Below are positions 1-64,000 of a DNA stretch of 64,000 nt, one piece after another. This stretch comes from Mycoavidus cysteinexigens (GTDB taxonomy: Bacteria > Pseudomonadota > Gammaproteobacteria > Burkholderiales > Burkholderiaceae): assembly GCA_031963465.1 (NCBI GenBank), contig JASSUG010000003.1, positions 117,982-181,981 of the forward strand. The letters are read 5' to 3'. A program made the position numbers and the translations under genes. The notes under the pieces were generated by a model. That model was not told the origin of the DNA and searched no databases. It saw nothing but the letters and a program-made list of their open reading frames with translations. Numbering within the stretch: the first letter of the stretch is position 1; each line of letters opens with the position of its first letter.

Positions 1-137
1 TTGGCATATTGCTTCCACGGCACGAGCTTAACTAAAAAACGAGTGCCATCGGCAATCACAATTTGCTCGCCCGCCAGCGCCGCCTCAATGAGGCCGCATA
101 ACTTGATCTGTGCTTCATAAATATCGACTACTCGCAT
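1..137 (-). CDS. Phd/YefM-type antitoxin, N-terminal part (gene runs off the left edge)
   Basis: Reverse-strand ATG at 137-135. Translation MRVVDIYEAQIKLCGLIEAALAGEQIVIADGTRFLVKLVPW has the typical antitoxin N-terminus pattern (eAk..L..Li..a..Ge.v.I...G...LvP). Absent from the ORF track because it is open-ended. Confidence 0.5.
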   Translation of the reverse strand, partial: MRVVDIYEAQIKLCGLIEAALAGEQIVIADGTRFLVKLVPWKQYA

Positions 138-288
138 TATTGAATCTCCATCTATTTAACCTATTAAAGTTATATTTATTCTATTTGGTTTTAATTGAGG
201 GCGCAAGCTTATTGATGCAATTTTTGTGTATGATCTTTGCTACAGTGGTCTCGCCAAGGCTGGAGCTGAATTAAAAGAAGGGCGCTAG

Positions 289-345
289 ATGAATTTATTT
301 GTCACTGGGGCGAGTGGTTTTTTGGGGGCGCATACCATCGTTCAA
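289..345 (+). pseudogene. stub of an NAD-dependent epimerase/dehydratase (Rossmann N-terminus only)
   Basis: ATG at 289. MNLFVTGASGFLGAHTIV is the classic TGxxGxxG start of SDR epimerases. Similarity then stops and the frame runs into the 3' end of the convergent prlC. Confidence 0.3.
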
Positions 346-379
346 CAGCCTCCGATTTTAGAGGCTGTTTCGGCTATCT

Positions 380-2455
380 TTAAGCGTTCATCCCGTGGTG
401 GCGCAACAGCGCATCAAGCGTGGGTTCACGACCGCGAAACGCGGTGAATGACGCCATCGCGGGCCGACTGCCCCCGGTTTCAAGTATTTCTGTGCGGTAG
501 CGAGCGCCGATAATCGGGTCAAGGACGTTGCCATTTTGGGCTTGCGCGGCTTCTTCGAACGCCGCATAAGCATCGGCGGATAACACTTCGGCCCATTTAT
601 AGCTGTAATAGCCGGCCGCATAGCCGCCTGCAAAAATATGGCTGAAGGTATTTGGCCAGCGCGAGAACGGGGCCTGCGAGATGACATGGTAGGTGTCATT
701 CAGAGTGCGTGCCAGTTCGTCGATGCGGGTGGTGCCAGTCGGGTCAAAGTCAGTATGTAAATGCAAATCAAACATCGACAAAACAACCTGCCTGAGCGTG
801 CCTAAACCACTTTGAAAATTTTTGGCGGCCAGCATTTTGTCAAACAGAGTTCGCGGTAATGGCTCGCCAGTATCAATATGCGCGCTCATGGCGTGCAGTA
901 CTTCCCATTCCCAGCAGAAGTTTTCCATAAATTGCGACGGCAATTCAACCGCATCCCATTCAACGCCATTAATGCCGGAGACGGCGAGTTCATCAATGCG
1001 CGTGAGCATATGGTGCAGCCCGTGGCCGAATTCATGGAACAGGGTAATCACGTCATCGTGCGTGAAGCAGGCAGGTTTGTCGCCAATCGGTGCTGAGAAA
1101 TTACACACTAAGTAGGCAGCAGGCGTTTGAATGGCGCCATCTTGCTGGCGACAACGAGCCCGGGCATCATCCATCCAGGCGCCGCCACGTTTGCCTTCGC
1201 GGGCGTAAAGGTCAAGGTAGAAGTGTGCGATTAATTGACCACTGGCGTTTTCGATACGGAAAAATCGTACATCGGGGTGCCAGGCCGGCGCGTGGTCAGC
1301 GCGCAAAGTAATATTAAAAAGCGTTTCGGCAACTTTGAATAGACCGGCAAGTACGGTATTTTCAGGGAAATACTGTTTGACTTCATTTTCAGAAAACGCG
1401 TAGCGCTGCTCACGCAATTTTTCAGAGGCAAAGGTAATATCCCATGGCGCCAGTTCGGCCAAGCCAAGCTCACTGGCGGCAAAATCTTGTAATTGCTGCC
1501 AGTCTTTTTCTGCATAGGGGCGGGCGCGTTGCGCTAGATCATCAAGAAACTGTTTGACTTGTGCCGGGGATTCGGCCATTTTGGAGGCCAGTGACACTTC
1601 AGCGAAATTGGCGTAACCGAGCATCTGCGCTTCTTCGGCGCGCAAGGTAAGCTGTTCGATGATATTTTGGGTATTGTCCCACTCAAGCTTACCGTTGCTG
1701 TATTGGACGCCCAATTCTGATGCCCGGCTATGATATGCCCGGTACATTGCCTCGCGCAGTGGCCGATGTTGAGCCGATTGCATCACCGGGAAATATGACG
1801 GGAAATGCAAGCTAAAGGCCCAGCCTGCTTGCCCATTTTTAGTCGCCAGATGACGCGCGCTCTCGCGCACATCAGTGGGCAAGCCGGCCAACTCAGCCTC
1901 ATTGGTCACTAGATATGAATAGGCATTGGTGGCATCCAGCACGTGGTCAGAAAAGGCTTTTGATAAATTCGCTTGACGCTCTTGCAAGGCCGCAAAACGT
2001 GGCTTGCTGGCATCATCTAGCTCAGCGCCGGCAAGCCTGAATTCGCGTAGCGCGTTATCGAGGATTTTTTTACGTGCCGCAGATAAGTCTGAGTTGTCGG
2101 GGTTTGCCGCAATCGCCTTATATTTTTCGTAGAGTGCTAAATTTTGGCCGACGTTGGTCCAGAATTCAGTGACACGTGGGAGGTTTTCGCTATGCGCGGC
2201 GCGTAGTTCTGGGGTGTCAGCCACCGCCTTGAGGTGGCCAATGACGCCCCACGCGCGCGACAGCGGCTCGGTTGCGCGCTCGACGGCCGCCACTATATTT
2301 TGCCAGTCGGTCGGCGTGTCAGCTGCGCTGGCACGCTCAATGGCAGCGGTTGCATTGGCGAGCAACTCATCCAGCGCGGGTGTGACGTGTTCGGCGCGAA
2401 TCTGCGCAAAGCGTGGTAAATCGGAAAAGTCGAGCAGCGGATTATCAGATTTCAT
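380..2455 (-). CDS. prlC: oligopeptidase A (M3 zinc metallopeptidase)
   Basis: HEFGH zinc motif and full-length M3 family layout. I prefer the ATG at 2455 (MKSDNPLLDFSDLPRF, like the enterobacterial PrlC N-terminus), which leaves 7 nt to the folD stop. The ORF-track start at 2515 would overlap folD by 53 nt. Confidence 0.9.
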   Translation of the reverse strand: MKSDNPLLDFSDLPRFAQIRAEHVTPALDELLANATAAIERASAADTPTDWQNIVAAVERATEPLSRAWGVIGHLKAVADTPELRAAHSENLPRVTEFWTNVGQNLALYEKYKAIAANPDNSDLSAARKKILDNALREFRLAGAELDDASKPRFAALQERQANLSKAFSDHVLDATNAYSYLVTNEAELAGLPTDVRESARHLATKNGQAGWAFSLHFPSYFPVMQSAQHRPLREAMYRAYHSRASELGVQYSNGKLEWDNTQNIIEQLTLRAEEAQMLGYANFAEVSLASKMAESPAQVKQFLDDLAQRARPYAEKDWQQLQDFAASELGLAELAPWDITFASEKLREQRYAFSENEVKQYFPENTVLAGLFKVAETLFNITLRADHAPAWHPDVRFFRIENASGQLIAHFYLDLYAREGKRGGAWMDDARARCRQQDGAIQTPAAYLVCNFSAPIGDKPACFTHDDVITLFHEFGHGLHHMLTRIDELAVSGINGVEWDAVELPSQFMENFCWEWEVLHAMSAHIDTGEPLPRTLFDKMLAAKNFQSGLGTLRQVVLSMFDLHLHTDFDPTGTTRIDELARTLNDTYHVISQAPFSRWPNTFSHIFAGGYAAGYYSYKWAEVLSADAYAAFEEAAQAQNGNVLDPIIGARYRTEILETGGSRPAMASFTAFRGREPTLDALLRHHGMNA

Positions 2456-2462
2456 AAAATTT

Positions 2463-3338
2463 TTAAGCGATCTGTGAATTGAGATGATCTGTACATGCTT
2501 GTTCGGCCGCTTCAACGGTATTCACAAGCAACATGGTAATGGTCATTGGACCGACGCCGCCAGGTACCGGCGTGATGTGGCCAGCCACTTCTTTGACCTG
2601 TTCAAAATCAACATCGCCGCACAGTTTACCTGTGTCATCACGGTTCATGCCAACATCAATCACGGTCGCACCGGGTTTAACCATATCGGCCGTCAGGAGA
2701 TTGCGCTGACCGGCTGCTGCAATCACGATATCCGCTGTGCGCGTATGAGCGGCCAGGTCCCGCGTTTTGCTATGGCAGAGGGTGACCGTGGCGCCAGCCT
2801 CAAGTAACAGCAGCGCCATCGGTTTGCCGACAATATTTGAGCGGCCAATCACGACCGCCTCGGCGCCGCTCAGCGGAATCTTTGCAGCTTGCAGCATGAT
2901 CATGACACCATATGGCGTACAGGGTCGAAAGCGCGGTTGGCCAGTGAGTAAGGCTCCGGCGTTTGCCACATGAAAGCCATCCACGTCTTTAGCCGCGGAA
3001 ATGGCTTCAATCACTTTATGGCTGTTAATGTGCGCCGGCAGAGGCAATTGCACCAAAATGCCGTGAATGGCTGGGTCGCGATTGAGCATCTCAATGCGCG
3101 CTAGCAACTCGGCTTCACTGAAATTTGCTGGGTAACGGTCGCATGAAGAATGCAGGCCATGTTCCTCACAGGCTTTCACTTTATTGCGGACATAGACAGC
3201 ACTGGCTGGATTGTCGCCGACTAATATCACCGCCAGCCCAGGCCGGCATCCTTGTTGGGCAAGAGTAGCCGCGCGCGCGGCGACGTCAGCGCGGACAATT
3301 TTTGAGAGGGCGTTGCCGTTAATTAAAGTAGCGGTCAT
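2463..3338 (-). CDS. folD: bifunctional methylenetetrahydrofolate dehydrogenase / methenyl-THF cyclohydrolase
   Basis: 291 aa. Typical FolD sequence throughout ([33 protein letters not shown]). Confidence 0.93.
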
Positions 3339-3714
3339 GATGATCGTAGAGGATGAATTGTGTAGTCCGGTAAAATTGTCGAGTGTCGATGAGGCTACAC
3401 AACAAATACCTGGTTGATGGAAAGCAACACATTATACTGGCTATATCATTGCTGCAAAGAGACCTGGTTATTCTCAACGCGTGTTTGATCTTTGTCACGG
3501 GCGGCGCTCACCGAGCATTGTTTTATCCCCAATTTTATGTTGCAATGCAATAATTTTTCACATTATGGGAATATGTCCCGTAATTTGGAAATTCTTCTTG
3601 CATTGCTGAATGTGCGCTCTTTACAATTTGGACGTTAAGACCTGTTTCGGCTTAAATCGCTTTCTAAAGCGAAATACGTCAAACAGGGAAACAGTTCTTT
3701 CATCAGGAGACAAA

Positions 3715-6408
3715 ATGTCTGCCGTACCCAAGGAAGTGTTGAAATATATTGCTGTTGAACACGATGAAGATCCCGAAGAAACGGGTGAGTGGCTAGAGGC
3801 GCTTGAAGGCGTGCTGGCCAGTGTTGGCCCGCAACGTGCTCACTATTTGATTGAAAAACAGATTGAGCTCGCCCGCTTGCGCGGCGCTCATTTGCCATTT
3901 TCGGCAACCACGCCTTATATCAATACGATTCCAGTTGAGCAGCAAGTGCAATATCCTGGGGACTCGGACATTGAACACCGCATTCGATCCTATACGCGCT
4001 GGAATGCCGTTGCGATGGTCTTGCGCGCAGGTAAAGAGACGAACGTAGGTGGCCATATCGCCTCCTTTGCCTCTGCCGCGACGCTGTATGACGTAGGCTT
4101 TAACCATTTCTGGCATGCCCCTTCTAAGGAGCATGGGGGCGATTTGATTTTTATGCAGGGCCATTCGTCGCCGGGCATTTATTCGCGAGCCTTTTTGTTG
4201 GGCCGGCTGACGCAAGAGCAACTGGACAATTTCCGCCAAGAAGTAGGGGGCAACGGCATTTCGTCTTATCCGCATCCATGGTTAATGCCGGATTTTTGGC
4301 AATTTCCAACTGTTTCGATGGGGTTGGGGCCAATTATGTCGATTTATCAGGCGCGCTTCATGAAGTACCTAGCGATGCGTGGCATCGTTCAAACCGAAGG
4401 GCGCAAAGTATGGGCCTTTTTGGGTGATGGCGAGACCGATGAGCCCGAGTCCCTTGGTGCGATTGGCATGGCCGGCCGCGAACGGCTCGATAATCTGGTG
4501 TTTGTAGTGAACTGCAATCTACAGCGGCTCGATGGTCCGGTGCGTGGCAGTGGTTCGATTATCCAGGAATTGGAGTCTTCCTTCCGTGGTGCGGGCTGGA
4601 ATGTGATTAAGGTGGTTTGGGGCAGCCGCTGGGATGCTTTGTTTGCCCGTGATAAAACGGGTGTACTGATGCGCCGCATGAGAGAAGTCGTCGATGGCGA
4701 ATACCAAACCTACAAATCGGAAAGTGGCGCTTTTGTGCGCGAGCATTTTTTCAATACCCCAGCGCTTAAAGCATTAGTCTCAGATTGGTCAGATGACGAT
4801 ATTTGGAATTTAAATCGTGGTGGCCACGATCCGCATAAAATTTATGCGGCTTTCTCCGCCGCATCGCAAGCGTGTGGCCAGCCCACCGTGATTTTAGCCA
4901 AAACCATTAAAGGCTACGGCATGGGTGAGGCCGGCCAAGCGATGAATATCACTCATCAGCAAAAGAAAATGCCAATTGATGCGCTGAAAAAATTCCGCGA
5001 TCAATTCCGCTTACCGATTACAGATGAAGCCCTGGCCGAGGTCCCTTACCTGAAATTTGAAGAGGGTTCAAAAGAGCTGACCTATATGCGGCAACAGCGC
5101 ACGGCGTTAGGCGGTTATTTGCCCGCTCGCCGGGCTAAGGCTGAGCCGTTGCCCGTGCCCGCGTTAACCAGTTTTGAGCCGGTTTTAAAAGGCACCGGAG
5201 AAGGCCGCGAGATTTCAACAACGATGGCTTTTGTGCGGATTTTAAATATCTTGCTCAAAGATAAAGCGTTGGGTAAGCGGATCGTGCCGATTGTGCCGGA
5301 TGAGTCGCGGACCTTCGGCATGGAAGGTTTGTTCCGGCAGATTGGCATTTGGAATCAGGACGGCCAAAAATATGTGCCGGAGGATTCTGATCAGCTGATG
5401 TTTTATAAAGAATCAAAAACCGGCCAAATTTTACAAGAAGGGATTAACGAAGCAGGCGGGATGTGCGACTGGATCGCGGCGGCAACGGCGTATTCAACGC
5501 ACGGCGAGCAGATGATTCCCTTCTATATCTTTTATTCGATGTTTGGCTTTCAGCGGGTGGGCGATTTGGCATGGGCTGCGGCCGATATGCGCTCGCGTGG
5601 CTTTTTGCTGGGCGCGACAGCTGGGCGCACGACACTCAATGGCGAAGGGTTGCAACACGAAGATGGCCATTCGCATCTGTTTTCAGCCGGGATTCCAAAC
5701 TGCGTAAGCTATGATCCGACATTTGGCTATGAGCTCGCGGTGATTATGCAAGATGGCTTGCGCCGGATGGTGCAGGAGCAAGAAGACGTTTATTACTATA
5801 TTACGGTAATGAATGAAAACTACGAGCATCCGGCATTGCCGGCAGGCATTGAGCAAGATATTGTGAAAGGCATGTATTGCTTTAAGAAAGCCGATCCTCA
5901 GCAGGACACAATGCCCCGCGTGCAACTGCTCGGTTCAGGGACCATTTTCAATGAAGTGATTGCGGCTGCCGACCTACTAGCAAAAGATTGGGGGGTGGTG
6001 GCCGACCTATGGGGGTGCCCAAGCTTTACCGAGCTTGCTCGAGATGGGCAAGCCACTGAGCGACACAATCTACTCCATCCTGCTGAGGCGCCAAAGCACT
6101 CTCACGTTGAGACATTGCTAAAAGACGCCAAAGGCCCAGTGATTGCGGCAACGGATTATGTACGCGCCTTTGCCGAGCAAATCCGGGCTTTTGTGCCAGG
6201 TCGCTATGTGGTGTTGGGGACGGATGGTTTTGGCCGCTCGGATACACGCGAGAAGCTGCGCCACTTCTTTGAGGTTGATCGCTACTGGGTCACCGTGGCG
6301 GCGCTCAAAGCCTTGGCGGATGAAGGCGCGATTAAGCCACAGCGGGTGGCTGAAGCATTAGCCAAATATCAACTCGATCCGGCTAAACCTAACCCAATGA
6401 CTGTTTAG
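3715..6408 (+). CDS. aceE: pyruvate dehydrogenase E1 component (homodimeric type)
   Basis: 897 aa from the ATG at 3715, preceded by AGGAGA at 3705-3710. N-terminus DEDPEETGEWLEALEGV and the ThDP-binding GDGE...NCN motif are present. The ORF-track start at 3610 has no RBS. Confidence 0.93.
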   Translation: MSAVPKEVLKYIAVEHDEDPEETGEWLEALEGVLASVGPQRAHYLIEKQIELARLRGAHLPFSATTPYINTIPVEQQVQYPGDSDIEHRIRSYTRWNAVAMVLRAGKETNVGGHIASFASAATLYDVGFNHFWHAPSKEHGGDLIFMQGHSSPGIYSRAFLLGRLTQEQLDNFRQEVGGNGISSYPHPWLMPDFWQFPTVSMGLGPIMSIYQARFMKYLAMRGIVQTEGRKVWAFLGDGETDEPESLGAIGMAGRERLDNLVFVVNCNLQRLDGPVRGSGSIIQELESSFRGAGWNVIKVVWGSRWDALFARDKTGVLMRRMREVVDGEYQTYKSESGAFVREHFFNTPALKALVSDWSDDDIWNLNRGGHDPHKIYAAFSAASQACGQPTVILAKTIKGYGMGEAGQAMNITHQQKKMPIDALKKFRDQFRLPITDEALAEVPYLKFEEGSKELTYMRQQRTALGGYLPARRAKAEPLPVPALTSFEPVLKGTGEGREISTTMAFVRILNILLKDKALGKRIVPIVPDESRTFGMEGLFRQIGIWNQDGQKYVPEDSDQLMFYKESKTGQILQEGINEAGGMCDWIAAATAYSTHGEQMIPFYIFYSMFGFQRVGDLAWAAADMRSRGFLLGATAGRTTLNGEGLQHEDGHSHLFSAGIPNCVSYDPTFGYELAVIMQDGLRRMVQEQEDVYYYITVMNENYEHPALPAGIEQDIVKGMYCFKKADPQQDTMPRVQLLGSGTIFNEVIAAADLLAKDWGVVADLWGCPSFTELARDGQATERHNLLHPAEAPKHSHVETLLKDAKGPVIAATDYVRAFAEQIRAFVPGRYVVLGTDGFGRSDTREKLRHFFEVDRYWVTVAALKALADEGAIKPQRVAEALAKYQLDPAKPNPMTV

Positions 6409-6491
6409 TAGGCCTGTCCATATCGATGTGTGGATAGGATATAGTGCAGCCCCTTATACGGGTTGCATATCCTCCTCTTAGAGAACACATA

Positions 6492-7919
6492 ATGAGTCAA
6501 ATCATTGAAATTAAAGTACCGGACATTGGCGACTACGCTGACGTGCCAGTCATTGAAGTGCTGGTGAGTCCAGGAGACATGGTTGAGGAAGAGCAGTCTT
6601 TGCTGAGTCTCGAGTCGGACAAAGCCACGATGGATATCCCGAGTCCCAGCGCTGGTCGGGTCAAAGAAATCAAAGTGAAACCCGGCGAGCGTGTTTCTCA
6701 GGGCACAGTGATTGTCTTGCTTGAGAGCGTGGCTGCAGCTCAGCTAGCCGAGCCTGCGTCGCCAGTTGAGCCGGCATCACCGGTTCAAGCAGCGGCCACG
6801 AATCGCCCTCAATTGCCGGTAGCGCAGAATACAGTCGGTGCGCCCACTGAGCAGCCGGGAGCCACCTCAGCCAATGTGAGCCCGCCGCCTCGCCCCGCGT
6901 TAGCCCCAACGCCAGCAGAGGCAACGGCTCTAACTGACCTAGCCCGCGCGCCAGCAGAGGCAACGGCTCTAACTAGCCTAGCCCACCCGCCAGCAGACCG
7001 CACGGTAAGCCATGCCAGTCCTTCAGTACGCCAATTTGCGCGCGAGCTTGGGGTCGATGTGCAGCAGATTAGCGGCAGCGGGCCTAAAGGACGTATCACC
7101 CAAGACGATGTGCGTGCTTATGTAAAGGCTGCATTGCAAGGTGGCTTGCCAGCGTCGAGCGCAGTAGCCACCAGCGCCGCTGGTGGCCTCAATTTACTTC
7201 CCTGGCCACAAGTTGCCTTCACAAAATTTGGCCCAGTCGAAGCCAAGCCCTTATCGCGTATCAAAAAAATTGCAGGGGCTAACCTGCATCGCAATTGGGT
7301 CATGATTCCCCATGTGACGAGCCATGAAGATGCCGATATTACAGAGCTTGAAGCTTTCCGGGTAAAGCTAAACCAAGAAAATAATAAAACTGCCGCCAAA
7401 GTCACCATGCTGGCTTTTTTAATCAAAGCCAGCGTTGCGGCGCTTAAACAATGCCCCAGCTTTAATACCAGTCTGGATGGTGATAACCTGATTTATAAAC
7501 AGTACTACCACATTGGCTTTGCGGTAGATACCCCGAATGGTCTGGTGGTGCCGGTGATTCGAGACGCCGATCAAAAAGGGGTGCAAGAGATTGCACAAGA
7601 GACCGCAGAATTGGCTCAACTTGCCCGCGAAGGCAAGCTAAAATCTGACCAGATGCAGGGTGGTTGTTTTTCAATTTCTTCGTTAGGCGGTATTGGCGGC
7701 ACCTACTTCACGCCGATTATCAACGCGCCTGAAGTGGCTATTTTGGGCGTTTGCCGTAGTGCGCTAAGCCCGGTATGGGATGGTCAGCAGTTCATGCCAC
7801 GTCTTATGCTACCGCTTTCTTTATCGTATGACCATCGGGTTATCGATGGCGCTGAAGCGGCTCGTTTTAACGCCTATCTGGCTGCTGTGCTAGCCGATTT
7901 CCGCCGTGTAACCCTGTAG
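6492..7919 (+). CDS. aceF: dihydrolipoamide acetyltransferase E2 (one lipoyl domain, E3-binding domain, catalytic domain)
   Basis: ATG at 6492 (MSQIIEIKVPDIGD). Lipoyl-lysine motif LESDKATMDIPS, Ala/Pro linker, subunit-binding segment PSVRQFARELGVD...GSGPKGRI, and catalytic DHRVIDG. Confidence 0.92.
   Translation: MSQIIEIKVPDIGDYADVPVIEVLVSPGDMVEEEQSLLSLESDKATMDIPSPSAGRVKEIKVKPGERVSQGTVIVLLESVAAAQLAEPASPVEPASPVQAAATNRPQLPVAQNTVGAPTEQPGATSANVSPPPRPALAPTPAEATALTDLARAPAEATALTSLAHPPADRTVSHASPSVRQFARELGVDVQQISGSGPKGRITQDDVRAYVKAALQGGLPASSAVATSAAGGLNLLPWPQVAFTKFGPVEAKPLSRIKKIAGANLHRNWVMIPHVTSHEDADITELEAFRVKLNQENNKTAAKVTMLAFLIKASVAALKQCPSFNTSLDGDNLIYKQYYHIGFAVDTPNGLVVPVIRDADQKGVQEIAQETAELAQLAREGKLKSDQMQGGCFSISSLGGIGGTYFTPIINAPEVAILGVCRSALSPVWDGQQFMPRLMLPLSLSYDHRVIDGAEAARFNAYLAAVLADFRRVTL
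6912..6997 (+). repeat. in-frame 39-nt tandem repeat (2.2 copies) in the E2 inter-domain linker
   Basis: ccagcagaggcaacggctctaactgacctagcccgcgcg is followed by ccagcagaggcaacggctctaactagcctagcccacccg and then ccagcaga. This encodes PAEATALTDLARA / PAEATALTSLAHP / PAD. Confidence 0.9.
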
Positions 7920-7933
7920 TAAAGGTTTGATAG

Positions 7934-9385
7934 ATGAGTTCAATTGAAACTAAACAGCCGCCAGCAGCGGAGCCGGTGGCGTGTGATTTACTGGTACTAG
8001 GTGCTGGGCCCGGTGGCTATGCGGCAGCGTTTCGAGCCGCTGATCTTGGCTTGAACACGGTACTGGTTGAACGTTACCCAACGCTTGGCGGGGTTTGTTT
8101 AAATGTCGGCTGCATTCCGTCCAAAGCCTTGCTCCATACCGCGCAAATTAGCGCCGAAGTGAAAGCCTTGGCGGCGCACGGTATCTCGTTTGGCGAAGCA
8201 CAAATCGATTTAAATAAACTGCGTGCCTTTAAATCTGGGGTGGTCGCCAAGCTAACCGGCGGCTTAGCGCAGATGGCCAAAGCGCGTAAAGTGCAAGTTA
8301 TAAATGGGGTCGGTGAATTTACTGGCCCTCACCAACTGGCCGTCCAAGCCGAAGCCGGTCAGGTGCGCCAGGTCAAATTCAAGCACGCCATTATTGCGGC
8401 AGGCTCACAGTCAATACCGTTGCCTTTTATGCCGGCTGACCCGCGCATCGTTGATTCAACGGGCGCACTTGAATTGCGGCAGATGCCACAGCGCATGTTG
8501 GTGATTGGCGGTGGCATCATCGGCCTTGAAATGGCAACCGTTTATTCAGCGCTTGGCGCGCAAGTTGATATTGTTGAAATGTCGGATACCCTGATGGCTG
8601 GGGCCGATCGTGATTTGGTCAAAGTATGGGAAAAATTTAATGCGCCTCGCTTTGGGCAGATCATGCTCAAAACCAAAACGGTTCAAGCCGAAGCAAAAAA
8701 TGATGGGATTCATGTTAGTTTTGAAGGTGCGCAGGCGCCTAGCAGTGCCCAATGTTATGACCTCGTATTGCTAGCCGTAGGGCGTAAGCCCAATGGCCAT
8801 AAAGTCGGCGCCGACAAAGCCGGGGTCCAGGTCAATGAGCGCGGCTTTATCCTCGTTGACCAACAGCAACGCACCAATGTGCCGCATATTTTTGCGATTG
8901 GTGACGTTGTGGGTCAGCCTATGTTGGCCCATAAAGCCGTGCACGAAGGGCATATTGCGGCAGAAGTCGCCGCCGGCCAGAAAGCGTATTTTGATGCGTG
9001 TCAGATTCCTTCGGTGGCCTATACGGATCCAGAAGTGGCGTGGACGGGCAAAACGGAAGCCCAGTGTCAAGCAGCAGGCATTCAATACGGCAAAGCCGTA
9101 TTTCCGTGGGCCGCTTCCGGCCGAGCGATTGCCAATGGCCGCGATGAAGGCCTCACCAAACTGATTTTTGACCAAACTACGCACCGTGTGATTGGCGGCG
9201 GGATTGTCGGTACCAGCGCGGGAGATCTGATTGGCGAGCTTTGCCTGGCGATTGAGATGGGGGCAGACGCCGCCGATATAGGTAAAACGATCCATCCTCA
9301 CCCGACGCTCAGCGAATCAATTGGTATGGCGGCCGAACTGTTTGAAGGCGTCTGCACGGACTTACCTGCGCAACGAAAGAAATAA
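7934..9385 (+). CDS. lpdA: dihydrolipoyl dehydrogenase E3
   Basis: 483 aa. FAD motif GAGPGGY, redox-active CLNVGCIPSK, C-terminal HPHPTLSE interface motif. Confidence 0.93.
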   Translation: MSSIETKQPPAAEPVACDLLVLGAGPGGYAAAFRAADLGLNTVLVERYPTLGGVCLNVGCIPSKALLHTAQISAEVKALAAHGISFGEAQIDLNKLRAFKSGVVAKLTGGLAQMAKARKVQVINGVGEFTGPHQLAVQAEAGQVRQVKFKHAIIAAGSQSIPLPFMPADPRIVDSTGALELRQMPQRMLVIGGGIIGLEMATVYSALGAQVDIVEMSDTLMAGADRDLVKVWEKFNAPRFGQIMLKTKTVQAEAKNDGIHVSFEGAQAPSSAQCYDLVLLAVGRKPNGHKVGADKAGVQVNERGFILVDQQQRTNVPHIFAIGDVVGQPMLAHKAVHEGHIAAEVAAGQKAYFDACQIPSVAYTDPEVAWTGKTEAQCQAAGIQYGKAVFPWAASGRAIANGRDEGLTKLIFDQTTHRVIGGGIVGTSAGDLIGELCLAIEMGADAADIGKTIHPHPTLSESIGMAAELFEGVCTDLPAQRKK

Positions 9386-9465
9386 CCTTGGCCGCACAGC
9401 CTACTTTATCTTTGCTAAGCTTTCCGTTAGCATCCAGACATTGAGTCAGCCCAAGGAAGGGATCT

Positions 9466-9912
9466 ATGCAAGTCTGTGACATACTGAAAGTCAAAGGGAA
9501 TACGCTTTTCACGGTAAGGCCTGAGACACCGTTGCTCGAAGCGGTGGATACCATGGCGACGCACGATATTGGTTCGTTGGTCGTGATGGAAGGGGGTAAT
9601 CTGGTGGGTCTTCTCACCTTCCGAGAGATTATTCTGACTTTGCGAGCAAGTGGCGGCGTGATTGGCGCCACCCCTATCCGTGACGTCATGAATAGCAGTC
9701 CATTGGTTTGTGCGCCTGAGACGGATGTTAATGTGGTCCGCCGCATGATGCTAGAACGACATGCACGCTATTTGCCGGTGTTAAATGAGCGCACCTTAAT
9801 GGGGGTGATTTCGTTTTACGATGTGGCGAAAGCCGTGGTTGAGGAGCAAGGTTTTGAAAACCGCATGCTCAAAGCCTATATTCGGGATTGGCCTGAAACC
9901 GAAAGCCGATGA
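9466..9912 (+). CDS. CBS-domain pair protein
   Basis: 148 aa with two CBS-like repeats (VRPETPLLEAVDTMATHDIGSLVVME and CAPETDVNVVRRMMLERHARYLPVLN). Confidence 0.75.
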   Translation: MQVCDILKVKGNTLFTVRPETPLLEAVDTMATHDIGSLVVMEGGNLVGLLTFREIILTLRASGGVIGATPIRDVMNSSPLVCAPETDVNVVRRMMLERHARYLPVLNERTLMGVISFYDVAKAVVEEQGFENRMLKAYIRDWPETESR

Positions 9913-9994
9913 AGTGGCTGCTTTGAGACGATGTACACTGAGCCGACAATGCCGCTTTTCTCAATTCTCCGTTTAATTTTTTAGGCTAGCGGAT

Positions 9995-11107
9995 ATGTCC
10001 GGTAACACTCTTGGTACGCTTTTCACGGTTACCACCTTTGGCGAATCCCACGGTCCGGCGATTGGCTGTGTCATTGATGGCTGTCCGCCTGGACTGGCCC
10101 TGACGCACAATGATATTCAGCTTGAGCTAGATCGCCGTAAGCCTGGTACGTCGCGGCATGTGACGCAACGCAAAGAAGATGATAGCGTTGAAATTCTTTC
10201 CGGTGTTTTCGAGGGCAGCACGACGGGTGCGCCAATTGGGCTGTTGATCCGCAATACGGATCAACGGAGCAAAGATTACGGCAATCTTGTCGATACCTTT
10301 CGTCCTGGCCACGCAGATTATACTTACTGGCACAAATATGGTCTGCGCGACTATCGCGGTGGCGGCCGTTCATCGGCACGCTTAACCGCGCCCTTGGTAG
10401 CGGCAGGCGCAGTCGCAAAAAAATGGCTGCACGAGCATCTAAAGATCAAAATACAAGGCTATATGGCCGCGCTTGGCGAGATCGATATTCCATTTATTGA
10501 TTGGGCCTATGTGCCAGAAAATCCATTTTTTTCCCCTAATGCAGAGATTGTGCCGCAGCTAGAAGCTTATATGGATCAACTGCGTAAAGAAGGCGATTCA
10601 ATCGGTGCGCGGATCACGGTCATCGCAAGTGGCGTACCCGTTGGCCTGGGTGAGCCCGTTTTTGATAAGCTAGACGCGAATATCGCGCACGCGATGATGG
10701 GCATTAATGCGGTTAAAGGGGTTGAAATTGGCGCTGGTTTCGCCAGCATCGCCCAGCGTGGCTCGCAGCATGGTGATGAACTGACCCCGGCGGGCTTTAG
10801 GAGTAATCATGCCGGGGGTATTCTTGGCGGCATTACGAGTGGCCAAGATATCACCGTCTCTCTTGCCATTAAGCCGACTTCGAGCATTCGCACGCCACGC
10901 CAGTCGATTGATAAAGCCGGTGCGCCGGCGATGGTTGAGACCTTTGGGCGGCATGACCCCTGTGTTGGCATTCGTGCTACGCCAATTGCTGAAGCAGTGC
11001 TCGCCTTGGTGTTGATCGATCATGTCCTGCGTCATCGCGCACAGTGCGGCGACGTGCAGGTGTTAACGCCACGGATTGCTGCTTCAGCGCCCAGGCGTGC
11101 TGATTGA
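9995..11107 (+). CDS. aroC: chorismate synthase
   Basis: 370 aa. [15 protein letters not shown] and GGILGGI motifs. Confidence 0.93.
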
Positions 11108-11148
11108 TAAACTGGCTAACTATCCTAAATTAACCACCGCTATAAATT

Positions 11149-12060
11149 CTACTTCTGCTTAAGCCGATTGCGTGCGCTATCAAGTGCTTCGCACAGTTGC
11201 GCGGCACCTTGCGCAATGCGTGGCGCGGGGCGGTCGAGTAAATCTGCATCAATCGCAAAAAGAGCATTATGCTGAGTGGCGCTCAGTTGCCGCCAATTGC
11301 GCCAGCGCTCTAAGCTGGGTAGAGCTTGACTGGTTGCGATTGCGCTAGGGCGCGACACAATAATTGCCTGCGGGTCAGCTGCCAACACCGCTTCTAGCGA
11401 AATAACAGGGGCCTCGGGTGCTAAATCAGCAAACACATTATGGCCGCCGCATACTCTAATCACATCGCTGGCTATTTGCTTGCCGTTCAGCGTGATCAAA
11501 GGCTGATCAGAGACTTGATAAAACACCCGTACCGGTGCGCGTTGCGCATAGCGTGTGCGTAACGCTGTAATGTCTGCCCGCAATCGAGCCGCGGCTGAAT
11601 CGGCGGTGGCGCGGGTGTCAAATAAAATGCCAAATTTTTCAAGCGTGATAGAAATATCGTCGAGCTGGCGTGGTGCGTTATAAAAAATCGGAATATGTAA
11701 TTTGCGCAGGGCGTGCAACTGACGCTCCACATTGCCATGCTGCCAAGCCACCACCAAATCAGGTCGCAATGCAATGATTTGCTCCAAATCAAGTGCTTGG
11801 TAATCGCCCACTCGCGGTAACCGTCTTGCAGCATTGGGGTAATCGCTATACTTGACCGTACCGCGCAATACAGATCCGCCGCCGGCTGCGTAAATTAATT
11901 CAGTGAGATGCGGTGCTAGGCTAATCACCCGTTTGGCCGGTGTGGTCAGCGTGACTACTGCGCCGACATCGTCTGTCACCTGGATATGTGCATAGGCACG
12001 ATAGGGTGTTATCGCTAGTACGCTAATCAGTAGTTGGATCAAATTTTTAGGTAAGCGCAT
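11149..12060 (-). CDS. periplasmic substrate-binding protein of the cobalamin/iron-siderophore (BtuF-like) class
   Basis: 303 aa with a signal peptide. RVISLAPHLTELIYAAG and ALRPDLVVAW are typical of class-8 binding proteins. No btuCD partner lies adjacent. Confidence 0.7.
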   Translation of the reverse strand: MRLPKNLIQLLISVLAITPYRAYAHIQVTDDVGAVVTLTTPAKRVISLAPHLTELIYAAGGGSVLRGTVKYSDYPNAARRLPRVGDYQALDLEQIIALRPDLVVAWQHGNVERQLHALRKLHIPIFYNAPRQLDDISITLEKFGILFDTRATADSAAARLRADITALRTRYAQRAPVRVFYQVSDQPLITLNGKQIASDVIRVCGGHNVFADLAPEAPVISLEAVLAADPQAIIVSRPSAIATSQALPSLERWRNWRQLSATQHNALFAIDADLLDRPAPRIAQGAAQLCEALDSARNRLKQK

Positions 12061-12094
12061 TTCGTTGCAAGTTCAGTGTTGCGCATAGTTTAAG

Positions 12095-12235
12095 CGCACA
12101 CACCAGGTCTCCTCAGACAAATTATAAATGGGGGGTGACTGCTACGCTTAACTGAATGTGCATTAGAAATCTTAGCGGGCCAAAAAATCGGGGTTGCGAG
12201 ACAGTCGGGGACAGGAAAAACTTCTTGGGTTCATG
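12095..12235 (-). promoter_or_regulatory. possible (perhaps 5'-truncated) cobalamin riboswitch in the leader of the BtuF-like gene
   Basis: Reverse strand reads GTCCCCGACTGT (complement of 12201-12210 region, cf. conserved CCCGCCACUGU) and GAGGAGACCTGG (complement of 12101-12118, cf. B12-box GGAGACCUGCC). The order is right and both lie upstream of the start codon. The 5' half is poorly recognisable and abuts an IS remnant. Confidence 0.35.
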
Positions 12236-12237
12236 TA

Positions 12238-12459
12238 TTGTTGCGTCTTTATACGCCACACGGTCATATGAAATCGGATGGACGATTGTCGAGAAATTTC
12301 CTTAAAGGCGTGCACGGAGACGCAATGAATGCTCTGCTATGTGGCGCCGGTCACAATCTGAGGAAGGTCCTTAAGCGCTTGGCGCTTTTTTGGCTTCATT
12401 TTTGGGCGAGTCAAAGACATTCATTCAATATGAATTACACCTTTTTTATCTCCGCTTAA
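12238..12459 (+). pseudogene. C-terminal remnant of an IS5-family transposase
   Basis: GRLSRNFLKGVHGDAMNALLCGAGHNLRKVLKRL matches the conserved IS5-group C-terminus (N.LKG..GD..N.LL.aAG.NLRk.L). No DDE core lies upstream. Confidence 0.6.
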
Positions 12460-12511
12460 ACAAAAAAGGACTTTTTCAGGAGCGACTATCTAGCCCCTCT
12501 ACATCCAATTT

Positions 12512-13519
12512 CTACCCCCCATTGATGACTGCCTCTAAGGTGCGTAAACGATCAACAATGGTATCAAAAGAGGGAGGGATTCCTATGAACATGCCCGCAT
12601 CAATCATAAGTTGAAAATCTTCACGTAATGCAGACAGCGCTGTTTCGTTTGGTAGTAAGCGTAATTGGCCCACGAGACAAGCATCATAGTTAGCATAGCT
12701 GGTGTTGTAGAAGACCTTTTTATGTTTGACCACGTCAGCCAGCAAGCCGCGATCTGCCAATGCGCTCTGCCCAATTGCAAGATTAGCCAGCATTGCTAAG
12801 TCGTACCAATGGCGTGACAGACGTTCGCTATTAGCGCGAAATTCGCCACGCTGACATTCCACATGCATTAGCGTAGCTTTTTCCCAAAACGTGCGCATAG
12901 GCGATAGCACTCTTACCTGTGAGCGTGGGAAATCGAGTGCCGTGATGTGTTTTGCAATATCTGGCTGTACTTCATGTTCTTCGTTCGGCTCTGTAATGTT
13001 CCGTCCGCCGAACTCGATCAGCACACTATTACCAATGTAGCTACCAGAGACCTCAAACACGGTTGGGTAGTACACGCGCAGTTGCTCGCCATCATCGCTG
13101 ACTGTGACTTTATAGCTATCTGTGTTGAATTCAGCTTCAAGTTTTTTCTGCAGATGCGGCGCTATGACATGATGGACATGATCGAGTACAAAAAGCTTTA
13201 GTTCCTCACTAAACTTTTTCAGCCGGGTCTTTGATATATCCCCAGCAAATGGATCAAAAGTGCCATCTAAACCACGATAGTCAAGTGTTATATCCACATC
13301 CTCAGAGAACCGGGCAATAGCCCCGAAAACTTTAGATAGTGACGTTCCGCCTTTGAAGGTCATCGGCAGCCTATCGGGCATAGTAAATAGAGTCTGCAAA
13401 ACCCAACACACCCATACGTCTTTTTCAAGAATAGTAGGTGGACGAGATAATCGTGAAGCAAGTCCGCGCAAGATTTGAGATTGCTCGATAGACGAAAGGT
13501 GCAAGAAAGATTCAGGCAT
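12512..13519 (-). CDS. abiEii: AbiEii/AbiGii-family nucleotidyltransferase toxin (type IV TA / abortive infection)
   Basis: 335 aa. N-terminal ILEKDVWVCWVL...FKGGTSLSKVF...FSEDVDITLD is the DUF1814/AbiEii nucleotidyltransferase signature. It overlaps the upstream gene by 8 nt. Confidence 0.8.
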   Translation of the reverse strand: MPESFLHLSSIEQSQILRGLASRLSRPPTILEKDVWVCWVLQTLFTMPDRLPMTFKGGTSLSKVFGAIARFSEDVDITLDYRGLDGTFDPFAGDISKTRLKKFSEELKLFVLDHVHHVIAPHLQKKLEAEFNTDSYKVTVSDDGEQLRVYYPTVFEVSGSYIGNSVLIEFGGRNITEPNEEHEVQPDIAKHITALDFPRSQVRVLSPMRTFWEKATLMHVECQRGEFRANSERLSRHWYDLAMLANLAIGQSALADRGLLADVVKHKKVFYNTSYANYDACLVGQLRLLPNETALSALREDFQLMIDAGMFIGIPPSFDTIVDRLRTLEAVINGG

Positions 13520-14138
13520 AGAAACCTACCGTTCTTCTTCCATATTGGGACATTATATTACTCATCCACGCAGGCATGGCGCTTGTTGCAGATTGTAGTG
13601 CCTCGAATTCTTCGCTTGAGAGCTTGTGTTGGATTTTCTCGATCAGGGACAGCGTTACTTCATTTTTGCCTAGATACCACATCGCGGCTAGGGCCAATCC
13701 GGCTGGTCGCCCAGCCAAAGCCAACTTGCGCTGACAAACATGCTGCAAATGGATTTGTAGCGTACCCATCTGAATTCGTCTTGACGGGCCGGATGTGGAA
13801 AATACCGTTTGGATCGGGACTTGAGTGGTCAACTCCAACTTGCGTGCAGCTTCTGCACCATGAACTTGAACAATGGCCCCGGTGTTTTTGGCAATCATTG
13901 CCGCTACTTTAATCGGCTCTGGCATCACTTTACCTACAAAGCGGTTTATTTCAGGGCGCATATAGGCGCCACGCGTTATGCGCTCAATGGCTCCCGCCTT
14001 GACCAGTCTGGAAAGAGTTTGATCGACAGACGCACGTGTCCCGCATCCCAGAAAAAGGTTCGGGGTAAAAGGCTCTCCGAGCGGTATTCCCTCGATATGC
14101 TGGCGAATCAACTCAGCAGTTTTAATTATCATATTCAT
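13512..14138 (-). CDS. abiEi: AbiEi-type antitoxin / transcriptional autoregulator
   Basis: 208 aa. N-terminal winged-helix-like segment (VDQTLSRLVKAGAIERITRGAYMRP). Operonic and overlapping with abiEii. Confidence 0.7.
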   Translation of the reverse strand: MNMIIKTAELIRQHIEGIPLGEPFTPNLFLGCGTRASVDQTLSRLVKAGAIERITRGAYMRPEINRFVGKVMPEPIKVAAMIAKNTGAIVQVHGAEAARKLELTTQVPIQTVFSTSGPSRRIQMGTLQIHLQHVCQRKLALAGRPAGLALAAMWYLGKNEVTLSLIEKIQHKLSSEEFEALQSATSAMPAWMSNIMSQYGRRTVGFYA

Positions 14139-14165
14139 GTCAGAAACTATAGTATATTTTCTGAC
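14139..14165. promoter_or_regulatory. perfect 8-bp inverted repeat (GTCAGAAA-N11-TTTCTGAC) abutting the abiEi start codon; candidate operator
   Basis: Read directly: gtcagaaactatagtatattttctgac starts 1 nt after the abiEi ATG complement. It overlaps a TATACT -10-like hexamer on the minus strand. Confidence 0.45.
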
Positions 14166-14202
14166 AAACTACAAGCAGAAAACCAAGATGGAGAGCGTTT
14201 CA

Positions 14203-16056
14203 GTGTGTCACGAACGCAGGCGTGAGCCTGCGATGCTGTACTAGAGATGGGAGTAGGCCTCCCGAAATCGGCTTGCAGGAGCAGATATCAAACCGCCCGG
14301 TGCGGCTGCGTTCAAAAGACGTGGTCGTGAGCGACTGTGGAAAAGGCATCATGAAGATGTCAGGTACGTGTTGAGAAGATGAGCGCAAGCAAACCGTCCG
14401 ATGACGCATCGTTAGCTCTAAAGAACTGTCAAAACCGGGGTCGTGAAACAACGCCGGGATCAGTCGGGACGACACCTGTTTACGGACCTGATGACAGTCG
14501 GTGTAAAGGCGGCATGAGCTCAACACAGGCTCTGGTATGGAACGTGAGAACCTTATTCTGGATGTGAAGGGAAAAGACAAATGGCAGAAACCATAAGGAT
14601 GAATACCGATGCCGGAATGAGGGGCGGAGCCGCTTGTAGTAGTGATGAAACCTTTGTAACGAAGGTGGAGCGAAGGGGCGGCGTTATCCGGTTGACGAGT
14701 GTCATCAACCTGCTCTGCGGGGATGAATGACATGACATCAACAACAAAATCCTATTGCATTGCGAAGCGTGTGGTGTGGGAAGCCTATCAACTGGTGAAG
14801 GCCAACCGTGGAGCTGCGGGCGTGGACGATGAAACGATCACCATGTTCGAGCAGAATCTTTCGGGAAATCTGTACAAACTGTGGAACCGGATGTCATCGG
14901 GGTCGTACTTCCCGCCACCCGTGAAGCAGGTGGAAATTCCGAAGGCCAAGGGTGGTGGTACGAGAAAGTTGGGAATTCCCACTGTTTCTGACAGAATCGC
15001 ACAGACTGTGGTCAAGCTCATGATCGAGCCGACAATCGATCTGGTATTTCATCCGGATTCCTATGGATACCGACCGGGCAAATCGGCCAAACAGGCGATT
15101 GCCGTGACGCGAAAGCGTTGCTGGCAGTACGACTGGATTGTTGAGTTTGACATTAAGGCGGCGTTCGACCAGATCGATCACGCATTGTTGATGAAGGCAG
15201 TGCGAAGCCACGTCAGAGAAGACTGGATCCTGCTGTATATCGAGCGGTGGCTGACTGCGCCGTTCGAGACTACGGACGGAACCCTGCTGCCACGAGCACG
15301 GGGCGTTCCGCAAGGCGGAGTGGTCAGCCCGATCCTGATGAATCTGTTCATGCATTATACGTTCGACCGCTGGATGCAACGCACCTATCCCCAATATCCT
15401 TTTGCCCGCTATGCAGATGATGCGGTGGTTCACTGCCGCAACCAAAGGCAGGCGGCATTCGTGATGCAATCCATCGCGTCTAGACTGGAGGAGTGTGGAT
15501 TGACAATGCATCCTGAGAAATCAAAGATAGTGTATTGCAAAGACAGTAGTCGCACCGAGGCCTATCCGCACGTGCAGTTCACATTCCTCGGCTTTACGTT
15601 TAGGCCGAGGAGGGCTCAGAGCAAGCAAGGCCGGCTATTTACCGGCTTCCTGCCGGGAGTGAGCAATGACGCCTTGAAGCGTATGCGACAGACCGTGCGA
15701 GGGTGGAAGCTTCATCGACAAACGCCGAAAACGCTAGCCGATTTGGCGCAGCAATGCAACTCAACGACCCGGGGGTGGTGGAATTACTATGGCGCGTTCT
15801 ATCAAGCGGCAATGCATAAGCTCTTTCAGTATATGGATCGCCGGCTTGAGAAATGGGCTAGAAGGAAATACAAAACATTGTCGCGGCACAAGCAGCGCAG
15901 TGTGGAGTGGCTCAGCAAGATGAAGAACGAATGTCCACGGATGTTTCACTACTGGCAGGTATGGGGAGGAAGGGTTGGATGACAGGAGCCGTATGAGGCG
16001 AGAGTCTCACGTACGGATCTGCGAGAGATTCGGGGCGAAACTCCCCGTGTCTACTC
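14203..16056 (+). mobile_element. bacterial group II intron (about 1.85 kb, RT/maturase ORF in domain IV); ends approximate
   Basis: GTGTG at 14203. The RT ORF is looped out. Domain V-like hairpin GAGCCGTATGAGGCGAGAGTCTCACGTACGGATC at 15986-16019, directly after the ORF stop, followed by a domain VI-like hairpin (CGGGGCGAAACTCCCCG, 16030-16047). Confidence 0.8.
14723..15982 (+). CDS. group II intron reverse transcriptase/maturase (no endonuclease domain)
   Basis: RT blocks GAAGVD, IPKAKGGTRKLGIPTVSDR, RPGKSAKQA, FDIKAAFD, GVPQGGVVSPILMNL, YADDAVV, then maturase X domain RGWWNYYG. The protein ends without an HNH region. Start at 14723 or 14732. Confidence 0.9.
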   Translation: MNDMTSTTKSYCIAKRVVWEAYQLVKANRGAAGVDDETITMFEQNLSGNLYKLWNRMSSGSYFPPPVKQVEIPKAKGGGTRKLGIPTVSDRIAQTVVKLMIEPTIDLVFHPDSYGYRPGKSAKQAIAVTRKRCWQYDWIVEFDIKAAFDQIDHALLMKAVRSHVREDWILLYIERWLTAPFETTDGTLLPRARGVPQGGVVSPILMNLFMHYTFDRWMQRTYPQYPFARYADDAVVHCRNQRQAAFVMQSIASRLEECGLTMHPEKSKIVYCKDSSRTEAYPHVQFTFLGFTFRPRRAQSKQGRLFTGFLPGVSNDALKRMRQTVRGWKLHRQTPKTLADLAQQCNSTTRGWWNYYGAFYQAAMHKLFQYMDRRLEKWARRKYKTLSRHKQRSVEWLSKMKNECPRMFHYWQVWGGRVG

Positions 16057-16061
16057 AACTC

Positions 16062-16302
16062 CTGCATTCCGCTACCCCCGCTTTCAATGAACAGAATTTT
16101 AAGCTATTGATATATAAGAACTATTTATATTTTGTTTGAAGGCTGTTCGGCTAGCGAGCCGCTTACTACACTTCTTAAAAGCTTGATTTTCGGGCTGGAT
16201 CCTAGTGTTACCACTTCCACTTTTTTAAGAAAAAAATTTAACTTATTGATATATAAGCATTATTTTTTTGCTTAAAAAATGAGTGGAGGTAGCGGAGTGC
16301 AG
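16062..16302. repeat. AT-rich roughly 240-bp segment bracketed by an imperfect 15-18-bp inverted repeat, with two copies of a 14-bp direct repeat
   Basis: ctgcattccgctacc (16062-16076) versus ggtagcggagtgcag (16288-16302) has 1 mismatch as a reverse complement. tattgatatataag occurs at 16105-16118 and 16244-16257. Confidence 0.6.
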
Positions 16303-16455
16303 CGCTTGCTTGAACGACTCTGCCAACATCTAAAGCATCACACTATTTTGATGATTTCCCATCGACAATAGCATTGTTGAAGATGGATCGAGTCATTACC
16401 CGTCACCAAGGTAAAGTCGTTCTCGATAGGCCTGCTTACGGCTTAACTGAAAGCC
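16285..16455 (+). pseudogene. C-terminal stub of an ABC-exporter ATPase, with frameshift and stops
   Basis: Frame 1 reads GVQRLLERLCQHLKHHTILMISHRQ*. A shifted frame reads MDRVITRHQGKVVLDRPAYGL. Together these mimic the ...T.l.IAHRLsT...aDrI.vl..GkivE segment after Walker B. No Walker A or signature motif lies upstream. Confidence 0.5.
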
Positions 16456-16481
16456 AAATATGGCCCGTTTAGGCTTGAAAA

Positions 16482-16865
16482 TTATACTTGTACCGGTACA
16501 TGGTCACGGCTGCCCTTGATGCGGTTGTTATGGTCCACAAACACCAAATTAGGCTTCACATTGCCTGCACGTATATCAGCATCATCAAAAAAGCCAAATG
16601 CGGCGATGATCACCAGGTCGCCTAACTGTGCGCGCCGTGCCGCTGAGCCATTCAATGAAATCGTGCCGCTGCCGCGCTCGGCGCGTATCGCGTAGGTCGA
16701 AAAACGCTCGCCATTATTGATATTCCAAACCTCGATTTGTTCATTTTCTAGAATGTTGGCGGCTTCGAGTAAATTTTCATCGATCGCGCATGAGCCTTCA
16801 TAGTGCAACTCGCAGTGAGTGACTGCGGCGCGATGAATTTTTGATTTCAGCATAATGCGTTGCAT
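16482..16865 (-). CDS. panD: aspartate 1-decarboxylase
   Basis: 127 aa. [11 protein letters not shown]...[10 protein letters not shown] includes the self-cleaving Gly-Ser site context. Confidence 0.93.
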
Positions 16866-16974
16866 AGACGGTTCCTAATAAAATGAATGATAGAAAGATC
16901 ATAAAGGGATTCCGGCAAGAGAGCAAAGCAACAGGAGGCGGAGATGTACCTTGGCTCTCTTGATGGCACTTGCT

Positions 16975-18743
<1,769 letters not shown>

Positions 18744-18756
18744 GACTTAAGTCACT

Positions 18757-18951
18757 TTAATAATAGACGTAGGGCTTTTGCTGGATACGGGAGGTCTGCT
18801 GCCGCGCTCGCTCATCAAGGTTGAGCGGGGGTTTATCCCACAATAACATGCGCCCGCGACGCTGTGCTTCTTCCAGCGCAGGCTGTTGCTGTTTGAGTTG
18901 GTGAATAAACTGAGTAATCTCGGATTGGTAGTGGCGACTCATTTTAAGCAA
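18757..18951 (-). CDS. small conserved protein (DUF3460-like)
   Basis: 64 aa. Sits upstream of scpA as in Burkholderia-type genomes. The real start may be the internal MSRHYQSE (18942). Confidence 0.5.
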   Translation of the reverse strand: MLKMSRHYQSEITQFIHQLKQQQPALEEAQRRGRMLLWDKPPLNLDERARQQTSRIQQKPYVYY

Positions 18952-19166
18952 AATATTGGATAGATCTCGCAGTTAAGGCTTAACGTAGTCGTAAGCTTAA
19001 CCAGCGATCGACTTCATTAGGGTTCAATCTTATATTAAATTACCCTTGAATGCCGGCTTTAGGTTAATTTTTAGGTCTTTGGGGGTGAAATTGGCGGTAT
19101 AAATGTGTTCCAATGCTATTTTCTTGCAGCAATTTCTGAATCTATGTAAGCGATCGGAAAATTCTA

Positions 19167-20954
19167 TTGGAACCCAGTTTGAGCAAGATCGGACAACAAA
19201 TAAGCCAACGCGTGCGCAATTGGCAAGGGGTATGTGGCATTGGACTGGTCATCATCTTGGCCTTTTTACCCGTGTCTGCACAAGCAGAATATACCGTTGA
19301 TATTGAGGCGCCTCGCAAGCTCAAAGCCTTGCTTAAAAAGCATTTGGATTTGGCGCGCTTCGCCAAGCGCGCTGATATCAGTGATGAACAGTTTGAATTT
19401 TTAGTAACGGCTGCGCCTCAACAAGCGCGTGAGCTTGCTGAAACAGAAGGATACTTTAGTGCCGTGGTGACGACAGATGTCGTCACGCTTGGCAATCAGC
19501 CAGAGGTTACCATCAGCCTTGACCCTGGCCCGTGCACGGCGATTTCATCGGTGGCGCTCAATTTTACGGGAGCGATCCAAACCGAAGAGCCCGCGCGTGA
19601 GGATCTGGCGCGTCGTGCCTGGACATTGCGCCGCGGTGATGGATTTAGTCAGTCCGCTTGGGAGGGGGCTAAAAACGCTTCATTAAAAGCGTTGCAAGCA
19701 AAACGCTATGCCGCGGCCAAAATTCTCCACGCGCAAGCCTTGATTGACCCTCGCAGTGAGCAGGCTAGGCTGGCGGCCACATTCGATAGTGGCCCGACTT
19801 TTACCATGGGAGCGATCGAAATTAGCGGCTTAAAGCGGTATCCTGCAAAAATCATTCATCATGTGAACCCGCTGCAGCCGGGTGAGCTGTATAGCGTGGA
19901 GCGGCTACTTGAATTGCAAAGGCAGGTGCAAAACACAACTTACTTTGCCAGCGTCGCAGTCGATGTGGCAAACGATGCAAGCCAGCCGCACCACGTGCCG
20001 GTAAAAGTGAAAGTCAGTGAATATCCATGGCATTCAATTCGTTCAGGGATTGGGTATTCATCCGATACAGGCGCTCGGGTGCAAGGTAACTATGTCTATA
20101 ACAATATGTTTGGCCGCAGTTGGATCTTGCATGCGCAAGGCCAATTCGAGCAGCACCAGCAAAATATTGCCCTACGTCTATCGATGCCGCCTGATCGCAA
20201 AGCTTATACCAACAGCCTATTAGCGACTCACACCCGCACTAACATTGAAGATACGGATATTCGCAGCCTGCGCCTTGGCGCTCAACGTGCACGCTCATTA
20301 GAGCATTATGATTATGCTTGGTCACTGCTGTATTACGAAGATCAGCTAAGCCAAAATGCTAGCGCGCCAGATGTGAGCCGTGCGCTTGTGCCAACGTGGT
20401 CATGGACGCGTCGAGATGTCGATGACCCGATGTTTGCCCGTCGCGGTAATATTGTTTCGCTATCGGCCGGGTTTGCCGTGAAAGATTTGATGACGGAGCA
20501 ATCGTTTGGACGCTTCTATATGCATGGGCGCCAGTATTTTCCGCTTGGCAAAAACGATCTCGTTTTGTTTCGTGCAGAATTAGGTAGTGTTTTGACTACG
20601 GGTGGTTCAACAGGTATTCCAGCTTCGTTGTTATTCCGGGCGGGCGGGGTTAATTCGGTTCGCGGCTATGGCTATCAAAGTATTGGCCATGAAGTAGCCG
20701 GCTCGATCCTGCCGGCGAAGCATTTAGTGACGGCAAGCGGTGAATATCAGCATTGGTTTAATCGGGATTGGGGCGCGGCCGTATTTTATGATCTAGGAAC
20801 CGCCACCGACAAATGGACAGAAAAAACCTTTTATCAAGGGATGGGCATAGGAATGCGATGGCGTAGCCCGGTAGGGCCGATTAACTTCGATTTGGGGTAT
20901 GGTTTGCGGGATCGTAGGATTCGGCCCTATTTAACACTTGGCATTGCATTCTGA
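19167..20954 (+). CDS. tamA: Omp85-family translocation and assembly module protein TamA
   Basis: 595 aa with a signal peptide ending VSAQA. C-terminal beta-barrel ending in aromatic residues (LTLGIAF). 1-nt TGATG overlap with tamB. TTG start is uncertain. Confidence 0.8.
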   Translation: MEPSLSKIGQQISQRVRNWQGVCGIGLVIILAFLPVSAQAEYTVDIEAPRKLKALLKKHLDLARFAKRADISDEQFEFLVTAAPQQARELAETEGYFSAVVTTDVVTLGNQPEVTISLDPGPCTAISSVALNFTGAIQTEEPAREDLARRAWTLRRGDGFSQSAWEGAKNASLKALQAKRYAAAKILHAQALIDPRSEQARLAATFDSGPTFTMGAIEISGLKRYPAKIIHHVNPLQPGELYSVERLLELQRQVQNTTYFASVAVDVANDASQPHHVPVKVKVSEYPWHSIRSGIGYSSDTGARVQGNYVYNNMFGRSWILHAQGQFEQHQQNIALRLSMPPDRKAYTNSLLATHTRTNIEDTDIRSLRLGAQRARSLEHYDYAWSLLYYEDQLSQNASAPDVSRALVPTWSWTRRDVDDPMFARRGNIVSLSAGFAVKDLMTEQSFGRFYMHGRQYFPLGKNDLVLFRAELGSVLTTGGSTGIPASLLFRAGGVNSVRGYGYQSIGHEVAGSILPAKHLVTASGEYQHWFNRDWGAAVFYDLGTATDKWTEKTFYQGMGIGMRWRSPVGPINFDLGYGLRDRRIRPYLTLGIAF

Positions 20955-23900
20955 TGAGGGGCTGGCGCGTACTCGGTTGGCTGGTGCCAGGTAGCTTGGC
21001 AATCGCCGCATTGATGGCAGGCGCACTGTTGTATGCCAGCCATACTGAACAAGGAACTCGTTCTCTCTGGCAAATTGCGCGCATGCTGTCGGGCGGCCGT
21101 TTAAGCGGCGCCCTAGACGGCGGCACTCTGGCTAGCGGCTTGCATCTGCAACAACTCGCCTGGCGGGCTAAAGGCAAGCAAATTTATATTGATCGGATCG
21201 ATGGTCAGTGGGGTTTTGCGCGCAAGCCATGGCGCTTGAAAGTAGATTGGCTGCGCATCGGCACGGTGGACGCACATTTTGCCCCTACCCCCAAAACGGC
21301 TAAAACACCGCGCTTGCCATCGCTGCCAAACAAGCTTGCGCTGCCGTTCGCATTTGAGATTCTAGAGTTGCGCGTTGACCGTTTGCGTTTACATCAAGTG
21401 CCGCCAGAGACACCGCGCCTTGCCGATAAAACAGGCAAAGCCAGCGCCGCGGTGACTGAATTCAGAGGGTTGGCTATGCGCGCTCGTAGCGATCGTGATC
21501 GCCATCAGTTTACCGTTGAGCCACTCATCACCCCCTTTGGCGAGCTTAAAGGGGAGGTCCAGCTTGATGCTCGCCAACCTTTTGCGCTGACTGGCGCGGT
21601 TCATTTCTTAAGCCGGCCGCAGCCTAAATCTGTTTGGCCAATCCAACACGTGCATTTGCGTTTATCGGGTTCGCTTGAGCAGATGATCATCGATGTCGAT
21701 GCACTAGGCGCCAAACTGGCAAGCCATGCTCGGATTGAAATCACGCCGCCATTTTCAGCGTCATCTATAGAAGCGGCGACGGAGTTAAAATTTGAATTAT
21801 ATGATAGCGTTTATGCCGGCCTGCCGCTCACCGGCTCGGGCATAGTGCAATTAGGCGCAGAACGCGTTTTGTTAAACTCAGTACAACTCTCGATTGCGGG
21901 CAATATAACGGTTTGGCAAGGTAGCTTAGGCCAGCCAGGCGATCAATTGTGGTTTGAGCTGAATGCGCCTCACCTTGAACGGCTGGCAGCGTTTTACTCT
22001 GGTTTAAGCGGCAGATTCAAAGCAAACGGGCATTTAAGTGGGCATTTTGCCAAGCCTAATATTGTTGCGAGTTATCAAGCTGCGTCGCTTGGCTTGGGCC
22101 AAACTCGCATTGAACAGGCAACAGGGCAGGTCGAGATGCATGAGGCGGCCAATAGCGCCCTCGTATTGAACCTGGATGGGCGTAATCTCGTGATGCCCGG
22201 CGTGACGATGCAAACCCTGAAAGCACGGGTGGCGGGTACGCGCGAGCGCCATCGATTGACTGCACATGCAGTCGGCCAGGCCAGTAAAAAGCCGTTCGAT
22301 CTAAGTATGGCGGCGCATGGCAGCTTACCAAGCACCTTAGCGAAGATGCGTTGGCACGGTACGCTGACCCAGTTTGAAAACCGTGGCTCGCTACTCAATG
22401 TAGCCGCGGGCTTGCCCATTCTACGCCTTGCCGCGCCTGTTGCCATCAGCATCGAGCCTAAACGTTTCAGCCTTGGAGCGATGCAATTAGAGATTGAGCA
22501 AGCCATGCTTGATTTACGCGCATTGGTTTACGAGCCGGGCCTGATTCGTTCAGCAGGAACGCTAAAAGGGATTGATGCGGATTGGTTATTGCGTCTTGAG
22601 CAGGCCTTGACCGGTAAGATGGATACGTTCAAAACCGACCTTGTCTTGGATGGTGATTGGGATTTTTCATTAGGCGAGAGAGCGACTGGCTATGCACAAT
22701 TGATGCGGCGAACCGGCGATGTCAGGCTTAATGCTAGCCGGAAATTCACCGCGCTGGGCCTTGATCACCTGTCAGCGCGCGTCGATTTATCTGGTCGGCG
22801 GCAGGCGCATCTCAACCTGCGCGCACACGCTGCGCGGCTTGGTGCATTAGAGGCGAATTTACATTCATCATTGAGTTTAAATCAGGGCCAGTTGTCGATT
22901 GCGCCCGAGGCGCCGCTGTCAGGACGGATCGCCGTGTCGCTGCCTTCGCTCAAAACCATGAGCGCTTTGCTTGGTCCGCAATATGTGTTTGAGGGGCGTT
23001 TAGCGATGGACTTGACTCTGGCCGGACAGATTGCCAAACCTAAATTGTCGGGCCTATTAAGCGGTGATGACCTAGCCGCCAACTTGCTCGATGATGAGAT
23101 TGCATTGACGCGAGGCATTGTGCGCATTGCGCTATCTGAGAATCGGGTTGATTTCCGGCCGGTTGAATTTCATGGTGTGGAAGGTACCCTGCGAATTCTT
23201 GGGAGCATTGCACTGGATCATGTCAATCCTGCTTTATCGGCCAAGATCGTCGCGGATAAATTCGAACTCTTTGCTACGCCAGACAAACAGTTATCCCTCT
23301 CTGGCCAGGCCGTGCTCGCCAATCATGATGCCGCAGGCGGATTAGCGATCGACGGCGACTTTAAGATAGATCATGCGCTGTTTGATTTACCGGCCACGTC
23401 AGCACCGAAACTGGCCGATGATGTGGTGATTATTCGCGCCAATGACGAGCTAGCAGGGGCCGCACTGAACCTTGTCGCGCCAGATGGCGAGCGCTCCGCC
23501 GGCCGTTTTTTGCCGGCGGCAAAAATCAATATCGATCTCGGCCGTGATTTTCGTTTTCATGGCGCTGGCGCAGATTTAAAACTGCGCGGCAAATTAGGCG
23601 TAAGCAGTGAATTTAAGCAACCACTCCATGCCGTTGGCGATATTCGGGTTGCTCAGGGTTCAACCTATGAAGCATTTGGTCGCAAGCTTGCGATTGAAAA
23701 TGGCTATTTTGGATTTAATGGACCGATTGCTAATCCAAGCATTAATGTTCTCGCGATGCGGCGTAATCAGGAAGTTGAAGTTGGCGTGCAGGTCAGCGGT
23801 ACCTTACGTATGCCGAACGCACGGTTGGTTTCAGAACCCAATTTACCAGATAGTGAAAAAATTTCTTGGCTGCTATTTGGCCATGGCAGCAGTGACAGCA

Positions 23901-24214
23901 TGAATCTGGGGCAAACCAATACCACCGCGGCAGCCTTTGCATTACTAGGCGGCGTTGGCGGCAAGCGGATCGCGCAAACGATGGGCCTCGACGAATTTTC
24001 GATTGGTCAAAGTGAGGCCGGGCTAACTGATCCGCAGGTCGCTAACCTTGCCAAGGCGCTGAATGAACGTTTTGTCCTGGGCTATGAGCAAGGGCTCACA
24101 ACCGCGGCCAGCATTTTCAAAGCGACTTGGCAATTTTCGCGCAGTTGGTCACTGACGGCCCATACTGGAACGCTGAATGGCATTGATTTGCTCTTTAACC
24201 GGCGCTTTGATTGA
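20954..24214 (+). CDS. tamB: translocation and assembly module protein TamB (DUF490)
   Basis: 1086 aa. N-terminal membrane anchor, long beta-rich body, and C-terminal DUF490-like end ([14 protein letters not shown]...[11 protein letters not shown]). Confidence 0.8.
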
Positions 24215-25895
24215 GTGAACCCTGGTTAGCCGCTAATAGCGCCTCAATTTGCTTAGCTTCAACGCGTGTCATTAAATGCTGATACGGTTGCAGCGGCTGC
24301 TTAGCCGTGAGCGGAGTTAAATCATGCGACCAGGCCAGGGGGCCAATGCCAAGAAAAGCCTCAACTTTAGCGGCTAAGCCCGGTAAAACAGGTTTGAGCG
24401 CAAGCGTGAGCAAGCGGAACGCTTCTAAACTGACACTACATGTTTCATGTAATGGGGTTGTTTGGGTAGGGTCTTTCGCCAGACTCCAGGGCTTGGTTGT
24501 ATCAATATAAAGATTGACTGCATCGGCTTGTTCCATGGTGATGCGTAAGGCGCGCGCGCTATCGCGGCTTTCGTAGTGGGCGGCAATGGTCGGCAGCGCG
24601 GTGCGTAGTTGCACCAGTAATGGATGATGCATGGCGCTGTCTAGTACGCAACCATTAAAGCGCTTAGCTAAAAAACCAGCCGTGCGGCTGGCAATATTGA
24701 CATACTTACCCACCAAGTCACTATTGACACGCAGGATGAAGTCATCAAAATTCAAGTCAAGATCTTCTAGCGATCCATTCAGCTTAGTCGCGAAATAATA
24801 GCGCAGCCATTCTGGATCGAGTCCTGCTTGAATATAACTATGTGCAGTAATGAAGGTACCGCGTGACTTCGACATTTTTTGCCCATCGACGGTCAGAAAA
24901 CCATGCGCAAAGACATTGGTTGGCGTGCGATAACCGGAAAACTCTAGCATCGCTGGCCAAAACAACGTATGAAAATATAAGATATCTTTGCCAATAAAAT
25001 GATACTGCTCAGCGGTGCTACCGGGTTTAACCCAAGCATCAAAATCCAGTCCCCGTTGATCGCATAACGCTTTAAAGCTTGCATAATACCCAAGCGGTGC
25101 ATCAAGCCAGACATAAAAATACTTACCTGGCGCATGCGGAATCTCAAAGCCAAAGTAGGGTGCGTCGCGTGAAATATCCCAATCAGCGAGTTGCGTGGTA
25201 TGACCGTCTTGACTCTCTGCGCCGCTACCCAACCATTCGCTCATCTTATTGCGGGCTTCAGGCTGCGCTAGCTGGGCCACCCATTGCCGCAGAAAATTTT
25301 CGCAGCGGGGATCGGAGAGCCGGAAAAAATAGTGAGTTGAAATTTTGCGGATCGGCGTCGCGCCGGAAACCACTGAATAAGGGTTCACCAGTTCGGTGGA
25401 TTGATAGGTCGAGCCGCATACTTCGCATGAATCGCCATACTGATCTTGAGCCTGACATTTGGGGCAAGTACCCTTAATAAAACGGTCAGGCAAAAACATC
25501 GAGCGGACTGGATCATACGCTTGCTCGATCTCGCGTGTATCGATTAAGCCAGCGTCCGCCAGGGTCAGATAAACTTGCTCACAAAGCTGTTGGTTGGCCG
25601 CGGAATCGGTTGAATCATAATGATCAAAAGAAATCCCAAAGTCATCGAAATCCCGTTTGTGCTCAGCCCAAACTCGTTTGATCAAGGCTTGCGGCGTGAT
25701 CCCCTCTTTTTCTGCGCGTAGCATAACGGGTGTGCCGTGCGTATCATCGGCCCCTACGTAGTACACCTGATGGCCATGCATACGCAAGGCTCGAGCCCAA
25801 ATATCGGTTTGTATATATTCAACTAAGTGACCAAGATGAATTTGGCCGTTGGCGTAGGGCAGGGCAGAAGTGACAAGAATGCGGCGAGTGGGCAT
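24195..25895 (-). CDS. metG: methionine--tRNA ligase, short form without the C-terminal tRNA-binding appendix
   Basis: 566 aa. HLGH, zinc knuckles CPKC...CEVCG, KMSKS. It ends just after the anticodon-binding domain. 20-nt convergent overlap with tamB. Confidence 0.92.
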
Positions 25896-26236
25896 AGGGG
25901 CGTTGAATCAGGCAAAGCATAGATTTTAACAAAGCCCGAGGGTACCGAGTGTGATTTAAGTTGCTCGGGTCATGCGTGTCCTTAGTAAATAACTTCAGAT
26001 CGCACATCCAAGTGTCGAAGGATATGATCAAAAAACCGGCCGGGCTGGGCGCGCTTACTTTAACCTCGGACTAGAAGTCGTTGCGGGTGAGGATTAAAGC
26101 ATCGAGAGAAAGCCTTAGAAAATCAAATTTATTAAAAATATTATTTAAATAAATGAAATTATCATACAATTAAAATTAAAAAATTATTTGGTATATTAAA
26201 AAACATCATTTAAAATCCTTAATTAATTATTATTAA

Positions 26237-29200
26237 ATGGGGTGGATGATGTTAAAACCAATCAATGGCGTTTCGATTCAACACATTCGATCTGCTTCTA
26301 TTACCACTAACAGACAAGAGCCAATAACACCCCACTCTCGTGAGGAAGCAGACTCGCCGACGCTGAATACCGCCCAGCCCAATGCGGCAGGCATTTTATA
26401 TAACCAACACGCAAATTTCAACGTGGATGCACCCGGCGTCATTTTGCAGAACGGCTCGACTGTTCGGATTATTTTGCATCATGTGATCGGGCGCACGCTT
26501 TCGCAACTGAATAGCGTGATAAAAATCGCCGGGGAGCCGGCTCAATTGGTTTTTTCCAATGCTAACGGCATTGATTGTTGGGGATGTAATTTTCTCAATA
26601 CCAAACATCTGGTGCTCACCACCGGCGAGCCTATTTTAAATAGTAATGGCGATCTTCAGGCCTTTCGCGTAAAGGCAGGTCAAATTACGATCAAAAGCAA
26701 CACGACACTCAAACAGTTTGAGCAAATTGACCTGATTGCGTACTCCATTCAAGTAGAGGGAGAATTGTCCGCCAATAAGATCAACATGAGCACGGGGACG
26801 CACGAAATCAATTACGTGGATACGGGGCTGCCCACGATCACGCGGCGACAGGAACTATCCATCGCAAGTAGCGAGACCAACCAGAGTTCGCGCCGCGCGA
26901 GTAGCTTGCAATTCATTGAGACAGCGAGAGTGTGGGCTAAAAAGCATCTGAATATTCAAGCTGATACGCTAGATAATGCCAGCCATCGGGTTCAATCAAA
27001 CGGTGATTTAACCGTCAAAGCGGTCAGTTTTACGGGTGCGGGAACGCTGAGCGCGGCGCTTGATCTTGCCGCAGAGTTTGAAGAAGACTACACCCATAAA
27101 AATCAATTGAGTGCAGGCCGTCATCTATCGATTTCGACGCCTAAGCGCTTAATCAATCAAGGCACCATACAAACTCAAGGTGAAGTTACACTGGAGGCAA
27201 CAGAGCTTGAGAATCAAGCAAAGTCTTTGATAGATGGCGTTCATCTTACGCTCAAAGCAGGAGGGTCGCTTAGAAACCACGGCGTGATTCAAGGTGGCAG
27301 CATAGCCATCGACGCACCAAGCTTGGTCAATGATGGTACGAATCATACCGAGGAACATCAAGCTGGAGCAATATTGGCGCAGCGCCAGCTTACAATTCAA
27401 GCACAGACTCTGCGCAACCAAGAACACGGATTAGTGCGTAGCGATGGCGAACTGACTATAGGAGATGCCCTCGGTACCCAACGCAAATTGACTGACTCAA
27501 CACAAGAGTTGGTGAATTCCGGCTCTTCTATGATTGAGTCAAGAGGAAAACTCTCGATCCAAGTGAGTCTGTTAGACAATCAAAAAGGACAAATCACAGC
27601 ACATTCTGACCTTATCCTAAGCAGTCAAGCCATTCTAAACCAAGAGGGGCGCATAGAAGCTCAAGGGGAGCAAAGCGTGTTCGATGTTTACACCGCTGCG
27701 ATAAATAATACTTCTGGATGGCTGCTTCATACAGGAACCGGGCAGACTCAGATTGTTGCGCGTGTAACGATAGCGAATTTCAATACTAAAGCGATAACAG
27801 GAGCTGGGTTAATCTTTGGTAAAGGTCCACTTACTATTCACTCTCCCGAAATAATAAATTACGAAGGGGGAGCAATTATTTCGGATCAAATGCTCAAAAT
27901 AAAAACTCCCTACTTGGGCAATCAATTGAGCACCTTATCGGCTGGCCAGAAACTAGAGATTGACACCGATAAATTACAGAATGTAGGAGGCTTGATAACT
28001 GTTGGCGAGCATGAGAAATTCAAGGCGGAGGCTGCCCATAGCGTACCAAGTCTAGCCCGTCACGCTCCTGACTTAGGCGTACTTGAAGTGAATGCTCAAG
28101 AAGTCATTAATACTGCACATAAGGGTGAAAAAGCCAAAGGCAGTTTAATTCGTGTTCAAGGCAAGGTAGTGATGAAAGCAGAGAAAATCTACAATGCGAA
28201 TAAAAGTCAGATTTTAGGGAAGGAGGTGGATCTGAACGCAAAAGAACTCTTCTCCAACGATGCGAGCACGGTGTACGCAAGCGACACGTTTTCGTTGAAG
28301 ACCCATCGCCTTGTCAATTTAGGTAAAGGGATTTTGCAAAGTGAGGGTAAGTTCCATATTTCAGTGAATGATGAGTTGGGCAATCTGAAAGGGCACATCA
28401 TAGCGAGCTCAGATCTTGTTCTGAAAAGTAAAGTACTGGACAATCAAGAAGGCCATATAGAAACCAGGGGAGATCAAAGCGTATTGGACGTGCAGGTCGA
28501 CCTGATTAACAATGCCTCTGGCCAGTTGCTGAATACAAGTGCAGGACAGACTCAAATTGTGGCGCGTCAGAAAATGCTGAATCGCAATATGGATGCAGTA
28601 GAAGGGCGGGGATTCATTTTCGGCAAAGGCCCTGTGAGTGTCACCTCTGCTGAAATAGTCAATGATAAAGGAGGGGTCATTTTTTCGAACCAAATGCTCG
28701 AAATAAAAGCTGCCGACTATGTGTACAATAAATTTGCTACCTTATCGGCCTACCAAAAAATCGACATTAACACCCCTAGCTTAAACAACTACGCTGGAGG
28801 ACTCATTAGTGTAGGAACGGAAGAAGCTGCCAAGACGGCGACCTCGACTGGCGTCCATAGTCCGGACAACCTTACCCATCACGCGGGCGTGCTTACAGTC
28901 CATGCGAAGCAAGTGCATAACATCCTGGATAAAGGCGAGACGCAAGGTGGTCTGATCCGTTTGCAGGGCAAGGTCGAGATGGCGGCAGACAAAATCTTCA
29001 ATGGAAATAAAAGTCAGATTTTAGCGAAAAATGTGAGTTTGAATACAAAAGAACTTTTTTTCGACGTTGGCGGTACGGTATTTGTAAGCGATACATTGGA
29101 TTTAATTGGACACATTTTCAAAATAAAGGGCGAAGTACAGGCGAAGAGTATTCACCTGCTGAGCGGAGTTAGCCAAGTGTGTGGCACGGAGGCACATTCT

Positions 29201-32200
29201 TGGAAGAGTACAGCCAATACAGAGTTTCCTGACAAGGAAGCGCAATTTAGTCAAAGCTGGATGACTGTATTCCAACAGGCTAAAATGTATGTTAGCGGCA
29301 ATCTATCGATTTCGAGTTCGGGTAGCTTACTGAATCAAGGGGAGTTAAAAATAGAGGGCGATATTTCGCTTAAGGCGAGATCCCTAGAGAATCAAGCAAG
29401 CGCTGTGATCGACGGACGATTTCTGACGTTAATCCTACACGATCAGCTTAGAAATGATGGAGTAATCCAAGGCAGCACCGTGGTTATCAGTGCGCAGAGC
29501 CTGGCCAATGATGGTAGCGAGGATACCGATGAACATCAAGCTGGGGCAATCATGGCGCGCCGCCAACTTACCATTGGAGCGCAGACTCTACACAACCAAA
29601 AACATGGCTTAGTACATAGCGATGGAGAATTAACCATAGGTGGCTTCCTCAATGCTCAGTACAAAGTAGAAGGTTCAGCACAGACTCTAAACAACACCAC
29701 GTCTTCCACCATTGAATCGAGAGATAAGCTATTGATCCAAGTCAATCATTTCGACAATCAAAATGGGCAAATCACAACGAGTTCGGACCTTGTCCTGAGG
29801 AGTAAAGTTCTCAACAATACGCACGGCCATATAGAAGCCAACGGTGATCAAAGTGTATTGAATGTGCAGGCAGACACGATTGACAATACCTCAGGCCGAC
29901 TGCTTCATACTGGCATAGGACAGATTCAAATCCTGGCTCACGATTCAATTGTGAACCGTAATGCAGAAGGGGTAAAAGGGGCGGGTTTCATTAGTGGTAA
30001 AGGTCCTGTTACCGTCACCGCTCCTCAAATATCAAATGATGAGGGCGGGACATTTTTTTCGAACCAATCGCTCGAAATAAAATCTGCCACCTTATTGGAC
30101 AACCAAGGCACTTTGCACGGTAAGGATCACGTTTGGATCGAGGCTAAAGCGATAAGCAACGGTATAAGCCGAAAGACTGAAGTGACTGGAGAGCCTGAAG
30201 AGCCTGAAATGGCTCTATTGAGCGCATTGTCTCAATTAACTAACCAATTAAGCAAGATGATACAGGGGGATTTTCAGCCGAATGAGTTTAAAAACCCCGA
30301 GTATTTGATTACTGGCAATAAGATTTCAATAAGCGCGCATGATGGCTTGATCAATACGAATGCCGTGATCTTCGCGCAAAACAGTCTCGAGATCGGTGCC
30401 AAGTGCATTAACAATTTCGAACAAGGCATACTCTATAGCGGCGGTAATCTGACTATTGGCGGTCAGTTTGATACTCAGTTCAAAGTAACGGGCGTCAGTG
30501 AGCATGTTTTCAATTATGGATCAACGATAGATGCGCTAGGCGACCTTGTGATCAATTCAGAAACGTTGCTCAATGCAAACAGGAAGTTCAAGACCGAAGA
30601 ACAGGTCATTGAACAGCGAGATATACATGAATGTCATGATCACCATACCAACCAACGCTACGATGGATCTCAAATCGGATGGCATGGTGACGTAGGGGGC
30701 CTTTACCGTGTGCACCACTCCGGTGTAGAAATTTTTTGTTTTACCAACTATAGCTTTACCCGTCGTGTGTCAACGACTGTGGTCACGCACAGCGAGCCCG
30801 GTAAAATTCAAGCGGGTGGGGAGATCCGCTTATCGGGAGCGGTCATTAATGATAAAAGCCGGATTATTGCCGGGGGAGCGCTCAGTGACCTCGAAGGTGG
30901 AGCGGCTCAGATTAATAACCGTGATGCCAACGGTCAGCGTGTCACCACCGATCAGGGAACATCGCAATGGTCAGACAGAGACTGGCATGGTGGAATGTTT
31001 AGTCGGGGCTGGAGTCGTGATTGGAGCGGGCACGTACCCTACCATCCAGCTCCGGTGGTAGAACACCACAATTTGAATGTAGCCGTCTCTCAACAACACA
31101 CTGCGGTTGACCATCAAGCGCCCTCTACAGCGCTAGTGCGCACCTCTGCCCTAACAAGCAGCAGCCCTTTTTTGAATAGTGGCTTACAGCACTTTCAGCT
31201 CGATCCTGCTCAACCCTATCTGATTCAAACCGATCCCCGTTTTACGCGCAACAGCGATACCGTTTCTAGCAATTTTTTACTGAGCTTACTCAATCTCGAC
31301 CCCCAACGCGTCCCAAAGCGCTTAGGGGATGGCTTTTATGAACAGCAACTGATTCGCGATCAGATTATTGGTTTGACAGGTCACTATTATCTATCTGGCT
31401 ATCGAAACCAAATTGCTGAATTCAAAGCTTTAATGCATCGAGGCGCAAATTGGGCCAAACAGCATAATCTGACGCTAGGCATCGAGCCCACGCCGCAGCA
31501 AATTGCCGCTTTAACCGCGAGTCCAGTCTGGATGGTGAATCAACGCGTTAAATTACCGGATGGCTCAGAACAGACGGTCTTGATGCCCAAAGTCTATCTG
31601 GCTAACAGAGATGTCAGTCCAATTCCGTTGGGCGGCTCGCTGATTTCAGCCAACACCATTGAACTGCATAGCGATCATCCCCTAAAAAATGCCGGCACGA
31701 TGATCAGCCGCGGTAAGATGGCTCTCACTGCACGCAATATTGATAACCAGCGCGGCGCAATCGTCAGCTTGGACACCCTCTCGATACAGGCGAGCCATAA
31801 TATCGATAGCCGTGCTGGCCAGCTGATTGCCGTCAAAAAAATGACTTTAAAAGCTGGACAGGATCTCCACCTGCAGAGCCAAACCTATACGACCCACGCC
31901 GCCAGTGGCAGCCAGACAGCGCTGGATGGGGTCACCGAAGTTCGAGCCAAGCAATTAGACGCGTATGCCGAATCGGACATTCATCTGGCGGCGACTCAAA
32001 TCAAGGTGGATGAAAACGCCCGTTTAGAAGCCAAAGGGGACCTCACACTAGGTACAGCCACGGTAAGCACCCAACACCAATTAACCTGGGATGAACGCAA
32101 TAGCTTAAGCCTAAGCAGAAAAACAGAAATCGGCACGCAAATTGAAACGGGCGGCTCACTTGAACTTAAGTCGGGCCGGGATATCTATGCGCCTGGCGCT

Positions 32201-35200
32201 TACGTGAATGCTGGCAAAGGACTTTCTGTCAAAGCGGATCGAGATATTAACGTGGAGGCAGCCTATGAAGAGACGGATTTTGAGGAATCTCATTATCATG
32301 AGTCGAGCAATTTCTTCTCCTCGTCGAGTGAACTCACGCAAAACAAACTGTATAGAAAACAAGCATTGAGCAGCACCTTATCCGGCGGCACGGTACAGAT
32401 AGAAGCCGGACATGACCTGAATATCATGGGTTCAAACGTGATCGGGATGCACGATGTGGATCTCTATGCTGCCAACGATATCCAGCAAAAAGCGGTCGAG
32501 CAAGCTGAGAGAGGCCGGCACTATTCCGTTAAAGAACGCTCAGGCTTATTAGATAGCGGGCAATTCGGAATGACTGTGGGCACGCGGACACAAACAGATA
32601 CTCAAGAAAATGAGCACACGCCCCAGATTGGCTCGGTAATCGGCAGCGTATCCGGCCATGTCAGAGCCATTGCCGGCCGTGAATACAAGCAAAGTGGCAG
32701 TCAGCTGGTTGTGCCGACAGGCGATATCCAGATTCAGGCTGGCAAGGCCAAGATCGATGCGTCCTATGAGGAGAGCCGGGTCTGGCAGCGCAGTGAATGG
32801 CAGCAATCGGGTTTGACGGTTTCGGTCAGCGCGCCCGTGCTTGCAGCGGCACAAACGAGTCAGCAGATGCTACAGGCCAGTACCCAAGTCAGTGATCCAC
32901 GGATGCAGGCGTTGGCGGCAGGCGCAGGTGCACTGGCGATGAAAAATGCCTACGATGCGATCCAGGCGGATCCCAAAGCAGCGGGTGGCGCGACAGTGAA
33001 CGTGATGATTGGCGAAGATCATTGTGAAACAGAGCAGACGCAACTGAGCAAGACGGCGCTGAACAGCACGCTGGCGGCAGGGGGAAATATATCGATCCAG
33101 ATCGGTGGCTTAGGAGAAGAATCCACGCTGGACCTGATTGGCGCTCGCATAGAAGCAAAACAGGAGATTACGCTTAACGTAGAAGGTCGACTGAATGTGG
33201 AGGCTGCGCCGAATAGCTTGATTGAGCAGAGTCAGCAGCAGAGCCGGAGTGTTGCCGTGGGGATGGCGGCAACGCTTGGCAGCCAGAATTCAGTGGGGGC
33301 CTCGCTGGCGGTAAGTGTTGGGCATGGCCATGCAGATGGGGCGCAAATCAGCTATACGCCGACCTTGATCCAGGCGGGTGGCAAGCTGACGCTTAATGCA
33401 CAAAGCGATGTGCGCCTAAAAGGCGCGCAGATAGCTGGAGCGCAGGTCAAAGCGCAGATTGAGGGCGATCTTGAAATAGACAGTGTGCAAAACACGGCAA
33501 CTTACCGTAGCCACTCTCAAAGTATCAGTGGCAGCGTAACAGTAGGTCCTGTCTCAGCGGCCAGCCTGCATTTCTCGCAACGTAGGATGGACAGTCGTTA
33601 TCTGAGCGTGGCGGAACAAGCGGGGATTCAAGCGGGAGAAGGGGGCTTTCAGATAACCGTTAAAGGGGATACGAAGCTTGTCGGTGGCGTGATTGCAGGG
33701 GCTGAGCAGGCAGTACGGGAAGGCAGGAACACCCTGCTTACAGGAACCTTGCACCAGACTGATCTGACGAATCAAGCGAGCTATGATGCAAGCAGTATCA
33801 GTTTAGGTGGCGGGTACAGTAAAAGTGGCAAAGGGGTGGGCTCGAAGCAATCAGGAGAAGTGACAACGCCTGCTCATAGCGGCAATCAACTGGCAAGCCG
33901 GGGTGGGATGAGCGCTGCGATACCGATTGTGATGAGTGCTTCGGGTCAGGCACAGTCTACAACCCGCAGTGCGATTAGCGGTGCGGAGATTGTGATTACG
34001 GATGAGGCCCGGCAAATGGAGTTGACGGGTCAAAGCGCGGCAGAGACGATTGCCAGCCTGAACCGGAATTCGGCACACAGTCATCAAGCGTTAGCGCCGA
34101 TTTTTAACCGGACTGAGATTGAGGCTAGCTTTGATATCGTCAATGCATTAGGTCGGGAAGCGGGTACCTTTATCGCCAATAGAGGCAGAGAAGCGGATCA
34201 TAAGCTTGAGCGAGCCAAAAATATAGAGACGCAGGCCAATGATGAGTCTATGTCTGTAGCGCAGCGGCAAGAATTGCTGGCAGCCGCGGCTGAATTACGT
34301 GCGCAGGCACAGACTTTGAATAAGCAATGGGGAGCCGGAGGGAGCTACCGTCGCATCGTCACTGCGCTGACGGCAGCGGCAGCAGGCAATGTGACTGGGA
34401 CCACCGCGCAATTTACCCAAGCGGCGGCGCTCAACTATTTGCAAAGCTTGGGTGCCGAAAAAATCAAGCATATTGCAGATAGCCTGCATGATGAAACGGC
34501 GCGTGCTGCCTTGCATGGGGCATTGGCTTATGGCGGCGCAGTCGCACGGGGGCAATCGGGTGGCGCAGCGGCCTTGGGCGCGAGTGCAAGTGTATTAGTA
34601 AATACTCTATTAGGTCCTGTAGAAGGCGAGTCTGAAGAGGAGAAAGAGGCGCGCAAGAATATAGTTACTAGCCTAGTGGCGGGGTTTGCGGATGTAGGAG
34701 GGGTTGATGCGACATCCGCGCAGACTGCGGCGCAGATTGAAACAGAAAATAATGCGATGGTGCTGGCGGCACCGTTATTGGTCACCCCACCTGGACTTGC
34801 TTTATTAGGTTTATTAGGCGCGGTGGCTACAGGTGCGGTGGTGGTGAAAGGCGCCATGGATTATTATGAAGAGTATAAAGAGCGGGCAAACAATACTAAG
34901 CAGCCTGGAGAGGACGATAATCAGTTAGTACAACAGGCTCCGGCGCCAATGTTCACGCTTATTATGGAACCGCCGCAGTCGTCCCTGATTCCCGGCACGG
35001 CATGGCATCCGGATGAAGAAGTGCTGCTTGGAGGTAAGCCTAATCAATCTGGGGAGCATGTCCTTCAGCCTATAGAGACGCCCAGGGAGGTTCAATCAGC
35101 AGCAGGTAATGCGCTGGAGAATCCGATTGCCGAGCCGTTGACTATACTTGACACGGTCAAATATAGTAAGGGGACGAAGAATGCGAATAGAGACAAGGAT

Positions 35201-35506
35201 TATGTGCCGAATGCGGGTGCTGTTGATAATATGGAGCAATTTTTTAATGAAACAGAGTTTGGTAAGGAAATAAAACTTGTAGCTAGGGCTACTAAGGAAT
35301 TTTATGATGGTCAGAGAATATACGAAGTAACCAAAAAGATTAAGGGTAAGGTAGCGAAAAGGGATCTTTTTTATTTGGATAATAAACACTTGGATCATTT
35401 GGAGGTGCTTGACGCAAATAAATCTTTCAAGTATGTTTTGAATCTTGATGGCACAATTAATGAGATCAAAACAGAAAAAGCAAAAGGTAGAAGATTGGAG
35501 AAATAG
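26237..35506 (+). CDS. cdiA: CdiA/FhaB-family two-partner-secretion exoprotein with a C-terminal polymorphic toxin domain
   Basis: 3089 aa. TPS-domain motifs NAAGILYNQHANFNV and FSNANGIDCWGCNFLNT near the N-terminus, and long beta-helical hemagglutinin-type repeats. Conserved LGDGFYEQQLIRDQI...LTASPVWMVNQRVKLPDGSEQTVLMPKVYL block. TENN (VENN-like) boundary at 34742-34753, followed by a 250-aa tip. Confidence 0.85.
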   Translation: MGWMMLKPINGVSIQHIRSASITTNRQEPITPHSREEADSPTLNTAQPNAAGILYNQHANFNVDAPGVILQNGSTVRIILHHVIGRTLSQLNSVIKIAGEPAQLVFSNANGIDCWGCNFLNTKHLVLTTGEPILNSNGDLQAFRVKAGQITIKSNTTLKQFEQIDLIAYSIQVEGELSANKINMSTGTHEINYVDTGLPTITRRQELSIASSETNQSSRRASSLQFIETARVWAKKHLNIQADTLDNASHRVQSNGDLTVKAVSFTGAGTLSAALDLAAEFEEDYTHKNQLSAGRHLSISTPKRLINQGTIQTQGEVTLEATELENQAKSLIDGVHLTLKAGGSLRNHGVIQGGSIAIDAPSLVNDGTNHTEEHQAGAILAQRQLTIQAQTLRNQEHGLVRSDGELTIGDALGTQRKLTDSTQELVNSGSSMIESRGKLSIQVSLLDNQKGQITAHSDLILSSQAILNQEGRIEAQGEQSVFDVYTAAINNTSGWLLHTGTGQTQIVARVTIANFNTKAITGAGLIFGKGPLTIHSPEIINYEGGAIISDQMLKIKTPYLGNQLSTLSAGQKLEIDTDKLQNVGGLITVGEHEKFKAEAAHSVPSLARHAPDLGVLEVNAQEVINTAHKGEKAKGSLIRVQGKVVMKAEKIYNANKSQILGKEVDLNAKELFSNDASTVYASDTFSLKTHRLVNLGKGILQSEGKFHISVNDELGNLKGHIIASSDLVLKSKVLDNQEGHIETRGDQSVLDVQVDLINNASGQLLNTSAGQTQIVARQKMLNRNMDAVEGRGFIFGKGPVSVTSAEIVNDKGGVIFSNQMLEIKAADYVYNKFATLSAYQKIDINTPSLNNYAGGLISVGTEEAAKTATSTGVHSPDNLTHHAGVLTVHAKQVHNILDKGETQGGLIRLQGKVEMAADKIFNGNKSQILAKNVSLNTKELFFDVGGTVFVSDTLDLIGHIFKIKGEVQAKSIHLLSGVSQVCGTEAHSWKSTANTEFPDKEAQFSQSWMTVFQQAKMYVSGNLSISSSGSLLNQGELKIEGDISLKARSLENQASAVIDGRFLTLILHDQLRNDGVIQGSTVVISAQSLANDGSEDTDEHQAGAIMARRQLTIGAQTLHNQKHGLVHSDGELTIGGFLNAQYKVEGSAQTLNNTTSSTIESRDKLLIQVNHFDNQNGQITTSSDLVLRSKVLNNTHGHIEANGDQSVLNVQADTIDNTSGRLLHTGIGQIQILAHDSIVNRNAEGVKGAGFISGKGPVTVTAPQISNDEGGTFFSNQSLEIKSATLLDNQGTLHGKDHVWIEAKAISNGISRKTEVTGEPEEPEMALLSALSQLTNQLSKMIQGDFQPNEFKNPEYLITGNKISISAHDGLINTNAVIFAQNSLEIGAKCINNFEQGILYSGGNLTIGGQFDTQFKVTGVSEHVFNYGSTIDALGDLVINSETLLNANRKFKTEEQVIEQRDIHECHDHHTNQRYDGSQIGWHGDVGGLYRVHHSGVEIFCFTNYSFTRRVSTTVVTHSEPGKIQAGGEIRLSGAVINDKSRIIAGGALSDLEGGAAQINNRDANGQRVTTDQGTSQWSDRDWHGGMFSRGWSRDWSGHVPYHPAPVVEHHNLNVAVSQQHTAVDHQAPSTALVRTSALTSSSPFLNSGLQHFQLDPAQPYLIQTDPRFTRNSDTVSSNFLLSLLNLDPQRVPKRLGDGFYEQQLIRDQIIGLTGHYYLSGYRNQIAEFKALMHRGANWAKQHNLTLGIEPTPQQIAALTASPVWMVNQRVKLPDGSEQTVLMPKVYLANRDVSPIPLGGSLISANTIELHSDHPLKNAGTMISRGKMALTARNIDNQRGAIVSLDTLSIQASHNIDSRAGQLIAVKKMTLKAGQDLHLQSQTYTTHAASGSQTALDGVTEVRAKQLDAYAESDIHLAATQIKVDENARLEAKGDLTLGTATVSTQHQLTWDERNSLSLSRKTEIGTQIETGGSLELKSGRDIYAPGAYVNAGKGLSVKADRDINVEAAYEETDFEESHYHESSNFFSSSSELTQNKLYRKQALSSTLSGGTVQIEAGHDLNIMGSNVIGMHDVDLYAANDIQQKAVEQAERGRHYSVKERSGLLDSGQFGMTVGTRTQTDTQENEHTPQIGSVIGSVSGHVRAIAGREYKQSGSQLVVPTGDIQIQAGKAKIDASYEESRVWQRSEWQQSGLTVSVSAPVLAAAQTSQQMLQASTQVSDPRMQALAAGAGALAMKNAYDAIQADPKAAGGATVNVMIGEDHCETEQTQLSKTALNSTLAAGGNISIQIGGLGEESTLDLIGARIEAKQEITLNVEGRLNVEAAPNSLIEQSQQQSRSVAVGMAATLGSQNSVGASLAVSVGHGHADGAQISYTPTLIQAGGKLTLNAQSDVRLKGAQIAGAQVKAQIEGDLEIDSVQNTATYRSHSQSISGSVTVGPVSAASLHFSQRRMDSRYLSVAEQAGIQAGEGGFQITVKGDTKLVGGVIAGAEQAVREGRNTLLTGTLHQTDLTNQASYDASSISLGGGYSKSGKGVGSKQSGEVTTPAHSGNQLASRGGMSAAIPIVMSASGQAQSTTRSAISGAEIVITDEARQMELTGQSAAETIASLNRNSAHSHQALAPIFNRTEIEASFDIVNALGREAGTFIANRGREADHKLERAKNIETQANDESMSVAQRQELLAAAAELRAQAQTLNKQWGAGGSYRRIVTALTAAAAGNVTGTTAQFTQAAALNYLQSLGAEKIKHIADSLHDETARAALHGALAYGGAVARGQSGGAAALGASASVLVNTLLGPVEGESEEEKEARKNIVTSLVAGFADVGGVDATSAQTAAQIETENNAMVLAAPLLVTPPGLALLGLLGAVATGAVVVKGAMDYYEEYKERANNTKQPGEDDNQLVQQAPAPMFTLIMEPPQSSLIPGTAWHPDEEVLLGGKPNQSGEHVLQPIETPREVQSAAGNALENPIAEPLTILDTVKYSKGTKNANRDKDYVPNAGAVDNMEQFFNETEFGKEIKLVARATKEFYDGQRIYEVTKKIKGKVAKRDLFYLDNKHLDHLEVLDANKSFKYVLNLDGTINEIKTEKAKGRRLEK

Positions 35507-35516
35507 AGTGAGTTCA

Positions 35517-36302
35517 ATGTTGGATTTTAATAAATTTAAAGCGCGTTTAATCGAATGCCTTAAGTCTCATGGTTTGGATCTAGAAGCATCAAATAAAAGG
35601 ACTGGGCTTCTAGTATGGTATATAGATTGGGATGATAATTTTAATGACTCATTTGAATTTGAATTGAGGCAGATAAAAAATGCGCTTGATCTATATGATA
35701 AAGCTCTGTTAGAAAAAGATGTGTTAACAACTAAGGCAGCTATTCTCCATGCCTCCATAAAAATTGAACTATTTTCAGGCAGTCCATTCAACGCAATTTC
35801 ACGCGATTTGACAAGAGTTCTTAATGATAAAAGTTTCAATTGGCCTCCTTTGAGAAAAGGTTATGTTATTCCAAATAAATATTTGGATAAAAAAATAAAC
35901 GGAATCGACCAGGAAGAACTGATGAGTTTAACTAAAATTCAAAAAATCTTGATAGATCTAGTCAAATCACATGGTGTGACGGACGAAGAATTAAAGCAGG
36001 TAGGTAAGCGAACAAAGCGTTTAATATGGGGTATCGACCTGAACAGCGACTTCAATAAAATCTTCTATGAAAAGCTGCTAGCTTTGCAAATAGCTTTTGA
36101 TGCATATGAAAAAGCATCTATACAAGAGGACTGGCGAGCAGTTCGAGCGATCCTCCAAAGAATTAGGCTAATCAATTTTCAGCTCTATAAATTCTTGGAC
36201 GGGATTAGAGTAGCGCTAAAAAGTGCATGGTTAGACAAACGTTTTTGGCCCTCTTTCCCGGAAAATTATAAAATACCAGCGCACTATAATTATGAAGAAT
36301 AA
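35517..36302 (+). CDS. candidate CdiI-type immunity protein (two tandem homologous halves)
   Basis: First ORF after the cdiA stop (35506), with ATG at 35517 or GTG at 35508 after GGAG. Same AT-rich composition as the toxin tip. No recognisable family. Internal duplication is visible in the translation. Confidence 0.5.
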   Translation: MLDFNKFKARLIECLKSHGLDLEASNKRTGLLVWYIDWDDNFNDSFEFELRQIKNALDLYDKALLEKDVLTTKAAILHASIKIELFSGSPFNAISRDLTRVLNDKSFNWPPLRKGYVIPNKYLDKKINGIDQEELMSLTKIQKILIDLVKSHGVTDEELKQVGKRTKRLIWGIDLNSDFNKIFYEKLLALQIAFDAYEKASIQEDWRAVRAILQRIRLINFQLYKFLDGIRVALKSAWLDKRFWPSFPENYKIPAHYNYEE

Positions 36303-36391
36303 GCTAGCTTGTAGAGTTAGGATGAAGTTCGCATTGAGTAAGCAAAACGGGGTAAGATCATAGGCCAAGCGCATGATCAAATTCGCGAGAC

Positions 36392-36414
36392 AAAAAAACG
36401 GGGCCAAAGCCCCG
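36392..36414 (-). terminator. rho-independent terminator (minus strand), separated from its gene by the IS66 insertion
   Basis: Minus strand reads CGGGGC-TTTG-GCCCCG followed by TTTTTTT. It lies 15 nt outside the IS left end. Confidence 0.7.
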
Positions 36415-36468
36415 TAATAAGAAACAAGGTACCTTCTCAATAACCCGGGGCGAACGCCGGCAAACTGC

Positions 36469-38103
36469 TCAAGCAGAGGCTGCGATGGATTGTTCGACAA
36501 GGTGCGGCAGAAGTGGAATTTGATCGCTGCACGAAATGCGGTCGGTGAGGTAATCCCAGAACGAGATGCCCAGCTTGCGACAGGTCTTCTTCAGGGTGGA
36601 GAAAGTATCGCGACATTGCCGACCGAGCTCGCTTCGCGTGCCACCACTGATCTTTTGCTTTTTCACGTGATCGCGAATGTCGCGTTCACTGTCGTTGGTG
36701 TGGAGTGGAACCTCAGGGCGTTCTAACACCAGTAGTAACTCGGATTTATTTTGGTGAATCCGCCTGAGCAGACGATTGAGTGTTGCGTAGCGGGTCTTCT
36801 GGGTGAAGATCGTATCAAAGCGCGCCGCCAGTGTTTTTTTGTCTGTAGCCGTGGGCTGCAGCTTGTATGCTTTCAGATCGGCATAGAGCGTCCAGATCTC
36901 GTCACGCACCCGGGCGATGTCCTCTCGATGTTGATCATTGAGCGGTAGCATCTTATGTACCAATCTTTCTGCATGGACCCAACATAATCCGTGAATCAGC
37001 ACGTTGAACTGCCCTGCATCATCGCTGATGATGGCCAGATCTGGGGAGACGCCACGCTGCTTCAGACTACCCAGCAGTGCGCCCTCGGTAGCAATGTTGC
37101 GGTGGCGCGGAGCGTCCATCCCCAAACAATCCAGGTGGTGCTGCCACGCTCCCTGGTCAGCGAAGCTTGTGCTCTCGTGTTGCCGCAGCGCGTCCAGGAA
37201 CACTTGCGAGAGCCCCTGCTTTTTCATGTACGCGAGCGCGTCTTCGTTGATCTGGTAATCGCCATGGCCCGCACGCAATAATGCCAGGAAATTGATCCGG
37301 CTCTTCGAGTCCGTGCTTTTGAACCACGCGAAATGCGGGTTACCAATGTGGGTGACGTAGCCGCTCCGGCCTCGATGCCGCGTGCCGGTATCATCAACCG
37401 TTACATACGCCGAGAGCGCCAAGCCGGTCGATAACAGCCCGTCTTTTTCCGCATGAAACTGCTCTTTGCCTTCTTGCAACAGCGTGTTTACCTGCCCCAC
37501 TGAGATCTCGATGCCCCATTCCCGCAGTTGCTCGCATAGCAGCGGCTGCGTGACGTGACAATGGTAGTGCTGGTAGAGCACATAGCTCACCAGAGCCGGG
37601 CCAAAATGGCCACCGCCGACTGATTTGGGAAGCTGCCCGATCAGAGTCTGGCCGTCTGGCGTTTGCCAGCGTGCCAGTCGATACCGCGTGTTGCGTGATT
37701 CGATTGTCAACTCTTGCACTACGAAATCACGATAGCCCTTGAATCGGGAACCTGGCGGAATCGGCTCGGCCGGTTCGATGATTGTGTCACGATCAATCTT
37801 CAGTTGCGCCGTCTTGTGCTTCTTCGCTGATCCGGGCCGTTTGGCCGCTTCCTCATTCTGCGTTTGATCTGGTTTGGCAGGCTTGCCAGCATCCTCGTTC
37901 ATGCGGCTTGGCTTGAACGTCGGACGCTTCTTTTCCCCCTGGAGCACCGCGACTTCGTCTTTCAGATGCCCTATGTCCTCCAGCAATTGATGGATGATTT
38001 CGACCAGTCCGTCACTCCATGCGAACACCTTCATGACCGCCGGCGTCCGATCGACTTCGGCGACATACGGTGCTGAGAGTTTCTTCAGCATGGCGCTTCT
38101 CAC
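36469..38103 (-). CDS. IS66-family transposase (DDE body)
   Basis: 544 aa. Typical IS66 TnpC-like sequence (DDTGTRH..., CWVHAERL, HTNDSERDIR...KISGGTRS). Confidence 0.85.
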   Translation of the reverse strand: MRSAMLKKLSAPYVAEVDRTPAVMKVFAWSDGLVEIIHQLLEDIGHLKDEVAVLQGEKKRPTFKPSRMNEDAGKPAKPDQTQNEEAAKRPGSAKKHKTAQLKIDRDTIIEPAEPIPPGSRFKGYRDFVVQELTIESRNTRYRLARWQTPDGQTLIGQLPKSVGGGHFGPALVSYVLYQHYHCHVTQPLLCEQLREWGIEISVGQVNTLLQEGKEQFHAEKDGLLSTGLALSAYVTVDDTGTRHRGRSGYVTHIGNPHFAWFKSTDSKSRINFLALLRAGHGDYQINEDALAYMKKQGLSQVFLDALRQHESTSFADQGAWQHHLDCLGMDAPRHRNIATEGALLGSLKQRGVSPDLAIISDDAGQFNVLIHGLCWVHAERLVHKMLPLNDQHREDIARVRDEIWTLYADLKAYKLQPTATDKKTLAARFDTIFTQKTRYATLNRLLRRIHQNKSELLLVLERPEVPLHTNDSERDIRDHVKKQKISGGTRSELGRQCRDTFSTLKKTCRKLGISFWDYLTDRISCSDQIPLLPHLVEQSIAASA

Positions 38104-38104
38104 G

Positions 38105-38281
38105 CTACGTACCCCTGGCTTTTTTGAGTCGGGCGGCCTTCTGTTTCAATTGCTCAACCTCTTGCTGCAAGCCATTAGCTACTTCTACGAGTTGCTCGAT
38201 CCACGCCCGCAACTCCTGATCCTGCGGCCCGAGGTCCTCTCGTGCAATGTCGGGTAGTGTAAATTTTGGAGGGAGGGTCAT
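38105..38281 (-). CDS. 58-aa coiled-coil ORF: N-terminal leucine-zipper segment of the IS66 transposase in a different frame
   Basis: MTLPPKFTLPDIAREDLGPQDQELRAWIEQLVEVANGLQQEVEQLKQKAARLKKARGT. It ends 1 nt before the main ORF's GTG (38103) and overlaps the open part of that frame. Too short for the ORF track. Confidence 0.6.
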   Translation of the reverse strand: MTLPPKFTLPDIAREDLGPQDQELRAWIEQLVEVANGLQQEVEQLKQKAARLKKARGT

Positions 38282-38560
38282 AAATGTGGCAGAAATGATG
38301 TCGGCGTGATGAACGTTAACATCACCCTCTACCGTTTACAAGCGAAATTCGTTACGTCGCGCGAGCACGCTGCTCCGCCGATCTTGACCAAGCGAGCCGG
38401 CCAAACAGCGCAGCGTTGTGCGATGGTTGCCCCGGGTTATTGAGAAGATACGAAACAAGCGAAGAAAGTGGCACAGAGGTCATAATCTTCTCTGTGCGCC
38501 AAAAGGCCTGACCGGAGACTATCCGCTAAGTTCTCAATTTCTTTTGCAATTGTGTTGATT

Positions 38561-39229
38561 TCACTGGATAGGTTTAGCTTGCAGCGGGTACAAGAAAATT
38601 TCGACTCGCCGGTTTTGCATGCGGCCAGTCGGTGTGAGGTTGTCCGCAATCGGTTGAGCTTGCCCGCGCCCTTCGGAGGAGAGCCGGCCAGAGGCAACGC
38701 CGCGGCTGACGAGAAAATTCACCACCGCCAGTGAGCGGCTTTGCGAAAGCGTCATATTGTAAGGGACCGCGCCGGTATTATCGGTGTGACCAATGATCCG
38801 GGCCACCAACTCTGGATTTTGCACCAAGGTGCGCGCTACCTCATCAAGGGCCGGCGTAAATGTTGGCCGGATTTGATAGCTATTCGTGGCAAAAGAGACT
38901 GAACTCGGAATATTGACTTTGAGCGAACCGTCTTGTTGTTCAGTGATTTGCGTGCCAGTGCCTTGCGTGGCGCCTGCTAAGCGTTGCTTAATAGCTGACC
39001 AGTTGTAAGCTGTCAGACCGCCCGCTACGGCGCCGATGGCACCGCCGACCATGGCGCCTTCCGAGTTGCCAATGAGCGCACCCAAGCCAGCGCCCGTTGC
39101 AGCGCCAATGCCAGTGCCTAGCGCGGCATTGTTTTGTTGCCCAGCAGGCGCTGCACAACCCACCAAAAGTGCGCTGACAAGTAGGCAAGAAGCCAACGGT
39201 TGGACGATTTTTTTTGAGTTAACTTTCAT
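38561..39229 (-). CDS. OmpA-family peptidoglycan-binding lipoprotein with a glycine-zipper region
   Basis: 222 aa. Lipobox LLVGC, Gly/Ala-rich zipper, and C-terminal OmpA-like domain (GHTDNTG...YN..LSQSR...V..L...G, RRVEI). Confidence 0.85.
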   Translation of the reverse strand: MKVNSKKIVQPLASCLLVSALLVGCAAPAGQQNNAALGTGIGAATGAGLGALIGNSEGAMVGGAIGAVAGGLTAYNWSAIKQRLAGATQGTGTQITEQQDGSLKVNIPSSVSFATNSYQIRPTFTPALDEVARTLVQNPELVARIIGHTDNTGAVPYNMTLSQSRSLAVVNFLVSRGVASGRLSSEGRGQAQPIADNLTPTGRMQNRRVEIFLYPLQAKPIQ

Positions 39230-39602
39230 ACTACACTCCGGAGATTAAGTTATGGCGCTAAAGTGTGTTGCCGCCACTGGCGCAACCCTCACTATAAGGA
39301 TGACCTTCACACAAGAATCAGTTTACGTTCCTGTCTGAGTGTGAATAGTTTAAGGTTGCTCTAGAGCGGCCGCTTTGTACAATATATTTTTAGATTTCTT
39401 TTGTCATTGTCTGAATTGCGCATCACCTAAATGCTTTGTATCCGTTTGAATTATCCAATTTGCTTTGATCTCACGTTATGATGAATGGTTCTGAGCCGCT
39501 TTTACCAAGCTTAAGGGATGGGGCTATTGCACATTTAGGCTGCATAGTTTTAAATCTGCGGCCAAAGAGGCCTTACCGTGACAATCAATGAGGTGGAATT
39601 TT

Positions 39603-40691
39603 ATGAGTATTGATAACGCTCAGATTCAAGCTGCGCTAGCTCAGGTTATCGATCCGCATATGGGCGCGGACCTGGTTTCGACAAAAAGCATCCGCCATAG
39701 TGCGTTCGAGAACGGCTGCGTGACGGTTGATGTGGTGCTCGGCTATCCGGCGCAAAGTCAGTTTGAGGCATTGCATACTCGCATTACCCATGCGCTTGCT
39801 GCCTTGCCTGGGGTGGAGAGTGTTGACATCACTATTTCGCAGCAGATTACCGCCCACGCAGTGCAGCACGGCATTAAATTACTCCCCAATGTAAAAAATA
39901 TCATTGCCGTCGCATCTGGCAAAGGCGGGGTGGGAAAAAGCACCACAGCCGTTAACCTAGCACTGGCGCTGGCGGCCGAAGGGGCGAGCGTTGGCTTGCT
40001 GGATGCCGATATCTATGGTCCATCCCAGCCGATGATGCTTGGCCTTGAGGGCAAGCCTGAATCAAAAGACGGTAAATCGATGGAGCCGCTTGAGCGCTAT
40101 GGCATTCAAGTTAATTCGATTGGTTTTTTGGTGGGTACGGATACGCCAATGGTCTGGCGGGGGCCAATGGTCACTTCTGCATTTGACCAGTTGCTAAAGC
40201 AAACCAACTGGCGTGAACTCGACTATTTAATTGTCGATATGCCGCCGGGGACTGGGGATATTCAGTTGACGCTAGCGCAGCGGGTGCCAGTGACTGGCGC
40301 GGTGATTGTGACTACGCCGCAAGATATTGCCTTACTTGACGCTAAAAGGGGGCTAAAAATGTTCGAGAAAGTGGGGATTCCAATTCTTGGTATTGTGGAG
40401 AATATGAGTACGCATATTTGTACCCACTGTGGGCATGCAGAGCCTATTTTTGGCGCGGGCGGTGCAGCGCAAATGTGCGCTCAATACGGCGTTGAGTTGG
40501 TGGGTAGTTTGCCGCTTGATATCAGTATTCGTGAGCGGACCGATGCGGGTTGCCCAACTGTGGTGGCGCAGCCGCAAGGTCACAATGCAGGCATTTATCG
40601 TGAAATCGCTCGAAAAGTTGGCATTGCTGTTGCGCGTAAGGCGCGCGATATGCGCTCAAAGTTTCCAGATATTGTGGTGCAAAATACCTAG
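39603..40691 (+). CDS. apbC: iron-sulfur cluster carrier ATPase ApbC/Mrp
   Basis: 362 aa from the ATG at 39603, after GAGGTGG. Deviant Walker A ASGKGGVGKST and CxxC (CTHCGH). Confidence 0.9.
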   Translation: MSIDNAQIQAALAQVIDPHMGADLVSTKSIRHSAFENGCVTVDVVLGYPAQSQFEALHTRITHALAALPGVESVDITISQQITAHAVQHGIKLLPNVKNIIAVASGKGGVGKSTTAVNLALALAAEGASVGLLDADIYGPSQPMMLGLEGKPESKDGKSMEPLERYGIQVNSIGFLVGTDTPMVWRGPMVTSAFDQLLKQTNWRELDYLIVDMPPGTGDIQLTLAQRVPVTGAVIVTTPQDIALLDAKRGLKMFEKVGIPILGIVENMSTHICTHCGHAEPIFGAGGAAQMCAQYGVELVGSLPLDISIRERTDAGCPTVVAQPQGHNAGIYREIARKVGIAVARKARDMRSKFPDIVVQNT

Positions 40692-40825
40692 CGTCTTAGC
40701 CAGTACAATTTCCCCATATTCTGTCTCGAAAGCAGTATTATGATGTTGAGTTAGCGTGATGAGGGGTGGCTAATGCTTTTTCATAAAGGCCGCATTTTAT
40801 CAAAGTATGAGTATTAGAGGATTGC

Positions 40826-41359
40826 ATGAAAAACCAAGCAGGCAAGGTGATTTCTCGGGTTTTTATCATACTGATGATAGTGGGCGGCTTCAGTGTGCTG
40901 AATGCCGGCTGTTCGACTTTATTCGGGCCGCGTGAAAAGAGCGCGCATGCGATACTTCTGCCTGTGGTGGGGGGCACCGCACGCGGTACGGTTAATTTTG
41001 TTGAGCGTGCAGACGGTATGCAGGTCACCTACAACATCGTGGGCCTACCGGCAAATAGTGATTACAGATTTCAAATTTATGAACGGGGCCACTGCAATGC
41101 ATTCAGTGCGCGCAATACTGGCCAGGTGTTCGACCCGAGTCGCTTGAGTTGGAGTGGCGCCCAGGGTAACGCGCGCCCAGCAGGCAATATGCCCAATATT
41201 AAAGCGGACACAAATGGTGTCGCAACGGGTTTTGTGGTGGTTAATGAACTGACATTGGACGGTATTCGTTCAGTCATCGGCCGCTCGGTCGTGGTGTTAC
41301 ATGACGATGATACTGTGGTAGAAAAATCACGGCTTGCTTGTGGCGTGATTCGACGGTAG
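40826..41359 (+). CDS. Cu/Zn-superoxide-dismutase-fold lipoprotein lacking most metal ligands
   Basis: 177 aa. Lipobox LNAGC. SodC scaffold recognisable (RFQIYERGHC, GQVFDP, PAGNMPNI, VVLHDDD, LACGVI), but the ligand positions are substituted. Confidence 0.75.
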   Translation: MKNQAGKVISRVFIILMIVGGFSVLNAGCSTLFGPREKSAHAILLPVVGGTARGTVNFVERADGMQVTYNIVGLPANSDYRFQIYERGHCNAFSARNTGQVFDPSRLSWSGAQGNARPAGNMPNIKADTNGVATGFVVVNELTLDGIRSVIGRSVVVLHDDDTVVEKSRLACGVIRR

Positions 41360-41727
41360 GTAGTCTGTTGTACCTGCGACCTGGACAATATCTGTTTGAT
41401 TAGCCCCTACGGCGTGACTAAATTTCTAGTATGAGAGTTGTGATTGTATCGTCAGAAAGTTTCGTGACTTGCTTGATAAAATCAAAGGCTAGTAAGCGCG
41501 AAATTAATCCCACCATTGACAGAATGGGTAGAAGCGCGGAGACCTAGGGTTTACGAAGTGTCAAACGACGCAACGCGGCCTTTAAATAGCGCACGGATTT
41601 TTTGTGCGATCTTATTCCCTATTGAGTTATATCCAGAATACCTGACAAAACTACTCCCCTCGCAATATTGGAAATACAGCGACTATGCTTTGGCTTATTG
41701 ATTGCATAATCTCGACCTAGTTCTAAA

Positions 41728-43359
41728 CTAAGCCAGCCTATGTATGTCTATATTCTTGTTCTGATCAAAATTACTCTTCTTAAGCCATCGGTGGGTAATA
41801 GCTAGCGCCGCTACCAGGCTTCCTAAAACTTGGCCAATAAATAACCACTCGGCTTTTTTATTAGCTTCTGAGGATAAATACGCGCCTGCGGATAATCCCA
41901 GCAGATTTCCGGCCGTGTCGAGTATTGAAGCAAATAAGGTATCTTGCATACTCAGTAAGTTGCTAGTGCTGATATTTTTAAGTGTGTCGATAATGAGACC
42001 CACGCTATTAATAAATAAAAGCGTTTGCGCTAATGGCAGGGTTTCTTTGGGAATATCTTGTGAGGTATCGAGAAAAATTTCTGAGATTTGTTTGGAGAAA
42101 CCTGTAAATAACAGGAAAGCGCAGCATGCAGCAGACAAGCCTATGATCAGGCCTGCGTTGCCAAAGCGTCTGACGTTTTGCTGCAGGTGCTCGGTGAGTG
42201 TTGCCCCTTCACGATTTTCTACCGCGGCTTTTAATTCCCCCATCGCATTGGCAATCTCTACGCTTGTGGCTAATACCAAGCCCACGAGCATAGTATCAAC
42301 TGCCGATAAAGGTGTAGACGAAACCTCTTGCGCAATAGATACCTCTTTACCAAGGTTGCCAGCTAACAACGACAGAATGACTGCATGGGCTGAGACAAAT
42401 ACATTACTTAAGCCAATTGGCAGGCCAACTTTGAAAAGCGTTGAAATATCTTTGAAGTTTGGAAGATGCCAATCAAATAACTTAAATTCATCGTATTGCT
42501 CGCTAAATTTATAGTAAAGCCTCAATCCTATAGAACTTAGCGAAATGGCCAATGCATCCCCATAACCTAAACCTGCAACGCCTAAACGGGGAAAACCAAA
42601 AGCGCCGAGTGTTAGTGTGTAACCCAAAAATGAAGACAGAGCGGCATTTACCGTACCCACAATCAAAACAATTTCAGGCTGTTTGTTACCTCTTGCAAAG
42701 AATAGATCGCTCGCCAGCAAAAACGATGGCATAACGCTGTAACTTGCGGCATCACAATATTTTTGGGCGGCCTGCGAGACTTCTTCGGATATACCCAAAG
42801 TACTTAAAGAGGCGGAAACATTACGTAGCAATAGGATCGTAGGTAAGCTTAAGGCACCGCTAACCCACCAGCTTTGGGCAACAATTTCGCCGATTCTGGC
42901 TTTTTCTTGAGCACCATTTAATTCCCCTACAAACACACAAGTAGGAGTTAATATTCCTTGCACCAAGCCTTTGATTTGACCAGCGGATGCCACGGCTAAA
43001 GGGATGGCCGCCATTTCATTTTGGCTTAAGTGGCGTATCGCGATGCCACTAACGATCCCATGTAATACTGTGCCTAAACTAGACAGGCTCAAAGATACAG
43101 AGGGTTTGAATAGCTGATTGATAGCTGCACGGTAAGTGATAGACTCTGTTGGGTTAGGAGAACTTATCAAATTTGCAGTTTCTGATTCGATGGAAGCTAA
43201 TGTTTCTTCTGCGCTTATCTCTTCTTCTGCTATGCCTCTAGGCGCGCTGGTTACCCGAGGCTGCGTATAACTACTCGTGGGGGAGAGCGGAAGCTCTTCA
43301 CTATTTGAAGATAAGACTCGATATCTGGCAGATCCGGGAGAAGAGAGAGGCGAGATCAT
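41728..43359 (-). CDS. MATE-like polytopic membrane transporter with a roughly 85-aa Ser/Pro/Glu-rich N-terminal extension
   Basis: 543 aa. About 12 hydrophobic segments arranged as two halves, similar to MATE/MviN-type exporters. By eye G+C is clearly below the flanks. The family call is tentative. Confidence 0.55.
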   Translation of the reverse strand: MISPLSSPGSARYRVLSSNSEELPLSPTSSYTQPRVTSAPRGIAEEEISAEETLASIESETANLISSPNPTESITYRAAINQLFKPSVSLSLSSLGTVLHGIVSGIAIRHLSQNEMAAIPLAVASAGQIKGLVQGILTPTCVFVGELNGAQEKARIGEIVAQSWWVSGALSLPTILLLRNVSASLSTLGISEEVSQAAQKYCDAASYSVMPSFLLASDLFFARGNKQPEIVLIVGTVNAALSSFLGYTLTLGAFGFPRLGVAGLGYGDALAISLSSIGLRLYYKFSEQYDEFKLFDWHLPNFKDISTLFKVGLPIGLSNVFVSAHAVILSLLAGNLGKEVSIAQEVSSTPLSAVDTMLVGLVLATSVEIANAMGELKAAVENREGATLTEHLQQNVRRFGNAGLIIGLSAACCAFLLFTGFSKQISEIFLDTSQDIPKETLPLAQTLLFINSVGLIIDTLKNISTSNLLSMQDTLFASILDTAGNLLGLSAGAYLSSEANKKAEWLFIGQVLGSLVAALAITHRWLKKSNFDQNKNIDIHRLA

Positions 43360-43477
43360 TTATATTCCTTTGATAAACAGGTTTAGTCAGTTTATAAATT
43401 CAAAAGCAGAAACAAAATTTTCAGAAATGCCAGCTTTTTGCCAGCATTTCATCCCACAGCCTTATAAATATAAGCTC

Positions 43478-43510
43478 GGACGCGGATTCAATTCCCGCCG
43501 GCCCTCACCA
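43478..43510 (+). other. tmRNA (ssrA) 3'-end fragment: T-arm plus acceptor strand only; probable genomic-island att scar
   Basis: GGACGCGGATTCAATTCCCGCCGGCCCTCACCA versus the remembered E. coli ssrA end GGACGCGGGTTCAACTCCCGCCAGCTCCACCA. No tmRNA body lies upstream, where a CDS sits on the other strand. Confidence 0.6.
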
Positions 43511-43574
43511 TAAAATCCTTTAAAATCAATGGATTACGTTTTTTGAGATATCGTTTTTACGCCTGATTATCCCC

Positions 43575-43780
43575 CATTTCTAATTCAAATGCACTCTCAA
43601 TTGCCCAGCGCTGACCAGTAGTCTAGACGATGTCTTGCAAGGAGGCTGCATGAGGATAAGCAATCTCATGGGGTTTACGCACGCTACGACGTGAGCGACT
43701 CTGCCGTATTGATGACGGGCCTTATGGTCCAATCGTACAGGTGTGGCCTTTTGTGCCAAAGCTTGATTAAAAAAACTCAA
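43575..43780 (-). pseudogene. decayed DDE-transposase C-terminal remnant
   Basis: A minus-strand frame patchwork gives HEIAYPHAASLQDIV*TTGQRWAIESAFELEMG, which carries the Y..RW.IE..F motif of IS4/IS5/IS701-type transposases and is broken by stops. Confidence 0.4.
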
Positions 43781-43788
43781 AAAATTTC

Positions 43789-43816
43789 TTGCATAATTTT
43801 TCTCATCGTTTATAGT
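43789..43816 (+). promoter_or_regulatory. sigma70-like promoter candidate for the lasso-peptide operon
   Basis: TTGCAT (43789-43794), 16-nt spacer, TATAGT (43811-43816), about 125 nt upstream of the first precursor gene. Confidence 0.45.
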
Positions 43817-43941
43817 TTGAATACACGTGATGGAATTTAGAGGAAACCTTCGTTTTTGAGGATTCTATCCGTGTGCAGCAGATGTCATCCGCCTGCAGTA
43901 TGGGGCGGTTTATTTTTCATTATCAGAATGAGGAAGGAATC

Positions 43942-44076
43942 ATGACCAATAGCAAAAAAATCAACACACAAGATACCCAAGTGCAAGACGAAGCTCTGAC
44001 TGAGTTTTGTGCTTCCGAATCGACAATGGGTGGCTCAGGTCAATATAGAGAAGCTGGCGTTGGTCGGTTCCTATAA
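43942..44076 (+). CDS. lasso peptide precursor A1 (44 aa)
   Basis: GAGGAAGG RBS at 43930-43937. MTNSKKINTQDTQVQDEALTEFCASESTM / GGSGQYREAGVGRFL. Thr at -2, Gly1 and Glu8 are as expected for a class II lasso core. Confidence 0.8.
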   Translation: MTNSKKINTQDTQVQDEALTEFCASESTMGGSGQYREAGVGRFL

Positions 44077-44104
44077 GGATCGACTGATCGTCGCCTAAAG
44101 AATG

Positions 44105-44144
44105 CCAGGTGAGTATTTTAGAAGCAGATAAATGGCTTGCCTGG
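44105..44144 (+). terminator. stem-loop 29 nt after A1 (candidate attenuating hairpin)
   Basis: ccaggtgag pairs with cttgcctgg (9 bp including two G-U pairs). Homologous in position and sequence to the hairpin after A2. Confidence 0.4.
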
Positions 44145-44176
44145 TATCCTTTCAATGAAATAATGAGGAGAAAACC

Positions 44177-44311
44177 ATGATTAAGACTCAAGAACTCAAT
44201 CCACAAGCTATCCAATTAGACGATGAAGCGCTCACGCAATTTTGTGCTTCTGAAGCAACCATGGGTGGCTCAGGAAAATATAAAGAAGCGGGCATTGGCC
44301 GCTTCCTATAA
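44177..44311 (+). CDS. lasso peptide precursor A2 (44 aa, not in ORF track)
   Basis: GAGGAG RBS at 44165-44170. MIKTQELNPQAIQLDDEALTQFCASEATM / GGSGKYKEAGIGRFL. Confidence 0.8.
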   Translation: MIKTQELNPQAIQLDDEALTQFCASEATMGGSGKYKEAGIGRFL

Positions 44312-44341
44312 GAGTCATCGGCTTTTATAAACTTAAGGGGG

Positions 44342-44389
44342 ACGCCAGACAAGGCACTTAAGAGCAGATCAATAGCTTGTGTCTGGCGT
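44342..44389 (+). terminator. stem-loop 31 nt after A2 (10-bp perfect stem, then TTT); candidate partial terminator before the processing genes
   Basis: acgccagaca (44342-44351) pairs with tgtctggcgt (44380-44389), followed by tttg. Confidence 0.5.
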
Positions 44390-44421
44390 TTTGCGAAGAC
44401 CATTACATAAAAAAGAATAAG

Positions 44422-45234
44422 ATGCCTCATCATTTGATGCCCAATATTTTCGGGGCTTGCTTTTCAGGGCAAATTATTGTGCTCGACGTGATTCGTGACC
44501 GGTACGTCGTTTTATCTCATGGGCAGTCAGCCGCAGTCGCTCCTTATCTCGGTCTTGATTCGGCTTCTTTTGAAGCGAATGTTGCCCCCAATGCCAGCAT
44601 TTTGCAAAAATTAATCGATGCCCATTTAGTCACAGCACAAACGTTTTCGGCAGTCGATGCCAAATTAAATTCGCTCAGTCCTTCGCCTCAAACAGGTGGC
44701 ATGTCCGCTAACGGCTGGAAGCTGGCGGATAATGCTTTTGAGCATAGGCCTGCTTGGCGCTGGATCATCAGAGCGGTGCTTGACCTGAGAGCGGTACATA
44801 AGCGCGCTACCAAGCAGGGGCTCACTGGAATCTTGCAACTGTGCTCTCAAGCGATTGAGCAAAATGAACTGCATTTTGGTCAAACAGAAGAATACACACC
44901 TTTTGTGAATGCACTCAATTGGGCGTGTTTATTCTATCCAAAACCCACTAAATGCCTGGAGTGGTCTGCTGCGCTAACGCTCGTGTGTGCACGTGCGGGC
45001 CTGGCATCAAAGCTGTTGATTGGGGTGCAATCTTTCCCATTTTATGCGCATGCGTGGTCGGAAACCGACCATACGATCATTGGTGACAGTGCTCTGAGAA
45101 GAGAAGAGCTGTCCGTCATTCTTGAATTTCCAACACCGCTTTTGGAACTACCTTATGACCGTTCTCGGCATCGTTTATCCCCCAACACAGGAATTTTTAA
45201 CGCCAAACCGGGACTGGGTCTTAACTCAAGATAA
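44422..45234 (+). CDS. lasso peptide maturation protein B (fused leader-recognition element + transglutaminase-like cysteine protease)
   Basis: N-terminal PqqD-like GQIIVLDVIRDRYVVLS. C-terminal KCLEWSAAL...FYAHAWSE...IIGD gives a Cys-32-His-12-Asp spacing, the same as I recall for McjB. ATG at 44422 preferred. Confidence 0.85.
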   Translation: MPHHLMPNIFGACFSGQIIVLDVIRDRYVVLSHGQSAAVAPYLGLDSASFEANVAPNASILQKLIDAHLVTAQTFSAVDAKLNSLSPSPQTGGMSANGWKLADNAFEHRPAWRWIIRAVLDLRAVHKRATKQGLTGILQLCSQAIEQNELHFGQTEEYTPFVNALNWACLFYPKPTKCLEWSAALTLVCARAGLASKLLIGVQSFPFYAHAWSETDHTIIGDSALRREELSVILEFPTPLLELPYDRSRHRLSPNTGIFNAKPGLGLNSR

Positions 45235-46900
45235 AACCGGCCAAATAGCCGGTGCGTTATGGCAGGAGGCAGACGAACGCCATCCTACATGCACTCTGTA
45301 TCGTGAGAGCGAAGCATATTTCTATGGCTTTTATGGGCAAGCTTTTTCAAAGCAAGACAATACTGAAATTAATGAAAATGACTTGCGTGAGATTGCCTTA
45401 AAAGGTCCGTCTTTGTTAACCGCTAAATTTTGGGGGCGGTATTTATTTGTCTGCTTTGATAAGGTAGCCAAGAAATTCATTTGCTGTTGCGATCCGAGTA
45501 ATCGGTGGGCAATCTATTGGGCATGGTCTGAGCGCCACGGGCTGTGGTTTTCAGACAGCATTACCTGCTTGCATCAGACGCTCAAGGAGAGAGGCGAGCG
45601 CCCGGGATGGAATACCTCGTTTTTTACCACTTGGCTGCGAACCGGCTCAGTGCAAAGTGGCGAGTTGCCATTTGAGGGTATTTCGGAGTTGCCACCAGGA
45701 TGCGCTATTTTCTATACGTACGGGCATCAGCCAGACATGTTGCCAGTTTGGAATCCGCTGACGAGCGCGACAGATGGCTTAACTTCTCAAAATCCATATG
45801 AGATTTTGAAAAACTATCTGAGCTTGCAGATGCCAAACGATGAACGGCCGGTATTAGAACTTTCAGGCGGTTTGGAGTCGAGTTCCGTTTTACTGGCATT
45901 GCGCGCAGTAGCGCCTAAGCAGCAGATTGCTTGCGCCCATTATTACAATTCGGCGGTGGGCTCGTCTAATGAGCTTGAGCATGCCCGTCGCGTTGCCCAA
46001 AGCGCGGGTGCTCAGCTCGGTGAAATCGACACTGACGTTTTGTCGTTTGCGCCGGTCAAAGACCTGCCGCGTGTTGCCAAGCCGCATATCCGTTATTGCT
46101 TGCTGGCCTTTAATCAGCATTTTGCGAGCCGACTCGAACAGCGTGAAAACAGTGTGTTGATTAGCGGACATGGTGGGGATTCGCTCTTTCTAGCGCCGCC
46201 GCCTTTTGGCGTGCTGGCCGATGCCATGCTCACGTTGCGCTGGCGACAGCTGTTTCGGATTGCGATGGATTTGGCATTGATCCGTAGAACATCGCTCGCT
46301 CACATTGCGTGGCAGGCCATCAAGTCGTCACTGGCGGCAGACCCCTCTGAGGGCGTGAATGGCACATTTGGCTTAATGTCTGATGCGGCCCAATTACCCT
46401 CCCTGGATGGCCGCTCTCATTTGCATCCGTTTATGCAAAAAAACAAGACTCGTTTGCCTGGTAAGCTATACCAATTATGCCTCGCCTATTTATCGCTCGA
46501 TGATGTAAGAACGCCGGCGTATCCATTCAAAAAGGGTACGCATTATCCATTTCTTTGTCAGCCAATGGTCGAATATGCGCTGTCGATACCCAGCTATCGT
46601 CATTTTGATGGTCCGCATAATCGAATTATCGTTAGGCAATCTGTCTCCGAGGCCACCGGCTATGCGCATCTTTGGCGCCGCAACAAAGGCGAAACCTCCG
46701 GTATCGATTTGCTTGGCATACGCCAACATAAGGATCATGTGATGGCGCACTGCCTTGAAGGTTTTCTCGCCAAAGAAGGGTATATCGATCCGATTAAAAC
46801 CCGTACTGCAATCCAGGAAAGTTGCAAAGGCCGTAGCGAATATTTTATGGATATTCTTCATCTTTATGCTGCAGAACTCTTTATTCAGGGATGGCAATAG
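45155..46900 (+). CDS. lasso cyclase C (asparagine-synthetase-like, ATP-dependent lactam synthetase)
   Basis: PP-loop LSGGLESSSVLLAL and AsnB-like layout. Start at the ATG at 45155 (MTVLGIVYPP) is assumed, giving an 80-nt overlap with B. Confidence 0.85.
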   Translation: MTVLGIVYPPTQEFLTPNRDWVLTQDKTGQIAGALWQEADERHPTCTLYRESEAYFYGFYGQAFSKQDNTEINENDLREIALKGPSLLTAKFWGRYLFVCFDKVAKKFICCCDPSNRWAIYWAWSERHGLWFSDSITCLHQTLKERGERPGWNTSFFTTWLRTGSVQSGELPFEGISELPPGCAIFYTYGHQPDMLPVWNPLTSATDGLTSQNPYEILKNYLSLQMPNDERPVLELSGGLESSSVLLALRAVAPKQQIACAHYYNSAVGSSNELEHARRVAQSAGAQLGEIDTDVLSFAPVKDLPRVAKPHIRYCLLAFNQHFASRLEQRENSVLISGHGGDSLFLAPPPFGVLADAMLTLRWRQLFRIAMDLALIRRTSLAHIAWQAIKSSLAADPSEGVNGTFGLMSDAAQLPSLDGRSHLHPFMQKNKTRLPGKLYQLCLAYLSLDDVRTPAYPFKKGTHYPFLCQPMVEYALSIPSYRHFDGPHNRIIVRQSVSEATGYAHLWRRNKGETSGIDLLGIRQHKDHVMAHCLEGFLAKEGYIDPIKTRTAIQESCKGRSEYFMDILHLYAAELFIQGWQ

Positions 46901-46903
46901 CCA

Positions 46904-48700
46904 ATGAAATCACTCAACATGCCTAAAGCCTTCAAGGCGCTTCGTTTTCTATTTAGCTGCTTATGGACGCATGAGCGATATGCCCGCTGGCAAGTGCTAG
47001 CAGCTACTGGATGTACCGGATTTTCAATTGGTCTGGCGGTGGTGACGCCAGTGCTGCTTAAATTGCTGATTGATGATTTTTCTAATTTATCGACTTCATC
47101 CATTACCGCTTATATGCTATGCGTGGCGTATGGCTGTGCGTGGTTCTTTTCACAGGCGTTGCGGCGCGGCGAGCAGTATCTGGTGACGGCCATTAATGAG
47201 CGCATCAAACGCTCGATTACGGTCAATTATGTTAGCCAAGTCCTGAACCGTCCCGCTACTGCGCTGAGTGAGCACCAAAGCGGTGCTTCGGCGAGCGAGG
47301 TAAGCCGCGCACAAGACAGCGTGATGCGTGCGCTGATTGGGATTTTTTGGCATATTGCGCCACTGTGCATTGAAATTTGTCTAGCGTGCACCGTCGTGTT
47401 TATGATGTTTGGCGCGCTTTATGCTTTTGTCTTACTCGGATTTTTATCGGCTTATCTGTATTCCACTACCTTGACAGTTTCCCACTACACGGGCTTACAG
47501 CGTCAGAAAAATCTAGCCTCGGACCGTGCTTCAACGGTGCTGATTGATACCCTCACGCATGCCGATACGGTCAAAGCTTTTTCAAATGAAGCGGGCGAAT
47601 TGAGGCAGCTCGACCGAGTTTACAAGGCGCGAGAACAAGCGAGTGTCGAGCTTGCCCGCAAAATGGAAATCTTCGGCGTACTGCAGTTACTGATTGTTGG
47701 CATTGGGCTCGCTACGCTGACAAGTCTGGCGTGCCGAGATATCTTTGCGCACCGGCTTACCGTGGGCGATTTCGCGCTGTTAAATGGTTATCTTTTGCAA
47801 TTCACCCTGCCATTGAGTTCTTTTGGTTATGCCATCCGTGAAGCACGGCTTGGTTTGTTCAATCTCGAAGAACTGCTGGATAAATTGGAGACCCGCTGGG
47901 AGTTCAAGTCTGCTAGTGATGCGTTGTTTGAGCGCGCGCCATCGATTCAATTTAAGCATGCGAGTTTTAGCCATGCCCCGGATAAATACGTTTTGCGAGA
48001 TGCGAGCTTTACCGTTCCAGCTGGTGCCTTTTGTGCGATTGTCGGCCCGACGGGCGCTGGCAAGTCGACCTTGATGAAGTTGTTATTGCGTTTGTATTCA
48101 TTGGATAGCGGAGCGATTTTGATTGATGGTCGACCGATCGAATCGTTTGCTGAGCACAAGTTGCGTCAGTCGGTCAGTTATGCCACTCAGGACGCGCATT
48201 TGCTAGACCGATCGCTACGCGAAAACATCAGTTTTGCTTGTCCGCATGCATCAGACGCAGAACTTGAGCGGGCCATCGGTACCGCGGCGCTTACGCCAGT
48301 GATTGCGGCGGCACATGCTGGGCTCGAAACTCAAATCGGTGAGCGTGGCAATAAACTTTCAGGGGGGGAGCGGCAGCGTGTCACGCTGGCCCGCGCACTT
48401 CTGAGGCAAAGTCATTTACTCCTTTTAGACGAGCCAACAGCCGCACTCGATGGGCAAACTGAAGCGACGATTTTTAAGCATTTGCATGAACGGTATCGGC
48501 AAACCACCCGGCTGATCATCGCTCACCGGCTATCAGCCATTCAACACGCGGATTTGATCCTAGTGTTAAAAGATGGCGCGATTGCTGAGCAAGGCACTCA
48601 TGGTAGTTTGTTGGCGAAAAATGGCATCTATGCGAGCCTTTGGTATAAGCAGGTTGGGTCACCGATGCTTGAACAGTGCCAAGTCAGCGCCGTGTTTTGA
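46904..48700 (+). CDS. McjD-like ABC exporter (fused permease-ATPase) for export/self-immunity
   Basis: 598 aa with six N-terminal TM segments. Walker A GPTGAGKST, signature LSGGERQR, Walker B LLLLDEPT, H-loop IIAHRL. Confidence 0.85.
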   Translation: MKSLNMPKAFKALRFLFSCLWTHERYARWQVLAATGCTGFSIGLAVVTPVLLKLLIDDFSNLSTSSITAYMLCVAYGCAWFFSQALRRGEQYLVTAINERIKRSITVNYVSQVLNRPATALSEHQSGASASEVSRAQDSVMRALIGIFWHIAPLCIEICLACTVVFMMFGALYAFVLLGFLSAYLYSTTLTVSHYTGLQRQKNLASDRASTVLIDTLTHADTVKAFSNEAGELRQLDRVYKAREQASVELARKMEIFGVLQLLIVGIGLATLTSLACRDIFAHRLTVGDFALLNGYLLQFTLPLSSFGYAIREARLGLFNLEELLDKLETRWEFKSASDALFERAPSIQFKHASFSHAPDKYVLRDASFTVPAGAFCAIVGPTGAGKSTLMKLLLRLYSLDSGAILIDGRPIESFAEHKLRQSVSYATQDAHLLDRSLRENISFACPHASDAELERAIGTAALTPVIAAAHAGLETQIGERGNKLSGGERQRVTLARALLRQSHLLLLDEPTAALDGQTEATIFKHLHERYRQTTRLIIAHRLSAIQHADLILVLKDGAIAEQGTHGSLLAKNGIYASLWYKQVGSPMLEQCQVSAVF

Positions 48701-48946
48701 AGTGGCCGGTAGTGGCGGCGTAGCTTGGCAGGATCCAAGCATTTAGTGCAATCATGCGATTGTTTTATAGCGTGGACCTTTGTTTTAGAGCTTGGATCTG
48801 GATTAAGCTAAGCCGCAATCAGCCGGCGCTGGCGCCGGCAGCGAGGCGCCACATTCAGCGCTAGGCCGGCGAATGTATAGCGGCTTCCACCAAGCGGCTT
48901 CAATCAAGTAAAATAGTCGCTTTTACTTCTCTTCTCAGCACATCGA

Positions 48947-49516
48947 ATGACAATTAAATCCGATAAATGGATTCGGCGTATGGCCGAAACGCATAAGATG
49001 ATCGAGCCGTTTTCAGCGAACCAAGTTCGTCTCGGCGAAGATGGCCGAAAGATTGTCAGCTATGGCACCTCAAGCTATGGCTACGATATTCGGTGTGCGG
49101 ACGAATTTAAAATTTTCACCAATATTAATTCAACGATCGTCGATCCGAAAAATTTTGATGAAAAATCGTTTGTTGATTTTAAGGGCGAGGTGTGTATTAT
49201 TCCGCCCAATTCGTTTGCGCTGGCGCGTACGGTTGAGTATTTTCGGATTCCGCGCAGTGTCTTGACGGTGTGCCTAGGAAAATCGACCTATGCGCGCTGT
49301 GGCATTATCGTTAATGTGACGCCGTTTGAGCCAGAATGGGAAGGTTTTGTGACGCTGGAATTTTCGAATACGACACCGCTGCCCGCCAAGATTTACGCTA
49401 ATGAAGGCGTGGCGCAGGTATTATTTTTTGAGAGCGACGAGGTATGTGAGGTCTCATATCGTGATCGTGACGGAAAATATCAGGGGCAAAGCGGCGTGAC
49501 TTTGCCCAAAGCTTAA
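48947..49516 (+). CDS. dcd: dCTP deaminase
   Basis: 189 aa. [16 protein letters not shown] and EFSNTTPLP motifs. Confidence 0.93.
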
Positions 49517-49640
49517 GCCCTTAATGTGCGGCTTTGGCCGCTGAAGTTTGAGTAAAACGCTGCGTGCTTGTGATCTTGGGCAGACATACCCGGTAGCCAC
49601 GCTTTGAAATTCTCTCCCCCGTCTTTGAGAAACCTCTTTA

Positions 49641-51914
49641 ATGAAATTTCGTTTTCCCATCGTTATTATCGATGAAGATTTTCGCTCCGAAAATATTTCG
49701 GGCTCTGGTATTCGTGCGTTGGCTGAAGCGATTGAAGGCGCAGGCATGGAGGTGCTTGGCTTAACCAGTTACGGGGACCTGACATCCTTTGCGCAACAGT
49801 CAAGCCGCGCCTCGTGTTTCATTCTGTCAATTGATGACGATGAAATCAGCGCCAGCGGCGTTGATGAAAATGGCGAAATCATGGACGCCTTGATTGCCTT
49901 GCGTGCTTTCATCGCCGAGGTGCGCCGGCGTAATGCTGATCTGCCGATTTTTTTGTATGGCGAGACGCGCACCTCGCGGCATATTCCAAACGATATTTTG
50001 CGTGAGCTGCACGGCTTTATTCATATGTTTGAAGATACGCCGGAGTTTGTGGCGCGCCATATTATACGGGAGGCGAAAAGCTATCTTAATGCGCTGGCGC
50101 CGCCGTTTTTTCGGGCGTTGACCCATTATGCTTCGGATAGTTCATATTCGTGGCATTGCCCAGGGCACTCGGGGGGCGTCGCGTTTTTAAAAAGTCCGAT
50201 TGGTCAGATGTTTCATCAGTTTTTTGGTGAAAACATGCTGCGTGCTGATGTCTGCAATGCCGTCGATGAATTGGGCCAATTACTTGATCATACGGGGCCA
50301 GTAGCTGCCTCTGAACATAATGCAGCGCGCATTTTTAATGCCGATCATGTGTTTTTTGTCACCAACGGCACATCGACTTCTAACAAGATTGTTTGGCACG
50401 CAACCGTGGCGCCTGATGATATTGTTTTGGTTGACCGAAATTGCCATAAATCGATTTTGCATGCGATTACAATGACTGGCGCGATCCCCGTGTTTTTAAC
50501 CCCCACACGCAATCACTATGGGATTATCGGCCCCATTCCACGGGATGAATTTAAGCCAGAAAACATTCGCCGCAAGATTGAAGCAAACCCGTTTGCGCGT
50601 GAGGTGCTCAAGCGAAATCCACTTGTGCGGCCACGGATCTTGACCATCACGCAAAGCACCTATGATGGGGTGGTGTACAACGTTGAAATGATTAAAGAGC
50701 TGCTTGGAGATCTGCTGGACACGTTGCATTTTGACGAAGCGTGGTTGCCACATGCAGAGTTTCACCCTTTTTACCGGGATATGCACGCGATTGGCGCCGG
50801 CCGTGCACGCACCGGTGCACTGGTCTTTGCGACGCATTCAACGCATAAATTACTGGCGGGTATTTCGCAAGCATCGCAGATTGTGGTGCAAGATTCCGAG
50901 CATTTTACGTTTGATCGGCATCGCTTTAACGAAGCGTATCTGATGCATACCTCAACCAGCCCGCAATACGCGATTATTGCCTCGTGCGATGTGGCGGCTG
51001 CCATGATGGAGCCGCCTGGCGGCACTGCGCTGGTCGAGGAGTCGATTGCCGAGGCGCTTGATTTTCGCCGTGCCATGCGCAAAGTGGGGGCTGACTATGA
51101 TGCTGATTGGTGGTTTGAGGTTTGGGGGCCAGGTGCTTTAGCTGAAGAAGGCATCGGGGACCGTGCCGATTGGATGCTGGCGCCGAATGACCGCTGGCAT
51201 GGCTTTGGCGAGCTTGCCGAGAATTTTAATATGTTGGACCCGATCAAGGCGACGATTATTACGCCAGGGCTTAATGTAGACGGAGAATTTGGCGAAACGG
51301 GTATCCCCGCTGCGATGGTCACGCGCTATCTTGCCGAGCATGGCATTATTGTTGAAAAAACTGGGCTCTATTCTTTTTTCATCATGTTTACCATTGGCAT
51401 TACGAAGGGCCGCTGGAATAGTATGGTGACCGAACTCCAGCAATTTAAGGATGACTACGACAGTAACCAGCCGCTATGGCGCATCTTGCCGGAGTTTGTG
51501 GCCAGCTATCCGGCCTATGAAAAAGTCGGCTTGCAGGATTTGTGTCAACAGATTCATACGGTCTATAAGTCAAACGATGTGGCCCGGATGACTACGGAGA
51601 TGTATCTGTCCAATATGGAACCCGCGATGAAGCCGGCTGATGCATTTGCCAAACTCGCGCACCGCGAAATCGATCGGGTCCCGATTAATGAACTCGAAGG
51701 TCGTGTCACGAGTGTACTATTAACGCCTTATCCGCCGGGCATTCCGTTGTTAATCCCAGGTGAGCGCTTTAATCGTGCGATTGTCCGTTATTTACAATTT
51801 GCGCGTGAATTTAACCAGCATTTTCCGGGTTTTTATACGGATATTCACGGTCTGGTGGCAGAGATCGTGAATGGGCGCACTGAATATTTTGTCGATTGCG
51901 TGCGCAGTGCATGA
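49641..51914 (+). CDS. large fold-type I Orn/Lys/Arg decarboxylase (wing + PLP + C-terminal domains)
   Basis: 757 aa. PLP-lysine motif HSTHKLLAG. Substrate cannot be assigned from sequence alone. Confidence 0.85.
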   Translation: MKFRFPIVIIDEDFRSENISGSGIRALAEAIEGAGMEVLGLTSYGDLTSFAQQSSRASCFILSIDDDEISASGVDENGEIMDALIALRAFIAEVRRRNADLPIFLYGETRTSRHIPNDILRELHGFIHMFEDTPEFVARHIIREAKSYLNALAPPFFRALTHYASDSSYSWHCPGHSGGVAFLKSPIGQMFHQFFGENMLRADVCNAVDELGQLLDHTGPVAASEHNAARIFNADHVFFVTNGTSTSNKIVWHATVAPDDIVLVDRNCHKSILHAITMTGAIPVFLTPTRNHYGIIGPIPRDEFKPENIRRKIEANPFAREVLKRNPLVRPRILTITQSTYDGVVYNVEMIKELLGDLLDTLHFDEAWLPHAEFHPFYRDMHAIGAGRARTGALVFATHSTHKLLAGISQASQIVVQDSEHFTFDRHRFNEAYLMHTSTSPQYAIIASCDVAAAMMEPPGGTALVEESIAEALDFRRAMRKVGADYDADWWFEVWGPGALAEEGIGDRADWMLAPNDRWHGFGELAENFNMLDPIKATIITPGLNVDGEFGETGIPAAMVTRYLAEHGIIVEKTGLYSFFIMFTIGITKGRWNSMVTELQQFKDDYDSNQPLWRILPEFVASYPAYEKVGLQDLCQQIHTVYKSNDVARMTTEMYLSNMEPAMKPADAFAKLAHREIDRVPINELEGRVTSVLLTPYPPGIPLLIPGERFNRAIVRYLQFAREFNQHFPGFYTDIHGLVAEIVNGRTEYFVDCVRSA

Positions 51915-51946
51915 CCTGTGTATCAAATAGCGTGTTGAATTAAGTT

Positions 51947-51987
51947 TAAGTAACGTCAGGTCACATTATCCGAACTGACGTTACTTA
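51947..51987. terminator. 13-bp perfect hairpin between convergent genes (candidate bidirectional terminator)
   Basis: taagtaacgtcag (51947-51959) and ctgacgttactta (51975-51987) with a 15-nt loop. Confidence 0.5.
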
Positions 51988-52088
51988 GGCGCTTTGCAAG
52001 CGGCAACCAGTACTAACGTTACTTAGACGCTTTGCAAGCGGCGACCAGCACTGACGTTACTTAAGTGCTTCACGCGCGGCATTCAGTG
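51975..52088. repeat. 38-nt tandem repeat, three diverged copies, the last being the real 3' end of argH
   Basis: ctgacgttacttaggcgctttgcaagcggcaaccagta / ctaacgttacttagacgctttgcaagcggcgaccagca / ctgacgttacttaagtgcttcacgcgcggcattcagtg. Confidence 0.85.
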
Positions 52089-53463
52089 CCAACTGGACTT
52101 GTTCCGGCGCCGTGCCACCTGGATGCCGGCGGCTTGCGACTGAGCCTTCGAGCGTTAAATAGCTAAACACCTCTGGCTCGATTAAGGATGCATTCTCCGG
52201 CAGGATAGCGCGTAACTCAGCCAGCGTGAGGTCGGTCAGATCGCAATCGCGTTCGACGCAAACACGCACTGCATGCGCCACGGCTTCATGCGCATCGCGA
52301 AACGGTACGCCGCGCCTGACCAAATAATCGGCTAAATCCGTGGCTGTCGCATACCCTTGTAATGCTGCTGCGCGCATGGCTGTGGGTTTGACCTCAATGC
52401 CGCTCACCATATCTGCAAAGATGCGCAAGGTATCGGTTATCGTGTCAACGGTATCGAATAGGGGCTCTTTATCTTCCTGATTGTCTTTGTTATAGGCCAG
52501 CGGCTGCCCTTTAACCAAGGTTAATAACGCTATCAGGTTGCCGTTGATGCGGCCAGTCTTGCCGCGAGCAAGCTCGGGAATATCGGGGTTCTTCTTTTGC
52601 GGCATGATCGATGAGCCGGTACAAAAACGGTCAGCTAAATCAATAAACCCCACGCGCGGGCTCATCCACAGCACCAACTCTTCAGAGAAACGCGAGAGAT
52701 GAGTCATAATCAGAGCGGCCGTGGCCGTGAATTCAATCGTAAAATCTCGATCGGAGACGGCATCGAGTGAATTGGCGCATAGCTTATCAAAGCCAAGTAA
52801 ATCGGCAACCCGCTGCCGGTCAATCGGATAACTGGTGCCGGCCAGAGCAGCAGCGCCTAAGGGCAGATGGTTGACGCGCTTGCGGCAATCTAGTAAACGT
52901 TCGCTGTCGCGCGCTAGCATTTCGACATAAGCCAGTAAATGGTGGCCAAAGGTGACGGGCTGAGCCACTTGCAAATGCGTAAAACCGGGCAAAATCGTTG
53001 CCACGTGATGTTGGGCAAGATCGATCAGAACACGCCGCAACTCAATTAGGAGCGTATGGATGTGATCGATTTCACCGCGTAACCAGAGCCGCATATCCGT
53101 CGCGATTTGATCATTGCGTGAGCGGCCGGTATGCAAGCGTTTACCCGCGTCACCAATCAGTGTAGTGAGGCGTGCTTCAATATTTAAATGGACATCTTCT
53201 AAAATAAGCTGCCAGTTGAATTCACCGCGTTCTATTTCATCTCGGATTTGCGCCATCCCACGCTTGATTTGGTTGAGGTCATTCAGGCTGATGATGGCGC
53301 ATTCCGCCAGCATCGTGGCGTGGGCGAGTGACGCTTCGATATCGACGAAAGCTAGCCGTTTATCAACAAAAACCGATGAAGTGTAGCGCTGGACGAGTTC
53401 GGATAACGGTTCGGAAAAACGAGCCGACCATGCTTCGCCTTTTTTATTAAGCTGAGAGGTCAT
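52057..53463 (-). CDS. argH: argininosuccinate lyase
   Basis: 468 aa from the ATG at 53463 ([19 protein letters not shown]). Fumarate-lyase signature [12 protein letters not shown]. Confidence 0.93.
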
Positions 53464-53715
53464 TGAGATCGCCAATAGAGGTGATAGGCTAACTGGCCTA
53501 TGCAGTTTAAAGATTTTCAGATTATAACAAGCGCCCGCGCGGCTTGAGAAAAAACTACTGGCTTGATTTCAAGGCGGCTCCCCAGCCGTTTGCTACCTCT
53601 ACATCAAGCTAGAACGAGCCTGTAGAATTTAATGAACTGAACAAAGTTAGGCGGCTCTTTTGCAAAAAGGCAGCGAGTGCGTGCTACCATTCATTTTTAA
53701 TTTACCTGTGTTTCA

Positions 53716-54699
53716 ATGCCTTCTAAGTCAACTCCGTCACAAGCACCTAGCACGCTAGTGATTGCTTCGCGACAAAGCCGTTTAGCCCTGTGGCAAGCTC
53801 AATATGTCAGCGATGCGTTGCAAAAATTATACCCAGCGACAAAGATTGAAATCCTGGGCATGACAACGCGCGGTGACCGGATTCTCGATCGCGCCCTCTC
53901 GAAGGTCGGTGGCAAGAGCCTCTTTGTTAAAGAGCTTGAATATGCACTGGCCGATGGCCGAGCTCACCTTGCGGTGCATTCGTTAAAGGATGTGCCGATG
54001 GTATTGCCAGAGGGGTTTAAGCTGGCGGCTATTTTGGAACGAGCGGATCCGCGCGATGCTTTTGTTTCTCCGTATTACGAGTCGCTGGCGGCATTGCCAG
54101 CGGGTAGCGTGGTTGGCACCTCGAGTTTGCGCCGCGAGGCGATGGTGCGCGCGCGCTATCCGCACCTTAAAGTGCACCCATTGCGTGGTAATTTGGATAC
54201 CCGCCTGAATAAATTGGATGCCGGCGAATATGCGGCGATTATCGTGGCCGCGGCGGGCTTAATCCGGCTTGATTTGAGTGAGCGTATTCGCCTGGTGCTG
54301 GAGCCGAGCGAAAGTTTGCCGGCTGCTGGACAAGGCGCACTGGGGATTGAAATTTGTGCCGAGCGCGCTGATCTCGAAGCCTGGCTTGCGCCGTTGCATC
54401 ATCGCCGCACTGCCTTCGCAGTTGAGGCCGAACGAGCTGTGTCTTGCTCGCTTGGCGGTAGTTGTGACGTGCCATTGGCGGCTTTTGCTCAATGGCAGGG
54501 AGAGCTGTTGCATTTAGAGGCAAAGGTGGCAACGCCTGACGGTGGGCGGGTTCTGTGCGCGCAAGGTGAAGCAACGCCAAGTACGCTGGCGCAGGCGGTA
54601 GCGCTTGGGCACAGTGTCGCCGCGGAACTGGGTAGGCAGGGCGCGCTCGAGATTGTGCAAGCGCTGAGTTCGCATGCCGCCCCTGTGCAGAGCGAATAA
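53716..54699 (+). CDS. hemC: hydroxymethylbilane synthase (porphobilinogen deaminase)
   Basis: 327 aa. [24 protein letters not shown] and cofactor-Cys context ([14 protein letters not shown]). Confidence 0.92.
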
Positions 54700-54779
54700 A
54701 TGGGCGGTTTTTTAATGGCGCGTGGACGTAGCTTGCTTTATCGTTGTTTAATCCAATGATGTGCATGCCGTTGCAGGCG

Positions 54780-55586
54780 ATGACGCGTACCGCTGTGCTG
54801 ACTGGCTCACGAGGGCAATCGGTTAGCCTGCTCCAGGCATTGGCGGTAGCTGGCATGGAGACCTTTGAGTTTCCGCTGATCGAGATTTTCTCAACCAATG
54901 ACCAGACGCTGTTGGTTAAGGCATTTGCTGCGCTTCAGCACTATGCGCTGGTTATTTTTGTGTCGCCTGCTGCGATCGAGTTTGCCTCAGCTCATTTGCC
55001 GCTACAATGGCCAACGACGGTGCCCATCGGTGTGGTCGGGCCAGGCAGCGTCCGCGCGCTTAAGCAGTACGGCATTGCCGCACCATTACAGCGCGTGATT
55101 GCACCGCCTCAGCGCAGCGCAGACCAAGCGGTGCGATATGACTCTGAGGCGCTGGCAGCAGCCCTCGATCAAACGCTTGGCTTGGCCTCATTAAACCGGC
55201 GGAGCGTGCTGATTGTACGTGGCGACAGCGGCCGTGAGTGGTTGGCTGATACCTTACGCGCAGAGGGCGCTCAGATTGAGGTGGTCAGCGCCTACCGCCG
55301 CGCGCTGCCTGTGCCTACGCTAGCTCAATGGGCCCGCGTACGCGCGTTGCTGGCGGGTGAGCCACATGCGTGGCTGTTGACGAGTTCGCAAGGGGTGCGT
55401 AACTTGGAGCGCTTAGCTCAAGCCCATTTAAGTGAGGCTGAGCAAAGCGCGCTGAAGCGCTCTCCGATGGTTGTGCCGCACGCACGGATTGCCGAATGTG
55501 CGAATGCGGCCGGTTTTGTTACGATTACGCAATGTCACGCGGGCGATGAATCGATTGCGCGTGCTTTGCTTTTTTCCACAAGTTAG
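54780..55586 (+). CDS. hemD: uroporphyrinogen-III synthase
   Basis: Position after hemC and HemD-like two-lobe sequence (VIFVSPAA..., LLTSSQGVRNL). Start uncertain (54744-54780). Confidence 0.75.
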   Translation: MTRTAVLTGSRGQSVSLLQALAVAGMETFEFPLIEIFSTNDQTLLVKAFAALQHYALVIFVSPAAIEFASAHLPLQWPTTVPIGVVGPGSVRALKQYGIAAPLQRVIAPPQRSADQAVRYDSEALAAALDQTLGLASLNRRSVLIVRGDSGREWLADTLRAEGAQIEVVSAYRRALPVPTLAQWARVRALLAGEPHAWLLTSSQGVRNLERLAQAHLSEAEQSALKRSPMVVPHARIAECANAAGFVTITQCHAGDESIARALLFSTS

Positions 55587-55604
55587 CGCTATAGGCGTAT
55601 AAGC

Positions 55605-56711
55605 ATGACTGATCATAAAAATCTGACGCAAGAAGCTACATCGAACGTTCCAGCAAAACCAGCCAGTGGCGCGCAGCCATTTCTTTCTGCGCCTGCGGCA
55701 ACTAAGCCGCGGCGCGCGGCTGGGGTGCTTTGGCTTTGGTTGATCTGGTTATTGACCGTGGCCGGCGGGCTTGCTGGTGGCTACGTCTTGCACCAAAAAT
55801 TTAAAGCTGAAAATACCCAACTTATTGAGCGCCAACAGACCAATGAGCGCGCGTTGATTGAAGCAGGGATCAAGAGCCAGCAAGCACTTGATACGCTAGA
55901 CCAGATGCAAACGCAATGGGTGCAGTTGACGGGCAAGTTGGACGAAACTCAAACTCGCCAGCAGGCCTTGGAGAGGCTTTCGCAAAAACTGACGCAAAGC
56001 CGGGATGATTGGATATTAGCTGAGGTCGAGCAGACCTTAGCCTTTGCCAACGAGCAGTTGCAACTCACCGGCAATGCTCAACGGGTTTTGGTGACACTGC
56101 ACCATGCCGATATGCAATTGGCCGCCAGCACTTCACCGCGAGCCTTGGCGGTGCGTAAAGCGCTTGGGCGGGACCTGGAAGCGTTAAAAGCTACGCCGCA
56201 GATTGATCTGATGGGACTTGCGCTCAAACTGGATGCTGTCCTGGCGCTGGTTGATAGGTTGCCGCTGGCGGGTGAGGCGGCTGTGCCGTTAGTCGTGCCA
56301 ACAGCGCATAGCGAGAGGCCGACTGAGCGTCAGCCGCCCCTGTGGCAAATCGGCTGGCAGCGTTTTAAGGCCGGCGCGATGCAGCAGCTAGCGAGTTTCG
56401 TACAAGTGCGCCGGCTTGATCATGCTGACACTTTATTCGTTGCGCCGGATCAAGGTTATTTTTTACGTGAGAATTTAAAGCTAAGGCTGTTAGCGGCACG
56501 TTTATCGCTTTTTGCGCGTAACGCGGTCCAGTTAAAAGCGGATGTGCAGGGGGTGACAGCTGCTCTGATGCGTTATTTCGATGCGGCCTCAACTCATACG
56601 AGTAGTGCGCTTGAGTCAATCAAACAGATTGAGCAAGCTTCTGCCGACGTGGCGTTACCAAGTTTAGAGGCCAGCTTGCAAGCTGTGCGTCAACAAAAAA
56701 GCGGGAGCTAA
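55605..56711 (+). CDS. hemX: HemX-like membrane protein (often annotated as uroporphyrin-III C-methyltransferase)
   Basis: 368 aa with one TM segment and a coiled-coil region. Conserved position in the hemCDXY cluster. Confidence 0.7.
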   Translation: MTDHKNLTQEATSNVPAKPASGAQPFLSAPAATKPRRAAGVLWLWLIWLLTVAGGLAGGYVLHQKFKAENTQLIERQQTNERALIEAGIKSQQALDTLDQMQTQWVQLTGKLDETQTRQQALERLSQKLTQSRDDWILAEVEQTLAFANEQLQLTGNAQRVLVTLHHADMQLAASTSPRALAVRKALGRDLEALKATPQIDLMGLALKLDAVLALVDRLPLAGEAAVPLVVPTAHSERPTERQPPLWQIGWQRFKAGAMQQLASFVQVRRLDHADTLFVAPDQGYFLRENLKLRLLAARLSLFARNAVQLKADVQGVTAALMRYFDAASTHTSSALESIKQIEQASADVALPSLEASLQAVRQQKSGS

Positions 56712-56714
56712 GCG

Positions 56715-57950
56715 ATGGCAATCCGAGGGCTTTTATGGCTGGCTTTCTTATTTGCGGCAGCTGTTTTGATTGCGCTGCTGGGCAGTTGGGGCACGGGGCA
56801 AGTGCTGATTATCCAAGCGCCTTACCGCATCGATATGTCGATCCATTTATTCGGCGTGATGCTGGTGGCCGCATTTATTGCATTCTACCTACTGCTCCGT
56901 TTGCTGGCTCATTTACTCCAAATGCCCGCACGTTTAGCGGCGTATCGTATGCGTTTACGTGCGGCCAAGGCGCGTGATGCGCTGTCCTCTGCGCTGAGCT
57001 ACCTTTTTGCGGGCCGTTTTACGCGGGCGGAAAAAGCGGCTCGTAGCGCCTCTCTGAGTGTGGAAAATCAAGATGTTGCAGCGTTGATTGGCGCACGTGC
57101 TGCGCACCAACTGCATGAATATGCCCGCCGCGATGAATGGTTGGCGCAGGCGACTGCAAGTCAGTGGCAAGAAGCTAGGCTGTTGTCCAGCGCTAAAATG
57201 CGCATCGATGCGCATGATGCAGAAGGGGCTTTGGCGGTACTGAGTGAGATGCCAGCTCAAAGCGCGCGCCGTTTCTCTGCTCAGCACATTGCCCTACGTG
57301 CGCACCAACAGCTTAAGCATTGGCCGCAAGTGTTACAGGTGATCAAAACCCTCAATGCGCATGAAGCGTCGCACCCCTTAGCCAGTTCCTGGCAGCGCTT
57401 GCAGCAGGTGGCGGCAGAACATGTTTTGCATGAATGCCGTTATGAGGCGCAAGCGCTTCTTATGGGTTGGCATAGCCTGCCTCTCTCAGAACAACAGAGG
57501 CCACGCACAGCGGATTTGGCGGCGCAACTACTGATTGCTTTAGAGCGGCATAAAGAGGCTCGGCGCATTATTGAGAAAGTGCTTGCTGAGCACTGGGATG
57601 CGTGTTTGTTACGGCGTTATATTCAATGCGCGGGCCAGGATCCTTTGCCTTTAATTCAACGAGCAGAGGCATGGCAACTTGAGCACCCAGACGACCCTGA
57701 CTTGCTGTTTACGCTGGGGGAGTTGTGCCAGCAGCAAAAACTATGGGGCAAAGCGCAAGCTTTTCTGGAAGCAGCATTGCGCCATGCCAGCCGCAGCGAG
57801 GATAGCGTTATGTTGCGCGCAGAAGCGCATCGGGCGCTGGCTCGTTTGCACGAAGAACTGGGTCAGCGGGACCAGACGAACGAGCACTATCGAGCCAGCG
57901 CGCTTGCGTTTGAATTGAAAATGGGGGGGTACCGTTCTAATCTTCCTTAA
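56715..57950 (+). CDS. hemY: HemY-like TPR membrane protein
   Basis: 411 aa with two N-terminal TM segments followed by TPR-like repeats. Conserved position. Confidence 0.7.
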   Translation: MAIRGLLWLAFLFAAAVLIALLGSWGTGQVLIIQAPYRIDMSIHLFGVMLVAAFIAFYLLLRLLAHLLQMPARLAAYRMRLRAAKARDALSSALSYLFAGRFTRAEKAARSASLSVENQDVAALIGARAAHQLHEYARRDEWLAQATASQWQEARLLSSAKMRIDAHDAEGALAVLSEMPAQSARRFSAQHIALRAHQQLKHWPQVLQVIKTLNAHEASHPLASSWQRLQQVAAEHVLHECRYEAQALLMGWHSLPLSEQQRPRTADLAAQLLIALERHKEARRIIEKVLAEHWDACLLRRYIQCAGQDPLPLIQRAEAWQLEHPDDPDLLFTLGELCQQQKLWGKAQAFLEAALRHASRSEDSVMLRAEAHRALARLHEELGQRDQTNEHYRASALAFELKMGGYRSNLP

Positions 57951-58678
57951 TGCACTGCCTTCAAAACTGAACTCTCATTTTGTTGACTCGCGGCTTTGGC
58001 AGGAGAAACATATTCTTTCGGCGGAATTTTTCCGCTGAGCAGGTCATCGAAGAGCTGGCGTGAGCGGCCACGTAAATAAGGCGCGATGACTGACAAAATA
58101 TGCCGGCTTGCTTGATTGAGCTCTGCGCCAATTGCGGCTTGGTCATTATATTTACGCGGATTCATGACAAATTGGTAGGACAGCCAATAAGTCGCCAGCA
58201 CGCACATATTGGTTGACATGGTCTCGATCTCCGCCGGTGTGGCTGCCATCTCGCCGTCAGCGACCAGCAACTCGCATAAATCCCGCGCAAAGCGCACCTT
58301 ATGTTCCATAATTTGTTTGAAATGCGTCTCAAGTGTGCGATTGCGTGCCAGCAGGTCATTCAGGTCGCGGTACAGAAACCGGTAGCGCCAAAGAAAATTG
58401 GTCATATATTGTAGATAGGCCCACACTTCATCGATAGTTGTCCGATGATTTTCTGGAAAACACAGGCGTTTCTCGATTTCTTGTTCAAACTGCGTAAAGA
58501 TGCTATTGATAATGTCATCTTTATTGCGAAAATGATAATAAAGGTTGCCCGGGCTAATTTCCATTTCGTCAGCAATGGTGGTTGTCGTGACGTTGGGCTC
58601 CCCAATTTCATTAAAAAGTTTTAAAGAAAGTTCAAGAATACGCTCGCGCGTGCGGCGGGGTGGCTTTGCATCTATCAT
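57947..58678 (-). CDS. TetR/AcrR-family transcriptional regulator
   Basis: 243 aa. N-terminal HTH (FNEIGEPNVTTTTIADEMEISPGNLYYHFRNKDDI). Confidence 0.85.
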   Translation of the reverse strand: MIDAKPPRRTRERILELSLKLFNEIGEPNVTTTTIADEMEISPGNLYYHFRNKDDIINSIFTQFEQEIEKRLCFPENHRTTIDEVWAYLQYMTNFLWRYRFLYRDLNDLLARNRTLETHFKQIMEHKVRFARDLCELLVADGEMAATPAEIETMSTNMCVLATYWLSYQFVMNPRKYNDQAAIGAELNQASRHILSVIAPYLRGRSRQLFDDLLSGKIPPKEYVSPAKAASQQNESSVLKAVH

Positions 58679-59116
58679 TTTATATCCCTATTTTAAATTT
58701 AGATAAGTCTAAGAAGAGCGGCTTGGATCTATTACGGGATACTATAAGCCATTATAGCCAGCTTAAGCACAGTTAGGCGGGGCCTTGTGTCGTGCTTGTA
58801 CAACGAGCCTCAATGTATTTTGAGAGCGTAATGAGAAGCATTATTATATGCGCTCATCTGCTTTACCCAGCAAGGCGTAAATTTCTGCTTGACCGACGCA
58901 TAGTAGCAAGCTATCGTCCTGGGTTCTAAGTAAAAAGTGCTCTTTTTGTAAGAAATTGTACGTTGTGGATCTCAACGGGCTGTTGAAAGCTAGCCATTGA
59001 CGCCACCGCACTATTCCTTGAGACATGAGAGGGCCTCAGTTGCGATGGCTAGCCATAAGCTGGCGCTGAGCAAAGTACCTGATCGAATTTTTACCAAAAA
59101 TTGGAAATGGTGAGAA

Positions 59117-60904
59117 ATGAGTGTAATCAATCAACGTAACAAGCAATCTTCTGCCGCCAATTCTCCAGTGCCTGAGTCAAATGCGCCTACTCTAGGTGAC
59201 TCGATTGGTGCGACTGTGCTGATCCGTTCGCTTGAGAAAGAGCAGGTTGAATATATTTGGGGCTATCCCGGCGGCTCGGTTCTCTATATTTACGATGAGC
59301 TATATAAACAAGATAAGATTGCGCATATTCTAGTGCGCCATGAACAGGCCGCGGTCCATGCCGCCGATGCCTATGCGCGAGCAACCGGTAAGGTTGGCGT
59401 CTGTCTGGTCACTTCAGGGCCTGGTGTGACCAATGCCGTGACCGGCATCGCCACGGCTTATATGGATTCAGTGCCGTTGGTGATTATCAGTGGGCAAGTG
59501 CCGACCACGGCGATTGGACAGGACGCATTTCAAGGATGCGATACAGTGGGCATTACACGTCCATGCGTGAAACACAATTTTTTGGTTAAAGACGTGCATG
59601 AGTTGGCAACGACGATATGCAAAGCCTTTCATATTGCACGAAGCGGACGGCCTGGCCCGGTTTTAATTGATATCCCAAAAGATATCTCAAAAATGCCGTG
59701 TCGTTTTGAGTATCCGCAAAACCTTACGCTGCGCTCGTATAACCCCATTACCAAGGGCCATGCTGGCCAAATCCGCAAAGCGTTGAAGCTTTTGCTGTCT
59801 GCGCAACGGCCCTATATTTACACCGGCGGTGGCATTATTCTCGCCAATGCGTCGGCTGAGCTTAACCAATTTGCTGATTTACTCGGTTATCCGGTCACCA
59901 ATACCTTGATGGGGCTAGGCGGCTTTCGTGCTTCTGATCGAAAATTTCTCGGTATGCTTGGCATGCATGGCACCTATGAAGCCAATATGGCGATGCAGCA
60001 TTGTGATGTACTGATTGCCATTGGGGCGCGCTTTGATGATCGAGTGATTGGCGATCCAGCGCATTTTATGTCAGTCCCCCGCCAGATTATCCATATTGAT
60101 ATCGATCCTTCATCGATTGCCAAGCGCGTCAAGGTGGATATTCCGATTGTCGGCGATGTCAAAGAAATTTTGCACGATATGCTCGAGCAATTGCAGGCCG
60201 GGCGCTTACCGGTGAAACGCGAAGCCCTGGCTGCTTGGTGGGCGCAAATTGAGCAATGGCGCAGTATTGATTGCTTAAAATATGATCGGACAAGCGCGAT
60301 CGTTAAGCCGCAATTTGTGATTGAAACACTGTATCAACTGACCCAGGGTAATGCTTTTGTCTGCTCAGATGTAGGCCAGCATCAGATGTGGGCAGCGCAA
60401 TATTATCGCTTTGATAAGCCACGCCGCTGGATCAACTCTGGCGGTCTTGGTACGATGGGGTTTGGCCTGCCGGCAGCGATGGGCGTGAAGATGGCGTATC
60501 CTGACGATGATGTGGTTTGCATCACCGGCGAAGGTTCGATCCAAATGTGCATTCAGGAGCTATCTACCTGCTTACAGCATAATACGCCGGTGAAAATTGT
60601 TTCGCTGAATAACCGCTACTTGGGCATGGTGCGTCAGTGGCAACAAGTTGAGTATAGTAAGCGTTATGCGCACTCTTATATGGAAGCCCTACCTGACTTT
60701 ATTAAGCTGGCGCAAGCGTATGGTCATGTTGGCATACGGATTGAGAAAACCGTCGATGTTGAGCCTGCGTTGAAAGAGGCATTGCGGCTAAAAGATCGTA
60801 CGGTCTTTTTAGATTTTCAGACAGATCCAACCGAGAATGTTTGGCCGATGGTGCCAGCAGGCAAGGGCATTACTGAAATGTTGCTTGGCTCAGAAGACCT
60901 TTAA
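59117..60904 (+). CDS. ilvI: acetolactate synthase (biosynthetic) large subunit
   Basis: 595 aa. ThDP motif GLGTMGFGLPAA...GEGS...NN. Confidence 0.92.
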   Translation: MSVINQRNKQSSAANSPVPESNAPTLGDSIGATVLIRSLEKEQVEYIWGYPGGSVLYIYDELYKQDKIAHILVRHEQAAVHAADAYARATGKVGVCLVTSGPGVTNAVTGIATAYMDSVPLVIISGQVPTTAIGQDAFQGCDTVGITRPCVKHNFLVKDVHELATTICKAFHIARSGRPGPVLIDIPKDISKMPCRFEYPQNLTLRSYNPITKGHAGQIRKALKLLLSAQRPYIYTGGGIILANASAELNQFADLLGYPVTNTLMGLGGFRASDRKFLGMLGMHGTYEANMAMQHCDVLIAIGARFDDRVIGDPAHFMSVPRQIIHIDIDPSSIAKRVKVDIPIVGDVKEILHDMLEQLQAGRLPVKREALAAWWAQIEQWRSIDCLKYDRTSAIVKPQFVIETLYQLTQGNAFVCSDVGQHQMWAAQYYRFDKPRRWINSGGLGTMGFGLPAAMGVKMAYPDDDVVCITGEGSIQMCIQELSTCLQHNTPVKIVSLNNRYLGMVRQWQQVEYSKRYAHSYMEALPDFIKLAQAYGHVGIRIEKTVDVEPALKEALRLKDRTVFLDFQTDPTENVWPMVPAGKGITEMLLGSEDL

Positions 60905-60912
60905 TTTTTGTT

Positions 60913-61404
60913 ATGAAGCACATCATTTCTATTTTGCTAGAAAACGAGCCCGGTGCATTGTCGCGCGTGGTTGGGCTTTTTTCCGCACGCGCATACAATA
61001 TCGAAACACTCACGGTAGCGCCAACGGCAGATCCTTCGCTATCACGCATGACCTTGGTGACGGTTGGCTCGGAAGATATTGTTGAACAAATGACCAAACA
61101 TCTCAACCGCTTAATTGAGGTTGTGAAGGTCATTGATTTGACGGCTGGCGCGTATCTTGAGCGTGAGTTGATGCTCATCAAAGTCAGAGCAGTAGGCAAA
61201 GAGCGCGAGGAAATAAAACGCATGGCTGAGATTTTCCGCGGCCGCATTATTGACGTAACGGATAAAACCTACACGCTTGAATTAACCGGCGATAGTGGCA
61301 AGCTTGATGCTTTTATCGACAGCATTGAGCGCAGCCTGATTTTAGAAACAGTCCGCACCGGCGCTTCAGGCATTGGACGTGGCGAGCGTATTCTCAAACT
61401 TTAA
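60913..61404 (+). CDS. ilvH: acetolactate synthase small (regulatory, ACT) subunit
   Basis: 163 aa. ENEPGALSRVVGLFSARAYNIE. Confidence 0.92.
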   Translation: MKHIISILLENEPGALSRVVGLFSARAYNIETLTVAPTADPSLSRMTLVTVGSEDIVEQMTKHLNRLIEVVKVIDLTAGAYLERELMLIKVRAVGKEREEIKRMAEIFRGRIIDVTDKTYTLELTGDSGKLDAFIDSIERSLILETVRTGASGIGRGERILKL

Positions 61405-61433
61405 ATGGCTTGAAATTTTATAAGGAAATATGA

Positions 61434-62450
<1,017 letters not shown>

Positions 62451-62457
62451 ACGACAT

Positions 62458-63102
62458 ATGAACTATCCTCACCCAATTATTGCCCGCGAAGGCTGGCCTT
62501 TTTTGTTATTTATCGCGGTTTTGACGCTCGTCGTGCAAATCTTTGCCGGTTTTGCGTGGTCTTGGCCACTTTGGCTGCTGACCGCATTTGTGGTGCAATT
62601 TTTCCGCGATCCGCCTCGCCCGATTCCAAGCCAAGCTAATGCCGTGCTCAGTCCTGCTGATGGCCGCGTGGTGGCGGTGCAAACTTGCCGCGACCCCTAC
62701 GCTGAGCGTGAAGCATTGATGATTAGCGTATTTATGAATGTTTTCAATGCCCATTCGCAGCGCTCGCCGGTCGATGGCGTGATTAAAAGAGTGGCTTATT
62801 TTCCTGGGGCATTTTTCAATGCAGCGCTGGATAAATCCTCGCTTGAGAATGAGCGTAATGCGTTGGTGATCGAAACAGAGGCAGGACAAACCGTGACTGC
62901 GGTTCAGGTCGCCGGACTCGTGGCGCGCCGGATCCTGTGCTATGTGACGACAAATGAGTCGGTTAAGCGCGGTCAACGTTACGGTTTTATCCGCTTTGGC
63001 TCGCGTGTTGATGTGTATCTGCCACTTGGCAGCCGCCCAAAGGTTGCGATTGGTGAGAAAGTATTTGCTACTTCGACTATTCTGGCTGAATTGGAGTCTT
63101 GA
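62458..63102 (+). CDS. psd: phosphatidylserine decarboxylase proenzyme (short form)
   Basis: 214 aa from the ATG at 62458. Self-cleavage context FGSRV near the C-terminus. Confidence 0.85.
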
Positions 63103-63131
63103 AGAGGTCGACCAAGCACCCCCTACCTAAT

Positions 63132-63163
63132 CTAGGGACTTGTGGCACGCCCCAAGTCCCTAG
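63132..63163. other. 11-bp perfect hairpin in the psd-pssA spacer
   Basis: ctagggacttg (63132-63142) and caagtccctag (63153-63163) with a 10-nt loop. No T-tract follows. Confidence 0.5.
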
Positions 63164-63223
63164 CCCAAAGGTATCGCGTAACCTGAAATGTTAGATCAGC
63201 TGCGCTTTTTTAAAGGAATTTGA

Positions 63224-64000
63224 ATGTCTGCTTCCAAGCTGCGCCGCATACGCCAAAACGGTACATTTTTGCCGCGCTCGCTTCGCCATCAAGCCGAAGG
63301 CGAGGTTGATAATGAAGATACGCTAAGGCTTGAGCGTCAACGGCGCTTACGCAAACGGGGCATCTATTTGTTACCGAATGCATTTACTACGGCGGCGCTT
63401 TTTTGCGGATTTTTTGCCATTGTGCAGGCGATGAATCAGCAATTTGAAATGGCTGCGATTGCGATTTTTGCAGCTATGGTGCTCGATGGGATGGATGGCC
63501 GGGTGGCGCGTATGACAAAAACGCAAAGTGCCTTTGGTGAGCAATATGACAGCATATCCGATATGGTGTCATTTGGTGTGGCGCCTGCGCTAGTCATGTA
63601 TGAATGGGCCTTAAAGGATTTAGGGCGTTGGGGCTGGCTCGCGGCCTTTGTCTATTGTGCGGGCTCGGCATTACGACTAGCGCGCTTTAATACCAACCTG
63701 AACAAAATCGACAGTCGTTTTTTCCAAGGTTTGCCAAGCCCCGCCGCGGCTGCCTTAATTGCGGGTTTTGTCTGGCTGGTGATTGATAACCGGATTCCGA
63801 TGAAGCTCAACTGGCTGCCTTGGGTCGCCTTTACGTTGACGCTTTATGCCGGCATCACAATGGTCTCAAACGCACCCTTTTACAGTGGCAAAACCCTAGA
63901 CATCCGGTATCGTGTGCCATTTGGGGTGATTTTGTTGGTGGTGCTGGCTTTTGTGCTAGTGTCGTCCGACCCACCGATTATGTTGTTTGGCTTATTTGTT
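63224..64000 (+). CDS. pssA: CDP-diacylglycerol--serine O-phosphatidyltransferase, 5' part (runs off the right edge)
   Basis: ATG at 63224. The frame is open to the end of the window. CDP-alcohol phosphatidyltransferase motif DGMDGRVARMT...G...DS..D. Absent from the ORF track because it is open-ended. Confidence 0.85.
   Translation, partial: MSASKLRRIRQNGTFLPRSLRHQAEGEVDNEDTLRLERQRRLRKRGIYLLPNAFTTAALFCGFFAIVQAMNQQFEMAAIAIFAAMVLDGMDGRVARMTKTQSAFGEQYDSISDMVSFGVAPALVMYEWALKDLGRWGWLAAFVYCAGSALRLARFNTNLNKIDSRFFQGLPSPAAAALIAGFVWLVIDNRIPMKLNWLPWVAFTLTLYAGITMVSNAPFYSGKTLDIRYRVPFGVILLVVLAFVLVSSDPPIMLFGLFV

Follow-up and report, generated by a model that had tools for sequence, protein, structure and literature searches.

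The window analysed here, a 64-kb stretch of DNA from Mycoavidus cysteinexigens, contains at 26237..35506 an uninterrupted CdiA/FhaB-like gene that has neither a signal peptide nor a TpsB/CdiB partner in its surroundings. The reading that we favour, and to which we would give a probability of about one half, is that this gene is a lineage-specific, leaderless CdiA-like polymorphic toxin maintained by selection, and an intact type-A member of a family of such genes in Mycoavidus. Judged by comparison with the related sequences, the leaderless state is an old, family-wide trait and not recent damage.

The intactness reported in the initial annotation is borne out, since we find a single open frame of 3089 codons (3089 aa) with a TPS domain, FHA repeats, an ETENN motif, a C-terminal toxin region and an adjoining immunity candidate. 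The gene, its domains, the immunity candidate and the upstream elements described below are all on the forward strand. Translation probably begins at the ATGATG at 26246/26249, as a relative has ACG in place of the first ATG. The TPS domain (26309..26989, aa 25-251) is of a degenerate subtype that nevertheless matches Pfam PF05860 with E 4.8e-24 and 86 bits (cut-off 33.5), and TIGR01901 with 42.9 bits (cut-off 29.1). In the same protein Pfam recognises Fil_haemagg and Fil_haemagg_2, and NCBIfam recognises adhes_NPXG and fil_hemag_20aa, so that both FHA-1 and FHA-2 repeats are detected (PF05594; PF13332, E 3e-39; TIGR01731). The FHA-1 beta-helix region, defined by Fil_haemagg matches, extends over 27158..30160 and contains old internal duplications (aa 308-582 with 1034-1308, and aa 434-690 with 701-959, both pairs at 52-53% identity). 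The top-scoring stretch of FHA-2 (Fil_haemagg_2) is at 33017..33523, with more repeats from about aa 2030 onwards. An AF2 model of the N-terminal/TPS region, of moderate quality (pLDDT 61, TM about 0.34), has as its best PDB matches Fha30 (1rwr, E 4e-7) and HpmA265, in line with the sequence matches to PF05860 and TIGR01901. The Mycoavidus protein departs from these two structures, however, at the NPNL turn and around the first strands, which differ or are missing: in an alignment with canonical TpsAs the 21 residues of the NPNL loop are missing between aa ~71 and 72, and the motif NPNGI reads NANGI.

ETENN, a VENN-like motif (34739..34753, aa 2835-2839), separates the conserved body from the variable toxin. 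In BLASTP, similarity to P0024, a type-B protein whose body is 69% identical, stops at aa 2841, just past this motif; P0024 itself has IENN, then an unrelated C-terminus, then a DUF6966 ORF. The predicted toxin region (34754..35503, aa 2840-3089) begins with a hydrophobic stretch and includes a conserved core of about 90 aa with the pattern DxFYLD..H..HxEV. Over its last ~145 aa it is about 62% identical to a fragment from strain B2-EB, a figure that rises to 75% when all 990 C-terminal aa are compared, and it also matches orphan fragments in Mycoavidus sp. HKI, in B2-EB and in one 717-bp ENA contig. Searches of Pfam, NCBIfam and PDB sequences gave no match to the toxin. Its AF2 model has a pLDDT of 54 and its best Foldseek match an E of 0.97, for which reason we do not count weak similarities to colicin D and PT7 as evidence. 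The immunity candidate (261 aa, 35517..36302) begins 11 nt past the cdiA stop and consists of an internally duplicated domain. A homologue with 63% identity follows the same toxin in B2-EB, and family searches gave just a faint match to DUF6853. As far as the sequence allows one to say, the layout of a CDI-type locus is thus present, with a conserved body, a VENN-type boundary, a variable C-terminus and a linked candidate immunity gene. Further downstream, on the reverse strand, is an IS66-family element (36429-38451; 36421..38459 with the target duplication) with 23-nt inverted repeats. Its 8-bp target duplication, GAAACAAG, is intact, which agrees with the earlier view of a simple insertion without deletion.

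The closest known counterparts are the BcpA/CdiA proteins of bcpAIOB loci, which come from the same bacterial family and share the TPS domain, the long FHA-1 and FHA-2 regions, an (E/V)ENN-like boundary, the variable C-terminal toxin, the tightly linked immunity gene and the presence of orphan toxin/immunity fragments in relatives. Unlike them, the Mycoavidus gene has no ESPR, no Sec signal peptide, no NPNL loop and no bcpB or bcpO either upstream or downstream, and its toxin and immunity domains match no database family.

What precedes the TPS domain is a non-hydrophobic leader (aa 1-47, 26237..26377), delimited by alignments, hydropathy and AF2, which carries the family motif M(M)[LVI]K..N..S.Q and belongs to a stretch (residues 1-60) predicted to be disordered, with pLDDT below 50. 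The absence of a signal peptide noted at the outset is confirmed in that there is no h-region: averaged over 11 aa, the Kyte-Doolittle hydropathy reaches 0.96 at most, as against a median of 2.26 in a set of 139 TpsA relatives from other organisms, where a signal peptide is present in almost every case. Pfam finds no ESPR in the window protein, whereas it is present in the canonical relative P0031. An in-frame stop does stand directly 5' of the ATG, as had been noted (TAA at 26234-26236), and an upstream alternative start or a frameshifted signal peptide is excluded by stops in all frames of the 135-nt AT tract. The same alternative is excluded in the relatives, which have in-frame stops 5' of the gene at every locus.

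We compared 15 related loci from at least eight Mycoavidus assemblies. Among the searches run, the family was found in Mycoavidus only, that is, in Burkholderiaceae endosymbionts of Mortierellaceae fungi. The RpoC encoded on a relative's contig is identical to a sequence record assigned to the fungus Linnemannia gamsii. All 15 loci begin at the leader motif, in which M, N and Q are invariant and S nearly so. In-frame stops 0-45 codons upstream, together with the lack of an h-region, are common to these loci and the window, and the 21-residue NPNL loop is absent from all the related loci examined. The maximal 11-aa hydropathy ranges across the family from 0.45 to 1.45 (0.45-0.96 in type A, up to 1.45 in the type-B leader). 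Type-A and type-B paralogues are 45-50% identical (about 46% in the TPS domain) and have this leaderless N-terminus in common. In a search of representative sequences, the nearest clusters (P0024, P0026, P0023 and P0025) start at the same residue as the window protein, whereas most others align from their residue ~90-150. Not every copy is intact: one is broken by an integrase trio in BRE-NVP60, one by an IS21 in B2-EB, and that of the type strain B1-EB has both a deletion in the TPS domain and a frameshift. With many copies broken, the family may be on its way out. To account for these observations, we suggest that an ancestral gene of TpsA/BcpA type would have lost its n-region, most of its h-region, its NPNL loop and its linkage to TpsB; a later duplication would have given types A and B, copies would have come to lie at several places in the chromosome, and toxin/immunity modules would have been swapped, with purifying selection maintained in some lineages and decay in others.

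The lack of a TpsB/CdiB gene in the window, also part of the initial annotation, withstood a combination of Pfam searches on ORFs and tblastn with a bona fide TpsB sequence, which returned nothing at E<=1; every ORF of at least 205 aa either had a non-TpsB Pfam identity or fell under the tblastn search. The sole Omp85 protein of the window is indeed TamA (19167-20954), followed by TamB. We considered TamA as a hidden partner and rejected it, as its adjacency derives from the recQ-stub rearrangement and is absent at other family loci. In Burkholderiaceae the partner gene is usually 3' of the toxin gene, in the order bcpAIOB (PMC10449530). A downstream bcpB of this kind, as in Burkholderia, is excluded here: ShlB and POTRA_2 gave no signal in the three forward frames of 35400-39700, and there is no room for such a gene, since the non-IS DNA that separates the immunity gene from the OmpA-like gene amounts to just about 235 bp. 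Near the related Mycoavidus loci, no TpsB was found within about 10 kb (Pfam ShlB/POTRA_2 on called neighbours, and tblastn); the tblastn searches covered 294 kb in total at a threshold of E<=1 and included a positive control. Our search of the literature for T5SS in Mycoavidus or for leaderless TpsAs found nothing specific.

Could the protein be a two-partner substrate all the same, with a TpsB encoded elsewhere in the genome and the leader (MMLKVVNAISA or MMLKPINGVSI) acting as a weak or atypical inner-membrane targeting signal? We consider this unlikely. In its favour, the TPS domain is still constrained (dN/dS 0.29 over codons 1-250), which would make sense if it still docks to POTRA domains, and the hydropathy of the type-B leader, at 1.45, is not far from 1.55, the value that marks the 5th percentile among the other TpsA relatives. 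There are moreover orphan TpsAs, such as FhaL and FhaS of Bordetella and those of Neisseria, which resemble the Mycoavidus gene in having no adjacent TpsB and are exported by a TpsB encoded at a distance; a relaxed specificity of BcpB has also been documented (PMC10449530). Against this, the leader, broken up by K, P, N, Q and S, has no hydrophobic core of 7-15 residues, and the type-A values are far below those of other TpsA relatives. As far as is known, orphan TpsAs, unlike the Mycoavidus gene, retain a normal signal peptide. The deletion of the NPNL loop and the lack of a TpsB within ~10 kb of any related locus examined also speak against a two-partner substrate. So do the published descriptions of Mycoavidus genomes, in which T2SS, T3SS, T4SS, a partial T6SS and hemagglutinin-like proteins are listed and no T5b transporter appears (PMC5877345). 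Should there be a TpsB after all, together with cryptic Sec targeting, our finding shrinks to an unusual signal peptide on an ordinary orphan TpsA.

The suggestion that the gene is still under selection holds up well. The window is collinear with strain BRE-AD045 over 15.7 kb, at 95.3% identity, and codons 1-1750 of the gene give a dN/dS of 0.296 at a dS of 0.081. This dS matches that of tamA, tamB and metG, and the neighbours give a dN/dS of 0.07-0.21 at dS 0.08-0.10. Over the 1983 codons compared with BRE-AD045 there is one in-frame indel of a single codon and no stop; the changes are 91 synonymous and 96 non-synonymous, where neutrality predicts about 310 non-synonymous. Against the orthologue at locus L001 dN/dS is 0.36, and against B2-EB (dS 0.55-0.96) it is 0.19 for the FHA-2/pretoxin part, 0.34 for the toxin and 0.23 for the immunity gene. 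The gene is under purifying selection over its full length, and so is the immunity gene. The same holds for the immediate neighbours panC, scpA, tamA, tamB and metG, all of which are open in the window.

These figures are what make it improbable, in our opinion, that the gene is a functionless relic whose export apparatus has gone, with a frame kept open by chance or because premature stops would lower the expression of the immunity gene. One can certainly see why such a view might be held: truncation, splitting or deletion has affected several of the orthologues and paralogues, IS elements are numerous in this endosymbiont with its reduced genome, and a dN/dS of 0.30 exceeds that of most neighbours. 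But the deficit of non-synonymous changes and the near absence of indels were measured at a housekeeping dS. The missense constraint spans the TPS domain, FHA-1, FHA-2 and the toxin, for which polarity on cdiI cannot account, and types A and B have stayed open over 7-9 kb in spite of their divergence to about 46% identity in the TPS domain.

According to the reading that we favour, a selected, leaderless toxin, translation of the protein would start at the ATGATG at 26246/26249, with the conserved AT-rich region serving as the gene's own promoter. The protein would form part of a toxin/immunity system acting between Mycoavidus strains within one hypha, and would leave its producer by a path independent of Sec and of any cognate TpsB. 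Such a path might be a one-step system that reads the unstructured N-terminus, for example a T3SS, or a lysis-type release as for the signal-less Tc toxins. Against this reading, no export pathway is known to take a TPS/FHA filament in the absence of Sec, the layout of CdiA is suited to periplasmic staging, and many copies in the family are broken. The bolder proposal, that a CdiA filament-toxin has been repurposed for export without Sec and TpsB (by a T3SS or another one-step or lysis-type path reading the M(M)LK..N..S.Q leader) and is used in hyphae against rival endosymbionts or the host, we regard as speculative and not probable. If true, it would be the first type-Vb-derived passenger working outside type V secretion; to our knowledge, every characterised TpsA/CdiA protein depends both on an Omp85-type partner and on a signal peptide for Sec. 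An entire clade is here devoid of the signal peptide and of a nearby partner, and yet purifying selection has persisted through duplication, relocation and toxin swapping. This implies either an unrecognised export route for a large beta-helical toxin or a CdiA-like role that needs no export, and makes the family a first candidate for strain-versus-strain warfare among bacterial endosymbionts of fungi. A partial parallel is offered by the CDI-like/Rhs-like toxin-antidote modules rCRCT/CRCA of Rickettsia buchneri, which likewise belong to an obligate intracellular bacterium; no signal sequence is predicted, the genome has no cdiB, and Sec-independent export has been proposed (PMC9111745). The Rickettsia toxins are, however, described as remnants that were once appended to larger proteins (PMC9111745), whereas in Mycoavidus the full TPS/FHA architecture of 7-9 kb is preserved under selection.

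The T3SS may also be considered as an explanation in itself, with the unstructured leader, rich in Ser, Thr, Pro and Asn, as its export signal and the filament delivered into the fungal cytoplasm or onto neighbouring bacteria. The leader fits the rule-of-thumb pattern for Hrp export: Asp and Glu are absent from residues 1-12, position 3-4 is Pro or aliphatic, and Ser+Pro make up about 20% of the first 50 residues. It is also predicted to be disordered, as said above. Very large T3SS effectors exist. The system itself is present in Mycoavidus genomes (PMC5877345). We nevertheless think that this explanation is improbable too. Composition rules of this sort give many false positives, T3SS signals are seldom conserved as a motif, and a TPS/FHA/VENN architecture is without precedent as T3SS cargo. 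Inspection by eye found no hrp/PIP-box-like motif upstream of the window gene or of the examined relatives, and there is no adjacent chaperone gene. A profile search asking whether the leader recurs as a module in other proteins gave just two fragments of the family itself, although this was a weak search that missed known members.

There remains the explanation given in the initial annotation, that the 5' end was lost very recently by rearrangement or that a signal-peptide exon was replaced by the AT-rich tract: a rearrangement junction does lie 135 nt upstream, but we dismiss this almost entirely, as every member has the same start and leader, in five upstream contexts (recQ, metG/recQ stub, aroC, mutY and LysR), in at least eight assemblies (BRE-NVP60, with its intact recQ, among them) and at a divergence reaching below 50% identity, and as the leaderless N-terminus is common to type-A and type-B paralogues. 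The junction itself is old. It lies next to metG and is marked by the last ~31 nt of recQ including the stop (26070..26100), recognised by alignment with L001, where a full recQ stands 5' of the orthologue and homology to the window begins at about 26070; BRE-AD045 (locus L007) has an arrangement identical to that of the window. Between this stub and the gene is the conserved AT-rich region with promoter-like sites (26101..26236), which ends with the in-frame TAA and a Shine-Dalgarno-like GGGGTGG, the latter inside the annotated start of the ORF. It differs from its counterpart in L001 at 6 positions in ~169 nt, the coding DNA being more divergent, and essentially the same tract is found 5' of the gene at locus L014, there behind aroC. 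Sigma-70-like hexamers can be recognised in this region at 26170-26197 and 26188-26216.

The initial annotation had described a single intact 9.3-kb CdiA/FhaB-type gene without a signal peptide, with an in-frame TAA abutting its ATG, and this description holds. The plus-strand frame at 26237-35506 is uninterrupted over 3089 codons, TAA lies immediately 5' of the ATG, and the 135 nt before the gene are nearly all A+T, with stops in each frame. A scan of 11-residue mean hydropathy finds no hydrophobic core in the N-terminus (top value 0.96, against a median of 2.26 in 139 TpsA relatives of other organisms). Since the position of the first ATG is ACG in the related locus of GCA_030160335.1, we think that the actual start is probably the ATGATG at 26246/26249, with GGGGTG as its probable Shine-Dalgarno element. 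Pfam places a TPS secretion domain at residues 25-251 (E 4.8e-24) and also matches Fil_haemagg and Fil_haemagg_2; NCBIfam adds matches to the N-terminal domain of FHA and to its 20-aa repeat. The protein is built like a Burkholderia-type BcpA/CdiA. Of the features that define a T5b passenger it lacks two, a signal peptide and, within the searched loci, a linked TpsB (the outer-membrane partner transporter); a third, the TPS domain, is incomplete, the NPNL loop being missing.

It had also been suggested that the 5' end was lost very recently, and this idea must be abandoned. An exhaustive HMMER search against 1.84 billion cluster representatives returned as closest clusters proteins that begin at the window protein's first residue (P0024, a type-B protein of 2388 aa; P0026, 2266 aa; P0023 and P0025, ~1000 aa each), whereas most other matches align from their own residue ~90-150 on, i.e. 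past the signal peptide or ESPR. In all 15 related loci compared, from at least 8 assemblies, the protein starts with M(M)[LVI]K..N..S.Q, its N-terminus is free of hydrophobic stretches, and upstream of it an in-frame stop is reached within 0-45 codons. This same start is found behind differing upstream DNA: intact recQ in BRE-NVP60, a 31-nt recQ stub beside metG in the window and BRE-AD045, aroC in GCA_030160335.1, mutY in B1-EB, and, where the copies are of type B (SF9855 and B2-EB), a LysR gene. Aligned with canonical TpsAs, the leader falls where a signal peptide would have the last part of its h-region and its c-region; throughout the family a 21-residue NPNL-bearing loop is missing and NPNGI has become NANGI. 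Types A (which includes the window protein) and B are just 45-50% identical in the TPS region and are present in the same genomes, so the leaderless start that they have in common is older than their duplication. Judged from these comparisons, the missing signal peptide is an old, family-wide state.

By its relatives, the window belongs to a Mycoavidus, one of the Burkholderiaceae, which lives with a reduced genome as an endosymbiont in the hyphae of Mortierellaceae. The nearest homologue of the window protein (P0001, 87% identity) lies on a MAG contig, and the related loci in the collection of species-representative genomes all belong to Mycoavidus cysteinexigens MAGs; strains B1-EB, B2-EB and SF9855 contribute further relatives from their complete genomes. 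The strain behind GCF_024582735.1 was taken from PMC13528069. RpoC on the contig of P0001 is identical to an entry filed under the fungus Linnemannia gamsii (P0007) and clusters with Burkholderiaceae RpoC, and a TPS fragment (P0174) is deposited as Podila verticillata; both are endosymbiont sequence within fungal assemblies.

The view that the gene is still under selection is borne out. The window is collinear with BRE-AD045 contig JASSUC010000028 (95.3% identity over 15.7 kb), whose orthologue is open through all 1983 codons to the contig end. Codons 1-1750 differ by 91 synonymous and 96 non-synonymous changes (dS 0.081, dN/dS 0.296); this stretch has no stops and a single indel, of one codon, and the TPS region is itself constrained (dN/dS 0.29, codons 1-250). 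Five neighbouring housekeeping genes have dS of 0.077-0.101 and dN/dS of 0.07-0.21. As dS is the same, the gene co-diverged with the chromosome, and it is under clear, somewhat relaxed purifying selection. Past codon ~1750 (window ~31487 onward) dS is no longer ~0.08 but 1.8, a jump that points to a recombination breakpoint and a putative replacement of the allele in its middle or receptor-binding part. The first 338 codons compared with BRE-NVP60 give dN/dS 0.36, and the 169 nt upstream differ at just 6 positions. The AT tract precedes type-A genes in three contexts, which fits a conserved promoter region; part of this conservation could also stem from AT-only DNA mutating little.

The C-terminus is polymorphic. 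Residues 952-2841 are 69% identical to type-B P0024, and homology ends shortly after ETENN (2835-2839); in P0024 the motif reads IENN, the C-terminus is unrelated, and its stop is overlapped by a DUF6966 ORF. The window toxin and immunity pair is found again in B2-EB, where, at dS 0.55-0.96, dN/dS is 0.19 for FHA-2/pretoxin, 0.34 for the toxin and 0.23 for the immunity gene. In addition, short orphan ORFs for the toxin occur in Mycoavidus sp. HKI, B2-EB and one 717-bp ENA contig; homology search found the toxin nowhere else. Neither toxin nor immunity protein matches Pfam, NCBIfam or PDB, and the AF2 model of the toxin (pLDDT 54) is too poor to assign a fold. In B1-EB (L015 17407-19382) a DUF6853-like ORF of 264 aa comes after the frameshifted gene, then several small ORFs and an orphan DUF6966 ORF; the DUF6853-like and DUF6966 ORFs may be displaced immunity genes.

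Sequence comparison thus shows a leaderless CdiA-like gene that looks expressed and is constrained, as is its toxin/immunity pair, in a family whose diversification followed the loss of the signal peptide. We put at about 0.5 the probability that the protein is a working toxin system between strains and gets out of the cell by a route bypassing Sec/TpsB. The nearest precedent is rCRCT/CRCA of Rickettsia buchneri, a leaderless, cdiB-less CDI-type toxin of an obligate intracellular bacterium, but those toxins are described as remnants formerly attached to larger proteins (PMC9111745). Our literature search turned up no TpsA clade that is both leaderless and under selection.

The absence of a TpsB gene beside the window gene was likewise confirmed: Pfam detects no ShlB/POTRA_2 signal in the three plus-strand frames of 35400-39700, and tblastn with the genuine TpsB of a canonical locus has no match in the window at E<=1. 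Every window ORF of at least 205 aa has a non-TpsB identity or was included in the tblastn. Called genes within ~10 kb of the family loci contain no TpsB by Pfam, nor do the 294 kb of window and family loci by tblastn, positive control included. The usual order in Burkholderiaceae CDI loci is bcpA-I-(O)-B (PMC10449530), so that the partner would be expected downstream; a bcpB there was rejected, only ~235 bp of non-IS DNA separating the immunity candidate from a convergent OmpA-like gene. Orphan TpsAs exported via a distant TpsB are well known (PMC10449530), which makes the absence of a neighbouring one ordinary, and canonical T5b export of this kind would here have to use an atypical targeting signal. 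Published Mycoavidus genome descriptions list T2SS, T3SS, T4SS and partial T6SS components and note 'hemagglutinin-like proteins', with no T5b transporter mentioned (PMC5877345). We consider export through a distant TpsB unlikely.

Other copies have decayed. In BRE-NVP60, three tandem tyrosine recombinases interrupt the type-A copy at codon ~340 (L001 11156-14670), IS21 splits the type-B copy of B2-EB, type strain B1-EB and GCA_030160335.1 have a 27-residue TPS-domain deletion, with an additional frameshift in B1-EB, and the GCA_031963035.1 copy is in fragments. Some lineages keep the family and others have lost it, and that the window gene is a slowly dying relic, weighed between this decay and the constraint on its own frame, seems to us rather improbable. 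The L001 element also bears an IS110 fragment and is followed by a Fic-domain gene. Huge NACHT/WD40-repeat ORFs are found a few kb downstream from the loci of SF9855 (L003 20279-26020, 1913 aa) and B1-EB (L015 20963-23054, >1322 aa).

Export by the T3SS, which Mycoavidus possesses, through a leader that is predicted to be disordered (AF2 model) and fits simple T3SS export-signal rules, we rate as quite improbable because no hrp-box or chaperone was seen at the locus and a profile search gave no sign of the leader on other proteins. By analogy with signal-less Tc toxins, a lysis-type release is a possibility.

The flanks are as first described. Upstream lie tamA (19167-20954), tamB (20954-24214) and metG (24195-25895, minus strand); downstream, the 261-aa immunity candidate (35517-36302), an IS66-family element (36429-38451) whose inverted repeats measure 23 nt and whose 8-bp duplication (GAAACAAG) is intact, the OmpA-like gene and apbC/mrp. 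Of recQ, no more than the final ~31 nt (26070-26100) survive in the window and BRE-AD045, joined ~170 bp from metG; recQ is full at this junction in BRE-NVP60 (L001 7997-9862) and was therefore lost or moved in the window's lineage. Between immunity gene and IS, a GC-rich hairpin (GGGGCcaaaGCCCC, 36392-36417) follows an A-run; as a T-run trails it on the minus strand, it probably terminated the OmpA-like gene prior to IS insertion. Elsewhere in the window, an AbiEii/AbiEi toxin-antitoxin pair (12512-14138, minus strand) adjoins the reverse transcriptase/maturase ORF of a group II intron (14699-15982), and three adjoining genes at 44377-48700 for transglutaminase-like (PF13471) and asparagine-synthase-like (PF00733) proteins and an ABC exporter make up, by their domains, the set of genes expected of a lasso-peptide biosynthesis cluster.

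Follow-up and report, generated by a model that had tools for sequence, protein, structure and literature searches.

The window, that is, the whole 64-kb stretch of DNA analysed here, contains a 9.3-kb open reading frame that runs without interruption from 26237 to 35506 and encodes a large exoprotein. A second open reading frame on the same strand, at 35517-36302, starts 10 nt after its stop codon. The features to which we refer are as follows.

26237-35506, plus strand: CdiA-type two-partner-secretion exoprotein of 3089 aa, recognised by Pfam and NCBIfam domain matches
34736-34753, plus strand: IETENN, the VENN-equivalent junction that closes the conserved body (ATT GAA ACA GAA AAT AAT)
34754-34858, plus strand: hydrophobic segment of 35 aa (residues 2840-2874), a candidate membrane-insertion or translocation element according to its Kyte-Doolittle profile
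34859-35221, plus strand: Pro-rich, lineage-specific linker of ~120 aa (...PPQSxxIPGxAWHxDEEVLLxGxPNQSGEH...)
35222-35503, plus strand: terminal toxin module with a 94-aa core, probably an Ntox29-type predicted nuclease, delimited by the profile family and the G+C change-point
35378-35404, plus strand: core motif D62-N-K-H65-L-D67-H68-L-E70 (family consensus YLDxxHK[DN]HLEV)
35441-35491, plus strand: second conserved block N83-L-D85-G86-T-x-N89-x-x-K92 ... G98-R99, defined by conservation among 152 representatives
35223-36399, no strand: low-G+C block (32-36%), a horizontally exchanged toxin and immunity cassette between change-points at 35223 and 36399
35517-36302, plus strand: immunity protein of 261 aa, a tandem-duplicated DUF6853/3NYM-like helical domain with halves at ~35517-35909 and 35910-36299
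36469-38103, minus strand: IS66-family transposase (Pfam DDE_Tnp_IS66, E 7.6e-16), context only and outside the toxin system

Residues of the toxin module are numbered from the K at 35195. Near the transposase gene, a terminator-like stem-loop was observed on the minus strand at 36398-36415.

The Pfam scan of the exoprotein returned TPS (E 4.8e-24), Fil_haemagg (E 1.5e-20) and Fil_haemagg_2 (E 3.4e-39), and the NCBIfam scan returned the FHA N-terminal domain together with 20-aa repeats. With both the N-terminal TPS domain and the repeats present, the protein is a member of the TPS/filamentous-haemagglutinin group. The IETENN junction, whose codons we read directly, stands exactly where it had been placed. 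Two relatives (P0004 and P0005) diverge right after IETDNN, and the stretch before the junction, ...LVAGFADVGGVDATSAQTAAQIETENNA, looks by eye like the PT-VENN regions of P0046 and P0062. The Pfam PT-VENN family (PF04829) gave no match to the exoprotein, even at E values up to 10; a weak match (E 0.49), covering profile positions 21-51 of 52, was found at the start of a Mycoavidus orphan open reading frame (L005). The analysis supports the presence of a CdiA-type C-terminal toxin beyond what is probably a VENN-equivalent junction. The locus resembles the Burkholderia-type (bcpAIOB) and E. coli-type (cdiBAI) CDI systems in having a TPS exoprotein with a variable CT, an (E/V)ENN-type junction before the CT and an immunity gene directly after it. 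It differs from them in that the junction reads ETENN, rather than VENN or NxxLYN, in that the CT begins with a hydrophobic and Pro-rich module instead of a recognisable entry domain, and in that cdiB/bcpB is missing from the 64 kb. It belongs to the standard kind of CdiA-CT/immunity cassette, so no novelty attaches to the system as such.

The region beyond the junction had been described as a 250-aa toxin tip. It is in fact a composite, made up of the hydrophobic segment, the Pro-rich linker of ~120 aa and a toxin module of 94-103 aa. The hydrophobic segment, AMVLAAPLLVTPPGLALLGLLGAVATGAVVVKGAM, contains the top-scoring 19-residue Kyte-Doolittle window of all 3089 aa (2.06), and its mean value is 1.76. 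The strong hydrophobicity that had been attributed to the 34 residues after TENN was borne out, but the segment is 35 aa long. It is kept in the Mycoavidus relatives P0001-P0003 and P0008. The linker had no match in Pfam and, among the relatives searched, was seen only in Mycoavidus-type proteins; in P0008, it is kept together with a different terminal toxin. Because the hydrophobic segment is absent from nearly all other carriers of the toxin domain and is present with another toxin in P0008, it lies outside the toxic module. The segment and the linker constitute a separate lineage-specific module, which probably serves membrane translocation.

The same division is visible in the nucleotide composition. 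The linker has a host-like G+C content of 50%, and the maximum-likelihood change-point, at which G+C falls from 0.537 to 0.322, lies at 35223 and coincides with the start of the terminal toxin module. The low G+C then runs on through the downstream gene to ~36.3-36.4 kb, with a GC3 of 0.32 for the toxin and immunity genes, compared with 0.50 for the gene body and linker. The swapped low-G+C toxin/immunity cassette that the original prediction had postulated does exist, but its boundary lies neither at TENN nor at ~34.9 kb, where G+C had been thought to drop: positions 34856-35194 still show 50%. The figure of ~47% for the gene body was also slightly off, the measured value being 49.6%. Since the change-point falls at the start of the toxin module, the swapped cassette comprises only the last 94 aa and the downstream gene. 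Toxin and immunity gene would have been acquired together, as a unit reaching from 35223 to ~36.3 kb.

The conserved part of the toxin module runs from VDNMEQFF to the C-terminus. A profile search with this module identified at least 543 clusters at 50% identity; when the best 152 representatives were re-aligned, no more than 4 residues lay between the end of the domain and the protein C-terminus. This terminal domain is modular, and its carriers include CdiA proteins (with TPS, FHA, DUF637 and PT-VENN) as well as proteins with the Pyocin_S translocation domain, LXG, PT-HINT or PT-TG, from taxa that include Photorhabdus, Yersinia, Serratia, Pseudomonas, Burkholderia, Neisseriaceae, Listeria, Enterococcus and Clostridium. 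Among the 152 representatives, the core motif is conserved at D62 (99%), H65 (96%), H68 (100%) and E70 (100%), preceded by D57 (86%), and the second block at N83 (97%), D85 (95%), G86 (100%), N89 (99%), K92 (99%) and R99 (97%). The D-x2-H, H-x-E-V and G-R-R elements that had been singled out beforehand (D62 at 35378-35380, H65, H68, E70 and R99) are all present and 96-100% conserved, far beyond chance. The presumed catalytic residues of the original prediction coincide with invariant positions of the family. At several moderately conserved sites, the toxin in the window departs from the consensus, with A32, R56, L72 and K76 in place of K, G, F and G.

The AlphaFold2 model of the toxin module (pLDDT 88.3, pTM 0.80) consists, in order, of two helices, five strands and a final helix; the strands include 68-72 and 77-83, and residues 90-96 form a helix. 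The lowest E values in a Foldseek search with the model, which had been suggested as a check, were 0.25 against the PDB and 0.07 against BFVD, neither of them significant. Scans of the toxin CT (254 aa) against Pfam and NCBIfam returned nothing relevant; Pfam also gave no relevant family for 8, and later for 50, members scanned at E values up to 10. PDB sequence searches with the single toxin sequence and with two profiles gave no match, tblastn of plasmid records returned only entries labelled 'hypothetical' or 'LXG', and our literature searches found no functional study of any family member.

A family with the same signature has been described in silico. For Ntox29, Zhang et al. (2012, Biol Direct 7:18, PMC3482391) gave the conserved residues D, D, HxE, D, K, R and an all-beta fold, and predicted a nuclease that is novel and metal-dependent; the family was listed from beta- and gamma-proteobacteria and firmicutes, on T5SS (FilH), LXG and HINT carriers, with Imm41 as the sole immunity partner given. 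The family found here shares this signature (D57, D62, H68-x-E70, D85, K92 and R99), the T5SS/FilH, LXG and HINT carriers and the taxa, and extends to further phyla. However, our model has short helices at both ends, and the main downstream partner here is DUF6853-like (55 of 93), beside DUF3916, other types and a weak Imm41-like subgroup. The match to Imm41 itself occurred only in the downstream protein of one Burkholderia locus (L025), below threshold (E 0.01), and its subgroup accounts for 4 of the 93. Judging from the signature and the distribution in the published table, the toxin module probably corresponds to Ntox29. Given that neither Pfam nor NCBIfam matched the toxin family, those libraries seem to contain no Ntox29 model. 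A search of the literature beyond PMC3482391 yielded no functional work on Ntox29. The earlier suggestion of a new toxin domain is correct in so far as the domain is absent from curated libraries, but the family is already large and its signature is that of Ntox29 of 2012.

The downstream gene at 35517-36302 shares the low G+C of the toxin. The two halves of its product are 32% identical (E 2e-15), and an HMM of each half matches the other (E 5e-19 and 3e-17). The HMM of either half also picks up single-domain proteins, more than 50 in number, whose genes directly follow those of toxin homologues; in related loci, 55 of the 93 downstream open reading frames belong to the immunity family matched by both halves. 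This open reading frame is an immunity gene that co-occurs with the toxin and contains a tandem duplication. Foldseek matched the protein to 3nym_A (probability 1.0, TMt 0.74, 21% identity), and the immunity-family profile, which includes a near-identical Neisseriaceae sequence, matches 3NYM at E 1.5e-21. An orthologue (L080) gives a DUF6853 match with E 1.5e-62, precomputed PF21593 matches exist for about half of the Mycoavidus paralogues, and the protein in the window falls below the Pfam threshold for DUF6853 (E 0.025). PDB 3NYM/DUF6853, a protein of unknown function from Neisseria meningitidis MC58, has the helical fold seen in each half. Whereas 3NYM and most of its relatives are single domains of 100-130 aa, two domains are fused here in 261 aa. 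Both halves are conserved across 23 paralogues, and among the loci examined the duplication was seen only in endofungal Burkholderiaceae. Literature searches for DUF6853, DUF3916, 3NYM and Mycoavidus with contact-dependent found nothing functional.

We propose, as a reading that is probable though far from certain, that the last 94-103 residues form a self-contained polymorphic-toxin module with an Ntox29-like signature, a predicted nuclease that lies with its immunity gene in a low-G+C cassette. On this reading, the terminal module is a small, horizontally acquired toxin from a widespread uncharacterised family and is probably a nuclease. It would act in the cytoplasm of the target cell on DNA or RNA, and most likely would be metal-dependent. 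In the S-type pyocins and colicins known so far, the domains that follow Pyocin_S are nucleases with a cytoplasmic site of action. H68 and E70, on strand beta-4, may form one catalytic centre with D62, H65, N83, D85, N89, K92 and R99; these residues are expected at one end of the beta-3/beta-4/beta-5 meander and at the N-terminus of the last helix. The 261-aa protein, with its two DUF6853/3NYM-like helical domains, would neutralise the toxin by binding to it.

In a rival reading, the module would be a metal-independent RNase, either of the colicin E3/CdiA-CT(ECL) type or of the wider BECR type, that cuts rRNA or tRNA with an Asp/His/Glu...Arg set (D62, H65/H68, E70 and R99). The colicin E3 rRNase fold consists of an N-terminal helix and a twisted antiparallel sheet. 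The module resembles this domain in its size of ~95 aa and in the N-terminal helix and twisted antiparallel sheet of its model, and its D-x2-H...E...R order resembles D510/H513/E517/R545 of E3, the sequence of which we confirmed against PDB 1E44_B. Foldseek gave a weak pointer to CdiA-CT ECL (4ntq_A, E 2.9, TMt 0.45) and, independently, another to a phage 'colicin E3-like ribonuclease' protein (E 0.34, TMq 0.45). The Pyocin_S fusion of the toxin domain would suit an RNase as well as a DNase, and Imm41 is listed for Ntox21 (the ECL toxin) and for Ntox29 alike (PMC3482391). However, hhalign of the 152-sequence toxin profile against the colicin E3 family (53 relatives) gave a probability of 0.4% (E 0.16) and did not superpose the catalytic residues. 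An alignment of YEWDSQHGELEGY with FYLDNKHLDHLEVL (toxin versus colicin E3) that we had made by eye is unsupported at this probability. Neither PF09000 nor any BECR family matched the 50 members scanned at E values up to 10, and barnase (1bsb, TMq 0.24) and RNase T1 (TMq 0.20) appeared in Foldseek only at E 3.5. Colicin E5, colicin D, RelE and EndoU were absent from the Foldseek matches listed, and the top 50 contained no solved colicin E3 chain. The toxins of PF09000 (colicin E3, cloacin DF13 and pyocin S6) and Ntox21 (E. cloacae CdiA-CT, PDB 4NTQ) are likewise ~95-aa C-terminal killing domains carried on pyocin/colicin-type and CdiA proteins, with a comparable helix and twisted-sheet topology and acid/His/Glu...Arg order, but they share no HMM or profile-profile similarity with the toxin family, and their immunity proteins are unrelated to the all-helical DUF6853 proteins found here. 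Since the profile comparisons with E3 were negative, the BECR/E3 RNase idea, which the original prediction had put forward in its colicin E3/E5-like form, is left without support; Pfam, NCBIfam and PDB sequence searches and Foldseek agreed in giving no match or no significant one. In addition, the many conserved Asp and Asn residues are better suited to metal binding, an argument made by Zhang et al. for Ntox29 (PMC3482391). We consider an RNase of this type possible but unlikely.

Further candidate families were compared with the toxin. The HNH/endonuclease VII (beta-beta-alpha-Me) nucleases, such as the colicin E9 DNase and Tox-DHNNK, are common as toxins on the same carriers, and the motif D67-H68 ... 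G76 ... N83 ... N89-x2-K92 found here has a spacing that resembles theirs by eye and is placed on a predicted beta-hairpin and helix. In our own reading of the toxin model, H68-x7-G76-x6-N83-x5-N89-x2-K92 lies on a beta-hairpin followed by a helix; by eye, H68 is 15 and 21 residues from N83 and N89, as in E9 and endonuclease VII, and HLDH in the toxin resembles H38-L-D-H41 of T4 endonuclease VII. We confirmed the T4 endonuclease VII and colicin E9 DNase sequences against the PDB and built the endonuclease VII family from 44 phage loci. Hhalign gave a probability of 0.1% against this family and 1.8% against the colicin E9 DNase, so that the likeness to HNH/beta-beta-alpha-Me nucleases is one of motif spacing alone. 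None of the 50 toxin-family members matched an HNH-type Pfam family, and the Foldseek top 50 for the toxin model contained no HNH protein. Tox-DHNNK itself differs in its carriers and immunities (SUKH, SuFu and Imm33, without T5SS). Tde5 of P. aeruginosa (PMC13392607), a 135-aa domain with three catalytic His residues and T6SS delivery, has no sequence match to the toxin. The PT1 and PT7 DNases, for which solved structures were reported in a Levy laboratory preprint, have another spacing of catalytic residues, and the toxin had no PDB sequence match to them. None of the six validated W10XG/PT-TG toxins (PMC13483458) scored above 3.4 bits against the toxin HMM.

A separate question is whether the toxin is delivered at all. 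The locus might be decaying or silent in this genome, a relic whose toxin stays undelivered even if its module is intact. When the large open reading frames across the window were scanned, no ShlB/TpsB (CdiB) gene was found, the sole Omp85 protein being TamA, which is encoded beside TamB. The IS66 transposase starts 166 nt downstream of the immunity gene, and many Mycoavidus homologues in databases are fragments. If the locus is a relic, the absence of a CdiB partner and the IS66 element beside the cassette would mean that the toxin is not delivered. However, the exoprotein gene is unbroken, the toxin has retained every strongly conserved residue, the conservation of both immunity halves extends over 23 paralogues, and CdiB could lie elsewhere in the genome, of which 64 kb are visible. 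We regard the relic explanation as rather improbable.

A non-nuclease toxin with another cytoplasmic or membrane target (e.g. a nucleotide, a translation factor or the envelope, with membrane damage by the hydrophobic segment as a possible direct contribution to toxicity) would agree with the lack of demonstrable nuclease homology in library scans, PDB searches and hhalign, with the predicted fold that has no significant PDB neighbour, and with the location of the protein's strongest hydrophobic segment inside the CT region, but we consider it very unlikely, because that segment is absent from nearly all other carriers (pyocin, LXG, PT-HINT and PT-TG) and is shared with a different toxin in P0008, because the Pyocin_S fusion and the PT-VENN CdiA proteins with non-hydrophobic entry regions point to a cytoplasmic target, and because the conserved His/Glu/Asp/Asn/Lys/Arg set would be typical of phosphodiester chemistry.

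On our preferred reading of an Ntox29-like nuclease module, the locus encodes a bacterial weapon of an ordinary kind, one component of which has gone unstudied. The toxin domain to which it points is very widespread, and the confident model of that domain matches nothing solved. At this locus, the unit of recombination consists of the last 94 aa and the immunity gene, and not of the whole region after the VENN-like motif. The locus would also give a function to DUF6853 and PDB 3NYM, namely that of the cognate immunity family, and it provides an example of a tandem-duplicated immunity protein. More tentatively, the Ntox29-type module may represent a structurally new nucleic-acid-cleaving class (neither HNH, PD-(D/E)xK, BECR nor colicin-E3-like) and, in the endofungal lineage of Mycoavidus/Glomeribacter, may have driven the evolution of a two-domain immunity protein and of an entry module that is hydrophobic and independent of a receptor, a proposal that we think possible but would not bet on. 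If this speculation is true, then it hints at intense warfare of symbiont against symbiont inside fungal hyphae.

The open reading frame (ORF) at 26237-35506, which is intact, encodes a CdiA-type two-partner-secretion exoprotein, as shown by its TPS domain, Fil_haemagg and Fil_haemagg_2 repeats (Pfam) and FHA N-terminal domain (NCBIfam). Its neighbours are metG on one side and, on the other, a transposase gene of the IS66 family, beyond which are found an OmpA-like gene and then apbC/mrp. The features of the region are as follows.

19167-24214: TamA/TamB, upstream of the cdiA ORF
24195-25895, minus strand: metG, flanking the cdiA ORF on one side
26237-35506, plus strand: CdiA-type exoprotein, 3089 aa
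34736-34753, plus strand: IETENN, by direct sequence reading
34754-34858, plus strand: module 1 of the C-terminal region (CT), a hydrophobic segment, from the alignment of relatives
Between modules 1 and 3, plus strand: CT module 2, a Pro-rich linker of ~120 aa (...IPGxAWHxDEEVLLEGxPNQSGEH...), from the alignment
From 35222, plus strand: CT module 3, the terminal toxin module, starting V-x-N-M-x-x-F-F, from the alignment
35517-36302, plus strand: immunity protein, 261 aa, an internal tandem duplication
36469-38103, minus strand: IS66-family transposase, on the other side of the cdiA ORF and cassette

The toxin and the immunity gene each occur once in the window, and we conclude that the locus is a genuine CdiA-CT/immunity cassette. 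None of the large ORFs in the 64-kb window was found to encode a TpsB/CdiB transporter, so that delivery in Mycoavidus cysteinexigens is unproven. Burkholderia-type loci have their transporter gene after the one for immunity, so the IS66 element, which adjoins the cassette, may be a mark of rearrangement.

The coordinates of IETENN proposed in the original prediction were exact, and the segment that follows, of 35 residues rather than the 34 it had counted, is strongly hydrophobic, as it had described; the 19-residue window with the highest Kyte-Doolittle score in all 3089 aa (2.06) falls within it. Queried with the 254-aa CT, a word-indexed search matched only ten proteins. Most were CdiA fragments from Mycoavidus, whose members are Burkholderiaceae living as endosymbionts in Mortierella fungi. 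Alignment of these relatives divided the CT into three modules downstream of ET(E/D)NN. Two relatives (P0004 and P0005) carry other sequence in place of the hydrophobic segment, which marks ENN as a genuine boundary. Among the CT relatives the Pro-rich linker was confined to the Mycoavidus-type lineage, and the hydrophobic/Pro-rich CT module is a variation specific to that lineage. Two other proteins, P0009 (PT-HINT) and P0010 (PT-TG), also carry the terminal module at their C-terminus. By eye, the pre-toxin stretch LVAGFADVGGVDATSAQTAAQIETENNA looks like the PT-VENN regions found in relatives; it reached no score in Pfam scans. A further relative, P0008 from Mycoavidus sp. B2-EB (locus L005, 5536-6564), is an orphan CT that shares the ETENN junction, the hydrophobic segment and the linker with the window protein and ends in a different toxin. 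Between that toxin and Tox3(Pt), which proved toxic in experiments (PMC13483458), there is weak similarity (34% over 61 aa, E 0.008).

We also analyzed the G+C profile. The low-G+C region described in the original prediction is real, although its start had been set at ~34.9 kb, ~300 nt away from the measured change-point at 35223 (0.537 to 0.322), and the gene body has 49.6% G+C rather than ~47%. The hydrophobic segment has 59% and the linker (34856-35194) 50%. Low G+C runs on through ORF 35517-36302 and recovers at ~36.3-36.4 kb, with a GC3 of 0.32 in the toxin and immunity genes alike versus 0.50 upstream. We regard the start of the toxin module (35222) and the change-point as coinciding to the base; therefore, the exchanged cassette is limited to the last 94 aa and the downstream gene, and does not comprise everything after TENN. 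The low-G+C block stops just at a G+C-rich stem-loop with a T-run on the minus strand (ACGGGGC...GCCCCGT, 36398-36415), which probably serves the IS66 transposase gene as its terminator.

A profile of eight toxin modules (A2), searched against 1.84 billion representative proteins, recovered 543 clusters at E ≤1e-3 and 405 at E ≤1e-10, and the domain ended at most 4 residues from the C-terminus in the 152 best representatives. Carriers include CdiA proteins bearing PT-VENN or DUF637, pyocins of the S type in which a Pyocin_S domain directly precedes the toxin module, and LXG (type VII secretion) proteins. Scanning species-representative genomes gave 115 loci with toxin homologues, among them many from Photorhabdus and others from Yersinia, Serratia, Enterobacter, Erwinia, Pseudomonas, Burkholderia, Cupriavidus, Pandoraea, Herbaspirillum, Vibrio, Neisseriaceae, Enterococcus, Streptococcus, Listeria, Clostridium and a planctomycete. 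Four Photorhabdus loci (L010, L014, L018, L020) hold toxin/immunity cassettes of the family two or three in a row, as orphan arrays behind a DUF637-type CdiA. Over the 152 representatives, numbered from the K at 35195, conservation was 100% for G23, H68, E70 and G86, 99% for Y60, L61, D62, N89 and K92, 97% for N83 and R99, 96% for H65, 95% for D85 and 86% for D57. Thus, the D-x2-H, H-x-E-V and G-R-R residues picked out beforehand are the true invariant core of the family, and the window copy retains every one; these residues, the junction and the hydrophobic segment had all been correctly placed in the original prediction.

The window toxin matched no Pfam or NCBIfam model and no sequence in the PDB. 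Family members scanned singly (8, then 50) at E up to 10 gave no relevant family match, and two toxin profiles matched no PDB sequence. On the grounds of the histidines and aspartates conserved in Ntox29, Zhang et al. (Table 2; PMC3482391) predicted that it is a new kind of metal-dependent nuclease. Its signature (D, D, HxE, D, K, R), taxa (beta/gamma-proteobacteria and firmicutes) and carriers (T5SS, LXG, HINT, FilH) all agree with those measured here. In addition, one subgroup of downstream proteins (loci L025, L068, L069, L073) includes a weak Imm41 match (E 0.01). Therefore, the toxin module is very probably Ntox29, as judged by published signature, taxa and carriers. A literature search found no mention of Ntox29 beyond Zhang et al.

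The AlphaFold2 model of A2 was confident (pLDDT 88.3, pTM 0.80), with helices at 13-19, 21-27 and 90-96 and strands at 30-37, 40-45, 58-61, 68-72 and 77-83. Foldseek gave no significant match in PDB or BFVD; the best PDB match was LolA (E 0.25), and 4ntq_A, the CdiA-CT of E. cloacae, scored E 2.9 (TMt 0.45), both non-significant. The best BFVD neighbour, the uncharacterised 279-aa A0A8S5UHN0 of Siphoviridae sp. ctZd434 (probability 0.94, TMq 0.52, E 0.07), might, judging from the models, be a phage-borne relative of the fold. In known S-type pyocins and colicins the Pyocin_S domain precedes cytoplasm-acting nuclease domains, and by this analogy the Pyocin_S fusion suggests a cytoplasmic target. 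In the predicted topology, the invariant His, Glu, Asp, Asn, Lys and Arg would lie together at one end of the meander that strands 3, 4 and 5 form. We consider nuclease activity as such a reasonably probable prediction; that the toxin is a cytoplasm-acting and more likely metal-dependent nuclease, on contextual and chemical grounds, is probable to a slightly lesser degree. The main rival, a metal-independent RNase, seems rather unlikely. Foldseek also listed barnase and RNase T1 (E 3.5 each) and a phage 'colicin E3-like ribonuclease' protein in BFVD (E 0.34, TMq 0.45), all non-significant. The proposed colicin E3-like fold was unsupported, since hhalign of the 152-sequence toxin profile against an E3 profile of 53 relatives (the E3 rRNase sequence verified against 1E44_B) returned a probability of 0.4%. 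HNH/endonuclease VII-like spacing is visible on a hairpin and helix (H-L-D67-H68, G76, N83, N89-x2-K92); hhalign gave 0.1% against an endonuclease VII family built from 44 phage loci and 1.8% against colicin E9, and 50 toxin members matched none of the HNH-type Pfam families. Neither an E3 nor an HNH/endonuclease VII fold assignment is supported.

As for the downstream gene, the two halves of ORF 35517-36302 share 32% identity (E 2e-15), and an HMM of either half recognises the other. It has 23 close relatives of ~263 aa, several per genome as paralogues, and all named ones belong to Mycoavidus or Glomeribacter, where the closest relatives of both toxin and immunity protein are found. From the retrieved loci we collected the ORF that immediately follows each toxin homologue, 93 in all. 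A single family matched by both half-HMMs (E down to 1e-34) made up 55 of the 93; every member has one domain and 95-174 aa, apart from the four Mycoavidus-type copies, and the doubled immunity protein is a lineage-specific variation. Other downstream families were DUF3916 (12/93), a small acidic Firmicutes type of roughly 100 aa (8/93) and an Imm41-like type (4/93), so that at least four unrelated families are paired with the single toxin family in loci L003-L082. Downstream proteins of 222-381 aa in loci of a Chloroherpeton MAG and two uncultured bacteria (L077, 627-1367 and 2263-3003; L079, 6137-6805 and 7382-8050; L062, 4294-5439) may be further duplicated immunity domains.

The AlphaFold2 model of the ORF 35517-36302 product was all-helical (pLDDT 84), and its best PDB match was 3NYM (probability 1.0, TMt 0.74), a Neisseria meningitidis MC58 protein whose function is annotated as unknown. 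The immunity family profile matched 3NYM at E 1.5e-21, with the profile including a near-identical Neisseriaceae sequence (L080, 4326-4673) that is itself a bona fide DUF6853 protein (E 1.5e-62). Taken with the 55 downstream ORFs, these matches indicate that DUF6853/3NYM is the cognate immunity domain of the toxin family, of which the window encodes a doubled version. The toxin is a new member of a large family, predicted earlier but unstudied, and beside it the orphan structure 3NYM and Pfam DUF6853 gain a functional annotation as an immunity family.

Follow-up and report, generated by a model that had tools for sequence, protein, structure and literature searches.

The mycetohabins of Mycetohabitans, reportedly the work of Bratovanov et al. 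(2020, ACS Chem Biol 15:1169), and the burhizin system of the same genus are the described lasso peptides closest to the locus presented here. A secondary table gives mycetohabin-15 as GGSGQYREAGVGRFL and mycetohabin-16 as GGSGKYKEAGVGRFLD, with residue 13 as the upper plug in both (PMC12214591). Burhizin has a Gly1-Glu8 ring, and BurB has been described as a fusion of an RRE and a peptidase (bioRxiv 10.1101/2020.11.25.399105). The role of the peptides is described as still unknown (PMC12696581), and they have been reported to be dispensable for colonization of the fungus (PMC12301960).

The locus is a complete proteobacterial-type lasso peptide cluster with the gene order A1-A2-B-C-D, and its genes are intact (Table 1). 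It is very probably the Mycoavidus orthologue of the Mycetohabitans mycetohabin (mhb) cluster, within the burhizin/mycetohabin family. In the following sections, "window" refers to the whole 64,000-nucleotide stretch of DNA that was analyzed.

Table 1. Features of the lasso peptide locus and its surroundings (positions in the window)
Feature	Position	Strand	Description
MATE-family efflux gene	41728-43359	-	543 aa; N-terminal extension of ~90 aa; strain-variable
tmRNA (ssrA) 3'-end fragment	43477-43509	+	att-like scar of the MATE insert
Putative promoter and 5' UTR of the precursor operon	43761-43941	+	Conserved upstream region
Precursor A1	43942-44076	+	44 codons; GAGGA-type ribosome-binding site; leader MTNSKKINTQDTQVQDEALTEFCASESTM, core GGSGQYREAGVGRFL
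Stem-loop 3' of A1	44097-44152	+	
Precursor A2	44177-44311	+	44 codons; GAGGA-type ribosome-binding site; leader MIKTQELNPQAIQLDDEALTQFCASEATM, core GGSGKYKEAGIGRFL
Stem-loop between A2 and B, then UUUU	44340-44391	+	Putative attenuator or transcript-stabilizing element
B	44422-45234	+	270 aa; probable RRE-like leader-binding domain fused to a transglutaminase-fold cysteine protease
C	45155-46900	+	581 aa; asparagine-synthetase-like lasso cyclase
D	46904-48700	+	598 aa; ABC half-transporter; presumed self-protection, putative exporter
dcd	48947-49516		Downstream of D

Gene content and biosynthetic enzymes

A first-pass annotation of this DNA had read two 44-codon genes followed by a fused B, a C, and a D. 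The open reading frames (ORFs) are indeed intact with matching domains and lie on one strand, and all five are full length when aligned with their orthologues. The B ORF extends from 44377 to 45234, and its start (ATG at 44422) was chosen from the orthologue alignment. The C ORF extends from 45122 to 46900, and its start (ATG at 45155) is supported by an exact 581-aa entry in the NCBI data. The first 80 nt of C lie within the 3' end of B, where B carries a C-terminal tail of approximately 25 aa, and D follows C after a gap of 3 nt. Both precursors matched the NCBIfam model "burhizin family lasso peptide" (NF042427; 88.8 bits for A1 and 87.5 bits for A2, cutoff 45) and PF19392 (74 and 89 bits, respectively, cutoff 25). 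The likeness to burhizin pointed out in the first-pass annotation was thus a good lead, since the precursors belong to the burhizin family model.

B matched PF13471 (63 bits) and the lasso_biosyn_B2 model NF033537 (64.5 bits, cutoff 33). Precursor scores of 88-89 bits against the 45-bit NF042427 cutoff, together with B passing the lasso B2 model, place the cluster far beyond chance. Cys178, His210, and Asp222 of B are invariant in 15 homologues and show the Cys-32-His-12-Asp spacing noted beforehand. B is 89% identical to its M. cysteinexigens counterpart and 66% identical to the Mycetohabitans mhb B. In an AF2 model of B (pLDDT of 75), residues 9 to 66 form an N-terminal unit of three strands and three helices. 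Foldseek searches gave weak matches, the best being the cysteine protease 3isr (E value of 6e-3). The lasso RRE TbiB1 was matched with a target-normalized TM-score of 0.55 and a probability of 0.75, but with an E value of 0.46, and a Pfam search detected no PqqD domain in B. The model is consistent with an RRE-like N-terminal domain joined to a cysteine-protease fold, and is supportive but not decisive for the RRE.

C matched PF00733 (65.6 bits, cutoff 21) and carries the PP-loop SGGLES, already noticed in the first reading, at residues 237 to 242. Its matches to the NCBIfam macrolactam and lasso cyclase models were weak and all below the cutoffs. A PDB sequence search found no sequence-level relatives of B or C. 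Given these results, the assignment of B and C rests on Pfam domains, motifs, genomic context, and orthology. C is 95 to 96% identical to C of Mycoavidus metagenome-assembled genomes (MAGs).

D, read earlier as an ABC exporter, contains ABC_membrane (PF00664) and ABC_tran (PF00005) domains and no peptidase domain. It is similar over its full length to type-IV ABC exporters in the PDB; McjD was not among its top 60 PDB matches, which were ABCB1, ABCB4, Atm1, and ABCB6/7. D lies directly after C, as it does in both Mycetohabitans clusters (bur and mhb) and in every complete Mycoavidus cluster compared. Judged by dN/dS ratios of 0.10 to 0.11 relative to M. cysteinexigens (0.10 for C and 0.11 for D), B, C, and D are under purifying selection.

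Genomic setting and the neighboring MATE gene

The cluster had been described as a low-GC island lying between mobile-element scars and dcd. Its GC content (43789-48700) is 0.492, compared with 0.505 for the window; ranked among windows of equal size, it falls at the 24th percentile. The GC contents of B, C, and D are 0.487, 0.497, and 0.511, respectively, and the GC3 of C and D equals that of the flanking core genes; the cluster does not form a low-GC island. Among 3-kb stretches of the window, GC is lowest at 41400-44400 (0.435), which comprises the MATE gene, a spacer, and the precursors.

The chromosomal position, with OmpA-family, mrp, and sodC genes on one side and dcd on the other, is common to the Mycoavidus genomes examined, the closest of which are approximately 96% identical to the window at the nucleotide level. 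The three upstream genes occur in the same order in M. cysteinexigens B1-EB (L010), and the downstream dcd/decarboxylase genes are common to the closest MAGs (L001, L002, and L015). The placement of dcd beside the cluster was confirmed. Horizontal acquisition of the lasso interval as a low-GC island is not supported by its GC, its GC3, or the shared flanks. Of the proposed mobile-element scars, only the tmRNA 3'-end fragment stood. The flanking small ORFs had no Pfam match, the flanks had no tRNA or Rfam match, and the nearest transposase gene (IS66, 36469-38103) lies 5.7 kb away, beyond the OmpA-family, mrp, and sodC genes.

The only low-GC, mobile-looking part is a 2.4-kb insert (41382-43760) that holds the MATE gene (PF01554, TIGR00797) and the tmRNA fragment. 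Immediately past this strain-variable insert, at exactly 43761, homology to the orthologous loci L001, L002, L010, and L015 restarts. The fragment reads GGACGCGGATTCAATTCCCGCCGGCCCTCACCA, compared with GGACGCGGGTTCGATTCCCGCCGGCTCCACCA for the true Mycoavidus tmRNA 3' end in L018, and a copy of this fragment also adjoins the MATE modules of L015 and of L016. In Mycoavidus, genes of this MATE family are found repeatedly next to lasso and NRPS clusters.

The functional unit may be larger than the five genes, with the divergently oriented MATE gene contributing accessory export or immunity to the lasso cluster. We consider this possible but, on balance, doubtful. MATE homologues with at least 60% identity were found on NCBI contigs, including several Mycoavidus MAG contigs, and on Logan/JGI contigs, and the next matches were at approximately 25%. 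The gene adjoins burhizin-family clusters in the window and in L015, and in another lasso cluster (L016, L017, and L020), paralogues follow D at a distance of 28 nt on the same strand. The dS between the window MATE gene and that of L016 was 0.17, while the dS of B, C, and D was saturated, indicating that the MATE gene recently moved between two different lasso clusters. However, L001, L002, and L010 have no MATE gene between sodC and A1, and paralogues also occur after an NRPS gene in L022 and, in L018, on a MATE-MATE-HipBA-ssrA island that has no lasso genes close by. The att-like ssrA 3' fragment fits hitch-hiking mobile cargo, and an exporter is already supplied by D.

Predicted products and maintenance of the cluster

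The A1 and A2 units, including the ribosome-binding site and the downstream hairpin, are a tandem duplication with 80% nucleotide identity. Thr at leader position -2, Gly1, and Glu8, as first reported for both precursors, can be read directly from the ORFs (...S/A-T-M followed by GGSG.Y.E...). The exact 44-aa product of A1 is present in the NCBI data, and its core is identical to mycetohabin-15 in 15 of 15 residues. The 45 nt encoding this Q-type core differ by as many as 8 synonymous changes among six loci, yet the amino acids are the same. The A2 core, compared with mycetohabin-16, carries V11I and lacks Asp16; from its sequence, it is a congener of mycetohabin-16 and a different compound. 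The predicted products are mycetohabin-15 for A1 (M = 1534.764) and an undescribed close congener for A2 (M = 1520.810), with masses calculated as the linear mass minus H2O.

The first-pass annotation had expected a new congener rather than a known compound, and novelty of the A1 product was ruled out by the complete core match (PMC12214591). That the cluster as a whole encodes congeners distinct from any characterized lasso peptide is very unlikely. The A2 core was not found in the literature searched. Compared with mycetohabin-16, it has another residue at position 11 and another length, and compared with the other K-type Mycoavidus cores examined, it carries V11I. Against this, the change amounts to one conservative substitution and a missing terminal Asp, the I11 core is also encoded at the public Mycoavidus locus L015, and the A1 core is that of a known peptide. 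Moreover, these genes already bear the burhizin family lasso peptide label at NCBI in Mycoavidus sp. SF9855, HKI, and B2-EB and in M. cysteinexigens.

A TTGCAT-16 nt-TATAGT motif is located at 43789-43816; a consensus promoter scan performed no better than chance, so the promoter role of the upstream region is proposed tentatively. The spacer between A1 and A2 (100 nt) has a folding energy of -28.4 kcal/mol (z = -3.3; none of 200 shuffles was as stable), and the A-A spacers of L002 and L010 preserve its sequence. The 110-nt A2-B spacer folds at -28.5 kcal/mol (z = -3.0), and its stem-loop arms (CGCCAGACAAGG and CTTGTGTCTGGCG) are conserved in all five aligned spacers between the last A gene and B. 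These five spacers showed no covariation in the stem-loop, for which reason its function remains putative.

Following the biosynthesis of the family, the two precursor genes would be transcribed from the common upstream region, and the stable stem-loop after each of them probably holds precursor mRNA above BCD mRNA. The leader (...FCASE-x-T-M) would be bound by the RRE-like N-terminal domain of B, whose protease (Cys178/His210/Asp222) would cleave after Met-1, with Thr-2 as the recognition residue. C would then adenylate the Glu8 side chain via its PP-loop and join it to the Gly1 amine around the prefolded tail. The result would be an 8-residue ring with Arg13 as the plug above and Phe14 below, and D would export the peptides. 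The original functional call (a lasso cluster with a Gly1-Glu8 ring and an Arg13/Phe14 plug) is judged right.

The core GGSGQYREAGVGRFL also occurs, with a different leader, in Robbsia andropogonis, a plant pathogen. It is found as well in Streptomyces gobitricini, where the cluster has the actinobacterial gene order A-C-B1-B2-D, an unrelated leader, and enzymes of 27 to 41% local identity. The unchanged core in four settings (Mycoavidus, Mycetohabitans, Robbsia, and Streptomyces) might reflect transfer or convergence, with a conserved target constraining the peptide residue by residue; in Mycoavidus, a mobile MATE module on an ssrA-targeting island may strengthen its export. We regard this scenario as speculative and unlikely. 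If the target were a molecule of fungi or one otherwise shared widely, mycetohabin-15 would act as an effector across phyla and not be an endosymbiont curiosity.

It is highly improbable that the locus is a relic, silent or decaying in a reduced endosymbiont genome and yielding no product: degraded Mycoavidus copies (A and C only, without B and D, in L012; B as a 75-aa remnant in L006) indicate that loss of function does occur in the genus, and the promoter scan was not above chance, but all five ORFs are full length here, the catalytic residues are intact, B, C, and D have dN/dS ratios of approximately 0.1, and the core changes are synonymous only. Maintenance of the cluster and recurrence of the same core across phyla argue for a real biological role. 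The value of the locus as a natural-product lead is low (one published compound, one conservative variant, and genes already labeled publicly). Its comparative value is modest, as a tandem-precursor mycetohabin cluster kept under purifying selection at a shared site in a second fungal-endosymbiont genus.

Comparison with known lasso systems

Microcin J25 and capistruin (McjABCD and CapABCD) follow the same scheme as this locus: a precursor gene, a B protease that has a Cys-His-Asp triad and is fused to an RRE (probably so here), an asparagine-synthetase-like C, and an ABC exporter D. In contrast, B and C have no detectable sequence relationship to those systems at the level of a PDB search, and the ring predicted here has 8 residues and is closed via Glu.

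Burhizin (burhizin-23, bur cluster of M. rhizoxinica) belongs to the same NCBIfam/Pfam precursor family and has the same type of ring, GG[AS]GQY[KR]E, with a Gly1-Glu8 isopeptide bond. However, it has 23 residues with an acidic tail (GGAGQYKEVEAGRWSDRIDSDDE), whereas the predicted products here are 15-mers ending in GRFL. Of the two Mycetohabitans enzyme sets, the mhb one is the closer match: the Mycoavidus B, C, and D share 66, 65, and 70% identity with their counterparts in L013, the cluster of Mycetohabitans sp. B6 in which a precursor bears the mycetohabin-16 core, and 63, 60, and 66% identity with those of the burhizin cluster (L007).

The mhb cluster of M. rhizoxinica shares the architecture A(n)-B(fused)-C-D, the A1 core, the upper plug at residue 13, and 14 of the first 15 residues of mycetohabin-16 with A2. 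The host differs, being here Mycoavidus (Mortierella-type endosymbionts; window GC of approximately 50%). At the end of the leader, Mycoavidus has T-M in place of T-L; in addition, the K-type core has Ile11 and no Asp16, and B carries the C-terminal tail that overlaps C. Finally, both precursor types lie in tandem inside the Mycoavidus cluster, whereas the mycetohabin-15 precursor of M. rhizoxinica is reportedly an orphan gene far from its cluster.

Gene content and predicted products

Reading of the open reading frames (ORFs) in the interval gave five genes, all on the plus strand: two lasso precursors (A1 and A2), a leader peptidase (B), a cyclase (C), and an ABC exporter (D). The A1 and A2 units (ribosome-binding site, gene, and downstream hairpin) are a tandem duplication with 80% nucleotide identity. 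Folding predicted a stem-loop after each precursor gene (approximately -28 kcal/mol; z score of about -3 against shuffled sequences), and the arms of the A2-B stem-loop were kept in all five orthologous spacers aligned. No usable covariation came from consensus folding of the precursor-distal spacers, since these were too similar or split into two classes, and consensus scans for promoters and terminators remained at chance level.

Coordinates of the lasso genes, neighboring elements, and related features in the comparison loci
Feature	Sequence	Coordinates	Strand	Remarks
A1	window	43942-44076	+	44 aa; GAGGAAGGA just upstream
A2	window	44177-44311	+	44 aa; GAGGAGAAAA just upstream
B	window	ORF 44377-45234, start ATG 44422	+	270 aa; start set by alignment with 14 homologues
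C	window	ORF 45122-46900, start ATG 45155	+	581 aa; exact match to public entry
D	window	46904-48700	+	598 aa
Haemagglutinin-type gene	window	26237-35506		3,089 aa
IS66-family transposase	window	36469-38103	-	
Strain-variable insert	window	41382-43760		2.4 kb
MATE efflux gene, divergent	window	41728-43359	-	GC 0.445
tmRNA (ssrA) 3'-end fragment	window	43477-43509		33 nt; att-like scar; direct comparison with Mycoavidus ssrA
ssrA fragment beside MATE module	L015	8858-8883		
ssrA fragment beside MATE module	L016	9447-9473		
Decayed lasso cluster	L012	8001-10889		Mycoavidus MAG JASSUJ
Streptomyces gobitricini cluster	L021	8001-12667		BAAASR010000022
Paralogous-cluster precursor	L003	2-208		
Paralogous-cluster precursor	L004	5062-5208		
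Paralogous-cluster precursor	L005	1074-1238		
Paralogous-cluster precursor	L006	5633-5803		

Both precursors passed Pfam PF19392 and, at 88.8 bits for A1 and 87.5 bits for A2 (cutoff, 45), the NCBIfam model NF042427, "burhizin family lasso peptide"; B exceeded the cutoffs of PF13471 and of the lasso B2 model NF033537. The first-pass annotation had described a real feature and rightly called it a lasso cluster. Its predicted cores were recovered exactly (GGSGQYREAGVGRFL for A1 and GGSGKYKEAGIGRFL for A2, each preceded by Thr-Met), as were the SGGLES motif of C (residues 237 to 242) and the Cys-32-His-12-Asp spacing of B, whose Cys178, His210, and Asp222 are invariant in 15 homologues. The expected match to lasso enzyme models was obtained for B; C exceeded the PF00733 cutoff but fell below those of the NCBIfam cyclase models. 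D combines ABC_membrane and ABC_tran domains and resembles ABC type-IV exporters generally; McjD was absent from its best 60 PDB matches.

Sequence searches of the PDB returned no relatives of B or C. AlphaFold2 modeled B (pLDDT, 75) with an N-terminal unit of three strands and three helices ahead of a helical/beta protease domain. Foldseek matches to the model were weak, the best being a transglutaminase-fold cysteine protease (3isr; E value of 6e-3), and the N-terminal domain weakly matched the lasso RRE TbiB1 (TM-score normalized to target, 0.55). Because these matches are weak, an RRE fused to the N terminus of B is supported but not proven. BurB of the burhizin system has been described as an RRE-peptidase fusion, and the burhizin ring is Gly1-Glu8 (bioRxiv 10.1101/2020.11.25.399105).

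The LassoPred paper (PMC12214591) tabulates burhizin as GGAGQYKEVEAGRWSDRIDSDDE, mycetohabin-15 as GGSGQYREAGVGRFL, and mycetohabin-16 as GGSGKYKEAGVGRFLD; in all three, the upper plug is placed at residue 13. On sequence, A1 encodes exactly mycetohabin-15, its core being the same as the tabulated one. The first-pass annotation had expected a new congener rather than a known compound; for A1 this was overturned by just the kind of identity that it had itself named as counting against it. The A2 core differs from mycetohabin-16 by V11I and the lack of Asp16. Two products are predicted for the cluster: mycetohabin-15 (M = 1534.764) and a new but conservative congener (M = 1520.810). Passages in reviews credit both mycetohabins to Bratovanov et al. 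(2020), through heterologous expression of Mycetohabitans rhizoxinica genes. Specific discussion of Mycoavidus lasso clusters was not found in the literature searched.

Conservation in Mycoavidus and the MATE insert

The window derives from Mycoavidus, whose members are known to live as endosymbionts in Mortierellaceae. Window C is 95 to 96% identical to C of Mycoavidus MAGs, window B is 89% identical to B of M. cysteinexigens B1-EB, and one of the closest MAG loci (L015) is colinear with window positions 41382 to 52394 at 96% nucleotide identity. Mycoavidus cores differ only within GGSG[QK]Y[RK]EAG[VI]GRF[LM], and the Ile11 form of the A2 core also occurs in L015. In several Mycoavidus genomes, the precursors are already labeled "burhizin family lasso peptide" by NCBI.

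That the window cluster is a relic is a fair rival reading, because some other Mycoavidus genomes hold decayed copies; the dN/dS ratios relative to M. cysteinexigens (B, 0.11; C, 0.10; D, 0.11) argue against it, as does the Gln5 type of core seen in A1, which keeps the same amino acids in six loci despite up to 8 synonymous differences per 45 nt. The decayed cluster of MAG JASSUJ comprises a precursor with the mycetohabin-15 core and C, with no B or D gene called; a gene for a NEL-domain (E3-ligase-like effector) protein lies upstream of it. Recent horizontal acquisition of the entire cluster was rejected, because both synteny and GC speak against it. The upstream order (OmpA family, mrp/apbC, and sodC) is common to M. 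cysteinexigens B1-EB, and the downstream order (dcd, Orn/Lys/Arg decarboxylase, and argininosuccinate lyase) to the closest MAGs. The supposed low-GC island did not hold up: the GC content of the interval is 0.492, versus 0.505 for the window, and the GC3 of C and D equals that of adjoining core genes.

Strain variability is confined to the insert that separates sodC from the lasso promoter region. It is missing in two of the closest MAG loci (L001 and L002) and in B1-EB (L010), and its region is the lowest-GC 3 kb in the window. The mobile-element scars proposed beside the cluster were partly borne out, since the insert holds a tmRNA 3'-end fragment; the nearest transposase (IS66) is 5.7 kb away. 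The tmRNA 3' end is a classical att site for ssrA-targeting islands. First taken as tRNA-like, the fragment was identified only by direct comparison with Mycoavidus ssrA; Rfam and ARAGORN returned no RNA genes in the flanks, and Pfam searches of six small flanking ORFs returned no transposase or integrase remnants. Farther upstream, a two-partner-secretion/filamentous haemagglutinin-type protein (TPS domain and haemagglutinin repeats) is followed by a 285-aa ORF without a Pfam hit and by the transposase.

The MATE protein has a Ser/Pro/Thr-rich N-terminal extension of ~90 aa. Its gene belongs to a divergent clade, with homologues of at least 60% identity (on contigs from NCBI, including several Mycoavidus MAG contigs, and from Logan/JGI) and then a drop to ~25% for the next hits. 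Clade members adjoin the lasso cluster both in the window and in L015, lie 28 nt past D of a second lasso cluster that is just 67% related in nucleotides (L016, L017, and L020), and directly follow a 5,414-aa NRPS (L022). Members also lie in a MATE-MATE-HipBA-ssrA island of L018, where a true ssrA adjoins the MATE-MATE-HipBA block. Judged from sequence divergence, the MATE gene has moved between clusters recently, because dS between the window and L016 copies is 0.17, whereas it is saturated for B, C, and D. The gene may encode an accessory secondary-metabolite exporter, or it may be mere island cargo.

Identical cores in Robbsia and Streptomyces and a paralogous cluster

Among 1.84 billion representative proteins, a profile search recovered just 12 relatives of the precursors. 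These include carriers of the identical core GGSGQYREAGVGRFL, in Robbsia andropogonis with a different short leader and in Streptomyces gobitricini with an unrelated YxxP-type leader (proteins P0100, P0102, and P0103 belong to this observation). The S. gobitricini cluster has the actinobacterial layout A-C-B1(PqqD)-B2-D and fully GC-rich codons, and its enzymes share just 27 to 41% local identity with those of the window. These features suggest that a whole lasso core was either transferred between phyla or reached by convergence. We regard this cross-phylum identity of a complete core, discussion of which was not found in the papers searched, as the most interesting lead here.

Mycoavidus also has a second, paralogous lasso cluster (C, 64 to 78% identical) with the same leader type and a different core, GAVGE[KR]NEAGFGKYD... 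(17 to 19 residues), which appears uncharacterised. In L006, B of this cluster is reduced to a 75-aa remnant.

Comparison with the mycetohabin and burhizin clusters

The window cluster is an uncharacterised orthologue, in Mycoavidus, of the mycetohabin cluster and belongs to a known and already annotated family. Its B, C, and D are 66, 65, and 70% identical, respectively, to those of the Mycetohabitans sp. B6 cluster with the mycetohabin-16 core and 63, 60, and 66% identical to those of the burhizin cluster. Mycoavidus B bears a C-terminal tail of ~25 aa (LPYDRSRHRLS...), which Mycetohabitans B lacks, and the B-C overlap is 80 nt long in the window (45155 to 45234), compared with just 4 nt between the B stop and C start in Mycetohabitans.
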